A stretch of DNA of 63,916 bases, filler included, from Craspedostauros australis (lineage: Eukaryota): the NCBI GenBank assembly GCA_030167865.1. It is 10 parts of 10 records of this genome, joined end to end, with 100 filler letters (N's around TTAATTAATTAA, not from the genome) between each part and the next. Parts side by side here need not be neighbours in the genome. Positions count along the whole stretch, not along the records: positions 25,413 to 31,042 come from JALAGF010003886.1; 9 more parts are not named here. One strand, written 5' to 3'. The position numbers were made by a program, and so were the translations under genes. Of this stretch, positions 1 to 63,916 are shown one piece after another. Below the pieces are notes generated by a model. That model was not told the origin of the DNA and ran no database searches. It was given only the letters and a program-made list of their open reading frames with translations. Every line of letters begins with the position of its first letter. Position 1 is the first letter of the stretch.

Positions 1-1345
1 CGATCCCTTCGGTCTTGCTTCCGTTGTCGCTTGCTGCATCGATGGGCTTCCATTCTGGAAGGATGATGAGGGTGGTGCCGTAGATGTTTGACTTGGGATC
101 TAGAGACGATGTGCTCTTCTCACCGCGTGTCAACGTGACGCGAATGTAGGTGTCATCGCGCATGCAGTTGGCAGCGAGGGTCTTGAAGATGGCTTCCATG
201 ATTTGGTCCTTGGTGTGGACGTTCTCGAAGGCCAACGCCTTGGCGGAACGCAGGAGGCGATCGAGGTGCTCTTCGAACGAGGGGATCTTGCCATCATGCA
301 CGCGCATTCCCTCCCATACGGCGTCGCCGCCTTCGACGGCGGAATCGAATGGGTTGAGGCCGGCCATGAGGCGCGGGGAGATGCGACCGCGGCTGGGTGA
401 TCCGACCCAGACCACGAGGTGCTCGTTTCTTGGGTCCTCGTAGATCTTCTGGCCCGCTGGTGGCCCGCGGTTCTTGTACGACTCGGTGAACTGCTGGAAG
501 AATTCATAAATCGGCACGCAGGCCTTGAGAGCCATGTTGAGTCTGGGATCGAGCATGCGGTACCTCTTGCCGGCGATGCATTCGAGGCCGCTGGACTCCT
601 TGGTCTTGCTTTTTGTCACCCACCCGTCGGTCTTGTGGACGTTGTAGTACCAGTAGCTCGCGAATGGTCCGTCGCACTTGTGCGGACCGGCCTCCCAGGA
701 GAGCATGCTCTCACGGAATGGAATGCCGAGGCTGGCGCAGAGGTGCTCCAATGTGCTCTTAGGGTCGCTGACGAGATCGTCGGAGTCGATGACGATCGGC
801 TTGAACTTGCGATCCGGATCCATGTTGCCCTCGACCTGCGAGAAGGCGGACATGAGATGGGTGTACCCGATCTCCTCGATGCAGAGGTTGTTTCCGTGGA
901 CATCGCTGTCGCACTTCCATGAAGACAGCACGGCGAATGGTTCGCGGATGAGGAAGAAGTGCTTGTGCACGAGGTTGATGGTCTCGTGCTTGACTTCGTC
1001 GTTGAAGTCGTACAGATACGCGTGCTTCACAATCTGCTTGGCGAAGATGACGCCTCCCGTTTCCGGCAACCGCTCCGCAGCCTTGAGGATGCGGTCGTTG
1101 CAGGATGGGAGCACGCTTGCCCAGGCCTCTTCCGTGCCCACCTCACCCTCGGGTGGCATTCCGTTGAGCATGCTCTCGGTGTACGGACGAATCACCCTGT
1201 GTCCCTTGGTGCGGAGGAATTCGCGGCACAAAGGCTCATCAAGCGCAATACAGTCGTCTCCGCGGGCTTCGAAGGTGTAGAGCAGCGCGGTCGAGCGCGA
1301 GCGCGGCGCTGACCAGCAGTGGATCACTGTCACAGTCTTCGTCAT
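1..1345 (-). CDS. Sulfotransferase-like (Sulfotransfer_5-type) N-domain fused to class-IV PLP aminotransferase (BCAT-like protein), copy A, 3'-truncated at window/contig edge
   Basis: Reverse complement of 6191-7535; ATG at 1345 and frame open to position 1. Reads MTKTVTVIHCWSAPRSRSTALLY...DEPLC... and GGDAVWEGMR...HLDRL. Absent from the ORF track because no stop codon lies in the window. Confidence 0.85.
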   Translation of the reverse strand, partial: MTKTVTVIHCWSAPRSRSTALLYTFEARGDDCIALDEPLCREFLRTKGHRVIRPYTESMLNGMPPEGEVGTEEAWASVLPSCNDRILKAAERLPETGGVIFAKQIVKHAYLYDFNDEVKHETINLVHKHFFLIREPFAVLSSWKCDSDVHGNNLCIEEIGYTHLMSAFSQVEGNMDPDRKFKPIVIDSDDLVSDPKSTLEHLCASLGIPFRESMLSWEAGPHKCDGPFASYWYYNVHKTDGWVTKSKTKESSGLECIAGKRYRMLDPRLNMALKACVPIYEFFQQFTESYKNRGPPAGQKIYEDPRNEHLVVWVGSPSRGRISPRLMAGLNPFDSAVEGGDAVWEGMRVHDGKIPSFEEHLDRLLRSAKALAFENVHTKDQIMEAIFKTLAANCMRDDTYIRVTLTRGEKSTSSLDPKSNIYGTTLIILPEWKPIDAASDNGSKTEGI

Positions 1346-1544
1346 GGTATTGATGTTGTTGTCGTTGCTATTGCGGTTGTTGCGATTGCTCCTGTTTGTT
1401 TTTATGATGACATTCGCACCTGCCGCATCTCAGTTGTGGCGAGGAGCGTGGGGATTCATTCCGAATGGTGTGGCGATCGTGGCGATCGTGCGCATGGATC
1501 AACACATGAATCTGGCGTTCTGCCCAGCGAAGGCGCCTGTGATG

Positions 1545-1655
1545 GAGCACACCAAAGCGATAGAGGACACCAGTGTGATAGAGGAAGCTCGTTTGGCGGA
1601 GCACACCAGCGTGATAGAGGAAGCTCGTTGGGCGGAGGACACCACCGTAATGGAG
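1545..1655 (+). repeat. 36-bp tandem repeat (about 2.5 units, CACCAG(T/C)GTGATAGAGGAAGCTCGTT(T/G)GGCGGAG)
   Basis: Units start at 1568, 1604 and 1640; a degenerate unit lies upstream. Confidence 0.85.
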
Positions 1656-2699
1656 TGGCTGATACGTTGTTTGTGCCGAATCACTACATTCTTGTTTTTA
1701 TGAGCAATTCTGGCTGTGTGGTGTTTCGACCTCTCGCGATCTTGTGTTCTTGTTTGGTGGTGGCAGTGCAAGTACGCGGTATGACGACACGTGCCGCATC
1801 TCGGTTGGGTGAGGAGTGGAGATTTGTTCCGAATGACGTGGCAATGATGACTTTCGTCCACACGAATCAACATGACTCTGGGCACGACTAAAACGGACTA
1901 TCGGACTAGCGGACACAACCACCATGTCATGAACGGGCAAAGTTAATCTTGAATGCGAACTATTTAGTCCTGGTTCGAATGTCCTCTCCGACAGTGTCAT
2001 TTTATCAATCTCTGATTGAATTGTGTTTCGGCTGTATTTCAGGGCCCATTCAGTCACAAACCAACGAGTTGCGGGGAGGGGTGCTCTTGGTCAGTTGGTC
2101 CGTCCTTCCGCGGCTCTCACAGTGCGCCGTGTTGTAGAAATGCTCCGTCGGTCCGACTTTTTGACCAGAACTGTCAATCTTCCGTTGCTGAATGCGTGTG
2201 GTTGTGTCGACAGACAGACATATGTCCTGTGCTATTTATTCATGTCCGCGAGAAAGGGACGCTCTGCTTCGGTGTTTTTAGGGGACTCACTCACCAGGTC
2301 GTTTTGGCGTTGCCCAATCACGATGGCCGGCCTTTTGACAGGCGCGTCCTTGCGACAACGGCGAAAATATTATTTTAGACACGAAGCCCACACATCACAT
2401 GTTTCCTTGTAGATAAGAGTAGACGAGATGAGACAAGTTTCTGATGTCGTTGATGAATCCTGTTCTGTGGAATACGAGTAGAGGGTGAAACCAACTATAT
2501 TGCATGCTGACATCGGCCACGAACATTTAACTATCTTGGGGCGATCTAGATCCAACTGCTGGGAGTTTCAGATTGCATGTAGTCAATTCCCACGATACTG
2601 TTTGGTCACTGTGTGTACTGTGTTGGCCATATGTGCATACACAAGGTCAAGCATATTTGATTCCACCAACCGCACCACTCCAAACACGCTCCAAAGAGT

Positions 2700-3520
2700 A
2701 TGGCCAAAGAGTTTGAAGTCTTAGATCCGTCCGGAAGGGATCGAAATGTAAAGATGCTGATGCCACGTGCTACTACGTGGGACAGGACTACGGTGCACAT
2801 CAAGTTGTGCAGAATTCTGCATATCTATGCATCTGGCAGGAAATTTTGAGAGATCTGACCAACTGCATCAATCTAATGACACTCCAAAGAATATGGGCAT
2901 GGAATTTGAAGTGGTAGATCTGTCTGGAAGGGATCCAATTCTCTGGATGCTGATACCACACAGTACTGAATGGCACGCATCGCGCTGTGCAGAGTTCTGA
3001 GCATATGTGCATAAAAATGTCAATCATATCCCAATCCAACACTTCGATGACTCCAAACCTACTGCAAAGGGTACGGACATGGAGGTTGAAGTGGTAGATT
3101 CGTGCCAGGATGTATGTGTATGCGCATTGCTCACCCATTGTTCTCTCACGGCATGCGAGCGAGCGGCTTTGACATTTGCGTCATCGGCCATTGGCGATTG
3201 TGTGAGTCACGACCTAAATTGTGAGAGCTATGTTTTGTCCCCAACGACGGACAGATGTGAGACAAGAAATCTGAGAGAATAGCAAGAGAGCACCTTGCGT
3301 GACAACTCATAGTCGAGTGAGATACCAAGAGTATCGGAGTGACTTCGAGAGCATTGACGAGGACAGCGACGAGAAGCATCGTGCGCCAGCTAGCAGAGTA
3401 ATGAAATAGGAGATTTCAACGTAACACCACCACAAACATCTACAGTCCAGCAATATCCATGTGAGGAACTCGCCAACAGATTCGTTAGGAAGGGATCCAA
3501 TTTGAGAGATCAGGATATCA
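2700..3520 (+). repeat. Degenerate repeated non-coding element (GAAGTGGTAGAT / GGAAGGGATCCAATT motifs), likely TE-derived
   Basis: Related blocks near 2715-2780, 2905-2975, 3085-3145 and 3478-3520. The 3095-3155 block recurs at about 21295-21350. Confidence 0.55.
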
Positions 3521-3525
3521 TGTGA

Positions 3526-3676
3526 TGTTAGAACAAAATCAAAGATGGGTAGGGTACTGCACCGAAAACTCAGAGTGATCAGATTGTTGATGTTGGTGAG
3601 GAGATTGTTTGATTCGTGTGTTATTTGTATGAGTAGTAGTATGCGGGCAAGCTCCAAAGATTGAGATCTTGGAACT
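3526..3676 (-). mobile_element. LTR-like fragment, inverted copy of 4833-4983
   Basis: About 150 bp align in reverse orientation to 4833-4983, with scattered mismatches. Ends at the TGTTAGAA/TTCTAACA terminus. Confidence 0.6.
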
Positions 3677-4489
3677 GTGAGCATGAAGTAGAGCTTGCAG
3701 GTCTCATGCAATTGCAGGTGATATATGACATGGAGACAACACAACAAATGTGTGTGTTGCTGTGTGGGTTCAGATTTGAAAAAGAGTGAATGTTTCGTGC
3801 CTTTCAGGGACACGCTCCCTGAGATGGCCTGTTCTCAACCGGTTTGAAAGACCGCTTGTTGTTGAGAGCCAGGCAGGGCAAAGTGAACTTGATAGATGTG
3901 AACTGTAGGGATAATTGCAAAAGGTTGTAAATAACTATCGAAGTGAATTATGATGAAAGGTTGTCCAACTTGAGGAGTCATAGAAAAGTCAAGCATGCAG
4001 AGCCATGGGATAAGCCGTCCTTTGGTAGAACCAAACAGGACACCACCTACTCCTGTGGAGCAGTTGATGCATATCCTTTCTTTGGGGATCTGACCCGAAT
4101 CTTCCGGTCCAGAGCAAGGAAGAGCCAAATTGATCTTGTTGAGAGCTACAATCTGATTGGTTGCAGCAACAGATGACAGAAGGAAGCAATGCACTTGCAG
4201 ATGGAGTGTTGCTTGCGTCAGAGCAGATAGTGACAAGTGGAATGCAAGATCAGATCGTCATGAGAGCATGGCGAGTGTCTGATTTTGCGCCCCGTCTTGC
4301 TTGGTTATCCACTGTGTCCTTGTTGCGCATTTTGTGCATGTTAGTGGGTCCTGATGTCGAATGAGCGAATTACTTTTGCTCACACAAGGACTCACTTGCT
4401 TGGATTCGCGGCTCTAACGCGGTGGTGGAGCTAGTGTGTCCCAACTAAAAGTCAGAAAAACAAACACTGTGATACGCCATATTATAGAG

Positions 4490-5321
4490 GGCAACTCCTC
4501 ACAATGTTTCTAGTATTGCAATCACACAATTGATTGTACTCACTTGAGAAGGTCAGGATTCGTTCCCCAGTTATCCAACCCAAGACCAGAGTCTGTCCTG
4601 ATTGGATGGGGGTACCTTCTCAGACTTCGGGAAGGACAAGAAATTGATTCCGCAACATCCAAAATCTATGAATGAAGAGAAAATGATTCATGTGACGCGA
4701 AATGTGACACACGAATGACGCCGCGTCATGTCGCACCAAAATCCCTGTTGAAAATGGAGAAACGGAGAAAATAGAATGTTCTGATTGGTCGATGGGTGTC
4801 ACTATTGTTAGAAATATAGCGTTGCGCAAATAAGTTCCAAGATCTCAATCTTTGGAGCTCGCCCGCATACTACTACTCATACGAATAGCACACCAATCAA
4901 ACAATATCCTCACCAACAACAACGATCTGATGACTCTGCGCTTTCGGTGTGGTACCCTACCCATCTTTGAATTCGTTCTAACAGGCACGACCGCAACCAG
5001 GTCAAAGCAGACCAGACGTCTGCGGCAATGATGTCTCTGACGCAGGACCTGTTCGATCAACTAAGGTCCAAACCAATCTCAGACATCCTGAATGCCATAC
5101 GTCCCCTGTGGCAGGTCCCACCCAGCTCCGATCACCCCTCCATGCTCATCCCCTGGATCCAAGCCGTCCATGCTGGGCATGCTGACGCTGCCCCTCCTGT
5201 CTCAAAGGTTCTGCTCAACTGGATGCGGAACTACAGGCACAAGGAGCACACACAGGCTTTATCTACAATGAGCACCCAGCCAACGCAACCAAGCCCCCTC
5301 AATAATCCTGGCTACAACTAA
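4490..5321 (+). mobile_element. Degenerate LTR-retrotransposon-like fragment (putative LTR 4806-4983 bounded by TGTTAGAA...TTCTAACA, followed by short ORF 5028-5321)
   Basis: 8-bp inverted termini of TG...CA type. Parts are repeated at 3526-3676 and 21415-21755. No RT/IN motif is visible. Confidence 0.5.
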
Positions 5322-6122
5322 TCTCAGTGGGATACCCACGCAAATCCGTTTCTGCTGGTTGCGATCAAGCAGAATAAACACGGCGGAATTAAAGCGTCCT
5401 CAGTGCATGGCATAACAGCTAAAATCAATGATATATATATGTGGCAACAAGGTGGTGTCATCGTCATGGGAGGAATCGAGGCGAGTTGCTGTAAAAAGGA
5501 TCTGAGGAGCATAGTTCTCAGAACAACTTGGATCGAGTCAATCCTGGTGTTGAATCATCAATGGTTCATGAATGGAAAGGGGGAGGAAAAGAAGGAGGGT
5601 GTTGTGGTCATTGGAGTCGGTAAGCTGCATGTTAAACGAGAATTTCAGGCATCGGCGTGGGATACCTTGAGCCGCAGATAGTCAGTCTGTCCCTAATTGA
5701 AATTCAACTCTGGTTTGGGAGTTTCCTCAAGAGTTCCACTCGTGGACTTGTTTCGCATCGTCACACTGCACAAGCCTTCTGATTGGCTCTTGGAAAGTGG
5801 GCGAGTATTCAGCATGTTTCGATTTGCTGCCATGTCATTCGACCAAACGGTTCGCCGTATTCTTCATCCACCAATCAGATCGCCCCGTATCATCCATCAT
5901 GGCTCAGCCATTGGAAAAACGGGTTCGCGAATGTGAGAAAGATTCGAAACGGCCTTGTGAGCAAATTGTTGTCGGCATTGGACAGAACGTCAGAGTCATG
6001 TTGATCCAGAGGTACAGACGAACGTCACACTCACCACACCATTCGGAACAACTCCCCACTCCACACCAAAGCTGAGATGCGGCACACGCGAACACCATCA
6101 TAAAAACCAAACAAGAGCAATT

Positions 6123-6190
6123 GCAGCATCAGCAGTAGCCATAGCAACAACAACAGCAACAACAACAACAACAACAACAACAACCACACC
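6123..6190 (+). repeat. (CAG/CAA)n microsatellite immediately 5' of the ATG
   Basis: Run of caa/cag triplets directly visible. A degenerate counterpart sits at about 1350-1390 before copy A. Confidence 0.9.
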
Positions 6191-7535
6191 ATGACAAAGA
6201 CTGTGACAGTGATCCACTGCTGGTCAGCGCCGCGCTCGCGCTCGACCGCGCTGCTCTACACCTTCGAAGCCCGCGGAGATGACTGCGTCGCGCTCGATGA
6301 GCCTTTGTACCGTGAATTCCTCCGCACAAAGGGGGACAGGGTGGTTCGTCCGTACCTTGAGAGCATGCTCACCGGAGTGCCACCCGAGGGTGAGGTGGGC
6401 ACGGAAGAGGCCTGGTCAAGCGTGCTCCCATCCTGCAACGACCGCATCCTCAAGGCCGCGGAGGAGTTGCCGGAAACGGGAGGCGTCGTCTTCGCCAAGC
6501 AGATTGTGAAGTACGCGTATCTGTACGACTTCAACGACCAGGTCAAGCACGAGACCATCAACCTCGTGCACAAGCACTTCTTCCTCATCCGCGAACCATT
6601 CGCCGTGCTGTCTTCATGGAAGTGCGACAGCGATGTCCACGGAAACAACCTCTGCATCGAGGAGATCGGGTACACCCATCTCATGTCCGCCTTCTCGCAG
6701 GTCGAGGGCAACATGGATCCGGATCGCAAGTTCAAGCCGATCGTCATCGACTCCGACGATCTCGTCAGCGACCCTAAGAGCACATTGGAGCACCTCTGCG
6801 CCAGCCTCGGCATTCCATTCCGTGAGAGCATGCTCTCCTGGGAGGCCGGTCCGCACAAGTGCGACGGACCATTCGCGAGCTACTGGTACTACAACGTCCA
6901 CAAGACCGACGGGTGGGTGACAAAAAGCAAGACCAAGGAGTCCAGCGGCCTCGAATGCATCGCCGGCAAGAGGTACCGCATGCTCGATCCCAGACTCAAC
7001 ATGGCTCTCAAGGCCTGCGTGCCGATTTATGAATTCTTCCAGCAGTTCACCGAGTCGTACAAGAACCGCGGGCCACCAGCGGGCCAGAAGATCTACGAGG
7101 ACCCAAGAAACGAGCACCTCGTGGTCTGGGTCGGATCACCCAGCCGCGGTCGCATCTCCCCGCGCCTCATGGCCGGCCTCAACCCATTCGATTCCGCCGT
7201 CGAAGGCGGCGACGCCGTATGGGAGGGAATGCGCGTGCATGATGGCAAGATCCCCTCGTTCGAAGAGCACCTCGATCGCCTCCTGCGTTCCGCCAAGGCG
7301 TTGGCCTTCGAGAACGTCCACACCAAGGACCAAATCATGGAAGCCATCTTCAAGACCCTCGCTGCCAACTGCATGCGCGATGACACCTACATTCGCGTCA
7401 CGTTGACACGCGGTGAGAAGAGCACATCGTCTCTAGATCCCAAGTCAAACATCTACGGCACCACCCTCATCATCCTTCCAGAATGGAAGCCCATCGATGC
7501 AGCAAGCGACAACGGAAGCAAGACCGAAGGGATCG
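6191..7535 (+). CDS. Sulfotransferase-like N-domain fused to class-IV PLP aminotransferase (BCAT-like protein), copy B, 3'-truncated
   Basis: WSAPRSRSTAL loop, DEPLY, FLIREP, DSDDL, MLSWEAGP and WYYNVHKT (sulfotransferase-like domain), then FDSAVEGGDAVWEGMR, HLDRL and RVTLTRG (Aminotran_4 N-part). Same architecture as plant BCAT-like proteins. Runs into the linker. Confidence 0.88.
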
Positions 7536-7635
7536 NNNNNNNNNNNNNNNNNNNNNNNNNNNNNNNNNNNNNNNNNNNNTTAATTAATTAANNNNNNNNN
7601 NNNNNNNNNNNNNNNNNNNNNNNNNNNNNNNNNNN
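7536..7635. other. Artificial contig linker N44-TTAATTAATTAA-N44 (also at 21756-21855, 25313-25412, 31043-31142, 34268-34367, 51068-51167, 57603-57702, 60654-60753, 62579-62678)
   Basis: Nine identical 100-nt spacers built on repeated TAA stops on both strands. ORFs are cut abruptly at them. Confidence 0.98.
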
Positions 7636-10314
7636 CAACCGCGGAAGACGGGTTCGATGCTTTGGCCAGAACAACGAGCACCAGCTCGAACCCGAACTCC
7701 AATGCCAACGCAGGTCCAACTGCGGATGCAGATGGCGCCACCACCGCCACCAGCAGCTTCACAAACCACAACAACAGCAACGTTGCGGGCAGGACGAAGT
7801 CACGGACATCTTCACTCCACGAAGTGTCAGACTTCTCTGATGGATCTGCATCCCCCATATCGATGTCCACACCAACACACACATCGACACATACCAACGC
7901 GAAGAAGACCAAGGCAAACAGTGCAAGCAGAAGCAGAAGCAGAAGCAATAGTCGAAGTAGCCACAGCCAACAGCGCCACGGCCGCCGCAAAGCAGCATCC
8001 CGCGACTCATCCGCTGTTGCGTCTCCTCCTCCTCTTCCTCCTCCTTCCAAAGCAACAAACGATGATACTGATGCAAACGTCAACACAGACGTCGACGACT
8101 GTGGCTTCAAACGAACCAACAGACGAACTGGACCTTACACGCACAAAGGCTTCAAACGACACTACGCAACCCACAACTACCATGACTATTCATACATCAC
8201 GCCGCAGCAAGCCATGGCATCCTTATCTTTGCCCAACTCAAAGACCGCCAATCGCAACAAGGGCGGCAAAGGCAACAACAGCAACAACAGCAGCAGCAAC
8301 ATGTCAGCCAGCACCATCCGCCAGCATCTGCAGCTCCAGCTTCCCACCACCGTCCGCGGCGGTGTCCAAACCCCCTTCCCCTTCATCCTCCACCAGATGC
8401 TCGAGGATGCATCCAAGCGGGGACACGAAGTCATCGTCAGCTGGCAACCGCACGGACGTGCTTTCCTCATCCACAACCCCAAGCAGTTCGCTGTCACGGT
8501 GCTCCCCACCTACTTCAAGCACTCCAAGATGTCCTCCTTCCAGCGTCAGCTCAGCCTGTACGGTTTCACAAGGTTGACGAGCAACACCACACCAGACCGT
8601 GGCGGTTACTACCACGAGCTGTTCCTTCGGGGACGCACCTTCCTATGTGCCTACCTGCAACGCACCCGCATCAAGGGAACGTGGATCAGGAAGTCATCAT
8701 CTCCGCAGTCGGAGCCTGACTTTTACACGATGGAGCCAGTGCCAGATCTTGTGCCGGCTTCTCCCATCGGCGCTGGTGATGTCGACGAAGACATGAACAA
8801 CGACACAGTGAGCGCAAGGATGAGGCACACACGCAGACACAGTGAGAACACTTCAAGCACTACCGATGTCTCTGTCGCTTCTGCTGGCGCTCACATCAGT
8901 CGCCAACACAGGAGGCGATCAACCGGAGTCGTTCCCAACTCGACATCCATGTCCACCATGTCCATGCCGACGCCAAGTCCGTTGCGCATGCCAATGTCGA
9001 TGGCAATGCCCACTTCTACCTTGACCTTCACAGGTGTCTCAGCTGGCGCTGATGCCACCGCTGCGACCACCACCAACGGAAATAGGAAGGACAGCACGGA
9101 AGACACACAGGAGACAAGCCTGGCGGACAGTCTCAAATCCCTCTCCTCCGCGTACATGGCAGAGCTTTCCAAGACAAGATCAGCAGCAATGTCGATGGTG
9201 ACCTCGACATCGGGATCTCGGCCCAGATCGATGTCGGTGCCAACTTCTATGACTGTATCGTCGCCAGCATCCGCATCAGCACCAGCATCGTTGGATACTG
9301 ATCATCACATGTGTGCTGGTGATGCTGTCGGTGTTCATCTCCATCAATCGACAAGAAACAAGAGCGTCAGCAAGATCGGCGAGTATTCCACGACGAAACA
9401 CACGATGCTGCAACCATCAAATCCATACGAGTACCAGTACCAGTACAAAGGTAAGTGAGCACCACCACCACCATTGTGATTATGATTACGACGATGATCA
9501 TCACTATGGTCTGTTTCTACTTCCTTCCGATGAGCAGAATCTGCGAATAACCAGCGCAGAAGAAGACGGGTGTTTCATAGACGAGTATTTCACAGACGAG
9601 TATTGTACAATCGGACGACTGTCTCCATGGAATACCAAACTTATGAATACCAAGGCCATCCACTCACACCCCCTCTCCACAAACCATCCATCTTCATCAT
9701 CCATCTACTAATACTCGCTCTGATTGACGATACCAACAGGCATGCCGCTGCAGATGATGCCGGCGCTGCGTGACCCAACACCACCGCAGACTCTGAGCAA
9801 TGCCAATGTGAAGATGTCCGAATTCAGTATCGACACGGCAACATGCGCTGGAAGCATCGTGATGCACAATCGGAACAAGCACGCCCAACATACATCATCC
9901 CAATACGAGGCGCAGCCGCATGACTCCTCAAACCAGAGCACAGACCACACAGCCAATCATTCCGGTGTGAGGAGCGCTGCTGCAACAGCCAATCACTCAG
10001 ACACGAACGCGAACACCACAACGAACGCAAACAACAGCAGCAGCAACAACAACAACAACGATCAGCTGTGCGATGCCATTGATCATGTGCTGGAGGCCAT
10101 GGAGACGTTGGAAGACATGGGCGATAACGATGGTAACGGCGATCATTCAGGCACGCACATCGACCAGCACGACAGACGCGTGCAGGCAACCGGGGCATCA
10201 ATGGAAGGGGGGATCGTCAAATCAGGATCGTTCATGTCGTATGGGGCTGAATCCGGTCTCGATACCTCCTTCGGCGAGAGTCTCGACTTCGATCCGATCG
10301 TCTTTTCGGTGTGA
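7636..10314 (+). CDS. Heat-shock transcription factor (HSF DNA-binding domain), 5'-truncated; intron 9451-9739
   Basis: GGVQTPFPFILHQML...IVSWQPHGRAF...YFKHSKMSSFQRQLSLYGF...YYHELFLRG. GTAAGT donor at 9451, CTAAT branch near 9708 and CAG acceptor at 9739; splicing joins the 7662 and 9724 ORFs in frame. Confidence 0.93.
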
Positions 10315-11512
10315 TGAATCTATCGGGCAAGGCCTGCCAATTCATCACTCAATGATACACTCCACTCCATACTGTTGTTACATTACACACCCTACTTCAT
10401 TTAGAAATCCACATTTCATTAGCCCCCACCGGTATGTACCACATGTGTTTGAGTTGCGTCTTGTCGCGTCGCTGTGGTGTACCAGGGAGCTGTAGCTGTT
10501 GTCTCGCTCCCAATGTTCTCGCTCTCACGGCTGTGTCGGGCGTTCATCCACCAGCGCTCAACGTGTGGTATCCGACGACACGGTCTCGAGATGGAAGTGT
10601 CATGTGATGGAGATGGACAACGTAGAGCAGAGTGGATTACTCCACTCCAGTGCACTGCATAGTGTCACAGACTGTTGATGGCGTGGCATTGGAGAAAACC
10701 ACGGCGCTGAGGAAGAGATGTCGTGGGGGGATGGGGGGGGGCGCTCAAGTAATGGTTTCATGCCGTTTGTCGTACCCAGGTATGGGTTTGGTGGGTCGGC
10801 GTTGAGACAAAGTGTCTCCAAAATACCAACTCATCATTGCTGATAAAGAACTCAATCCTGCAGACGCCTCGCGGCGCCACAGGATGGAAGGATCTTCATT
10901 ACCTGTGTGATCGTTTAGTGCGGGCGGGTATGTGTGCCGCTGAGAATTCGGGAACTGCTCGTTCGAAATGGATATCGCGAATCTTCAACGTTCTGCGCAA
11001 CGTCCGAAATGGCTCCTCATCAACCGTGAATCAATCATGTTGACAGGATTCAAATTGGTATCTTCTTCTGTTTCTTGTCAAGGATGTCGCCAGCCGGTGA
11101 GGTCAATGTTGATCTCGTGCCTTCCACGCACCTTCGATGATGACGATGTCTCGCTCCAGATGAAGATCTCATGGTTATCTTGCGTGTGTGCGCGTTGCGA
11201 TGTCGAGGTTTCGTTTTTTCATTTGTCCTCTCTTGTGAAATGGGTGTCCGCTCGATCTTCCTTGACTTCGTTGCCGGTGCCACCGGCAATCATGGCGCTA
11301 TGTGCAAGCTGCACACTTTGCTGATATCGATATCAATTGCGATTTCAATACCCACCGATGCGTTTGACTTCATTCCATTCCATACATTTCATCAGAACGT
11401 TTAGCCCACGTTGGTATTGTGAGCACCTCTTCTTTCTCGCCATCTCCACTTTCCTTTCCCTTTCCTTGGACATTACACCGCACCGTACCGTACTGCACCG
11501 TACCGCATCATA

Positions 11513-12544
11513 TCACATGACAGAACATCCAACATCCGCGCTCATGCCGTTGAACGGTTTGTAAACACGGCCGTTGGAGCCTTTGGACATGCCCATTAGT
11601 TCATCCTCTTCCTGCTGACGCTCCAGAGTCTGCCGGTCGGTGCGACGCGAGTGAAGATCCACCACTACCTTCTTCTTGCGATTCAGCACATTCTTGGCGT
11701 CGGACAGGTAGCCCTCCTCGTAATTGAACTGCACCGTCGGAGGACCCTGCTCAGCTTTGGAGTAGGGATTCTTTTCGTACGAATTGCTGCTATACGTGTT
11801 GTGACTGCTCTTGTCGGACGTATCATGATCGAACGTGAATCCTTTCCCCAGCGGAGAGTGGTAGTCGAAATCACCGCGCTTCTTGGCTCTGGCGTATGCT
11901 CTCTTTACCGAGTCTCTGTACATGCCATCCCCGTAGTGCATATCGTAGTGCTTCTGCGCGTCGTTCCATTTGCCATCCGGCGGTGCGTGCGGCGTGTAGA
12001 CCTTGCGGTAATTGGGCGGTGGCGCGTGGCGGCGATTCTTGTTGTGCCAACCGTGCGGCACGCGGTCTCCCCATACGTTCGCCATGTCGTACTGTCGCCG
12101 CCGCTCATTGTCGATGAGGATATTGTACGCCTCCGACGCCTCCTGGAATGCCTTCGTCTTGGCTCTGTCACCCTTGTGCCGGTCCGGATGCAACGACAGC
12201 GCCAGTTTGCGGTACGCTATCTTTATTTCGGCGGTGGTTGCCGTCCTGGAAGAGAGAGAGAGAGAGAGAGAGGGAAGAGGATGCATAGTATGGGTGGAGA
12301 ATCGCAAGCATGGAGGTGCGAGTATTGGTGCAGAAAGAGAGGAGTTGCGGTGACGCATCAGTATGGTTGTTCGATTGCAACATCCCGCGAGTACCCATCT
12401 TGCAGAGTACATGGAGTGTTGAACGAGTAGTCTAACTCGACACAATCGCCATTGACTCCATACAATGCATCAACGGTGGCAACAAGCAGCTGCTCACCTC
12501 GATATCCTGAGGATCTTGTAGAAGTCTCTGGTTTTCGTCGACAT
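11513..12544 (-). CDS. DnaJ (J-domain) protein; intron 12246-12497
   Basis: Exon 1 [15 protein letters not shown], then AG|GTGAG donor, (CT)n tract and TCCAG acceptor. Splicing restores [24 protein letters not shown]...[11 protein letters not shown]...RRRQYD with an intact HPD motif. Confidence 0.92.
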
Positions 12545-13632
12545 CTTTTACAGAGTGCTCGTATTGGTATGACGATGCGTTGCTGTGTATTTGTGAACTT
12601 GAAAGTGGATGGACGAGTACAATATATAATATAATAGATCGGAGCAGAGCAGTCTCCAGACAAGAAGCTGAGAAGCTGGGAAGCTGACACCTGCAGATCT
12701 TCGTGATCGCAGAGATGTCTCTTGACTGTCGTTGCTGACGTTGTTGTTGCTATTGCGCCTGTTGACGCTGATGATGGACTATGACAACCACCCAGCAGAT
12801 CCTTGAGTGGTGAAGGTCAATACGGACACGGATGCAGCTGTTGATGTGAATGCCGATGGTGGAGTGTTGATGGGCGTCCTCGTTGGCTTGCAATCACTCT
12901 CATTCGTGCCCTTCTCCCAAGTGAGGTATTGGAAGCATCCACTTCGTTCTGCACATCGGATTGGCTGTCGTCATTGCGTTTTTCCTCGATGTCGGTTCTC
13001 GTTGTTGTCAGCGTTGTCGCCAGCGTTGTTTGTGCTTGCTCAGCTCTCCACATGGTGTTTGTGTTCGTTTTGTCTCTTTTGTGTGTGTCACTCCGATGAT
13101 TCATTCACGAACACGCGATTAGTGTCTCAACCAACAACCATTCCCGCGAGTGTCGATAAATTCGATCGAAATTGAGCGATGCACATGGAGAATTCTCTCA
13201 AAACGTGCGCCGTGACATGGTTTCGGCGATCGGTGCTCACAATTTGTGCTTCGTGATTGCATCGCGTGCGCAGTGACAACGCAAGAGTGGAATTTCATGC
13301 TCGATTGCAAATGGAAGCCTGAAACGAAATTCATGTCGCTCTCGTCCGTTTCAACCGTTGTGCAGCTCTCGTTTCGCACAAAGCGATAAAGGTCCACGCT
13401 CCGTGTTGCGCACAACAGGAAGCCGACTTCGTGTTTGCATCATCATTTGTGAAAGACGAGCTGGAGACCAACACCAATTTCCTGATCGATTCATGCGCCC
13501 GAACGAAGACAAAGGCAAGACACTTCCGTTGTGACAGCGCCTGGTTGACAAGGACATCAAAGTCGACCCACGGGCAATCAACCTCACTCACAAACCAAAA
13601 CGAACCAAAACGAACCAACAACAACACTGACA

Positions 13633-15607
13633 ATGACATCCATCCGCCGACGAGACTCGCTGACCCCGATGACGGTGCTTGGTGCCAACCTGACGCCAGG
13701 AACGGTGGCTTCAATGCCTCTATCTCCAGGATCCGCGACATCGTCGTCATCGTCATCATCATCCATGACACAAGCAACGTCTCCAACGAACAGCGTCAAG
13801 GAGAATTGCTCTCGGCAGATGCGGTCGCCGTTCGGAGCAATGTCGGCCTCTCGCCGATCCAGCGCGCCGGTGGTCTTCCGAAGCGTTGACAACATCAACA
13901 CTGGTGCCATCAGTAGTTCTCTCAACAGCAGCATCAACAACAGCAACAATGCAGCAATCGCAGGAGGAAAGTCGAAGCACAGTGCGACAACACCGCTGCG
14001 CAAGTCCACGATGGGTTCAACTGGTCCAACATCCAGGTCGGTGTTTCCGTCGCCACGCGTGTCTGCAAGGAGCAAGTCCGACACCTTCACTCGTGAGCTC
14101 GATGCAGCGCACGTTCTCAGCAGCAACAACGCCAGAAATGGCAGCAATCCAAGCCATTGGCAGAATGCTACAGCTCCACGGCAACGAATCTCGACAGCTA
14201 CAAACGGGAACGTCGCGAATGGCGCCGCGACGAGTGCTGCTTCATTGCCGCTGGCAATTCCGCATCGCAAACCATGCATGAACGCACCCTCATCTTTCCA
14301 CCAAAGTCGACAACAGCAGCAGAGTCGGTCCACGCCAACCAGCGCGATGAGCATCATGGCCGTGTTGAAATACCTGCCTGCTATGCTGCTGATGACATTG
14401 CCGTGGATCCCAACTTCCGAGCTTTCCGCAACGGTCGCAACCAAACAAGATGAATCATTCCGTCTGCACCTTGAACATAATGAGGTGCTGTCCAAGCTGG
14501 AGAAGCTCACGCACGACATGCACGAGAAGGAACGACAGCGCCAGCAGCTGGAACGAACCAATCATGCCTTGTTCCAAGCCTTGCATCCCAAGATCTCCGC
14601 CGAGCTGTTGGCGCAAGAAAAGTACTCCGAGCTGGAACGTGTCGAAACCGCCATGCTGGGACGCATCGACGGCATGGAGAAGCAGATTCAGGACAGCGCA
14701 CGTCGCAAGATGGAGCAGCGGTACGTCCATTGGAGGCTGATTGTTGTCGTGATCAATTGTTGGTGTTGCTGGCTTTCTTGCTTGAGGGCTGTATGATTGT
14801 TCGTTTTATCGAACTGTTCTAACCTTCCTCGCTTCACCACCTTCGCACGCAACTTTCATTTGAAATGGCATCACCCTTGCGAATCCTTGAAACAACTACA
14901 CTGATACACACTGCAGATTTGGCAGGGGTCCGTATCATATCGAGATGATGGTCCGCAAAGCAGAAGGGGGCATTCTGTCTGGCCAATTGCACAAGGTGGT
15001 TCTGGAGACGGCGCTCACCACCGAAATGCCACACGCCATCCACCATTTCCTTCAGATGATCGACACAACGCTATGGGAAGGCATGACGCTGATGAAGGGT
15101 GACATGCGCCATGCATCATCATTATCATCACCATCCACAATCACGGTGACGCCCATGAAGTTCGTATCAACATCAGGCGGACAGCAGCAGCATCACACAA
15201 GCGGGCAGAGTAGCAAAGCAGCAACTGCGATGCCCACCTTGGCGAATCGCAGAGTGTTGGGAGATGGCATCGCAGAATTGCAGTCAGCGCGACAGCAGTT
15301 CGTTGATGCCGAGCTCACCCATCTCGCATTCGAAGAGTTCTCAGACACGTTCCCTCCACCACATCACAACCGAAGGTATTCCGTGGCATTCCCATCCCAC
15401 AGCGGGCCGGATTGGACCATCCAGATGGATGAGGATGACACCAGCAAAAGCAGCAACAGCCACCGCAATCACATGTCCACCTTTGCGATGGTCGTCGAAG
15501 GAAGTCACGTACTGGAAGAGTTCGTGTCATCGCCCTCAGCTGCGGAGACCGCATTGGATGGCAGCGGCGACTCTGTCCTCGTCATTCACAGCATCAAGAT
15601 GCTGTAG
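13633..15607 (+). CDS. Membrane-anchored coiled-coil protein with degenerate cyclophilin-like C-terminal domain; intron 14721-14916
   Basis: Ser-rich N-terminus, hydrophobic segment IMAVLKYLPAMLLMTLPWI and coiled coil. Spliced RFGRGPYHIEM...EMPHAIHHFLQMI...LAFEEFSDTFP...YSVAF...GPDW...FAMVVEG matches the cyclophilin-like fold of a diatom-expanded family. Confidence 0.75.
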
Positions 15608-16028
15608 AGCAGACCCGCCACAAAGAGTGTGGTGAATGCTCCGATCGTTCGGCAAAAGCTAACATGGAAAACGAGCGCAAGCATCTTACCGCACCAGAGG
15701 ATGAAGCCGTCCTCTCTTCGAGACAAGTCAGCGCTGAGTGCGAGATAGAGAGGTCCCAGCTAAGCTAGGCCACGAAGCAAACTAAATTAATGCAAGACGA
15801 TAGAAACGACTCTTCTCTCCAACGTATCAAGTCTCAACGCGATACCATGTCATGGTCAATACCTGTGCTAACTTGCAGATGCAAGGAATGTGCTGTACAT
15901 AAATACATTTATTAATTGACATTGGCCGGGGCTCATTTCGTTTGTCTCTCTCTCTCCCTCTCGTTGCCCCTCCCTATTCGCATGGCCAACCTCTCCTGTC
16001 TGATACGTCCTGTATCATGCACCTTGCG

Positions 16029-16805
16029 TTATCTATTCGGCAGCTGCCGCAGGAAGTAGAAGATGGACGAAGCATCGAGGTTGTGGAGGAAGTGCGGCAA
16101 TAGCGCTGGCATGTGATAGATCAACGCCAGCTGGGATCTGCCCTGCCGGTTGGCCTTGACCAGGAATTGTATCCGATTGTAGTCCTCCAGCGGCACGTTC
16201 GGATTCCAATCCATCTTCAATCGAAGGAGGGTGGTGTTGCATCCCTCAAGGGCATCTACCAACGCTGCCGAGGCCTGCGGTCCCAAATCGTTGAAGGATA
16301 TGTCCAGCTCTCGCAGAGTCGAATTGCATTTCAGCATCCGCGCCAGCGCCACACCGCCTTCGTCGCCAATCTGATTGTCCTTCAACTGCAGCACCCTGAG
16401 TGTTGTGTTGTGACGCAGTCCATGTGCCACGGCCATCGCCGATTGCGCGTCGATGCGGTTGTAATCCATGTGCAGTTCCACGAGCTGATTGTTCGTCTCG
16501 AGCGCGATGCCCAGAGCCGACATGTTCTGAATCTCATTGTAGGACAGGTGAAGGACCTTCAAGGATGGGTGGCTGGACAGCACGACGCCTGTCAACGGCA
16601 GTAGGCATCGATCTGATAGATGGATGAGGGCTGATGTGAGGTTGATGACCTCGATCTCCTCGTTTTCGTTGAGAGCCTCCACCAACGCCTCGAGGCAGGC
16701 TCTGTCCAACCGACGGATGTTGAGGTTGAGATTGAGGATCTTGCAATCGGTGGCCTTCAGCCGATAACACTGTTCCTGCAACCAGTTGGGAATGACGACA
16801 GACAT
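16029..16805 (-). CDS. RNI-like leucine-rich repeat protein (NLRC3/RanGAP-type LRRs)
   Basis: Roughly 28-aa repeats: LKVLHLSYNEI, LVELHMDYNRI, LRVLQLKDNQIGDEG, LRELDISFNDL. Confidence 0.9.
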   Translation of the reverse strand: MSVVIPNWLQEQCYRLKATDCKILNLNLNIRRLDRACLEALVEALNENEEIEVINLTSALIHLSDRCLLPLTGVVLSSHPSLKVLHLSYNEIQNMSALGIALETNNQLVELHMDYNRIDAQSAMAVAHGLRHNTTLRVLQLKDNQIGDEGGVALARMLKCNSTLRELDISFNDLGPQASAALVDALEGCNTTLLRLKMDWNPNVPLEDYNRIQFLVKANRQGRSQLALIYHMPALLPHFLHNLDASSIFYFLRQLPNR

Positions 16806-18782
16806 ATCGCTGGTTGGAAATGTTGAGAGTTGGTTTTCGAAGAAGATGCGGATGGAAGATGTCTTGGGATTGTGCCTTCGTTGATATCTTTACTTGTGTG
16901 CTTGCTTGTTTGACTTCACCAATGCTTCCTCTTTGTGTTTCATGCTCCGCTTGATGTCAATACTCACACCTCTACCATCATCGTGTGCTGTCTCTGTCAC
17001 TGTTGGTCTGGATGTTGGTCTGTACCCTCATGCGGATGTTGACACTGCAGATTTGCGAGTACGACCTGTGTGGTTGATGGCTCTGAGACGTTGATGTGTT
17101 TGCGTCCGTGCTTGTGGCGGAACAATTGAGAAAAAATGACACGGATCGTGGTCTTAATGGAATTTGGATGGTGGATGTTCGATTGTTCTTTTTCGACATC
17201 TGATTGTCCAATCAGAATCGCTGATGTTGTCTTGACGATTGACTACCGCGATCATCGCGCAATTCCCACTATTGCTCTAATAGTCACCTGAAACGTCTGT
17301 ACATAACACGTGTGGACACCGAAATAAATGGCCTGACGCCACCTCATCGAAACAATGAAGGCAAATAGGCTACTCCAGACAGATGACGTGTGGGCTTCAT
17401 CATGGTTCACCGTTGTGATCTTTTGTGCTGTCCTGGGAAAAGTCTGGAGCAAATCGTCAAACGTGAACCTTGGCGCTGTGATGGAACCAACCAACAAAAA
17501 CACGGCCACAACACTCGTGATGAACTGAAAGAAACAATGTCGCGTGGGATTAGTCGTACACATGCAGTACGAGGACGGCGATCGTACTGCGTGAGCTGCA
17601 CGTCTGTGCGCTGTGCCGTGTAATGACTCGGTGATACGGATACAACACGCGCGAGCACAGCACCCGCAGCACCCACAGCATAAGAGCGGAAGTGGGAGCA
17701 CTCCACGACACGACACAACACGACGAAGAGCTGATTCAGTCGAGATTTCGCCATGACATCGGTCACCACCGCTCAAACCCTCCATCCCATACCATCCCAA
17801 ACTCAACAAAACAAAACGAAACTAAAAGAAATCAAACACAAGGAGAGTTTCTCATGAGAGCACGCCCATACTCCTCCTATTCTGCACGAATAGGGAATTG
17901 ATATTAGCCGTAATGCGCAAGGTGCATTCACCGGTGATGTGGTCGTGACACACAAAGCAATGTTGGCTCGGGCTTGATTGCGGTGCCATCCTGTGTTGTG
18001 CAACTGACCATCCTGGTTCACAAGGTATCGACACACTCCACCATCTTCGCCAACGGAATTCTACGTGGCGATTTATGAGTGAATGTTGGTGTGCGATCTT
18101 CCCGTTTCTTCGGTGTGGGCGTATCAGTGACTTTTTGATCGCAGCGAACGGTGAGCAAAGTTCGAGGGCAACAAAAGTGCCAGAAGCACAAGGACATATT
18201 TTTTATCGTGACATATCGCAAGGCGCTTTGCGTGTTGGATATAGTATGCTTCGAGCAATGACATAGACAGGGCTATTCAATACGCATCAACGTGTCTGAT
18301 GGACAAGGAGAAATTGGATTCGCGCGCAGTGAGTTCGTTGGTGGTGAAGCAAACTGCCCCAGCTCCAATGGATTTGCAACAAGATCAAAGGCTCAAAAGC
18401 CTCCGTGGTGCCGCATACCTTTCGTCGACGATCTCACTCACTCAATCGCATCTATCTATTCTCATTTTTTGAACGGTAGAACGCAAACTTCGCAAGGTGC
18501 GAGCTACCGGCGTTGATTCCGTCGTCAGCGTGATAGTTGTGTGAGGTGCGAACATACTTGGTGTTGTTGTCGAGTTCCTCTTCGCTTGGAGATGAGCGAC
18601 AATACGCGCCAGTTGCATGTTCGGTAGTTGTTGGTTGAGGCATTCGACTCACACAGGACACCATGAAACCTCTCTGATTCGAAATCTTGCACAGATCCGA
18701 CACAATTCCCTCATTCGCACAATTTCGAGCATCGCACACGACGCAGACAAAAGCAACAGCACAGCACAACACAACAGCAACC

Positions 18783-20048
18783 ATGGTCTCCTTCCTCAAA
18801 TCCTCCACCTCCGCTGTCGCGCTTGCTGCGTTCACCGCCTTGGCCTCCGTCGCCGCCGAGCCCCACGCAGATGAACATGAGACCCCAAAGGCCTACAAGG
18901 CCGTGATCACCGAGATCCCAGGCAGCAACTCCGGTGTCGCCGGTATCGTCACCGTCTTTTCTTCCACGGATGAGACTACTGTCGGTTACGGTGGCTTCCT
19001 GACCGGTCTTGAGGCCAGCCTCGAGGCTTCGTCCGCCGCCTGTTCTGCCACCAACGGCTGCGGTGTGCACGTGCATTCCGGCATGAGCTGCGCCAACGCC
19101 ACTGCACAGGGCGGGCACTACTTCGTTGATCCTGTCATGGAGGATCCATGGGCTGATGCCCGCTACACCTCCGATGCCGAGGGCAAGGCCACCTTCGCTA
19201 ACATGCGCAGCATCGGAACCGACGACCTTGAGGGACGTCCATTCATTGGTAAGTGCGATATCACCAGTGCCGATGATTGTGATGTGGTTGCCGTTGCCCG
19301 TGAATGATTGTGGCTTCCAGTCACCCACTCCTTCCTCATTTCGCATTGCTCACTCCTCGCATCCCCATCGTTCTCTCTCTCTATTCCAACTGCCTACCTG
19401 GTTCTGCTCCACTGCTGCAAACCTCACGCAACAACAGTCCACGCCGCCGACGGAAGCCGCGTCGGATGCGGCCTCTTGACCGCTGTCGCCAAGGCTGACA
19501 CCCTCCCAACCGAGCTGGAGGCCCTGACCGACGCCGGGGTGAACGGAACCGTCAATGCCGTCGCAATTGACGAGAACAAGGCCATCTGCTATTTCGGCGA
19601 CGCCAACAAGCTCGAGGCCAACCTCAAGTCCATCCACGCCGATGATGGCACCGCCACCTCCGCCGCAACCGACTGCACCGCCAAGAACGGATGCGGAACC
19701 CACGTCCACGCTGGAATGGACTGCACCAACTCCACCATGCAGATGGGACACTACTACAACATGGACATGCTGACGGCCGATCCATGGGCCATCATCGGTT
19801 ACGAAGCCACCACCGACGCTGGCTTCGCCCACTACGTCGGATGCGTCGAGACCGGACACACCGAATACAAGGGCAAGGCCTTCATCGTCCACGCCAACGA
19901 CGGAAGCCGCGTTGCCTGCGGTCTTATGGGAGAGGAAGACCATGACAGTCACGACAGCGATGAGTCCGCCGCCACAGCACGCTCCTCGCAGATGGTTGCC
20001 CTCGTCGTAACTGCCGCTGCTGGAATCCTCTCCCTCGTCGCTCTGTAA
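18783..20048 (+). CDS. Secreted, probably GPI-anchored protein with two tandem Cu/Zn-SOD-fold (Cu-only-SOD-like) domains; intron 19249-19437
   Basis: Signal peptide MVSFLKSSTSAVALAAFTALASVAA. Each domain has GxHVHxG, C-x6-7-GHY and IVHAxDGSRVxCG. Hydrophobic C-tail VALVVTAAAGILSLVAL. GTAAGT/CAG splicing restores FIVHA. Confidence 0.85.
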
Positions 20049-21414
20049 GCCACTCTCGCTTGCGGTAAGTTCAAGAACAGCATGGTGCATACATCCATCT
20101 CTATCATTCCGCCCACATGGGGAACATCAATACTGATTCACAGGAAGTATAATAGGAATCCACTTTGTACAATACACAAGCACACATTTATTCCAACACC
20201 GCTCCCTCTCGAGAGAGCACAATACAACAATGCCCCACGCGCAAATTGTGCCTGTGCACGTGCAATAGCAGGCATTGTACTTTTTGGAGTATCGTGCTGT
20301 CATGCGTGTCGAGCGCCACGCTCTTGAATGGATGGATGTGCTGGTCTGTTGTGTTCTTCGTTTCATCCTGGCGCGGATTTGTGTTCGTGTGCGTTGCGAT
20401 GTGGTGCGATCTTGAAACGTCCTTCTGAATCATGAGTGCACTCAACTTCAATTCGAAATACGAATGGTGTACATGTTTAGGCTTCTTTGTGAGTTGCGCG
20501 CAAGCAGAGATACATGTGAAACCGTTGAGATGGCGTTGCGAAGAGAACACGGACGCGATCACAAGGGAAGCCGGCAGTAGAGCACACCAACGCACAGGTG
20601 CGATACGATAAGACTCATAATCTGCATCCTTATGGATCTTACACCTTAATTTGGGTTCAATGCTTGTCATGACTTGGTTTATCATATCCATCTGCTCATG
20701 TGAGCACGTGCAAGTATGCAGGGACCGCCCGAAGAGGCGACGAAGATACTGGGGCCGCTCTCCGAGGGTGGACCGTCACCATTCCGGCACTACTTGTATT
20801 GTGCTGCATCCCCTTTGACCATGATGTTCTGATGCATAATGACCGGTGTCGGAGGGATGTAATCCCATCGTTCGCTTTTGCGAGGTGTGGATGACAAACA
20901 GTGGACGCACCGACGGTAGGTCATATTAGGTCAAAAGTCTATATTCACCTTAGTATACGTCTAATCTTGTTCTCCATGGAATGCGTCAGGTCACGCATAG
21001 AACTATTGGTCCTGAACCGTTTTCTCTTTCTCTGTTGACATCATTTACTGCAACCTCTGACGGTCCTCAGATACCTGTCTTGGTGTCTGAGGATGGTGGC
21101 AAGCCAATACATGGACGTCAGGCCCTGACTGTCATCATCCTTATGTGCACATGAACATGTATGTCTGCATCCCTGTGGATCCACCTTCACAGGGCATGTC
21201 TACTGTCTTGATGAGTGAACATATCTGAGCATCTTGGCTCAGATATAAGGCTCAGCAATCCCATCAAAATTGGCAAGATCGCATTTCTGCAATGATTGGA
21301 TTTGTTGTTGGGATGTATATGTGTATGTGCATTGCTCACCCATTATCCTTCTACCCGCCATACAAGTGATGTTGATATATATTCGATCTACGAGCAACAA
21401 CCAGATGAAACACA

Positions 21415-21755
21415 TCACAGACTTGGTATATTAGCGCACGCTAAATCTCTAACAATAGCGACACCCGTCGACCAATCAGAAATCTCCACTTTTCTTACCT
21501 TTTCCGTTCCGAANNNNNNNNNNNNNNNNNNNNNNNNNNNNNNNNNNNNNNNNNNNNNNNNNNNNNNNNNNNNNNNNNNNNNNNNNNNNNNNNNNNNNNN
21601 NNNNNNNNNNNNNNNNNNNNNNNNNNNNNNNNNNNNNNNNNNNCCAATCAGGACAGACTTGGATCTTGGGTGTGACACGTGCGAATCTTGTCCTGACCTT
21701 CTCAAGTGAATACGATCAATCGTGTGATCGTACTACTAGCAACATCGTGAGAAGA
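21415..21755 (-). mobile_element. Second copy of the repeat at 4490-4845, interrupted by a 130-N scaffold gap (21514-21643)
   Basis: CTAACAATAGCGACACCCGTCGACCAATCAGAA and CCAATCAGGACAGAC...TCCTGACCTTCTCAAGTGA match the reverse complements of 4775-4812 and 4540-4605. Confidence 0.7.
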
Positions 21756-21966
21756 NNNNNNNNNNNNNNNNNNNNNNNNNNNNNNNNNNNNNNNNNNNNT
21801 TAATTAATTAANNNNNNNNNNNNNNNNNNNNNNNNNNNNNNNNNNNNNNNNNNNNACCACAGCAGGAGCGAAGGCACAAACGCAGGCATCAGAGATCTCA
21901 AGCAGAGAAAGCAAACAAAGGCAACGGCAATCAATCGACTTCTGTTCGGAGTCACTAACATTCACA

Positions 21967-23214
21967 ATGGCAAGCCTCACCTGGTGTCCAATAACATCAC
22001 GGATGCTTTGCCTCTCCATCCTGGAAATCAAGAAGACACCAGGTCGGTTCAACGGAGAATGGCCGCTCGTCATTGAGGAATTCAACAGGCGGATCAACGA
22101 ATACAACGAAAGAATGGCCCGAGAAGAGACGAGCGGAGGCAGCACCAACACCAGCGATGCTGAAGCAGCGGCTGGTCGAAGACTGCCCCGCTCAACACAA
22201 GACAGTGTCAGGGGCTTCTTCTCCATCGTAAGGCGCAGCATTGTCGAACTCCGCAAGTGCCGTCCATCCACCCCTCACCTTTCTAAAGATGCCGAACTCC
22301 AATGGATTGCAGATTGTAGGAAATCATCTCGTGGCGCACTCAAAAACCGTTTCGTAAGTATTGAGACCCTCGTCGAGTGCTGGGACATCCTCAAAGATGC
22401 TCCGCAGATTGCTGAAATCTCCCCGCCTGCATCTGTCCAAGCCAGGTCCAGTTCACAACCACCGCCCCACCGTCTACACACCGTGTCATCCAATCAGGCG
22501 CAGATATCTACAGTTGCTCGCAGCCAATGCAACGATCAATCTTCATCCCAAGATGATCAGGATAGCAACGACGATGATAGTGATGACAGCGATTATTGGG
22601 ATGAAAGCGAATCAGAAGATGCCAGCATTCACGCCGTCACTCCACCACGTACCGGCGGTGAGTCAGTGTCCGCAAGTATTGGCAGCATCAGGACCGACGA
22701 TACCAAAGACACCATCGATCGCCATAGCAGAGATAATCAACCAAATCGAAACCGAAAGCATCCAAGGTGCGGACGCACAATTGTCAGCATCCGACGAAAG
22801 AAACGCAGACATTGCGATCAGCCTGCCATCGCTGAAACTCACCGTATCTGCAATACAAGTGACAGTTGCAGCCAAATCGATGGTGTTGATGGAAACAACG
22901 GAGGCGCATTGTTCAACAATGTTGAGGCTGCTGGGGCTGGCCGCGCCTCTCCTCGTCGCCGTTCACGTCGCGGTTCTCGAAGCAACATCTCCAGAAGCAC
23001 TCGCAAGACTCCTCATCTTCGCAGCCCGCCCCCTCTAGTGAGCGAGGGTACCAAGACCATGAAGTTGCTTCAGCGCAAGATCCAGGTGGCTGAGCTCGAA
23101 CACGCCTACAGCAAAATGCAACTCAAGAAGCTGAAGCTCGAGCTCGAGATTGAGAAGAAGAAACAAGAGCTGAACCGGGTACGCGGAGATAGATCCTTCT
23201 TGGAGTGGGACTAG
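21967..23214 (+). CDS. Myb/SANT-like, NAM-associated-like putative DNA-binding protein (Harbinger ORF1-like), paralog 1
   Basis: 415-aa intronless ORF. W...LCLSILEI...W...FN N-domain, ECWDILKDAPQ motif, acidic/basic disordered middle with IRRKKRR NLS and C-terminal coiled coil. Confidence 0.7.
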   Translation: MASLTWCPITSRMLCLSILEIKKTPGRFNGEWPLVIEEFNRRINEYNERMAREETSGGSTNTSDAEAAAGRRLPRSTQDSVRGFFSIVRRSIVELRKCRPSTPHLSKDAELQWIADCRKSSRGALKNRFVSIETLVECWDILKDAPQIAEISPPASVQARSSSQPPPHRLHTVSSNQAQISTVARSQCNDQSSSQDDQDSNDDDSDDSDYWDESESEDASIHAVTPPRTGGESVSASIGSIRTDDTKDTIDRHSRDNQPNRNRKHPRCGRTIVSIRRKKRRHCDQPAIAETHRICNTSDSCSQIDGVDGNNGGALFNNVEAAGAGRASPRRRSRRGSRSNISRSTRKTPHLRSPPPLVSEGTKTMKLLQRKIQVAELEHAYSKMQLKKLKLELEIEKKKQELNRVRGDRSFLEWD

Positions 23215-24104
23215 CGGGTGGCCAGCTTGCCACATGCATTTATACATGTACGCATACAAGCATGAACGAGGAAATTCAAGATGTGAGAAAGACGTCGGAT
23301 CCGGGTGGACTACTCGCATTTGCACTTGTGGAGAGTTCGTAGAGCGTCGGATGTGCGGGCATCTGCCCTGTCGTTCTTCGATCACTGTGGCCTCGCGCTG
23401 GCACGAGTTGTGGGCTTTCATCATGTTGCTGTTTCGTCCTGTGTTACATACTCCTGTTCCATAATACATATCTCTAGCGCGCTGGAAAGATCTTTGGCTT
23501 GGTGGACACTGGGGGGCAGGCGTTGTCGTACATATGTAGCATATTTTATTGGTGGTGCTCAATGAATGCAGCTATGGTACAATTCAAATCGGAAGAAACG
23601 GCGCGATGCGTGGAATGGTTCTGGAAGTGGTTTCTGGTCCATTGAATCGAGCGGGTGTCATCCCATTCATGAAAGTACGCGCGAAGGAGACGAGAAGGAG
23701 CGTCGCAGGTGCAAAAAAAAAATGCGCTCCTCCCACCGCATCAACGCACATTCGCAGCATCACAAAACAACGCAAACCAATGCCGCCAACCGCCAATCCA
23801 AAAGAGGCGCTGCATTCAAACGGACATAGGTACACTCCTCGCAAGATGGCATCAATGCCAACACGTCCAGTGCCAAGTGCAGCATCAGCAACAGAAGCAG
23901 CCTGAGAGACATCACACCATCGTTGTGTCGTCGATTCTTCGGCTTCACCCTTCCAACACTATCTTCCAACCATCCTCGGACTGTCATTCAACAACTGAGC
24001 CGAAGAACCGAGCCAGAAGAATCAGAGACGAGAGTGTAGTCGCATAGTAAGCCATCAGAGCAGATATATTTGCCTGCAAACCAAAAGTCCACTTCTTGTC
24101 CACG

Positions 24105-25312
24105 ATGGCGCTTCGCATCTGGTGTACGGTAAAAGCGCGGATGCTTTGCTATGCCTACCTGGAAATCAAGAAGGAACCAGGCGACTGCAAAACAGGAGAA
24201 TGGCCCTTGATCTTCGACAGCTTCAATCGGCGAGTCGACGAATACAACGAAAGACTGACAAGAGAGGATGCAAACGGAGGTCACACCAACACCAATGATG
24301 CTGAAGCAGTGACTGATCGAAGACTGCACCGTTCAAAACTGACCAGCCTCAAGGCCTTCTTTCGCGGCATAAGGCGAAGTATTCTCGAGCTCCGCAAGTG
24401 CCGTCCATCGACCCCTCACCGAACGAAAGACGCCGAGCTTCAATGGATCACAAATGTGTATCAATCATCCTCACTGAAACACAACCGTTCTCTTGTCAGT
24501 GTTGAGTCAATTGCAGCATGCTGGGGCATCCTGAAAGATGCTCCGCAGATTGTGGAGAAATTGCCACCTGCCATCCTCTCCTCCAAATCTGGTCCGAAGC
24601 CGACACCTGCGCCGTTGCGACTCGCCGGACGCAAATCGCTTCGACTATCTGCCAATGCTCGCAGTCCCCACAAAGACGAAGCTTCATCCCCAGATCGCGA
24701 AGCCAGCAGCAATGGTGATGAAACTGGAAAAGAAACCATCGGCACTGCCAGCTCCACCGCCATGAAACCGCACAACAACGGCGAGTGCGCGAAAGATGGC
24801 AGCGTCACGAACGGCGATATCATCGATCATCACAGCAGAGACACCAAAAAGCAACGCAAACAGAAGACTCCGCGTTATCGGCGCAAAACTATCTGCGTCC
24901 GACCGCAGAAACGCAAGCGCTGGGATCAGCCTGCCAGCAATGAAACTTTCACTGTCTGCAATCCAAGCAGCAGCGACCGCGACGGCAACCTCGATCGTGT
25001 GAATGGACACAATGAAGGCGCATCGTCCACTGATAGCGGTACTGATGGGACTGGCCGCGTTATTTCTCGTCGCCACTCCCATGATCCCAGCAACGACGCC
25101 TATAGCAGCAACAGCAGCAACAGCAACAACAACGGTATTCCTCATCCTCGCAATCCGACTTTTCCAATGAGCAAGTGTACGAACAAGATGAAGGTGCTTC
25201 GGCGCAAGCTACAGGTTGCGAAGCTCGAACGCGCGTACACCGATCTGCGTATTCAGGAACTCGATTTGAAGCTTCGGGCCGCCAAGGCAAAGCAAGAACT
25301 GGAAGAGGCACG
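24105..25312 (+). CDS. Myb/NAM-associated-like protein, paralog 2 (tandem duplicate), 3'-truncated
   Basis: Colinear with 21967-23214 (EIKKEPG...GEWPLI...FNRR...ELRKCRPSTPH...ACWGILKDAPQI...MKVLRRKLQVAKLE). Confidence 0.75.
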
Positions 25313-25412
25313 NNNNNNNNNNNNNNNNNNNNNNNNNNNNNNNNNNNNNNNNNNNNTTAATTAATTAANNNNNNNNNNNNNNNNNNNNNNNNNNNNNNNN
25401 NNNNNNNNNNNN

Positions 25413-26702
25413 GGATGCCACAAGCCATGTCTGCGATATCCGAAATCCCCGATTCATCGACTACGCCATGAGGGTGAGATCGTACGATGTGGAGGCTAAT
25501 TTCTACGGCCGTGGATTTGCGTCAGGCAAGCCTTGTCCCGCCAGAGCAGCATCACGTGCGGGATTGGCCATTCCAACACTGCTGGCGATCGTGCTCACGC
25601 CGACGGACTAGCAGCAATACCGAAGACATCCACGGCGACCGGCACCAACAATGGTAGCCAAGGAAGCAAGAGCCCATCGGATATAACCTTTGCAGGAGTA
25701 TGCTTCATCATGTGTGATCTGCAAACCACGCACCCAGTCCATCCAGATGTTCTATCCATCCCGCAAGCCAAATCCGCCCTAGCTTGGCTGGCCAAGTTCC
25801 ACGCCAGGTTCTGGGAAGCCCCAAAGCTGACGAACGAATGGCCCGGCCAACTGGTGTGGGAGGAGGGGACGTTCTGAGCCGTACAGTACCGTCTCAAGCA
25901 GCAGTACTTCCCGAACACATACGCCAATGATTTCGAGTCCGCATGGAATCGAACGTTGCGATGGATGGCGGCACAGCGCAAGCTTCCGGAAGCAGTTCAT
26001 CTGTGCTCGAGAGAATCAATCCGTCTGTTCGGACGTCGCTTGAAGCGCGTCATACCTGTCATCTTTGAGGAGCTGCACCCTGCCCAATCAGCATCATCGA
26101 TCTATACCAACCTCTCTCCAGTGGTATACAACGCAGCAGCAGCAGCCGCCGCAAAAGGCGAGCGCAAGGACAAGTGCGACAGTAACCACGGCTTCCGGAG
26201 ACCGCGCAGTTATGTAACATTGGTGCATGGCGACTTCAAGGCCGCCAACATGTTCTTCGTGCCAGGCGTGGATGGAGACGATGCGTGCAACGATTCCGAT
26301 TCCTGTGCAGTCTGCGATTTGCAATTCACAGGTCCCAGACTCGGCGTGTGCGATGTTGCCTACTTGCTATTCCCGGACCCGAGGGTCTCGTATCTCGATG
26401 TCGAGCACGAATTGCTCTGTTGGTACTACGACAAACTGCAGAGCCAATGGATCGCCATGGACAAGGGATGCGATTTAGGCGAGACCTATCCGCGAGCACT
26501 GATGGAATGGCATTATCGTTTGGCGCAGATGGAATTCCTGGGGTACATGTTCACGAAGGGATGGGTTGCATCGTCCGCAAACGATGTCGAACTATTGCAA
26601 AGGTTGGATGAGTTGTTGTGCAAGCTGGATGGAGGAGAGTTGCTGGGAAGCAGCAACGAATATGCCCAGGCGCTGGCGACTGCATTAGTATCCTTCCGAT
26701 GA
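25413..26702 (+). pseudogene. EcKL/APH-like (ecdysteroid/choline kinase-like) phosphotransferase with frame change near 25590-25695 and in-frame TGA at 25875-25877
   Basis: RSYDVEANFY, FIMCDL, ALAWLAKFHARFW, Brenner motif TLVHGDFKAAN and VCDLQFTG...DVAYLL. The ORFs 25533-25877 and 25956-26702 are in the same frame, separated by a single TGA. Confidence 0.7.
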
Positions 26703-28094
26703 TGTCCCGAGGAGTGGAGCAAGTTGGTATTGGATTGAGCAGGATCGCAGTGGAGCAAATTGGAGCGCAACGGAGAGACTGTGGCTGTGGTTGTAATCGT
26801 GTTCCATTATTTACCCCCGCTTGATGCAGAGGGTACTGCCTTCGCTTGTGCCGATGTTCGTGCACAGGGTGTGCCCGAGTTGGCAAAACAGCACGAGCAT
26901 GTGTGCTCTCCATGCAGTATGCGTACTATTGCAATACGAGGCCATGTGAATTGTGTCAAGTGTCTGGTTGGATCATGCTTTGCCGACAACAGCGTCCGAG
27001 GCTACGGTGGCAGATTCCACCTTCATGAGGATTGTTCAGAATGCGGGTTGGATCGCGCCGCACCATTTAGTACTCTATCATGCTTCGATCTCACACTTCA
27101 CTTTGATCGGCTGTATCGGAGAGTTCCAATGGAGCACCGGCGCAGTGTCTGCCTGGTTTCATTGTTGTCGTTGCGTCCTCAGCCTGCCAGTATCCAATGG
27201 TCTCCAGGGAGAGAGCCCTCAACAATAGATGGTACTATGACTACTTCATTGATCGATAGGTGTTGTTGCAATGAGAGAGGATCCTGCTTCGTGGACGGAA
27301 CCGCAGGTGTCTTCCACTTTGGGAATAAGAACGTTGCGGAACACGAGCAGAACGTCGGGAACATGAACGGAACGCAAGTTTTCGGCGTTCTGTCCTCCTT
27401 GGCCAACAGGAGAAGGCCCAAGCCGAACCCAGAATGCTCGTCGATCCTGGTGACACCATGGATTTATCCTTGCGAAGGAACAAGCGCGGGCAAAACGTGG
27501 AGGGTCGCCAAGGGACCATTCCCCGGTTAGCTCTTTCGTGGAGTTGTTCCACGAGGTGAAGGGCGGGCCACGAAGCCCAAGTGAACATCATCAATCGAAG
27601 ACCCGCACAGAGAGAGCAAGTCCCGTTCGCAACAGACATCACCAAAAAACGATTCATGACCTCAAATATCTGTTGTCACTGGAGCACGCTTGTGCAGGAT
27701 CTTGTCATGTCTGCTCAGACAGTGGGGCTGGAGTCATCTTCCGTTGTTCACAGAGCGCTGAGCAAAAATGGCGAGGCGAAATGAAATGAGCGCCACAATG
27801 TCCCGCGTCCTACTGTGGCTTCGCCGTTGTTGCCACCTCCACGAAGTCGAAAGTTTCCGAGGTTTTTGGATCGCCCGCACCCCACTGCTTACTTTGGCGA
27901 GGATGCTGTGGCTAAACACACCCAAACAACAGCAGGGCATGATACAGATAGCATGAGATGAGTTTTTTTCCCTTCGAGCGATTCCTTGCCATCACCCACA
28001 AAATCGAGAACAGACCAAGCCAACTTGACTCAAGGCCAAAGCGCACACACAACAAGCAACAACAAGCAACAACAAGCAACAACAACACGCAACC

Positions 28095-30386
28095 ATGCCA
28101 CCCATGAAGAAAGACATCCTCGCTCTCGTCATCGCACAGAGCATCATCTGCAATGGCGTCGATGCCGTGCTCGACACGAGCGGTCGTACCAAGGTCGCCA
28201 CCGATCTCAACATCGATGTCGACATCAACGCTCTTCAAGCGAAGTTCGCCAAGCTGGCAGCTGAGCACAAGGCCAAAATCTTGGCGTTCAACTCCGCACA
28301 CGGCGACAACACCAAGATCGCAGCACAAGACACTGAGGACAAGGTGAACATGCTCCTCTCTGACACCTCCTCCATGCCCAACATCGACCATCTTGTTCCC
28401 AACTTCAAGGAAGCCAGCACTAAGACAGAGGCCAATACCAAGACAAGCAACTTCCATCGTCGACGTGCCACCTCTTCCACCAACACCAAGAGCGAGGACA
28501 AGAACAAGCTTGAGCGCAAGCTTGAGCACAAGTTCACCGATCTTGGCCGTCTTCAAGGCGCCACTGGTGATGTCGAGAAGGGCGCGTTGCTTGCGTCCAT
28601 CGCAGAACTTCATCCTGAGAAGACGGTCGAAATCCTCAATGTTCACAACCGCCAGCTCAAGTCCCCCAAGTCTGAGAAATCGTCATCAAAGGGAGCCAAG
28701 TCTGAGAAGTCTTCCAAGTCCAACAAGGCATTCAAGTCCTGCTTCACTGGAACGGCCGAAGATGTCACCGCGAAGTGTGCAGACGAGGAGGCTAATTGCT
28801 GTCAAGCACCAGACAATGAGATAGCTCCCGCGTGTGTGTGGGGCAGCGACCGACACGTGACGGTGTGCCCCAACTCCTGCAATGACAATTACTCTTGCGC
28901 ATTCAGTCCCAACGAGACAACGGCCATCACGATTGCTCCCTATGCTTGCAACGGTGTGGAAGCCTGTGCTGACATAGAGATATCAATTCCTTCTTACGCT
29001 TGCAATGGCCTCAGCAGTTGCACACGCAACACCGGTAAAGTCAATGAGCATTCTTGCAACGGCTACGGTAGTTGCTTCGACAACTCAGGCGATATCTCCG
29101 CATTCTCATGCATCGGGGAGGCTTCGTGTTACCAGAATGGGGGGGACATTAGTGAAAATTCTTGCACCACAGACGGAGCATGTTTCCTCAACCGAGGCGA
29201 CGTCAAGGAAAACGCGTGCGTGGGATATATTGCTTGCGCCCAGAACGAAGGAGATATCGCAAACGGAAGTTGTGTCGGTGAAGCTCCGTGCGCCCGAAAC
29301 ACTGGTAGCGTCGCCGCGGGGTCCTGCGGAGGTGAAGATGCGTGCATCCAAAACACTGGTCCCATCAGCATGGGATCCTGCATTGGAAGGCGTGCATGCG
29401 ACAAGCAGACTGGTAGCGTCGCCGCGGGGTCCTGCCACGGTGAAAATGCGTGCATCCAAAACACTGGTCCCATCAGCATGGGATCCTGCATTGGAAGGCG
29501 TGCGTGCGGTGTGCAGACTGGTAGCGTCGCCGCGGGGTCCTGCCACGGTGAAAATGCGTGCATCCAAAACACTGGTGCCATCAGCACGGGATCTTGCATT
29601 GGACCCACTACGTGTGCCATCAACAGAGGCGTGATTGCTGCAAACTCCTGCCTCGGCAACTTAACTTGCGCCGGGAACGCTGGCGACATCGGCCAGGACT
29701 CCTGCGAAGGTGAAATTTCCTGCTTCCAAAACACTGGTACTATCAGCATGGGATCCTGTGTTGGACCTTCTGCGTGCGCCATTAACACAGGCATGATCGC
29801 TGCATACTCCTGCCGTGGCAACTCAACTTGTAGCCAGAACGCTGGCGACATCGGCCAGGACTCCTGCCAAGGCCCATTCGCCTGCATCGGCAACGAGGCC
29901 GACGTGGGCACCGGGTCGTGCTACGACTTCGCAGCATGCTACCGCAACGCCGGAATGGTAGGGGACGGAGCCTGCCGTGGCGACTCAACTTGCGACGGGA
30001 ACGCTGGCGCCATCGGCCAGGACTCCTGCCAAGGTCCAATCGCCTGCTATGGCAACCAGGCCGACGTGGGCATCGGGTCGTGCTACGACTTCGCAGCATG
30101 CGGCTTCAACACCGGAATGGTAGGGGACGGAGCCTGCCGTGGCAACTCAACTTGCGCCGGGAACGTTGGCGCCATCGGCCAGGACTCCTGCCAAGGCCCA
30201 TTCGCCTGCTATGGCAACCAGGCCGACGTTGGCATGGGGTCGTGCTACGAAAACAGAGCATGCGGCTTCAACACCGGAATGGTAGGGGACGGAGCCTGCC
30301 TCGGCAATTTCTCGTGTTTCAGCAACTCTTACGTCATCCCCGATGGAGAGTGCATCGGTGTTGGAGCGTGCGGTGTGGTGCCATGA
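28095..30386 (+). CDS. Secreted Cys-rich tandem-repeat protein (about 28 x 18-aa NxGxIxxxSCxGxxACxx) with RXL site and Lys/Ser (KXXK) cluster; candidate cell-wall/biosilica protein
   Basis: Signal peptide ending GVDA; RKL and RQL motifs; KSPKSEKSSSKGAKSEKSSKSNKAFK; regular C-x5-C repeats to the C-terminus. Confidence 0.85.
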   Translation: MPPMKKDILALVIAQSIICNGVDAVLDTSGRTKVATDLNIDVDINALQAKFAKLAAEHKAKILAFNSAHGDNTKIAAQDTEDKVNMLLSDTSSMPNIDHLVPNFKEASTKTEANTKTSNFHRRRATSSTNTKSEDKNKLERKLEHKFTDLGRLQGATGDVEKGALLASIAELHPEKTVEILNVHNRQLKSPKSEKSSSKGAKSEKSSKSNKAFKSCFTGTAEDVTAKCADEEANCCQAPDNEIAPACVWGSDRHVTVCPNSCNDNYSCAFSPNETTAITIAPYACNGVEACADIEISIPSYACNGLSSCTRNTGKVNEHSCNGYGSCFDNSGDISAFSCIGEASCYQNGGDISENSCTTDGACFLNRGDVKENACVGYIACAQNEGDIANGSCVGEAPCARNTGSVAAGSCGGEDACIQNTGPISMGSCIGRRACDKQTGSVAAGSCHGENACIQNTGPISMGSCIGRRACGVQTGSVAAGSCHGENACIQNTGAISTGSCIGPTTCAINRGVIAANSCLGNLTCAGNAGDIGQDSCEGEISCFQNTGTISMGSCVGPSACAINTGMIAAYSCRGNSTCSQNAGDIGQDSCQGPFACIGNEADVGTGSCYDFAACYRNAGMVGDGACRGDSTCDGNAGAIGQDSCQGPIACYGNQADVGIGSCYDFAACGFNTGMVGDGACRGNSTCAGNVGAIGQDSCQGPFACYGNQADVGMGSCYENRACGFNTGMVGDGACLGNFSCFSNSYVIPDGECIGVGACGVVP
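29297..30310 (+). repeat. Coding minisatellite: 54-bp units with 108-bp (about 29297-29600) and 162-bp (about 29815-30310) higher-order repeats
   Basis: Near-identical blocks ACTGGTAGCGTCGCCGCGGGGTCCTGC and GGCCAGGACTCCTGCCAAGG recur at these periods. Confidence 0.9.
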
Positions 30387-30766
30387 ACAATCTCCACATT
30401 CGATGTCGATGTTCATCGTCGTCCCTGTTTCTGAAGAGCAAGAAAAAGCAATTGCAGAGTAAATCAATCGAATATATGACCAATTGGCACTCGGAAGGTC
30501 GACTAACCACTACTGTCCGAAAGCGCAAGTATCAACACATGTGCAGTTGTGGAGTATGTGTCTACGTCCTTCCCCCCACAATAACACCACACTAAGCCTA
30601 GCAAAATGTAGCCTTGCAGAGTACAGGTCAGGCTTCAATTCCACTTTCCTCCTTCTTCTTCGTATCCTCTTTGCCTGTCAGTATTGCTCCGTCTGGAGAA
30701 ATCATCTGTGATGATCGGGAGACGATACGGGATGTGTTGTGTGTGTGATGATTGTGGGATAATGTG

Positions 30767-30868
30767 GTATCCGAGAATCACATGCGGGACTCAACTGGTA
30801 TCCAAGACACGAATCGATCGACTCGAAGGTATCCGAGAGTCAGACATGTGACACGATCGTATCCGAGA
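30767..30868 (+). repeat. Four GTATCC(G/A)AGA motifs at 31/31/30-bp spacing with unrelated spacers
   Basis: Motifs start at 30767, 30798, 30829 and 30859. Confidence 0.8.
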
Positions 30869-31142
30869 CTGAGAAGGATCCCAGAAGCATAGCTCTACCG
30901 CCCCGCACAGTATACTACTTCAAATCGGATCCTGGAAGAGAGGCATGATTGGTTCAAGCGGTCCCGCCTACCAATGACACGGATGCACGATACATTCAAA
31001 CCAAAAGAGGAGAAACTTCAGATAGCAACGCGAATGCCAAGCNNNNNNNNNNNNNNNNNNNNNNNNNNNNNNNNNNNNNNNNNNNNTTAATTAATTAANN
31101 NNNNNNNNNNNNNNNNNNNNNNNNNNNNNNNNNNNNNNNNNN

Positions 31143-33180
31143 CCAGGATCGACGAGCATTCTGGGTTCGGCTTGGGCCTTCTCCTGTTGGCCAAGGAGGA
31201 CAGAACGCCGAAAACTTGCGTTCCGTTCATGTTCCCGACGTTCTGCTCGTGTTCCGCAACGTTCTTATTCCCAAAGTGGAAGACACCTGCGGTTCCGTCC
31301 ACGAAGCAGGATCCTCTCTCATTGCAACAACACCTATCGATCAATGAAGTAGTCATAGTACCATCTATTGTTGAGGGCTCTCTCCCTGGAGACCATTGGA
31401 TACTGGCAGGCTGAGGACGCAACGACAACAATGAAACCAGGCAGACACTGCGCCGGTGCTCCATTGGAACTCTCCGATACAGCCGATCAAAGTGAAGTGT
31501 GAGATCGAAGCATGATAGAGTACTAAATGGTGCGGCGCGATCCAACCCGCATTCTGAACAATCCTCATGAAGGTGGAATCTGCCACCGTAGCCTCGGACG
31601 CTGTTGTCGGCAAAGCATGATCCAACCAGACACTTGACACAATTCACATGGCCTCGTATTGCAATAGTACGCATACTGCATGGAGAGCACACATGCTCGT
31701 GCTGTTTTGCCAACTCGGGCACACCCTGTGCACGAACATCGGCACAAGCGAAGGCAGTACCCTCTGCATCAAGCGGGGGTAAATAATGGAACACGATTAC
31801 AACCACAGCCACAGTCTCTCCGTTGCGCTCCAATTTGCTCCACTGCGATCCTGCTCAATCCAATACCAACTTGCTCCACTCCTCGGGACATCATCGGAAG
31901 GATACTAATGCAGTCGCCAGCGCCTGGGCATATTCGTTGCTGCTTCCCAGCAACTCTCCTCCATCCAGCTTGCACAACAACTCATCCAACCTTTGCAATA
32001 GTTCGACATCGTTTGCGGACGATGCAACCCATCCCTTCGTGAACATGTACCCCAGGAATTCCATCTGCGCCAAACGATAATGCCATTCCATCAGTGCTCG
32101 CGGATAGGTCTCGCCTAAATCGCATCCCTTGTCCATGGCGATCCATTGGCTCTGCAGTTTGTCGTAGTACCAACAGAGCAATTCGTGCTCGACATCGAGA
32201 TACGAGACCCTCGGGTCCGGGAATAGCAAGTAGGCAACATCGCACACGCCGAGTCTGGGACCTGTGAATTGCAAATCGCAGACTGCACAGGAATCGGAAT
32301 CGTTGCACGCATCGTCTCCATCCACGCCTGGCACGAAGAACATGTTGGCGGCCTTGAAGTCGCCATGCACCAATGTTACATAACTGCGCGGTCTCCGGAA
32401 GCCGTGGTTACTGTCGCACTTGTCCTTGCGCTCGCCTTTTGCGGCGGCTGCTGCTGCTGCGTTGTATACCACTGGAGAGAGGTTGGTATAGATCGATGAT
32501 GCTGATTGGGCAGGGTGCAGCTCCTCAAAGATGACAGGTATGACGCGCTTCAAGCGACGTCCGAACAGACGGATTGATTCTCTCGAGCACAGATGAACTG
32601 CTTCCGGAAGCTTGCGCTGTGCCGCCATCCATCGCAACGTTCGATTCCATGCGGACTCGAAATCATTGGCGTATGTGTTCGGGAAGTACTGCTGCTTGAG
32701 ACGGTACTGTACGGCTCAGAACGTCCCCTCCTCCCACACCAGTTGGCCGGGCCATTCGTTCGTCAGCTTTGGGGCTTCCCAGAACCTGGCGTGGAACTTG
32801 GCCAGCCAAGCTAGGGCGGATTTGGCTTGCGGGATGGATAGAACATCTGGATGGACTGGGTGCGTGGTTTGCAGATCACACATGATGAAGCATACTCCTG
32901 CAAAGGTTATATCCGATGGGCTCTTGCTTCCTTGGCTACCATTGTTGGTGCCGGTCGCCGTGGATGTCTTCGGTATTGCTGCTAGTCCGTCGGCGTGAGC
33001 ACGATCGCCAGCAGTGTTGGAATGGCCAATCCCGCACGTGATGCTGCTCTGGCGGGACAAGGCTTGCCTGACGCAAATCCACGGCCGTAGAAATTAGCCT
33101 CCACATCGTACGATCTCACCCTCATGGCGTAGTCGATGAATCGGGGATTTCGGATATCGCAGACATGGCTTGTGGCATCC
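31143..33180 (-). repeat. 2038-bp inverted duplicate of 25413-27450 (unmerged contig overlap)
   Basis: All ORFs are mirrored with constant coordinate sum 58593 and identical translations. Both copies start at a contig edge. Confidence 0.95.
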
Positions 33181-33405
33181 GAAGCATTGATCCCCTTGCC
33201 GATGTTCTGCAAGATCAATTTCGCAATGATACGATGTTCACCCGTTTGTGGGATTGTATGGTGTCTGAGGGTCAGAAACAAATGGAATCCTAGCCTAACG
33301 CCCCAGGCAACATCATTCTTCACAGCGAGTTGGAATTCGTGTGCCTTTGCAGACGAACCGGAGGATGCCTTGTGGACTGCCGGCTTCAGATGAAGTCCGA
33401 TTGAT
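31891..33405 (-). pseudogene. Same EcKL/APH-like kinase locus, including its N-lobe (IIAKLI...RSYDVEANFY)
   Basis: Mirror of 25413-26702 plus a 5' extension. No ATG before an in-frame stop near 33410. Same TGA (32716-32718) and frame change. Confidence 0.68.
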
Positions 33406-34367
33406 GCAGTTCACTGGGCTTGAATATTGTTTACTGTAGGAGCTTGTAACAATGAATAGAGTAGAAGTGTTTGTACTAATCTGAACGGTTTTTATTATGA
33501 GTTAGAGTTGTAGTGGGCAGGACGAAGAAGCGATATTCATTGTGTTGGCACGGCTCTGCACTGATCTTCATGGTTCAGTGCTGAGAAGAGACTGTACTTT
33601 CCTCTTTATCCCTTCTCCTCTTGATTGCGGGCGAAGTCATGCAGGAGGTCTTGCAGCTTCAGCAGGTGTTGAAGCGATGGAAGCTATGCAGCCGGAGTCA
33701 GTAGCCTGGACTTGTGTCAGGATTCCATTGCTGATGTTGAAGCAGTTTGGATTGTTCATGATGAAGCTGGCGTAGCCAGCAGACATCGTGGCAGTAAAAG
33801 GGAATCCGAGTGAAGCCCGTTTAGTAAGATCTAATAGAGCCCAAACGTAATGGCTGTTGTCTTGTTGGCTGTTCTTTAGCTGTAGGGCAGAGGCTTGATT
33901 GACAAGCGGGTCCGAACGAGAGTCTTCTGTTCCACAAGTAGTCAATTGAGAATACTGGTAGATGGTGAAGAAACGTGCGGATTATGAGATTAGTGCTAAA
34001 GTTCTTCCCTGCAGGGAGGATCTCCTGTGGTGTCCTGAGTGACTGTGTGTATGGGTCGTGTAGCACAAGTACCATGGGTCAAGATCCCTTGGCTGAGTTC
34101 CGTGAGAGACAAGGGGCGATGATGTGCGTTGCTGGGGCACTGTTTCCATGTGCCGGCGTTTTGGCGATGATGGGTGTCAGTGGCTTGGTTATCGGAACCC
34201 TTCTGGTTCCTTGACAGGGTTCCAAAGATCTGCTTCAATGTTCTGGATCTGTCCCCAAACGTGGGGGNNNNNNNNNNNNNNNNNNNNNNNNNNNNNNNNN
34301 NNNNNNNNNNNTTAATTAATTAANNNNNNNNNNNNNNNNNNNNNNNNNNNNNNNNNNNNNNNNNNNN

Positions 34368-36260
34368 GGTTGGGGCAAACCTGGCAAGGCCCAATCCAAT
34401 CCATCAAACCGGTCCCAAACGAAAGCTGCTCCTGCTGTTGCGAGCGGGGTCATGAAGCCTCCGGCAGGTTGGGGCAAGCCCGGCCAATCCAAATCCAAGC
34501 CGTCCTCGGCGCCGGCAACACCCACAAAGTCGAAACCTGCATCTGCAACCACACCCACGTCCACATCGAAATCTACCAACGCATCGAGCAAGTGGAATCG
34601 TCCTATCCCGGAAGCGCTCAGAACGAACACCACCAGCCAGCTGTCGATGGTTGTGCTGGGGCATGTGGATGCTGGCAAGTCCACGCTCATGGGGCAGCTG
34701 CTCATCCAGGTCGGCCAAGTATCCAAACGCATTGCAAGCAAGACCAACCTCGCGTGGTTGCTGGACGAAGATGAAAGCGAGCGAGAGCACGGCGTCACCA
34801 TGCAGATCGGGACCAAATCATTCACAACTCCCAAGCACGATATCATCATCTTGGATTCTCCGGGACACGCGGACTACATCCCCATCATGATCACCGGTGC
34901 GGCGCAGGCAGACGTCGCCATCCTGGTCGTTCCAGCGACGCGGGGTGAATTCGAAGCTGGATTTGAGCACGGCCAGACGAAGGAGCATATCCTCTTGGCA
35001 CGTGGTTTGGGCGTCACGCAAATCATCGTCGCCATCAACAAGCTCGACGTCATCGGGTGGGATCAAGGGAGATACGAGCAGATCAAGCACGATGTGACGA
35101 GTTACCTGCTGCAGCAACAGTTCGGCCCAAAGCGCATTCGATTCGTCCCGCTGAGTGGATTGACAGGCGAGAACGTCAAATTTGTGTCATCCACAGCAGA
35201 AATCAACGAGAAGTTGCAATCCTGGTACACGGGCCCCACCTTGCTGGAAGCAATCAACACCTTTCAGCCAGCCAATCGACACCTCGGTACGTCATCTGGA
35301 GTTTGTTTTGCCCCTGCGCCTGTGTTCGGGCATCTTCTGTTGCGCATGTGGAACGAAGACTGACGGAAATTGGACAATCACAAGAAGCATTGCACAAGTA
35401 TTGCACCATGCAATGTGTTGCACAATGTGAATATGAATATGAATTCGTTCTCACACCTTTGCCAACTTGCGCAATTCATCTTCAACATCGAAACTACGGA
35501 ATCCTCCAATTGATAACTCCGTCGCACATTCTGTAACGGGTGTCCTGCCATGGTGCACACAACAACAGACAAGCCATTCCGATTCATCATCACAGACATG
35601 TCCGCCGAAGGCAAAGGTGTCGCTGTGCGGGGACGTGTCGTGCAGGGGTTCTGCCGAATCGGCGATCGGTGCAACGTGCTGCCAATCGGTGACGCGGTTA
35701 CCGTATCGAAGCTGGAGCATTTGCAACCTCCATCGGGGGCGGGACAGAGCGATTCTGTCTCTTTGGATCGTCTTTCCATTGCGCAGGCAGGTGATACGGT
35801 CGAGTTCCTCGTCACAGGCATTGACGTCCTGCGTTTGTCCGTGGGGAGCTTGTTGGTGCCGTCCGATCTCACCTTCCATCCGAGGATAGCGAAGAAGGCG
35901 CAGGTCAAGGTCGTCGTCCGCGATGCGCTGAAGATACCGATCATCAGCGGCAGTCAGGTGCTGTTTCATATGCACAGCTTGAACATCCCGTGCACTTTCT
36001 CCAAACTGATATCCGTGGATGCAATGTCGTCCAGCGCATCCACAACATCAGCAGCAGCATCCAAATCAAGCGCAGGCAATGGATCTGCGAAGCCCCGCAA
36101 GCCACGTTCACTCCCAAGCGGATGCACCGCCACGGCAGAAATCACGCTGCAGGAGTCCATCTGTTTGGAACAGTTCGCGCATTGCCGCGCGCTGGGTCGC
36201 TTCGTCCTGAGGCGTGGCGGCGACACAATCGCTGTTGGCATCGTCGATTCTGTGCTATGA
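34368..36260 (+). CDS. HBS1: HBS1-like translational GTPase (eEF1A/eRF3 family), 5'-truncated; intron 35287-35568
   Basis: VVLGHVDAGKSTLMGQL, AWLLDEDESEREHGVT, DSPGHAD, MITGAAQAD, GQTKEH, INKLD, PLSGLTGEN; spliced LDKPFRF; C-terminal LGRFVLRRGGDTIAVGIV; low-complexity N-extension. Confidence 0.88.
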
Positions 36261-36809
36261 TCGATCACGTGAGGGGCTGACGGGGTTGGTGGATGAACTA
36301 ACGAACTGATAAACTGTTTAACGACGGATGGTGGAGGTCATCAAACCGCAAGGATTTCCATTGGGGATAACCACTATTTTCCCCACATTCAGTCAGCGCT
36401 CGTTCTAGAGAGAGAGACGTCCTCAATACAATAGGATTAATACGTGCGCTTGAGTGAATAGTCGTACGATTACTTGTTTGGCATCCTGCATTCGCGCGGA
36501 AGTCCACGATTTCTACAACATGTTTTCGGTCATCGTGTTGAAATGACACGGTTCCGTCTGTCCATCCTCGCGGCCACCAATCAGGTCTGAATCCAAAAAA
36601 TGAGGCCAATCAACCAACGACAGAACATCACATGATGAGAAACAAGGAGGGAGCACGCTGCGAATACTCATGCCAAGGGCACACACCTTCTCATAGTAGT
36701 ACGACTACCAAACCTCCACTTCTTATACTATCCTGCTCCACACACAACCGATCAAGCCGCACAACACAACATAGCAAGAACACGCTCAAGCTTGAGCTCA
36801 AACGTCAGC

Positions 36810-38396
36810 ATGGAAGATTCGAGATCAATCTTCCTGTCGCCCGACGAGCGGTACGATGTCTGGGCAGTCAAGAGCTCCGAGCGACCGTACTTGCTGAATG
36901 TCACGTTCGATGCAAATCCTTACAACGTGGACAGCATCATTCATCCTGAAGACGGGGCACATGCTGACCCTTCTCAACTGTTGACAACATGTCGACAGGG
37001 AACTGCGAAGGGTACGGGCGCGGCCGAGGAAAAGAAAGTGGATGTTGATGATGACAGCGATACCGATGACGCGCAAGACCAAGCAATGCACCAACCGCAA
37101 CAGAAGCAACAGGAGCATGAGAGCATAGACAACAGCGACGGCAACGCCGACGAAGAGGAAGTTCTCCCGCTGATGGATGGATGTGACATTGCGGGCTGGA
37201 GGAATCAACGTCTCGTTCCCATCGATCATTCGTTGCAACCCACTCGTGCAAGCACAATCATGGCCACCCTCAACGTGGGTCCTGGATGTGCGTTATTGCG
37301 AAGGGAATCGCAGCTGCCTTGCCTTTCAAGTCGATACCTTCGAAATTGGAAGAATTTGCAGCAGCTGTTCCTCGAGGAACCGCAGACCAGTCGCAGGGCC
37401 CAACGCATTCCCGCAACGATTGCGCGTGCGTTGCCGGCGAATCCTTGGTTCGAATGCGACAACGTTCCCGTCATTCTGGACGGTCTGGCGCAGGATTGGA
37501 ATGCAATGCGGACGTGCCGATGGGAGGAGCTCGTGAGACGGTACGGGCATTGCAATTGGCGCTTTTCGGATACGCACGGGATCTGTATGACGCTCGCGAC
37601 GTACGACACGTACACCAACACGATGGAAGGTCTGATGGATGATGCGCCGTTGGCCATCTACGATTCGGAGCTGGTGGACGAGTACGACAACGAAGATGAG
37701 GATGGCATCGACCGTCGGTCACTTTGGGATGATTACGCAACGCCCAGGTGCTTTTCCGTCGATCTATTCGAGTGTCTGGACGTACAGAGCGAAGGGCGAA
37801 GCCCTGACGACGGAAGTGTCGATGCTGGCGACAGCAGTCGCGGCGAGGATAGCAACAGCAATAGTGATTGCAACGACGGCGCTGACGACAGCGATATCGA
37901 TAGTGTTGGTGATAGTGACGGCGAAGAAGGCACCCAACGGCCACCGTATCGCTGGATATTGATGGGGCCAGCACGGTCTGGAACTGGTCTTCATGTCGAT
38001 CCGCTTGGCACGCACGCTTGGGTGACGATCGTCGAAGGTATCAAACGATGGGTGCTGTTCCCGCCCACCGTTGACAAGGAAGCAATCGGCATGCAGGAGC
38101 CGCAAATCCCCTCCGCGATTTGGTTTGCCTCGTGGTATCCGAAAGTAATGAAGCGGTACGGCAATGTTGCCATCGAGGTGCTGCAGCGGCCCGGCGAGAC
38201 GGTCTACGTGCCTGCTGGATGGCCGCACTTGGTGCTCAATCTGGAACGGACAGTCGCGTTGACAGAAAACTACGCCACAGAATTCCCCACGTGGCAACGG
38301 TTGAGAGATGCGGTCCAACGAGAGGAGTCCGACATGTTCCACGTTTGGATTCAACACATGAGACACCAGAAGCCTCATCTGTTTGCAATGGAGTGA
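36810..38396 (+). CDS. JmjC-domain 2-oxoglutarate oxygenase, JMJD6/PSR-like
   Basis: PVILDGL...W.A...W, PLAIYDS, RPPYRWILMGPARSGTGLHVDPLGTHAW, KRWVLFPP and QRPGETVYVPAGWPHLVLNL. HxD...H triad intact. Confidence 0.92.
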   Translation: MEDSRSIFLSPDERYDVWAVKSSERPYLLNVTFDANPYNVDSIIHPEDGAHADPSQLLTTCRQGTAKGTGAAEEKKVDVDDDSDTDDAQDQAMHQPQQKQQEHESIDNSDGNADEEEVLPLMDGCDIAGWRNQRLVPIDHSLQPTRASTIMATLNVGPGCALLRRESQLPCLSSRYLRNWKNLQQLFLEEPQTSRRAQRIPATIARALPANPWFECDNVPVILDGLAQDWNAMRTCRWEELVRRYGHCNWRFSDTHGICMTLATYDTYTNTMEGLMDDAPLAIYDSELVDEYDNEDEDGIDRRSLWDDYATPRCFSVDLFECLDVQSEGRSPDDGSVDAGDSSRGEDSNSNSDCNDGADDSDIDSVGDSDGEEGTQRPPYRWILMGPARSGTGLHVDPLGTHAWVTIVEGIKRWVLFPPTVDKEAIGMQEPQIPSAIWFASWYPKVMKRYGNVAIEVLQRPGETVYVPAGWPHLVLNLERTVALTENYATEFPTWQRLRDAVQREESDMFHVWIQHMRHQKPHLFAME

Positions 38397-38886
38397 AGAG
38401 CGTCATCATTTCTGCGCAGCAGATGAAGCTTTCCTTGCTCGACCTGTGCACAAGCGAGGGAATGATAGAGTGCAATGGTGTGAATGTGAATGTGAATGTG
38501 CACGTGCGAGTGGAGTCGAGTCAAGTCAAGTCGAGCATGATGATGCGAGCGAGCCTGCGGCGATCACTGCGGAACTGCTACGAATTGAATTGTACGCGGA
38601 ATATGCTGTGCATTGTGTGCTTGTGTGGTACTAGTGCTTATTCTTCTGGTGCAGGATGGCGAGGTGAGGTGAACTAGTATGGTGTGTTCTTTTTCGCACG
38701 AGTCCTCCTGTGCCTATGGTATAGTATGGTTCAAGTTGTGTTCGTTTATGTCCAATATCGTACGGGTATGTACGCTATATGCAGCTTGGTTTGGAGTGGC
38801 GGCCCAGATTCATTGATGCCTTGTGCTACGAGTAGCGCGTTGTGGACCGGGCCACGTCGGGGATGCAGGCTCTTGGAGCAATTGGC

Positions 38887-39516
38887 TCAGCGTCGTTGGC
38901 TTTTGCAGCTGCCATCGTTTTCGCAGTCGTTCATGCTTGGCATGTCCTCTTCGTCAGAACATTCACCATCACCGACCCATGGAATTGGCATGAAGAGAGC
39001 GCATCGGTTATCTGGACTCCTCACGATGGAATCCACGACCGACGTCCGAGGCGAAATACGCATGTGGAGCCTGTACATGGGGTAGTCGTCGCGACTGTGA
39101 TGGCGTCTGCCGCCGCAACGTTGGGACGGCAAGGAGTCCAACGATGGGATGCAGATAGTGTTCGTGAGGGGGCGGAAGAGAGCATTCTTGCGGTACAACC
39201 CCGTCGGCCTGAGGAACGGTATGGAAGGCGCGCGGCGTTCAATCTCGATGCTGCGCATGCTCTCGACGTTCCCGCCGGGCTTCCGTTTGTCGGTATCGCC
39301 ATTCTCGTCGTCTCTGCTGCTGGTGTCGTCGTATCCCGCTGACCTCTTTCGTTTCAATGGTGTACGGAATGCAGAGATGAAAGAGTGATGCTTCATTCCA
39401 TGCATGTCGTCCATTTGTTCTCTACAATGATTGTATGCGTCCATAGATTCGTCGCGTGTCTCATCAGGGACGAGTGCGGGTATGGACAGAACCATCGGTG
39501 AGGTGGGCGGCCCCAT
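38887..39516 (-). CDS. Hypothetical protein (about 209 aa)
   Basis: ATG at 39516 within the 38887-39948 ORF; composition is typical of a disordered protein (TPLKRKR, FLRP, LFRP). No recognisable family. Confidence 0.5.
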   Translation of the reverse strand: MGPPTSPMVLSIPALVPDETRDESMDAYNHCREQMDDMHGMKHHSFISAFRTPLKRKRSAGYDDTSSRDDENGDTDKRKPGGNVESMRSIEIERRAPSIPFLRPTGLYRKNALFRPLTNTICIPSLDSLPSQRCGGRRHHSRDDYPMYRLHMRISPRTSVVDSIVRSPDNRCALFMPIPWVGDGECSDEEDMPSMNDCENDGSCKSQRR

Positions 39517-42500
39517 GGTGCTGCAGAACGTCACGTGCGTGTTCTTGATTCTTGATTCTTGGCCGCAGAAGCCTTGTGGGAATGGAATGAATGGATCGAT
39601 GGGGTGGGTGGGATCTTGGTTGGTGGTGCGAGTCGGTCGCTTGCCGTCATCAATGAGGCGGAGGGGGATGTCGATGGCTTTTGCACAGATGGATGAGCTG
39701 ACGAATGGATGAAGGCTCGCGGAGTTGCTTGGTTGCTTTTCTTTGGATCCTCTTTGGCGCACCTTGCTTGCTTGCTTTCTTGTTTGTTCGGAGTATGGTA
39801 CTAATGTGGGGAGGATGGAGGGAGTGACAGATGACCTTCCAACTTGTGACGCTCCCCTGTCGAAGCGCAGATAATGATCTCCCGCGATACATCTCCGATG
39901 TGGCGGAGTCACGCCCATCAGCCTCGTTTCCCACTGCCGCTTCTGCAACGACCCATTCGCACGCTTGACCGCACGCAGTTGGCGGCCAAGTGATTCTCGG
40001 CCAGCCTTCGCAAAATGTGACGCTTCCCAATACGTGAATCTTGGCTGTGGGAAGGTGAATGCAAAGAACAGCTGCGTGTCTTGCGAACAAGAATGGCGTC
40101 GCGAACATCATGTCACAAAGGGTCGCTTTGTCAACAACTATGCGTTCGCGCAGGCAGGTGAATTCGAAGAGGACGTTTGCACGTGGTGGAGTGACAACGA
40201 GTGATGGAGTGGTTGGGTGGTTGCACTCTCTCTTTCTCTCCGTCTGTCACTGTCTCTGGGGAGCCAGAGTGAGCGAGTGAGTGTTCTAACACTCAGTGCC
40301 AGTGAGCGAGTGTCAGTGAGCGAGTGTCGGTGGGTGAGTGGGGTGGATGGAGAGAGGGACGTGCGCACATCTGAGTTGGTTGTCGGTGCCGACATGACAT
40401 GCGTGTTTCTTCCACACTTCTCGTGACAGTGCGCCAAATGCATCATAATTGATTGAAGTTTGTGTGCCTCCGGCATCGAAGAGATTGGGTTCTGTTTCGC
40501 CGTGTGAATGAGTCGCGGTCGTGTGATGGAGTTCGCCAGTCCTAGCTCCTTGTTCGCACGAGTGCGCTTGCGGAGAGCGCCGAAGCGCCTCGTTGCCCAA
40601 GCATGGTACTGCCCTTTTCAACGGACACGAACTCGTTGATGACGATGACGATGCGTGAGGCAGATGGAGGCACAGGCATCGGCAGCAATGCCTGCGTGTG
40701 TACCCGGACAGAGCGGAGTTGGTAATTAATGGTTGGGATTTATGCATGAATAGTTGCGCCCGTGCTCGCATACTGCCTCAAGGAATGGATGAATGAATGA
40801 TGTGGGAGGCATCACCATCTTCCGCTCCCCAGCGTCTGTGGAGGTCAGACCCCTCTCTTCTGGTGGCTTGTGTATTGATAGCGGAGTGACAATAGTTGCC
40901 AAGACATGGGCACCGGTTGGCACTTGCTCGAGCCAACCCGATCCATCATAGCTGCAGGCAGTGTGGGATGGATGAGCCCAGAAGCAGGAAGTCGAGCGCA
41001 TGAGAGGTTGGACAGATGAATTCATGAGCGGACGAGTCGATGATTCGATCGAAGAAGAGACCAGAGAGGAGCAAGAAGTGAACCTGGACGAGCTGGTTCT
41101 GCACAGAGATGTGTTCAAGCATCAACTTGAAGCGGACAGCCCTCTGGAGAGAGTAGGTATTAGGTGTGCTTCCGCTTTCGGTTTCAGCGTCGGAGCAGAG
41201 TTGATGGCGCAGAAGCCATGGCATCATCCTCGCTTTCGCCTGGAGCAAAAGAGGCACGTCTGTCCCCATGTTTGGACTGTTCGCGCTGCGCGGGTGATGG
41301 ATGAGTCGAGACAGAATTCAGTGTCAAAAGATACCATTCTTGTTCTTGTTGTGTTCGCGATTGCAACGTCTGTCCACTGCCCGTAGGAATGACACCTGTC
41401 GCTGTTTCAAAATTCTACTTTGGATTCATAGCCTTCAAATCACGCACTGTTGGTCGTGCGAAGAGAAGTGAACATAGTCGTACGTGAGCGCTCTTGGCCT
41501 TTGATTGGTTGGAAAGCGTGAGCAGGACTGCATGAAGGGGTTGGTTGACCAGGTCATTTGTGGGCGATGCGGATCAATGGAGGTATTCTATTGGCTGAAA
41601 GCATGTCGCAACATTGTTCCACAGAATGTGAAACTCGTGAAGAAGTGTCAATAAGGGTCATTTGTATTGATGGCTAATAATTGCAAATGCCGCACAGACA
41701 TCCGAACGAGAGAGCAGAGAACTGGTTCAGGTGCGAAGTTCTTGTCCCCGTTGTGCTCACACTGCTCAAGTAATACTCGCTGGTACACAAACATACATAC
41801 GTTGTACGCACGTCGTGTCTTGTGCACAAGTTTGGTCTTTGCCTGTGCACCGTTGGGGACAGGAATGCTGAAAACGGCTTAGAGAGTGACGACATGTGAC
41901 ACGAAAGAGAGACACTCAGGGGAACAAGACGCCAAAATCCAATTAACGCGAGAGCGTCGCAGGAAAGCCCGCATTCTTCATGTGACAAATGCACGAACGA
42001 TTTCGAAGACCACGAGCGACCAGAGAGGAGGTTCCTGCGTGTGGGGTTGTTTCTCTTTTGGTGGGAAAGCGGACACGTCGCGGTGTTGTTGCTGCGGCGT
42101 GAGTGAGTGTCTTGCGTGCAGGAATCAGAGAGAGAGAGAGGGCAAGAAAGCGCTTTGCGCGAACGGTGTCGAAACACGCACTGCGAGCACCAGGCGCAAT
42201 ACGAGTACGAGGACGGTTACGACCACGAACAGGTCGGACGAACATCCTCCCGCACCACCCAAGACCACTCCTGAACTGGGCTCCATCCGCTTCAAGTGGG
42301 CACCAACCTCCATCCAATCTGGCAACAACAGCAACACACATCGCATCTGCATCGGTATCTGCAGCGCATTGCAAGAGGAATCATACTAATACCCTCGCAA
42401 GCAAACCTTCGAACGACCAAGATAAATCACCAGATACGGTAGCAGCGGCAACCACAAACGGCAGAGGCACATCGGCTTCACTGCGGCTACCTCCATTGTC

Positions 42501-43542
42501 GATCGTTGCGGCAGGAGGTGGCGTTTGGTTGTTCCATCGAGCGCTCATCCGTAGATCGTGCTTGACATCCATACGCAACACCCACGCTCGTAACCCACGC
42601 TCGTAACCCACGCTCGCATCCCTGCTCTCGGAGAAGTGAGAAGAGGAGAAGACAGAGAACATTTCAACAATTGGCAGCTAGCGGCTCCACTCCCCACTTT
42701 CGCACATTCGATCATCCACGGGATTGGCTCAGGGCGAAGGCTATCACATCGCCATCTATAGACATCCGCATAGACATCGGTGTTAATACAGACACCTCGG
42801 CAAAGGCAACCACCTCGACAGAGGCAAGCGCGGCATCTGTGACCTCCGCTCCACATCCCCCGGCCAAACTGATCTTGGCGCTGCAGAATACGAGTAGAGT
42901 AGAGCAGGATTGAGTCGAGCTGAGTTGAGTTGAGTTCTGAGACACCAAAGGCAATCACGCGCCCACACAAGGCCGCAGCCTTGCAGCTCCACACACAGAC
43001 ACGACCGCAGGTGGAGACGCAATCGTTCCAACGTGTTCACTGGTGTCCCCGTTGTTGCTTGCGATTGCGACTTGTGTCACTCCATCATCAGTGTCAGCTC
43101 TGCGCAAATTGGGCACGGCCTCTAACAACATTGAGGACATCAAAGACGGCGAAGGAAAGATCGCGGAAGTCCTTTTCGAGGAGGGTCCTGCACTCTATTG
43201 CTGCACTCTATTGCTGCACAAACAACCAACCGAAGTTAGGGACAACCACAACCATAACGACAACAGCAGAGAGAAGAGGACGAAGACCAGATAGACTGTT
43301 GGAGCTTATCGTATCCGGGGAATGGAAGCAAGGTGAACACAGTCAACCCAGTTCGAACGTGGGCAGAGACAGAAAGCAGACGCAGACCCACGGTGATCGT
43401 TTGTTTGCTCATGTTGTGCGAAGTGACACCTCACAAAGCCCAGATTGATTCAACGTCCAGTCTTCCTTCTGTTGGAAGCGCACTTGCTCACTCAAACTCC
43501 AGCAACAGCAACAGTCTCGGCACCAATCCAAACGCTGCGACC

Positions 43543-45927
43543 ATGACGGTGTCTCCATCTCCGCCAGCACCCAACCGAGTTTCCCTGCCTTCAGCTATGG
43601 ATGGCGACATCAGTGCCACCGCCAACAACATGCGCATGGCCGCGAATATGAACACAAACATCAATACAAACATCGATGCAAACACGAACATGGACATCAA
43701 TTCCAGCATGAGTAGCAGCCCGAACCATGGAGGAATCATCAACGGACAGGGTTCTCAGCATCGAGGCTTCAACGCTAACGCTAACGCAACCATCAACGGC
43801 AGCGGGAACGCTAACGGAAACGCCACCGCTGTTGCCGATGGCAGGACCTCCAGCAGCACGGCCGCGCAATCGACAGCCTCGGCGCCAGGCTGCTCTTCCC
43901 AATCTGACAGGCAGACATCGGAGCAGCTGCGTCTGACAGCACTCCAACATCTTGACAATCTCTACCAGCTGCGTCAGCAACAGCAGCAGCAACAACATCA
44001 GTTCATGCAGTCGCAGGCCTTCATGCTCTCGCACGCGCAGCAGCATCAACAGAGGCAACTTCAACAACAACAACAACAACAACAGCAACAACAACAGCAA
44101 CGCCACAACCATGCATTTGCCTCGTACATGCGATCATCTCAATCTTCGCCGATGCCAGCTCAATTTCACCAGCCTCAGCACGTCCTTGCCACGACCTCCG
44201 ACGACTCTCAGCGCCAATACCAACAGCGGCAGCAGCAACAACAACAACAACACTCGCAGCATCATCACCACCACCAACAACAACAACAGCAATCACAGCC
44301 ACAATCACAGCCACAGCAAACGATGATACACGCATACAACCAAAATCACAACAACTATCTCCAACATGCGTTTGACAACCAAACACAGTCCATGCAACAG
44401 AACCAATCGCAACAGCTGCAGCACTCAGTATTCAACGCTGCCACACAGCCCAACTCGCAACAGCAACAGTTACACCACCAACAACAGCAGCAGCAACAAC
44501 AGCAGCAACAACAGCAGCAACATCAGCAGCAACAACAGCAGCAACATGCTGTGCATGGAGACCATCTTCAATATGGACACCAAAATCAGCATTTTCAACA
44601 ACAACAACAGCTGCAGCAGCACCATGGTCAACACGGCCAATACTTCCAACAAGAATTCTTTGTGACATCGCCATTTGCGAGCAGGGTGCGATTCAATGAG
44701 CAAGTAGAGATCGTGTCGATGCTCGAAACGAGGATGGAGTTGTCCGACGAGGACTTCCGGCTCAGGTGGTACAACACCCAGGACCTCGAGAACTTCAAAA
44801 CGGAAGCTCGCAACCTATCGCGGGAGCTGCGCAACGGAACAGAGAACATCACCAACACCGTCGCCAACTCGTCCTTCAAGGTGGAGTTAGCTCTGGCGCA
44901 ATCACCGCCAATGAAGCCAGCGCCCGTCGCAGCACCAGTCGAGGCAAGGAATGAGGTGGATGCCAAGATTGGGCAACAGGCGCCACCAACGCCACCAGCA
45001 AGGCCACCAACACCGTCAACAGCACAACCTCCGCATCAACAGCAGCGTCAACAGAGTGATGCGATCAATGCGTCGCGTACGCACCAAGTCAATGGCAATT
45101 CGAACAACCCCGCTGCGCCAAAAGAACCCATGGCAACACCACCAAAGCGAGATGACGACGTTTCACGTTTGGATGCATCAGGGCGTGAAGTGTCGCCTTC
45201 TGCGACGGCAAATGCAACGAATGTAGTCGCAGAGACAACAGCTGCCGCAAATTCAGAGTCATCTCTGGTGGATGAGCTCGTCCCTGCTCGCACAACCTGC
45301 ACTGACAAATCGAGAGGGTTAGAGTACAGGATATGCTTGGACAGGCAGAAACACAAAGTCCTTGCTCTGAAGTGCATTCTGAAGGCGCAGGCGCAGTTCC
45401 AGAGGCGACCGGATACTCTGGCGCAAGTTGCACGTAAGTGTACAGCATGGGCAACGGAAGTGGCGCTCACGGTCGCTTCGAGAGACTTCTGCGAGGCCTA
45501 TAAGCCACATTTGCTGCATCTCATCCCTGGCATCCAAACGCCCTGCGTGTCGGGCTTCCCCCTCCCATTCAAGAAGAAGCGGAAAGCCAACAACGATGGT
45601 TCTTCCACTTCGCCGCAAAATGATCGGTCGCATTTCAACATGGGATCGCGGAGCGGTGGCATTCCAACTACCACCAACGCCGGTGCCCATCCTGCCATCC
45701 TGGGCGGCATGAACGTCGTTTCTCCGATAGATACGACGCCAGGATCCCTCCTAACGCAAGGGCCATCGTCCACGATGCAATCGTCACCACTCGGCGCAAT
45801 GGCGGAGGATGCAAGGAGAGCAAGCACCTCGCCAAGCGCCAATGGCAGCAATGACCCATCGGGCGCAACACAGGAAGACGAAGAAGCGAGGCGGGTGAGG
45901 AGGCGGACTGCTACCATGTGTCACTAG
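43543..45927 (+). CDS. PolyQ-rich protein of a diatom-expanded family (VRF...WY...FK / RGLE...R / LA...W motifs); start codon uncertain
   Basis: Long open frame; CAG/CAA polyQ tracts at 43975-44620; RVRFNEQVEIV, RWYNTQDLENFKTEAR, SRGLEYRICLDRQKHK, LAQVARKCTAWATEVAL; KKKRK NLS. Confidence 0.8.
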   Translation: MTVSPSPPAPNRVSLPSAMDGDISATANNMRMAANMNTNINTNIDANTNMDINSSMSSSPNHGGIINGQGSQHRGFNANANATINGSGNANGNATAVADGRTSSSTAAQSTASAPGCSSQSDRQTSEQLRLTALQHLDNLYQLRQQQQQQQHQFMQSQAFMLSHAQQHQQRQLQQQQQQQQQQQQQRHNHAFASYMRSSQSSPMPAQFHQPQHVLATTSDDSQRQYQQRQQQQQQQHSQHHHHHQQQQQQSQPQSQPQQTMIHAYNQNHNNYLQHAFDNQTQSMQQNQSQQLQHSVFNAATQPNSQQQQLHHQQQQQQQQQQQQQQHQQQQQQQHAVHGDHLQYGHQNQHFQQQQQLQQHHGQHGQYFQQEFFVTSPFASRVRFNEQVEIVSMLETRMELSDEDFRLRWYNTQDLENFKTEARNLSRELRNGTENITNTVANSSFKVELALAQSPPMKPAPVAAPVEARNEVDAKIGQQAPPTPPARPPTPSTAQPPHQQQRQQSDAINASRTHQVNGNSNNPAAPKEPMATPPKRDDDVSRLDASGREVSPSATANATNVVAETTAAANSESSLVDELVPARTTCTDKSRGLEYRICLDRQKHKVLALKCILKAQAQFQRRPDTLAQVARKCTAWATEVALTVASRDFCEAYKPHLLHLIPGIQTPCVSGFPLPFKKKRKANNDGSSTSPQNDRSHFNMGSRSGGIPTTTNAGAHPAILGGMNVVSPIDTTPGSLLTQGPSSTMQSSPLGAMAEDARRASTSPSANGSNDPSGATQEDEEARRVRRRTATMCH

Positions 45928-46264
45928 AGAGAGAGAGAGACAGATGTAGATGCAGCTGCTACGATAACAATCAGTTCTTGTTTGCACGAATGAAGTCGTC
46001 ACATTCTATTCCTTTCGTGTTCATCTTTGTTGTTCCTGGATTATTCGGAGTTGGAGTTTGAATTTGTACCGGACTCCGGTATGCTTATCCAACGGAAGCC
46101 TCTCGAGTGAAGCACTCGGAGTGTTAGCGCCGTAGAGACTCTGGCACCAAGAGGGAGGGAGGCAGCAGGATCATTTTCCTGGCGGCTCTGGTACCATCGA
46201 ACTCCTCGCGCAGCGCTTTTCTGATTTGGCCAACGTTCCAGATTACGAGTCCTCTGTCCGGAGC

Positions 46265-47239
46265 CTACTCGTCACCGCCATCAGCCTTGCTGCCGCCGAA
46301 CCACTCAAATCGCGTCATGGACGGCTCGCCGTCCAATTTGGTCGGCAACAGCGAGTCCAACTCGCCCGTGACCTCATTCGGATTGAGCCGCCACGTCTGG
46401 ATGACGAGAGACGCGGCGATGGTGAGCCAGACCAGCTTGATGGACAGCAGCTCGCCCGCCAACGGAACTACCTGATAGTACTGATACGCGGCATTGGCGG
46501 CCGACAGGAACACGGCGCTGACTCCGAGAGCGGCCGCGCCGTAACGCTGCTCCACAGTATTGATGGTGTTCCACACATCGCCAATGCACAGATGCAGGAG
46601 CAATGCGAACGTGGCTGGGTTGCAGTAGCAGTGGGTGGTCTCCAAGACCATGGCCGATGTCGTCGCGCGCAGGGGTGCCACGATGAGCAGCCAGACGATT
46701 GGGAAGACGACGCCGGGCGGCGTCCAGGACGGTCGGATGCGTTCCTCATTGCCCGACATCTCTTGCGTTGAGGGCTTGGGGCGGTTGTTGGACAAGGGGT
46801 TGAAGATGCGCGAGCGAAGGGAGAGGATGTAGAAGAGGCCAATGTTGGCAGCGAATGGGATGCTGTCGAGGTTGAACTGATCGAGGATGAAGACATCGGC
46901 AGCCTTGAAGACGCCGAACATGAGGCTGATTTGGATGATCAGAGCGGAGCCGTACTTGAGCATGGCTTCGGTGTCCACAACCTGATTGGCAGTCGCCTTG
47001 TTGCCATTCGCATTGCGGCGAGCCGATGATGCGGAGGTCGCCTCCAACCGCATTCCATCGCGGGTGGAAAGCGAGGGACCATGGCGCATGGGCTGTGCTT
47101 GCTGCGCCTGCTGATCGCGGATGGAGCTTCTGCTTGGAGCATTCTTGATGACGGACATTGGCTCGAAGGCATCGGTCGTGACCGACAGAGCACCAATGGT
47201 GGCAACTGCCAACGGAAGGATCTGGCTAACTATCTTCAT
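46265..47239 (-). CDS. TSPO: TspO/MBR translocator-family membrane protein with bipartite plastid-targeting presequence
   Basis: RPSWTPPGVVFPIVW signature and several TM helices. Signal peptide ends TDA-FEP (ASAFAP-like) followed by an Arg/Ser-rich transit peptide. Confidence 0.88.
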   Translation of the reverse strand: MKIVSQILPLAVATIGALSVTTDAFEPMSVIKNAPSRSSIRDQQAQQAQPMRHGPSLSTRDGMRLEATSASSARRNANGNKATANQVVDTEAMLKYGSALIIQISLMFGVFKAADVFILDQFNLDSIPFAANIGLFYILSLRSRIFNPLSNNRPKPSTQEMSGNEERIRPSWTPPGVVFPIVWLLIVAPLRATTSAMVLETTHCYCNPATFALLLHLCIGDVWNTINTVEQRYGAAALGVSAVFLSAANAAYQYYQVVPLAGELLSIKLVWLTIAASLVIQTWRLNPNEVTGELDSLLPTKLDGEPSMTRFEWFGGSKADGGDE

Positions 47240-47944
47240 CCTTCTGGCTCTGTTGGGTGTTGAATGTTGAATGTTGAATAAGCAACTTGACTTGGTGGAA
47301 AGTTGATTGGGGGCACTCTACTGTATGAATAGAGAGACAAATGGCAATTCAAGCAGAGAATCCTCCCTCTTGTCGCACCAGCAAGTCACAGAGTTGCTGT
47401 TGCCGTCGCCTCAGACATCATCATCGTGGACATCAGCATGGACATCATGGTGGACATCACCGCAGAGAGCGCAACCATGCTCAGTCGTGTTGTTGGTGAA
47501 TCAGTTCCACAGAAATGAAGATCGTCAGTGCGTGATTCAGATTAAGCGGGATTCGCTACCAAGCAACTAGTAGATTTGAACAACAAAAACTAACGAGTGG
47601 GTCGTAGTAGTAGAGTGGCCCGCACTCCATTGCGCCTCCTACCACTCTGCTCGCCTTTCTGTTACGACTACTCCAGCATAGCAGACTGATGAAATTACTC
47701 TAAACACCATTCTTTTAACGCTAGTGTAACAATTGGGCACAGTATGAGGACGCTGTCGATCGAGGTCTCAGCTAGGCGAGATCGAAGATGCTGTCGACAA
47801 CGAAAAACGAAGAAATGGGATTCGATGACGGCATGCTTGCCTCAGGTGCACCAGGGTGGCAGCAACGCGAGATGGCTGCTAGCTTGCTCTCAAACGAGCC
47901 GTGGCAGCAGTCATAGGAAACTGCGACGGCCACGCGTGGCTACA

Positions 47945-49726
47945 TCACTTTGGCTTCTTGGTCTTGCGGTTGTTGCGGAAAGTCTGTGCCGTCTTCGCCT
48001 GCGCCACGCTATCAGCGACGGTCTCCCATCCAAGCTCTTCGGGCGATGCGCGTTTGAGGAACCTGCCTCCTGATTCCTTCATCTTGTTGATAACGAGAAG
48101 CGTCAGGACAGTCTTCGTCGTTCGGTCCGCAGCGTCGTAGTCCGGCTGAAAGGACCTGATCAGTTCGCGGTGCTTTACGTTGCCTGTGTGGTCGCGGAAC
48201 GGACGACCGCGCCCGAGCAGGACGTCGGCCTCCGTTGGGTACGCCACGTACGCCGGTCTGCCTCCATCTGCTTTCTTCGAATGCACAGGCGACTGCCCTT
48301 TCTCTTGTTGCGATTGCTGCGATTGCCGCTGCTGCTCATGATCGTCGGCTGCGTGCCCTTCCTCCAGTTCTATCCGATGCAGGTAGGCATGAAAGTCAGC
48401 GGTCTTCATGCTGCCATTCTCCGTGAGGAAGAAGCGGTGCTCAGGAATGCCGTAGACCGTGAAGAGCTTGTACTGGCATTCCAAATGCGAGCCGAAATGT
48501 ATGGTCTGCCGCAGACGAATCTCCTTCGGCATTGTCATGATGACGATTCTGTTGAGCGCGGCCATGTTGGAATTGTCGAAGCAGAGGTGGGCAGCACCCA
48601 CGCGCATTGGCAAGGCGTTAATGAGGGTGGGCAGTTTCATGTTGAGCCTCATGTCGAAAATCTTGCTGACGTCCGAATCCACCATGTATCCGATCGCCGT
48701 TATCCCTAGCTTTTGGGTGATGATGTCCCTCTCGAGGTGGTGCATGAGGATGTAGATCATGGCGCGCATCTGACTGCCGACGGTGGTATAGTTGCGAAAA
48801 TTCATGCAGTCCAGCAGCACAGCACGGCCCGCCTTGTCTCGGCAATCGGAGCGAATTTGCAGGGCCCCGGTGGAGGCTGCGTTCCGATCGTCCTCGTTGA
48901 GATCCGCCATCCTGAGAGGACGCGCCAGCTGTTCGTAGCCGAACATCAAGGTCTTTAGGCGGAAGAAGGCCACCATCCTGCGTGCTGCCTTGCGCGGGCA
49001 GAACTCATCGGCACGCAGGAACATGAGCTGGAACTGGTGGTTCTTGACGTACTTGGGCGAGAGGAACGCCGCTTGCTCGTACTCCTGCTTGTCTCGGATG
49101 CGTGCGATTTCGGTCTTCAAAGACTCGATGGAGGATTTGACGAGCCCCGGCGTTTCCTCCTCGGCATCTGCATTCCCGATGATGTCGTTGCGTATCGCAG
49201 TCTGGTCTTGCAGCGACAGATTTCGGAATTCGTCGAGCAAATCGAAGTCGTTGGTGATCATCTTGTGCAGTCCCACGTCCTCGGCCTCGCTTCGTTTGGC
49301 CGTCGCATATCCAAGCCCACCTGCGGCTCGAGGTCCACCTGCATGCGCATGCACAACCGGAAATGCGCCCTGGATCCCCGAGATGGTCTGCTTGGGCTTC
49401 GAGCTGTTCGACACGACGGCCGTGTTGGCATGCGCGGGAGGTGTCTGCGCAGACGGCATGCAGAAGAACCGCGTCGAATCGGAGCTCACGCTGCTGTTGC
49501 AATCATCGAGGGAGAAGCAGGTGCGTTTGGCGCCGTACGCATCAAACGGGGACGCCGCCCTTTCCACGAACACTGTGGACGGAGGACCTTCCGGTGATTG
49601 CGCTTCGTGCCGTCTGGCCAGGATATCGACGCCATCTTCAGCATCGCCCGGTCTCTGCTGTGGTTGCGGCGACGGACCATTCACGCTTTCGCGTTGATGG
49701 ATCAAATCCAGCAACCGACGCTTCAT
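47945..49726 (-). CDS. CRAL-TRIO (Sec14-like) domain + C-terminal DUF6824 protein
   Basis: LMFLRADEFCPRKAARRM, RDKAGRAVL, LPMRVGAAHLC; C-terminal PTEADVLLGRG...HTGN...GGRFLK...W...KTAQTFRN. Confidence 0.85.
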   Translation of the reverse strand: MKRRLLDLIHQRESVNGPSPQPQQRPGDAEDGVDILARRHEAQSPEGPPSTVFVERAASPFDAYGAKRTCFSLDDCNSSVSSDSTRFFCMPSAQTPPAHANTAVVSNSSKPKQTISGIQGAFPVVHAHAGGPRAAGGLGYATAKRSEAEDVGLHKMITNDFDLLDEFRNLSLQDQTAIRNDIIGNADAEEETPGLVKSSIESLKTEIARIRDKQEYEQAAFLSPKYVKNHQFQLMFLRADEFCPRKAARRMVAFFRLKTLMFGYEQLARPLRMADLNEDDRNAASTGALQIRSDCRDKAGRAVLLDCMNFRNYTTVGSQMRAMIYILMHHLERDIITQKLGITAIGYMVDSDVSKIFDMRLNMKLPTLINALPMRVGAAHLCFDNSNMAALNRIVIMTMPKEIRLRQTIHFGSHLECQYKLFTVYGIPEHRFFLTENGSMKTADFHAYLHRIELEEGHAADDHEQQRQSQQSQQEKGQSPVHSKKADGGRPAYVAYPTEADVLLGRGRPFRDHTGNVKHRELIRSFQPDYDAADRTTKTVLTLLVINKMKESGGRFLKRASPEELGWETVADSVAQAKTAQTFRNNRKTKKPK

Positions 49727-51331
49727 TGGATCGTCTCTTCGCTCCTGCCTGCTGTGATGCTATTGCGAGTCTCTTGCGACGCTTCTGCTCTGCTTCTGCT
49801 GTCACTGCCGTACGAGTACTGGATGAGTACTGGACGAGTACTGGACGAGAACTGACCGATCTATGCTTTTGCTGGAACAGATCCGATGCCGCGACCAGAC
49901 TCCAGAAGATGCTGCTGAGGGACGAAGAGCGAACCCAGGCATGCGTGTGCAGATAGCAAGAAGGCAAGAGAGGAAGTGGTGAAGTACGACTACGCCCTAC
50001 AATCTGCGCGTATCGAAGGCAGAAGATGAGTAGAGCACTCTCGAGAGGGTGTTGCACGACCTACTATACGAACACCCCGAAGGCGTTCCTGTGTGCGTCG
50101 CAGATGTGTCACCTACCGTTGCGCATTCGTGGGCTCCCCCAGTTGTTGCGTTGCGTCTTCCGCGCTGAACTCCTGTGTCAACTGGGAGTGAGCAAACCTC
50201 CCTTGCGCGAGTGGCCTCTTGGGCACAAAGACACACAGGGACACAGACACACAGGCGCAAAATGCCCACGCCACCCTCAAACTTCTCGTTCTGGGACGAT
50301 CTACCACACACCCGACAGCGTCCCATGCGATTGTGGCGCTTTGGCAGGAAGCATCATCCCAGCACACCTATTCACTGACATCAAATGGAAATACGCTGCG
50401 ATGACAATGTTCTGAGAGTGGATTGTGTTACTCTTTCTCTCACTCTCTCACTCTCTCCATCAGCTTGTCGTTTGACTGCATATTTCTGTTATATTTCCTA
50501 GTCAAATTTCGCTCGATAGGGCTTACCTCTGTTGCCGTATGAATACAGACAGTGTGCTTCTCATTCGTGTTCAGCTGGCGCCAGAACTTAAAAACACACG
50601 AGCACAATGCTCGGAAGTGTGTTTAGTGTCCGCGGAAGTCTGGACTTGCATCAGGTATGTTGTTGATGTCTGATTCTCTGCGGCGTGTTTTCCTCTTGTT
50701 CTCTTTTCACGTTCTGACAGCCAAGTGAAGCGATCCCATGACTCAATCGCGAGTGTTGGTCGTATACGCTAGTGTCTTTTGGCTTGGGTGGAGGCCAATT
50801 TTTTTGGTAACCATTGGTAAAAATTGGTAACTAGTCGTATGAGTCAATTTCGCCGTAGACGCTGGTACATTTTGTACGTCAGTCCCACTCGAAGCGGCCC
50901 AAAAAACACCTTTTCTGCCACAAACCTCCTCGGCAAGTTCATGCCGCTCCTTTTGTTTGAGCTCTCCTTTTGTGAGCATTCGTATGTGTGGCTTTTAATC
51001 ACCCTCTCCAAGTTTGGCGGCGATTGGATGGGTAGTTGTCGAGATCTGCTCGTTTCTCTGGAGCAGGNNNNNNNNNNNNNNNNNNNNNNNNNNNNNNNNN
51101 NNNNNNNNNNNTTAATTAATTAANNNNNNNNNNNNNNNNNNNNNNNNNNNNNNNNNNNNNNNNNNNNACCCTCCTCAACAGACACAAGAGAGCCACTCGG
51201 GCACTCAAGCAATCATCGAAGTAGTCATTGGACAAGTCATCGAAATATTCATTGAAGTGGCCATCGAAGCAACCGATCGAGCGTTCACCCCAGTTAACCA
51301 ACGACCGAAGCAACCGTTGAATCAAGCAATC

Positions 51332-52645
51332 ATGGCGCCAGCATCAAAAGTAGCAGCCCTGCAGAGATCCGGCCGCTTTTGGTTCTTTGTGGCCGTGATG
51401 GGAGGCTTCCTCCTCTCATCGCACTCGCAACAGAACATGCTCAATGTCACATTACAAACAGCAATGGAGACATACTCGTCCTGTGGCTTTCAGTCCATCG
51501 CGGCAGAAGCAAAGGAACAAGTCGACGAGATCGTGCAAGTGCAAGTGGAAGAGGCCAACGTGGAAGAAGCCAACGTGGAGGAAGAATCCAACGTGGAGGA
51601 ACAAGCCAACGTGGAAGAAGTCGAGGAGGAACAAGCCACCACGGAAGAAGCCACCACGGAAGAAAGCGAGAATCCAATCGACACCACCCTCATCATCATC
51701 ACCTCGCTGATTCCCACGCATCCATCGTTGCGCATCATCAACCAAACCATCGCGTCGCTTCAGCTCTTGCAAGGCCTGCCCAGAAACTCGCCATTGTTCA
51801 TTGCCATTGACAAACCGTCCAAGGAAAAGCAGCCGGGAGACCTCGATCGGTTGCGACAGTACATCGACAACCTTAATCGGACGTACGGCATTCTCGATCA
51901 CGTCACGCTCATCGAGGCGACGGAACACGTCGGCATCTCGGGCAACATCAAGCAGGCGCTCGATCGGGTACAGACCAAGTACCTCTACGTGATTCAGCAT
52001 GATTTTGCGTTCGCCCGACCTATCAACCACACAGGGACGATTCAGGCCATGGAGCAGTATCCCAAAGACATGCGCATCGTGCGTTTCAACAAACGTTCCA
52101 ACTTCCCGGCCGGAGTGGACAAGGGAGATTGCTTCGCGATGGAGACGCCTGTGGACAACGCCAACGGATTGCATTTCACCAAAACGCAGGGGTGGTCGGA
52201 TAAGTGAGTCATGTCGTATGAATCTGCATTTTTATGCATGTGCACGGTGGATGTGGACGTGAATAACTGGATGCACCGTGGATGCAACTCAGTTGCCAAG
52301 GTGGGACTACAATGGTTGCGACTTTCAATGGGCGGATTTTCTTCATTGCATCTCACAACAATCCTTTCCTCATGTCTCGCTATTCGCATCAATGTCGCTA
52401 TTCGAACCTGCAGCAATCATCTCACCACGAAAGAATACTACGGGGACGCATTCGGTTTCTTCTACAAATTCTTCTCTGATAAGGGCAAAAAGATCAACTA
52501 TGGAAGACCGATGGAGTGGGTGATGATGCCAGTGGCGGCAGACAATTGCACCGTGTGGGGACCGCATCTGTATGGTGCGAAGGGAGAACCACCGACTCTC
52601 CTGCATCTCGACGGTCGCAATACGCAGCAGTCAGAGGGACGATAG
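51332..52645 (+). CDS. Type II membrane GT-A-fold glycosyltransferase-like protein; intron 52204-52413
   Basis: N-terminal TM FWFFVAVMGGFLL, acidic stem (EEANV repeats), TTLIIITS.IPTHPS and KYLYVIQHDFAF; spliced GWSDNNHL; WGPHLYG...HLDGR. Confidence 0.78.
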
Positions 52646-53368
52646 AGCACCACTGATTACGGATATGCGCATCCAAAAGGAAACGGAACGATGCGGTCCA
52701 ACAACAGTCAGCTTGGAGGTTGTGCGCAAGCATGCACCAATCGCCTCTCATGGTGTCTGATGAGGACGGCCTCGGCCACTACGAGCTACGCGTGCATGAT
52801 ATGACCGCCCGCACATATACGCCCATGATGACTCTTGAATCATGGAGGGAGACACAACGATGGTTGGGCTCAATGACGACGGCAAATCAAGGCATCATCG
52901 CTGCCAGCAATTCCTGCGAGGCGTAATCGAGAATGGAATCCAAGTTTCGGTGGAGCATGGCCGATTGGATTGCTCCGATGGTGCGTCCAAAGATGCATGA
53001 AACTGTGGCTGTTGCGAACGACCACCCCAATTGGGAGTTGTTCGCACATAATAATATACTATTAATATATTTTATGTATGTGCTCGGTCATCAAGTCGAA
53101 GCGCAAACGCAACGATCGTCGCCGCGAGACAATCTCAGTTGTGGATACCTCCACGTCCAGTTTTGAACGACTCTGGTGCAGACCGCTACGTTTCAACCCA
53201 ATCAGGAAGCACCTCACAAAGTCCGCAACCAGCGGCGGTTCTTCACAGAACAACCGAATACTCACTCAAGATACATTCAACAAGGAAGTTGAAACCGAAA
53301 TAGCGGCTAATACATATTTATTCACAGACACTAGTATCATCGAGTGAGGCGGATGCGGATGCAACGAC

Positions 53369-55867
53369 CTACGCGAGCTTGAAGACACCGGAACCGTTGT
53401 TGATGGCGTAGAAGGTATCGGCGAACACCAAGGAAAGGACAGCCATCAGCTTCATCACAATGTTGAGGGCTGGTCCGGAAGTATCCTTGAATGGATCTCC
53501 AACAGTGTCGCCAACAACGGCGGCCTTGTGGATGTCGGATCCCTTTCCTTTCAGTTCGGAGTCCGGGGACTGCTTCTCGATGTACTTCTTCGCGTTGTCC
53601 CACGCACCTCCGGAGTTGGACATGGAGATGGCCAATTGGACGGAGGCGATGAGGGAACCGACGAGGAGTCCGGAGACGGCGGTGACACCGAAGAAGATAC
53701 CGGTGAGGAGCGGGGTGAAGATGACCATGGCGCCTGGTGGGACCATCTCCTTGAGGGAGGCGTTGGTGGAGATGGCGATGCAGGCATCGTAGTCTGGGCG
53801 CTCGGTTGGGTTCTCGTCCAACAAGTGTGGCTTCTCGTCGAATTGACGCTGGACCTCCATGACCATCTCCATGGCGGCAAGACCGACGGACTTCATGGTC
53901 ATGGCGGCGAAGGCGAATGGGATCATTCCTCCGCAGATCAGGAAGGCGAAGGTGAGTGGCTCGAGCATGTTGACACCGTTAGCGAAGAGGGCATCCTCAG
54001 AGGAGTGACGGATACGGGTGACGAAGGCACCGAAGAGGGCAAGGGAGACGAGGGCGGCAGATCCGATGGCGAATCCCTTTCCGATGGCAGCGGTGGTGTT
54101 TCCGGCGGCATCGAGGGCATCAGTCTTTTCGCGGACGCTTGGGTGGAGCTCGGCCATCTCGGCGATTCCTGTAGAGCGGAAAAAGCGCCACGAAGGTGTT
54201 CGTTATTGTAGTTGCAGTAGATCGCGGATACGCCATTGGCAAACACGGCCACCGAGAGAATTGCGTTTCGAATTGCCGACGAGGCAGAAGGAATAGATGC
54301 GAGGAATGGTGAGCGTTCTGACACGAGCGATACCATTGCGGTCTGTGCATAAGCGCACGCACGCAAAACGAGTCGATCCGCCGAAACCAACAGAAACAGC
54401 AATCGTGAACGTACCTCCGGCATTGTCACAGACTGGTCCGTAAACATCGATGGTCAATCCAGTGGCGAGGTTGGAGAGGAAGCCGATGGCGGCGAGGGCA
54501 ACTCCGTACATGTCGCACAAGTCGAAGGCGGCGTAGATGACAAGGGCCAGGACAAGGACTGGGATGATGGCGGACTTGAATCCGAGGGCGATTCCGTAGA
54601 TCATGTTGGTGGCGGCGCCGGTCTTGCAGCTGTTGGCGACCTCGCGGACTGGGGCGTAGGAGTGGGAAGTGTAGTACTCGGTGACGAGTCCGATGATGAG
54701 GCCTCCGAATGCACCCATGATGACGCAGGAAGCAGCCTGGATTGGATTAAGGGTGAGGACCTTGGTTCCGACGACAGCCTGGAGCTCGAACTCGTCTGGG
54801 AGGAAGTGCTTGGCGGCGAGGATGACGGCTGGGACCATGACGACGGTAGTGCTGATGAGCTGGACCTTGAGGGCGCTCTCGACGTCGGACTCGGCCTTGA
54901 CGGGCTTGATGTGGGTGGCGATGAAGGAGCAGAGGAGGCAGACGAAGATACCGACGGCGGAGACGATAATTGGGAAGACCATACCGTCCCATCCGGCGGA
55001 GCTCTGTCCGATGCTGCTTCCGATGACGAGAGCGGCGCAAGTGGACTCGGCGAAGGATCCGAAGAGATCGGATCCCATACCGGCGACATCTCCGACGTTG
55101 TCACCGACGTTGTCGGCGATGGTGGCTGGGTTGCGTGGATCATCCTCTGGGATTCCGTGGACGACCTTTCCGACCAAATCGGCTCCGACATCGGCGGCCT
55201 TGGTGTAGATACCACCACCGACACGTCCGAACATGGCAATGACGGATCCTCCGAGACCGTATCCGGTGATGCACTCAGTGAGGTAGAGCCAGTCGGCTGG
55301 TTCGGAGTACTTGATGCGGAAGAGGAGGAGGGTTCCGTAGAGCATGATCATTCCAAGACCGCAGAGGGCGAATCCCATGACGGCTCCGGCGCGGAAGGCG
55401 GTGTTGAAGCAGGCGGTCCATCCTGGCTGCTGGGCAGAGACGGTGGTGCGGACGTTGGAGTAGACGGCGACCTTCATGCCCAAGTATCCACTGGCCATGG
55501 AGGTGAAGGCACCGAGAAGGAAGCTGACGGCGGTGAAGGAACCCTGGACGACGTCGGAGGAGCCCCAGGACACGAGAGCGAGGATGATGACAGCGAAGAC
55601 GATGACGAACCAGAAGCAGACGGTGTACTCGGCGCGGAGGAAGGATTCGGCTCCCTCGTAGATGGCCTCGTAAATCTCATTGAGACGAGTGGTGGTGGTC
55701 TCATCGTCTCCGTTGGAGAGAAGGCCGGATTCTTCTCCCTCGGGTCCTCCTCCGGAGCGGATTGGGATCTTGGAGATGATATGGAACTGTGCGAGGGCCC
55801 AAAGCAGGGCGACCACGCTAGCTGCGACGATCAGCACAGTGGCTGGTGACTGTGATCCCAATGTCAT
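53369..55867 (-). CDS. VP1: Vacuolar-type H+-translocating pyrophosphatase (K+-stimulated type I); intron 54169-54414; N-terminus uncertain
   Basis: [44 protein letters not shown]; spliced [39 protein letters not shown] and [14 protein letters not shown]. Confidence 0.96.
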
Positions 55868-58691
55868 GGTTGTTGCAATACCAATTGCGGTTTTGTTAGT
55901 TTTGTTGGTGGTGTCGGTTGTTGTTGGTTGGTCAGGTGTGATGACGAACATTGGTGTCGCATTGATCATGAATTGGGCACATTCGACGATGTGCGCGATT
56001 GTGCATGTGTCCCATCATGCGTGTCACATTTTGTGATTCATGGTTCGTCGTTTCGGAAGCAGAAATGAGCCAATTTGACGAGGGGTTGATGATGACGACA
56101 ATAATGACGGTTGAGGATTACGGCGGTGCATGATTGGACGACGCAGAGTGCATTGTATTGTATTGCATCGTATTGTATGCATGACATTGCGTTTGTGTTG
56201 CATCGGATCGTGTGAATAGACGATGCGAATGTATGCGACGACCGTTGGATTGGATTTGCAATGCGGGTCGACGGAAGATCCGATATGGTGAATGTATTTC
56301 GGCACATGGATGAGTTGAGATGAAGGTGTACGGAGGCAGAAGTGAATCATGGACAGAGCAGCGGATACATTGAATTGCGTGATGGCGTGGCCGTTGGTAT
56401 GTGCGAGTGACGAGGGATTGGGCAAGAGAGTTGAGGTGAGAAAGATAGATATCATTTTTGCGATGTTGCGTAACTGTGGCTTCTCGGCTTCGCTTCGGCA
56501 ATGACGATCGTCATGATGGCCACGCTGCTCTGATCCATGGCTTGATGCATCTGTTGATCCATGCATGAACGAATGAACGAATGAACGGATGACGACCATT
56601 GTTGCATGCGCTACGGAGCGTTGCTGCGCCGCGACAAATGACAGTTGGCATTGACACGACAGGCGTCAAGAGAGCGATAATGACGACGGCGCCATGGTCG
56701 AGATCCACGATCCGTCTTTGGCGCGTCCGTTTCCGCCCAGTTGACACCACCGCCGTTGCTGGTGCTCAACATGGTCTGCGGCGAGCTCTTTTCTCGCAAA
56801 AGGGGGAGACGCGAGAGGACACGTACCATTCCGAGGATCATGGTGGCAGGTTGAGTTGTGCTCGAAGTCGAGTTTGTGAGGATTGACGTAAGACCGATCT
56901 CTGCAGTGTGGATGGATACGGAAGGTGCTGCCAATGCAAATGCGGTGGTTGCTGCATTTGCCTCCTCGCAATCCGCAAAGGAAGATCCGTCGGAAGATTG
57001 CAGCCAGGGCAGCCAATCAGACAGCGTGGGATGACACGGTGAAGCCATGATGCGACCGTTTTTGGTGTGGTTTTCGGTTGGGCTTCGATTTTCCCTCGCA
57101 GGCGTGTGAGCAAGTGTGTGCGCGTGTGTTCTGGGAGCAGGGGAAATAGTCGTCGCTCAAAAAAAAAGGCTGTTTTTATGCACTTGTTCACGAGCATTTC
57201 CCCGCATCAGACTGATACGACCAATGCTGTCAGGACGATGCAAAAAACACGCAAGTGGTATCGATAGTACTCCAATGGGAGTTGTTGTTGGCGTTTGTGC
57301 TCCTTGGTTTTGGTGGCGCCTACTGTGGTCGTTTGGTTCTGCGTTGGTTTCTGCGTCGTTCATGTCCTTCACACAGCACCGAGTGTTTCTCGGCGTTGGA
57401 CCCGCTTTCGTTGTCATCCGACGGGCGCGACACCCACAGTCATGCATTCGGTGTCTCTGTTCCATGCACGCAAATCGCCAACACAAATAGAGGAATCACC
57501 TGCTCGTGGTTCCTGGTCATCCTTCTGTGAACTCACAAGCGTGCGCTTGCTGTCTCGTTTCTGTGTCATTTGCCGTGCCAGGTTGCAGTCCATTTTGCGG
57601 TGNNNNNNNNNNNNNNNNNNNNNNNNNNNNNNNNNNNNNNNNNNNNTTAATTAATTAANNNNNNNNNNNNNNNNNNNNNNNNNNNNNNNNNNNNNNNNNN
57701 NNGCGGTGGAATTGCCTCCACACAAGTCCGCAAGCATTATTGCTGGCTCACGGAGAAGAATCGACATTTATGGCAACCATCGAAGAGGCGATCATCCAAG
57801 CCCCAAAACGCACCCAAGAAGGAAGCCTGGCGACACTCGCCAAGGCCGAACGCTTCTCAAGTCGGACCATCTGGACGAACAGCGAATAGTACGTGGTGCA
57901 GCAGAAGATAAATGGCTCTTCCGATCGATAATGAGTGGTTCATGGACACTTATCATCGCTGATTGTCGAGTGTCGCGAAATGTTATGTTGGATCGTGAAA
58001 GTGCACGGTTTGGTGGTAGGGTTAAGGATGACGTACAAGAGGGCGTTTGAATCTAACCCCTGCGTTCACAAATGATACGCTTTGGAGTTCTAGCAATCTT
58101 CGTGACGTTTGAAAGTTCTTCAACCGACGGCGGAATTTTGGCTTTGTGAATCATGTGCCGTGCTTGTCGTGAAGTTTCTGGAGTGCTATTTCGGTCATTC
58201 ATCTTGCGTTCCACGATTCCGTGTTGTTTGTGCGTGTTGTTTGTGCGCTTTGTGTTGTTGTCACGAGTAGATGCACAACGGTTGCAGAAAAGCCGCCACC
58301 AACATGGACTCTTGTGTTGTCTTGCGTTGTGTGTGGTGAAGTAATTGTAATTGTGCTGCTTTGCGTGGATGAAGATGATGATCGGATGTTGCGATGTTGT
58401 AACACTTGTATCGACGAGAGACCTCTCTGTGCTGAGAAGCGAACATGGACATGAACCGTGGATGTGTGCGTGGCTGGCGTAGCATTTGTACCATGTGTGC
58501 ACGCACAAGTATGTAGCATTGCCATGAGAGCATTATCGGATCGTCGCTCACTTTGTTGTCTTTCATTTTCATTCTTCACATCCATCCAACAAACATCCTC
58601 ATAAAACCCAAATTGAGAGCAAACCCAAGTCACACTCATCACAAGACAAGTACTCACTCTAACATTGCAAAGTGTTATTATCATAATCAGT

Positions 58692-60653
58692 ATGAACACA
58701 TCGAACCCCTCAAAGATGAACGTTGCTTCGCCATCCACCATCATGTCATCATGCAACAAACAATCGAAACAGAGCAAACAGAAGCAGGTCAAGCAGATGA
58801 AGCAGATGAAGAGTGCAGCCGAAGACAATGAAGAGAAGCAGCAGTCTCAGGCACTCGAGGGCCTCCTTGGCTTGTCATCCAGCAGTCTCAAGAGTGCCAC
58901 ATCCACAGCCACATCAACAGACAACAAGAAGAAGACTGTCAAGAAGCGCAAGACCAAGAAGACATCGCAAGGACCATCCAAGAGAGCCCGCAAGACCGCA
59001 GCATCTCCCACACCATCATCATCCTCCTCCTCATCGACCTTGTCTTCATCCTCGTCAACTCTGTCTTCATCTTCATCCGCAGCAGACGCACATGCAACCA
59101 AGACGAAGCAGAAGACCGACGAGGGCGTCGCCGACCCCACAGACAACGACGTCCTGTGCGGCAGAGGCGGCAAGATCCCCTTCCACAGCGGCAACCGACA
59201 CTTCCGCGAGCTCGTGGCCAAGTACCGATCGGCCTACCTGCGCGCACGCAAGAACGAGAAGCCGGAGATCTCGCGTGGCATCGTGCGTCTCATCCAGTCC
59301 ACCGGCGGCCGCTTCCTCAAGCAGAATGCGCAGTCAGGTCTGTGGCATGAGATCTCGGATGCGGCCGCGCTCGATAAGACCTCGCAGCAGATGCGCACCG
59401 TCTTTCGCGATGAGATCGACGAGTGCAAGCGATTCAAGGCCAAGATGGAGATGGCGCACGGCGGGCAGGTCAACGGCAAGTACCCAAGGAACGGCCAGGC
59501 GCCCTCGCATCACGATATCACGCACAGTATGCTGCGTGAGATCCAGGAGGCCACGGCCATCACCAACGCCAGCAAGATCAGAAGCAAGATCAGAAGCAAC
59601 ATCAGAAGCAACAGCGATGCGAGTTTGGGCGGTGGCAGCAACCACAGCGCCACGGCATCGGTTAGCAACCACAGGAGTCGAAGCGTCAGCATGAGCAGCT
59701 ACGCCATGATCAACAGCGCAAGCCAACTCCAGAAGGCGCTGGCATCCCACCCGCAGATGCAAGCCGCTCCGCAAGCAGCAGCAGCAACGATCACTGCGCC
59801 AATCTCCATGCCGATGGTCCTGAGCGCCACCAACAACACCAACGTCACCATGCAGGCACAGATGCAACAGCAAGCACTGGCACAGGCCAACGATGTCACC
59901 ACATTCAGCGACGCCGAGGACATCAAGCCCGTTCCGGCGTCCACGGACGGCATCGCCCACTACACAAGCGATGACATCTTGTGCGGACGCGGCGGCGCCA
60001 TGACGAAGCACCCCGGCAACCAGAAGTACAGACGCCTCATCGACCAGTTCCGCACGGTCTACTTCAAGGCCAAGAAGAAGGACAAGCCGATGGTGTCTCG
60101 CAAGGTCGTGCGCATCATCCGATCGCAGGGTGGTCGATTCCTCAAGCAGAAGGAAGATGCCCTGTGGTATGAGGTCGGCGATCACATCGCCTTTGAGGTA
60201 CGTTCCCGTCTCAGTTGGGGCTAATGCCTATCATTGCTATTGTTCTATCACGCTTGATCAAATCTCACACCTCTTCTCCTTCCATTGCATCTCTTCCGAT
60301 CAATCACATATCCTGTACCCTCTACCAACCCACAGAAAACAAGCCAACAGATCCGCGACAAGGATGAGCTGCAAAAGCTCGTCGCCAAGCAGCTCCATGA
60401 CGCACAGGAGACGACGCAGCTCATGATCGCCACGCAACGACAGATGCAGCAGGCTCAGCAACGTGAGCAGTACATCCGCCAGCAGGCCGCCATCGTCGCC
60501 GCGCACCAGCGGTTGGCCAGTGAAGAAGTTGCCACGCTGGAATTGGCCAACGCGTTGTCGGCGGCTGCGCCAGGTGCCATGAACACAGGATCGCAACTGC
60601 TGCAGTCCCTGCCGCGCCGTGTCAGTCTCCTCTCCACCACGGATCTGAGACGA
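58692..60653 (+). CDS. Protein with two DUF6824 domains, 3'-truncated; intron 60198-60335
   Basis: PTDNDVLCGRGG...HSGN...GGRFLK...W...KTSQQMR and DDILCGRGG...HPGN...GGRFLK...WYEV; splicing restores FE|KTSQQIRD. Confidence 0.88.
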
Positions 60654-60753
60654 NNNNNNNNNNNNNNNNNNNNNNNNNNNNNNNNNNNNNNNNNNNNTTA
60701 ATTAATTAANNNNNNNNNNNNNNNNNNNNNNNNNNNNNNNNNNNNNNNNNNNN

Positions 60754-61776
60754 AGCCAGTACGTCGTCAAAGGTGCTGGCTGACCTCATGGACATATCAG
60801 CAAATGAACCTTTCCTCGCAATTGATCTCGCGTCTGCACCATTCTCCATCATACCATCCATGCTTTGGTTTTGTAGCCAGCGTTCAGTCGCATCCATGCT
60901 GCCTTCGTTGTCCTGCACGAATAGCGAAGATAGCTCAGGAATTGCCTTGCACAAGAGTTCCAAGCGCTTTGAATCCACTCTGCGACGGATCATCGTCATG
61001 ACGCGCTGATATTCCCCGACGTCCTCGGACGCAGAGATCCGACCAAAGAAGTTCGAGAGTGCATCGGCAATTCCTGAAAGATTGCCGCCTGCGTTGTACT
61101 GATCATATTTCCCCTTTCCGAAGTGGCATGGAGGAGCCTGTCGTCTTCGCTTCTTCGTTGCCGTGGCACCCCCCTGTTGACCGCAGCATGAATCGGTTGC
61201 GGTTCCCTTCATGTGCGCCGATCCGTCTTTCCGTGATGCAGCATGCTCGTCCTCGTCCTCGTTGAGACCGTCCAAGAAGCGGTCCACCAACGCCGATTTG
61301 CCCGTGCCAGAGTAGCCGTGAATGAGAACAACCTGAGCTACCCGATTGCTGGCGCCATCCTGCTCTGAGGCTTTCGATGGCTTGCGGCACATTCGCTCGT
61401 AGATGGAGTTCAACCGTTCCAACTCATCTTCGCGTCCAATGAAGGCATCGAAACGGAATTTCTTCTCATCAGTCAAGTGGTTGTCATCAGCCCTTCGGTG
61501 GCCACCATCACTGCCGTCGTCGTCAACAGACCCATCGTCCCCATCGTTCTTGTGAAACTGGCTTCCATGCGCGATCTTATCCGTCGTCGCACTATCAGAT
61601 TCCTTGGTGACGCGTGGTTCCACGTCTTCGCCCTCGTCCTCCTGCTTGCGTGGATAGATGTTCCTCTGGCTCTGTGACGATCGTTCCGCTGTGTGAAGCT
61701 TCCGGGAGCTTAACCGCGAGTGACCAGAGTGGTCAATCGGGCGGAATGACGGCACCGTCGTTGTTGAGTGGCGCAT
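60754..61776 (-). CDS. AAA_16/STAND-like P-loop ATPase, 3'-truncated
   Basis: FIGREDELERL, VVLIHGYSGTGKSALV (Walker A), GKYDQ and IPEL..L. Confidence 0.85.
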
Positions 61777-62240
61777 GGTCCGGACGAGTGCATTTGGACC
61801 GATGAAGGTGTGTCGGCTCTGCTTGATTGATGGATTGATTGTGAGTGTGCCTCCCTCTCACGCAAAACATGCTCTGTATGTATGACTATCGATCTGTCCA
61901 CTCGGCTCTGTCTGTCGCAAATGCACGCACCAACCGCGGAAGAGTGACTTCGCAGTGCTCGCTTTCATCTGTCTGCGTCCACGTGCGGATGCGTTGGTTG
62001 ATGTTGTTTTATGGCAATGAGCCAATTGCGCTTAACCCGGCGTGGTTGCGCGGGTCTGCGCGTATTTTCTGGAACACCCAATATTTTGTCCGATTTTCAC
62101 TTTTCTAGCTCGTGACTTACTTTAACGGGACTTAATACACGGCGTTGAGACAGAAAAGTGAATCAGCCGAAATCCCAAAAAGCATACTTAGGGTTACGCT
62201 ATTTTACTTCAATTGTGGTTCATTCACGCCCATCAAGAGA

Positions 62241-62457
62241 GACCGGACAAAACCGGAGAAACTAGGTCAGACCGGACAGACCGGACAAAATGACCGGACA
62301 AAACCGACAGACCGGACAAAACGACCGGACAAACCGGACAGACCGGACAAAACAACCGGACAAACCGGACAAAATGACCGGACATACCGGACAAAACGGC
62401 CGGACAGAATGGATATACCGGACAAAATTAACGAACTTAGCGGACACTGTCCGTTAA
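62241..62457 (+). repeat. Array of 14 perfect CCGGACA motifs (9-13 bp spacing) ending in palindrome CGGACA-C-TGTCCG
   Basis: Counted directly; palindrome at 62441-62453. Confidence 0.92.
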
Positions 62458-63032
62458 CAGTGTACCCAAACCAGCACTGAAGGTCGGCGTGGCAACGTGC
62501 GATGGATCAAATGGGAGCAACATTGCGAGTGTCTGGGTTGAGTGTGGAGGACTACCTCCGGCAAGTATTTTTGGTTGANNNNNNNNNNNNNNNNNNNNNN
62601 NNNNNNNNNNNNNNNNNNNNNNTTAATTAATTAANNNNNNNNNNNNNNNNNNNNNNNNNNNNNNNNNNNNNNNNNNNNCCATTCACTCGCACCATCCTAT
62701 GGCGTGTACGTGTATTCTGCGATCTGCGTTTGTGGAGAGGGTGGTATCTACCTGCTCCGACTATCGCAAACTCGACAAGCATTCACGAAACACCATTCGT
62801 AAGCTAGTGCACGATCATATCCAGAAGTCTTAATGGGAGAGAGAAGGTCGCATGCCCGTGCAAACTGTGATCTGTTCTATTGTATTACATTCTTCAAATA
62901 TTCTTCAGAATGTCCACCCCACCTGAAAGTGGCACCACCGATCGGATCCTGCATACACACCCCTTCTCCGATTTCCCCATTGCTCCACCTCTCCATCCAT
63001 CCACGCATGTGAAAGTTGGACACCCAATGCCT

Positions 63033-63916
63033 TCATTCCGAGCGATTGTGATGCGCTTCCTCCATTTCTTTCTTCGCCTCAGCAACCTGAAGCTTCAGAT
63101 TGAGTTCCTGAAGGCGCAGATCGTGGTAGTTGCGCTTGAGTTTGGCAAGCCGGAGTTCCTCGCGAATCATGTCCATCTCCTCGCTGCATTGGAGTGATGT
63201 GCTTCTTGCGGAGTTTCGGTCTTCTGTTCGCGTGACTTGCGTGGTTTCTGAACGTACCTGCGACGTGCCGTCTGTGTTGTCACGACGGCGTCCGCGATGC
63301 TGGCGACGACGACTGGCTGTTGTGGCAACGTTATTGTCGTCTCCGGCAGCGTCGCTGTTTTCCACCTGGGCGCTATCATCCGTGTTGCCGTCCTCCTCAT
63401 CGTCTTTGAAGACGATACGCGTGCTCCTGTCAGCATCTGCGGATACGCCACGACGCTTGCGTTTGCGCGATGGGGCATAGGCAGTCGTCGCCTGTTGGTC
63501 ATTGGATCCCCGCATCTGGGTGGCGCTGTCGTTGTCGCTGCTGCTCTCCGTGTTGTCGTAGCTGGTGACAGTGGCAGGCGCGTACTCGTTATCGTCGTCG
63601 TCGTCATCGTTATCGTCGTCGTCGTCATCGTCGCCATCGTCTAGATTGTGTTGATCGTCCCCGCTCGTTCTGACGGAATTGTCTCCGTCTTCGCTTGCAT
63701 CATCGCCGTCAGTCTCACCATGAGGCGATGGACCTTGATGGTTGCAACGGTTGCGAGCGCGGACTGATGCCGCCACTGATTTGCGTGCGAGGAGGCGAAA
63801 AGGTCGAAGTGTGGGTTGTGGACTGGACTGAGCAGAGGCAGGTGAGGAAGCATCTGCAATTTGTGGCGCGTCCTTCAGAAGTCTCCAGCACTCCACGAGG
63901 GCGTGGACGTTGAGAC
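63033..63916 (-). CDS. Myb/NAM-associated-like protein, paralog 3, 5'-truncated
   Basis: LVECWRLLKDAPQI, poly-Asp tract, RKRKRR and C-terminal MDMIREELRLAKLKRNY...LQELNLKL, matching paralogs 1 and 2. Confidence 0.75.
   Translation of the reverse strand, partial: LNVHALVECWRLLKDAPQIADASSPASAQSSPQPTLRPFRLLARKSVAASVRARNRCNHQGPSPHGETDGDDASEDGDNSVRTSGDDQHNLDDGDDDDDDDNDDDDDDNEYAPATVTSYDNTESSSDNDSATQMRGSNDQQATTAYAPSRKRKRRGVSADADRSTRIVFKDDEEDGNTDDSAQVENSDAAGDDNNVATTASRRRQHRGRRRDNTDGTSQVRSETTQVTRTEDRNSARSTSLQCSEEMDMIREELRLAKLKRNYHDLRLQELNLKLQVAEAKKEMEEAHHNRSE

What the first reader, a model, noticed from the sequence alone, without database searches (positions are those of the whole stretch)
28095..30386. 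Candidate biosilica-targeted disulfide solenoid: RXL + pentalysine cluster fused to about 28 Cys-rich 18-aa repeats
Seen: a signal peptide, a charged pro-like region, RQL at 28650-28658, and immediately after it 9 Lys in 26 aa in KXXK spacing (28659-28736). Then come about 28 repeats with C-x5-C and a near-invariant Asn. Known: RXL processing sites and Ser-rich KXXK/pentalysine clusters typify diatom silaffins and cingulins and can direct proteins to silica; those proteins are mostly disordered. Inference: cleavage at RQL would release a silica-targeting tag attached to a long, rigid, disulfide-stapled beta-solenoid. That could be a structural ruler, template or adhesin in the frustule.
Basis: partly seen in the sequence, partly recalled or inferred. 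Interest (0 to 1): 0.75.

Follow-up and report, generated by a model that had tools for sequence, protein, structure and literature searches.

The report
Secreted diatom cysteine-repeat solenoid, lysine tag
This is a real diatom gene for a secreted protein made of about 27 cysteine-braced coils behind a short lysine- and serine-rich block of the type that can steer diatom proteins into the silica cell wall, but nothing yet shows it goes there.

Summary
ORF 28095-30386(+) encodes 763 aa: a signal-peptide-like start, a charged region ending in RQL (28650-28658), 9 Lys and 9 Ser in the next 26 aa, an 8-Cys cap, then 28 C-x5-C units, 26 of them full 18-aa units (Asn10 in 23 of 26).

The repeats are Pfam DUF7640 (E 3.8e-71), a catalogued but uncharacterised family. 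It occurs in diatoms and also in non-silicifying Chloroflexota.

Two AlphaFold models give a confident beta-solenoid but disagree on its handedness. Disulfides are inferred, not shown.

The Lys block matches the published pentalysine-cluster pattern twice. The same layout (signal peptide, variable region, RxL or a basic run, K/S block, CFTG cap) recurs in relatives from Craspedostauros australis and Stauroneis constricta.

Silica targeting stays a reasonable but untested inference, about 0.35-0.4. "Ruler" or "template" is speculation. The window is a chain of small contigs, so gene neighbourhood says nothing.

Verdict: a new member of a known uncharacterised family and a good candidate cell-wall protein. 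Moderate interest.

The parts
28095..30386 (+). Complete CDS, 763 aa plus stop; protein P0001
   Evidence: Both termini align with transcript-derived P0003. tblastn finds no second copy in the window.
28095..28166 (+). Signal-peptide-like N-terminus, aa 1-24. It consists of KK, the hydrophobic ILALVIAQSIIC and VDA; cleavage after Ala24 is inferred.
   Evidence: Hydropathy scan. The motif is conserved in P0003, P0010 and P0070. No SignalP was run.
28167..28658 (+). Variable charged pro-like region, aa 25-188, ending in RQL (28650-28658). It is partly helical in the model and of low confidence.
   Evidence: It aligns poorly among relatives except for a short LHP/LHA motif and the terminal RxL.
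28659..28736 (+). Lys/Ser cluster, aa 189-214 (9 K, 9 S). It holds two overlapping pentalysine-pattern matches at aa 199 and 202 and six K-[ASQ]-x-K tetrads. It is predicted to be disordered.
   Evidence: pLDDT is below 50 for aa 183-216.
28740..28946 (+). Cys-rich N-terminal cap, aa 216-284: CFTGT..V..C..CC..C..VC..C-x5-C. It includes the first, irregular 23-aa unit at aa 262.
   Evidence: C216, F217, T218, G219, C228, C235, C236, C258, C262 and C268 are invariant in the 5-sequence alignment A2. Model confidence is low here.
28947..30383 (+). 26 full 18-aa units plus an 11-aa end piece, consensus C-x-G-x-x-A-C-x-x-N-x-G-x-(I/V)-x-x-G-S. This is Pfam DUF7640 and the predicted beta-solenoid.
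   Evidence: for sequence; for structure.
29301..29603 (+). Recent internal tandem duplication: period 108 nt (two units), 2.8 copies, 93% matches.
29809..30307 (+). Recent internal tandem duplication: period 162 nt (three units), 3.1 copies, 90% matches.
   Evidence: Pairwise dN/dS is 1.5-1.8, but on only 2-3.5 synonymous changes.

Best explanation
This is an intact, single-exon diatom gene for a secreted pre-pro-protein of the DUF7640 family.

Proposed sequence of events:
1. A signal peptide takes the protein into the ER (inferred).
2. A variable region of about 165 aa is removed at RQL, as at the RXL sites of other diatom wall proteins (inferred, not shown).
3. This leaves a disordered Lys/Ser block at the new N-terminus. 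The block meets the pentalysine-cluster criteria.
4. The block is attached through an 8-Cys cap to a rod of about 27 stacked 18-residue coils. At the usual 4.8 A rise per coil the rod would be about 13 nm long; this figure comes from general beta-helix geometry, not from a measurement.

The two invariant Cys per coil most likely form disulfides in the oxidising secretory pathway (inferred).

Most likely role: an extracellular cell-wall (frustule)-associated structural or surface protein. Its cationic block would provide targeting or electrostatic attachment to silica or to the anionic wall matrix.

Graded confidence:
- real secreted DUF7640 solenoid: about 0.9
- the Lys block is a functional, conserved module: about 0.6
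- it actually directs the protein into or onto biosilica: about 0.35-0.4

The array was lengthened recently by tandem duplication of 2-unit and 3-unit blocks.
For: Family: Pfam DUF7640 at 237 bits against a cut-off of 28.1, in 7 stretches. There are 360 relatives at E<=1e-3 among 1.84 billion representatives, the best being P0003 at E 5.5e-50 and 46% identity.

Diatom origin:
- Named relatives are Craspedostauros australis, Stauroneis constricta (two), Thalassiosira exigua, Skeletonema dohrnii and Seminavis robusta.
- Every named top hit of an H+-PPase ORF on another piece of the window is a diatom.

Solenoid:
- Full-length model, pLDDT 88-97 over aa 440-640.
- Model of aa 483-763, mean pLDDT 83.3, pTM 0.79.
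- All leading VIA matches are beta-helices: 8egr Z 18.1 with 376 aligned at 4.3 A, and 7akv Z 17.3 with 291 at 3.6 A; 2iu8 LpxD Z 13.9 with 192 at 3.3 A, and 1m8n spruce budworm antifreeze Z 9.5 with 106 at 2.6 A.

Extracellular setting: family members combine the repeat with FG-GAP, PT, proprotein-convertase P, Big_1 and TSP_3 modules.

Lys block:
- Two matches to K..K..K.{1,2}K..K. That pattern is reported in 29% of silica-associated proteins against 1.5% of background proteomes (bioRxiv 10.1101/2021.09.18.460806, passage).
- Five K within 12-14 aa.
- Predicted to be disordered.

Conserved layout: RQL, RDL or RRRL precedes a K/S-rich stretch directly before CFTG in P0001, P0003 and P0070. 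P0010 has RRR then AKSSKASK. Thalassiosira exigua P0108 has RRISKKSKSKGDKESKSRSTKSSKAK before CFQG.

RXL as a processing motif of diatom wall proteins: PMC5501833 and PMC9650480 (passages).
Against: - No localisation, proteomic or expression datum exists for this protein or for any DUF7640 protein in what I could search.
- The strict pentalysine pattern is in only 2 of 151 family proteins, P0001 and P0024. The closest relatives P0003 and P0010 are K/S-rich but fail both strict definitions.
- The pattern also occurs in 1.5% of background diatom proteins.
- In cingulin CinW2, deleting or mutating two lysine-enriched regions did not change targeting, and two other such regions did not target GFP to the frustule (PMC9650480).
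- The main text of the three-species silica proteome preprint mentions cysteine once and no solenoid, so no Cys-repeat family is reported there. Its supplements could not be read.
- The repeat also occurs in Chloroflexota, which do not silicify.
- The two AlphaFold models disagree on handedness. The full-length model superposes on right-handed helices at 3.5-4.3 A and on left-handed acyltransferases only at about 11 A. The C-terminal model does the reverse.
- The whole N-terminal region is K-rich: 9.2% of its shuffles reach 9 K in 26 aa.
Confidence: 0.42

Rival explanations
1. It is a secreted extracellular-matrix or adhesion protein of a benthic raphid diatom (mucilage, trail or cell-surface coat) that is not embedded in or targeted to silica. 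The Lys/Ser block would then act as a flexible cationic linker that binds anionic, sulfated or carboxylated polysaccharides, or it would be simply a spacer after propeptide removal.
For: - The closest named relatives come from benthic raphid pennates: Craspedostauros, Stauroneis and Seminavis.
- Cys-rich repeats and beta-solenoid (CAA) domains are components of C. australis adhesive trails (bioRxiv 10.1101/2023.03.06.531300, passages).
- The best structural matches include bacterial adhesins and autotransporter passenger domains: EtpA, Ag43, UpaB, PfbA and HMW1.
- Partner modules in the family (FG-GAP, TSP_3, Big_1, PT) are typical of matrix and adhesion proteins.
Against: - None of the eight trail proteins described in that preprint is reported with this repeat. 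The repeats it describes have six Cys each or are DUF4215.
- The K-x-x-K spacing with Ser is the silaffin-type signature rather than a generic basic linker.
- Family members also occur in centric, non-gliding diatoms: Thalassiosira exigua and Skeletonema dohrnii.
Confidence: 0.33
2. The Lys/Ser block is drifting low-complexity sequence with no targeting role, and the protein's function resides wholly in the solenoid, for example as a ligand-binding or shielding surface protein.
For: - The N-terminal region aligns poorly among relatives.
- Only 8 of 151 family proteins have even two K..K motifs within 10 aa.
- 9.2% of shuffles of the N-terminal region reach the same Lys density.
Against: - A K/S-rich stretch is kept at the same position, directly before the cap, in four proteins from three species despite 26-37% overall identity.
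- The regular pattern arises in only 1.2% of region shuffles.
Confidence: 0.15
3. It is an ice-binding or other crystal-face-binding beta-helix, by analogy with insect and bacterial beta-helical antifreeze proteins.
For: Structural matches to spruce budworm antifreeze 1m8n (Z 9.5, 2.6 A, 106 aligned) and to the bacterial Ca-dependent antifreeze 3p4g (Z 11.6, 3.5 A, 239 aligned).
Against: - There is no Thr-x-Thr ladder. Position 11 is Thr in only 11 of 26 units and the neighbouring positions vary.
- A shared beta-helix fold carries no functional information, and the tool warns that repeats give middling Z values.
Confidence: 0.03
4. It is an artefact: a spurious ORF, or a repeat array inflated by misassembly in a fragmented draft.
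For: - The window is a chain of short contigs joined by N44-TTAATTAATTAA-N44 linkers.
- The array is the longest of 151 proteins, 28 units against a median of 7.
- The internal duplications are 90-93% identical.
Against: - The frame is open for 763 codons and matches a curated HMM at E 3.8e-71.
- Both termini match a transcript-derived relative.
- The duplicated blocks differ at 7-10% of bases, which is enough to assemble, and they keep every Cys.
Confidence: 0.03

Closest known systems
Pfam DUF7640 (PF24646) proteins, e.g. Craspedostauros australis UniRef100_A0A7R9ZT78 (P0003/P0152)
   Same: It has the same 18-aa C-x5-C repeat (237 bits). With P0003 it also shares the signal peptide, the RxL, the K/S-rich stretch, the CFTG cap and the C-terminal end motif.
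   Different: It has 28 units against 12 in P0003 and a family median of 7. The strict pentalysine pattern is present here but not in P0003. The family has no described function and no paper was found.
Silaffins and silaffin-like (KXXK / pentalysine-cluster) proteins of Thalassiosira pseudonana
   Same: All have a signal peptide and an RXL motif. The Ser-rich K-x-x-K cluster fits the pentalysine definitions.
   Different: Silaffins show no sequence similarity to one another or to other proteins and are heavily modified, low-complexity proteins. Here the cluster is 26 aa of 763, and about 70% of the chain is a folded Cys-repeat domain. No modification or silica association is shown.
Cingulins (CinW/CinY) and their lysine-enriched regions
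   Same: The K-(S/G)-x-K clusters have a length comparable to the listed regions, which are 11-40 aa (PMC9650480 Table 1).
   Different: There is a single cluster, with no Trp- or Tyr-rich domains beside it. The first 215 aa contain no W or Y, and the rest has 1 W. That cingulins alternate K/S-rich and aromatic-rich domains is recalled, not taken from a call.
Frustulins (acidic Cys-rich ACR domains)
   Same: Both are secreted, Cys-rich, repetitive diatom wall-type proteins with a pre-sequence: an ER signal plus a second part (PMC4712521, passages).
   Different: The ACR hexapeptides CQGDCD and VPGCSG are absent: C.GDCD, VPGCSG and even C..C each have 0 matches. There is no polyglycine or Trp-rich domain.
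Left-handed beta-helix hexapeptide-repeat proteins (LpxA, LpxD, GlmU) and the spruce budworm antifreeze protein
   Same: Both have 18 residues per coil. The pattern of I/V, then small or Gly, then S/A four residues later resembles the hexapeptide rule (the rule itself is recalled). The C-terminal model superposes at 3.0-3.3 A over 172-192 residues.
   Different: - No Hexapep hit in Pfam at E<=1.
- hhalign probability is 0.1% against two hexapeptide proteins from genome G001.
- The full-length model has the opposite hand.
- There are two Cys per coil.
CAA-domain beta-solenoid adhesive trail proteins (CaTrailins) of Craspedostauros australis
   Same: Both are secreted diatom beta-solenoid proteins whose domain also occurs in bacteria (bioRxiv 10.1101/2023.03.06.531300, passages).
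   Different: The domain is a different Pfam family (PF20597 against PF24646). No PTS-rich mucin regions are present. Neither trail association nor gene transfer was tested here.

Membership tests
Pfam DUF7640 (PF24646) | Score above the curated gathering threshold of the family HMM | tested here: met
   237.4 bits against 28.1, E 3.8e-71, 7 stretches. 19 of the 20 relatives scanned also match; P0031 does not.
Silaffin-like / pentalysine-cluster biosilica proteins | [quoted passage not shown] | tested here: inconclusive
   The hand-made hydropathy and -3/-1 check is positive, and no second hydrophobic stretch is found. No dedicated predictor was available.
Silaffin-like / pentalysine-cluster biosilica proteins | Pentalysine cluster: 5 non-consecutive K in 12-14 aa, or the pattern K..K..K.{1,2}K..K | tested here: met
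   Four windows with 5 K in 13-14 aa are listed from aa 189. The pattern matches twice, at aa 199 and 202.
Silaffin-like / pentalysine-cluster biosilica proteins | RXL processing site that is actually cleaved | not testable with these tools
   The motif is present at aa 186-188 and also as RKL at aa 141. Cleavage needs protein chemistry.
Silaffin-like / pentalysine-cluster biosilica proteins | Physical association with biosilica; polyamine- or methyl-modified Lys and phospho-Ser | not testable with these tools
   No proteome or localisation data were reachable.
Silaffin-like / pentalysine-cluster biosilica proteins | Repeated KXXK with X = S or G, separated by 1-6 residues (screen of PMC5501833) | tested here: not met
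   Only KSSK has both X as S or G. The other tetrads are KSPK, KSEK, KGAK, KSNK and KAFK.
Frustulins | ACR domains with the hexapeptides CQGDCD and VPGCSG | tested here: not met
   0 matches to C.GDCD or VPGCSG. The motifs are from PMC4712521.
Hexapeptide-repeat left-handed beta-helix (Pfam Hexapep, PF00132) | Sequence match to the hexapeptide profile or to member proteins | tested here: not met
   No Hexapep hit at E<=1. hhalign of A3 against a GlmU-like and an acetyltransferase-like ORF from G001 gives probability 0.1%.
Hexapeptide-repeat left-handed beta-helix (Pfam Hexapep, PF00132) | Left-handed 18-residue coil fold | tested here: inconclusive
   The C-terminal model fits LpxD and LpxA at 3.0-3.3 A. 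The full-length model fits them only at about 11 A and fits right-handed helices at 3.5-4.3 A.

The most novel reading that the evidence does not exclude
A subfamily of DUF7640 proteins in raphid pennate diatoms consists of rigid, disulfide-braced beta-solenoid rods anchored in the silica by a silaffin-type pentalysine tag. The tag would be exposed by RXL cleavage. The rods would act as fixed-length spacers or templates during frustule morphogenesis. Tandem gain and loss of coils (12 in Craspedostauros, 28 here, about 6 nm against 13 nm) would give a simple genetic way to tune a nanoscale dimension of the wall.
Probability: 0.06. Interest if true: 0.8.

Novelty: new member of a known kind. Interest (0 to 1): 0.4.

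Why it matters
Most proteins known to enter diatom silica are disordered and species-specific, which makes their mechanism hard to study. A folded, rod-like protein carrying a silica-targeting-type tag would be a tractable probe: its length is countable in coils and varies naturally between species. It would also give the first functional lead for Pfam DUF7640. Separately, an 18-residue-per-coil solenoid with two Cys per coil is structurally uncommon for a eukaryotic secreted protein and could serve as a stable scaffold for display on biosilica. If the tag proves irrelevant, the gene is one more uncharacterised secreted repeat protein.

Tried and rejected
- Whole-genome search: no genome is held for this window.
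- Sequencing runs for 27900-30700: none was listed and no RNA holder was listed. Read laying was therefore not used, and this gives no evidence on expression.
- Word-based homolog search with the full protein: 1 hit, P0002.
- The same search with aa 1-300: 0 hits at E<=0.01 among 2154 candidates, although P0003 exists. This is a limit of the tool, not evidence of absence.
- Exact look-up: P0001 is not in the 15-billion collection. The ESM Atlas gave only a 0.77 lead to a DUF7640 cluster.
- PDB by sequence: 0 hits at E<=1.
- Foldseek against PDB: no match at E<=1e-3 for either model.
- NCBIfam: only noise, SclB at 16.9 bits against a cut-off of 325.
- The search for related loci with alignment A1 failed because no block was conserved enough. 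With P0004 it found two Chloroflexota loci.
- Earlier notes of this scan: nothing on this genome, family or sequence.
- Literature: 0 papers for DUF7640, for PF24646/DUF7633/PF24636, and for diatom + frustule + 'cysteine-rich repeat'. The 3 papers found for diatom + solenoid + biosilica were irrelevant. The journal version of the three-species proteome paper was not in the library.
- Plastid targeting was considered because P0010 has Phe after VDA. It was rejected because P0001 has Val there, acidic residues follow, and the protein has 63 Cys in an extracellular-type domain. The rule for the residue after the cleavage site is recalled.
- Gene neighbourhood was rejected as evidence because the window is a chain of contigs.
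- dN/dS between internal repeat blocks: 0.5-1.8, on too few changes to interpret.
Full report
**1. What is there**

The + strand carries an uninterrupted ORF from ATG 28095 to the stop at 30384-30386, 763 aa (P0001). Its parts are as follows.
- aa 1-24: basic residues (KK), then a hydrophobic stretch, then V-D-A. This looks like a signal peptide. The judgement rests on a hydropathy scan only.
- aa 25-188: a charged but roughly neutral region (D12+E11 against K17+R7). It ends in RQL at nt 28650-28658.
- aa 189-214: KSPKSEKSSSKGAKSEKSSKSNKAFK, with 9 K and 9 S.
- aa 216-284: a cap with eight Cys that starts CFTGT.
- aa 285-763: 26 full 18-aa units plus an 11-aa end piece. One irregular unit starts at aa 262, which gives 28 C-x5-C in all.

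In the 26 full units, C1, C7 and I/V14 are invariant. N10 is present in 23, G3 in 22, G12 in 21 and S/A18 in 25.

**2. Is it more than chance, and is the gene real?**

Only 1 of 20000 shuffles of the whole protein reach the Lys density or the pentalysine pattern. The entire N-terminal region is K-rich, however. When only aa 25-215 is shuffled, 9.2% of shuffles reach 9 K in 26 aa and 1.2% give the pattern.

The frame is confirmed in two ways. It matches a curated HMM. Both of its termini align with a transcript-derived relative, P0003.

Two internal tandem duplications explain why the array is the longest of the 151 proteins compared, 28 units against a median of 7. One has a 108-nt period (29301-29603, 93% matches) and the other a 162-nt period (29809-30307, 90% matches). 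Differences between the duplicated blocks spare every Cys. The dN/dS values of 0.5-1.8 rest on too few changes to interpret.

**3. Context**

The window is not one molecule. Nine N44-TTAATTAATTAA-N44 linkers join about ten contigs, and the gene's own piece is 25413-31042. The perfect 2038-nt inverted match between 25413-27450 and 31143-33180 is an overlap between the ends of two adjacent pieces. Neighbouring genes therefore say nothing about function.

The other pieces carry an HSF domain, two DUF6824 proteins and an H+-PPase. Every named top hit of the H+-PPase is a diatom. No whole genome is held for this window.

**4. Family**

The repeats are Pfam DUF7640 at 237 bits, E 3.8e-71. A full HMMER pass over 1.84 billion representatives gave 360 relatives at E<=1e-3, 109 at 1e-10 and 5 at 1e-30. 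The best is P0003 at 46% identity.

Named relatives are all diatoms or Chloroflexota:
- Diatoms: Craspedostauros australis, Stauroneis constricta (two), Thalassiosira exigua, Skeletonema dohrnii and Seminavis robusta.
- Chloroflexota: Thermoflexales/Anaerolineae proteins fused to proprotein-convertase P domains, Ca. Brachythrix odensensis, and a Limnocylindrales MAG.

Most hits are unnamed metagenome or transcriptome proteins, so the true range is unknown. Partner domains in the family (FG-GAP, PT, P domain, Big_1, TSP_3) are all extracellular. I found no paper on the family.

**5. Structure**

The full-length AlphaFold model (36-row alignment) is confident for aa 440-640 (pLDDT 88-97) and moderate for aa 310-420. 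It is poor for the N-terminal region, the Lys block (below 50), the cap and aa 646-763. A second model of aa 483-763 (30-row alignment) reaches mean pLDDT 83.3 and pTM 0.79. Together they cover aa 310-760 as one periodic coil stack.

Foldseek finds nothing at E<=1e-3 for either model. VIA-align finds only beta-helices:
- Full-length model: 8egr Z 18.1 with 376 aligned at 4.3 A, 7akv Z 17.3 with 291 at 3.6 A, pertactin Z 15.3 with 313 at 4.0 A. Left-handed acyltransferases fit only at about 11 A.
- C-terminal model: the reverse. LpxD Z 13.9 with 192 at 3.3 A, LpxA Z 11.2 with 172 at 3.0 A, spruce budworm antifreeze Z 9.5 with 106 at 2.6 A. Right-handed helices fit at about 11 A.

So a solenoid is well supported but its handedness is unresolved. 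The 18-residue period and the I/V, small, then S/A spacing favour a hexapeptide-like left-handed coil. No sequence relationship to hexapeptide proteins is detectable, though (hhalign probability 0.1%).

**6. The Lys block**

It satisfies two published definitions of a pentalysine cluster. One is 5 non-consecutive K in 12-14 aa (PMC9650480 and PMC5501833, passages read; tested). The other is the pattern K..K..K.{1,2}K..K, which it matches twice. That pattern is reported in 29% of silica-associated proteins against 1.5% of background proteins (bioRxiv 10.1101/2021.09.18.460806, passage read).

The positional conservation is more telling. A short LHP/LHA motif, then RxL or a basic run, then a K/S-rich stretch lies directly before the invariant CFTG in four proteins:
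- P0001: RQL
- P0003: RDL
- P0070: RRRL
- P0010: RRR followed by AKSSKASK

These four proteins are otherwise only 26-37% identical. A Thalassiosira exigua member has a similar block before CFQG. The Chloroflexota protein P0004 has no Lys at all in its N-terminal region.

Several points count against a silica role:
- Only 2 of 151 family proteins match the strict pattern, and only 8 of 151 have two K..K within 10 aa.
- P0003 and P0010 fail the strict definitions.
- Lysine-enriched regions were dispensable, or on their own insufficient, in some cingulin constructs (PMC9650480).
- The three-species silica proteome text reports no Cys-repeat family.

**7. Reading**

With high confidence this is a real, secreted, Cys-rich beta-solenoid protein of a catalogued but uncharacterised family. 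With moderate confidence the K/S block after RxL is a conserved functional module of a raphid-diatom subfamily. Whether it targets silica (about 0.35-0.4), binds the organic wall or mucilage matrix (about 0.33), or is a mere linker (about 0.15) cannot be decided here. 'Ruler' or 'template' is a bold but permitted extrapolation (about 0.06).

It is not a frustulin, because the ACR motifs are absent. It is not a cingulin-type protein, because there are no aromatic-rich domains. It meets only some of the silaffin-like screen criteria.

**8. Verdict**

This is a new member of a known, uncharacterised family and a reasonable candidate for experimental localisation. Interest is moderate.

Noticed in passing
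window 7536-7635, 21756-21855, 25313-25412, 31043-31142, 34268-34367, 51068-51167, 57603-57702, 60654-60753, 62579-62678: Nine N44-TTAATTAATTAA-N44 linkers show that the window is a chain of about ten small contigs. Adjacency across the linkers is not biological.
   Followed up: yes
window 25413-27450 and 31143-33180: There is a perfect 2038-nt inverted match between the start of the gene's contig piece and the start of the next piece. It is most simply an unmerged end overlap. If so, the reverse complement of 33181-34267 is the true upstream continuation.
   Followed up: partly
window 25878-26702 (+): The upstream open frame of 274 aa contains ...VTLVHGDFKAANMFF..., which looks like a small-molecule kinase (phosphotransferase) motif. 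That resemblance is recalled. The frame was not scanned against Pfam.
   Followed up: no
window 47948-49726 (-) and 58692-60221 (+); 7863-9455 (+): Two DUF6824 proteins (one with two copies of the domain) and an HSF-type DNA-binding protein lie on other contig pieces.
   Followed up: no
L001 2001-5369 (Ca. Brachythrix odensensis MAG); L002: Chloroflexota carry long DUF7640 arrays fused to three proprotein-convertase P domains. P0004 is the second-best hit to the diatom protein, at E 3.6e-38. This patchy diatom-plus-Chloroflexota range recalls the bacterial origin proposed for diatom CAA trail proteins. No tree was built.
   Followed up: partly
P0001 aa 547-649 in models md009b9739791 and md2bf664ccc0a: Two AlphaFold runs on overlapping parts of the same repeat array, each confident, give solenoids of opposite hand, judged from which PDB helices superpose. 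This is a caution for any structure-based reading of this family.
   Followed up: partly
P0024 (unnamed, 1266 aa): A family member has a strongly silaffin-like run, KASKAKSSKAGKAKSSKAGKGAKSSKAG, far upstream of FG-GAP repeats, PT linkers and a C-terminal DUF7640 array. It is the only other strict pentalysine-pattern match among the 151 proteins.
   Followed up: partly
P0002 (unnamed, 457 aa): DUF7640 is combined with a second uncharacterised C-terminal domain, DUF7633 (PF24636).
   Followed up: no
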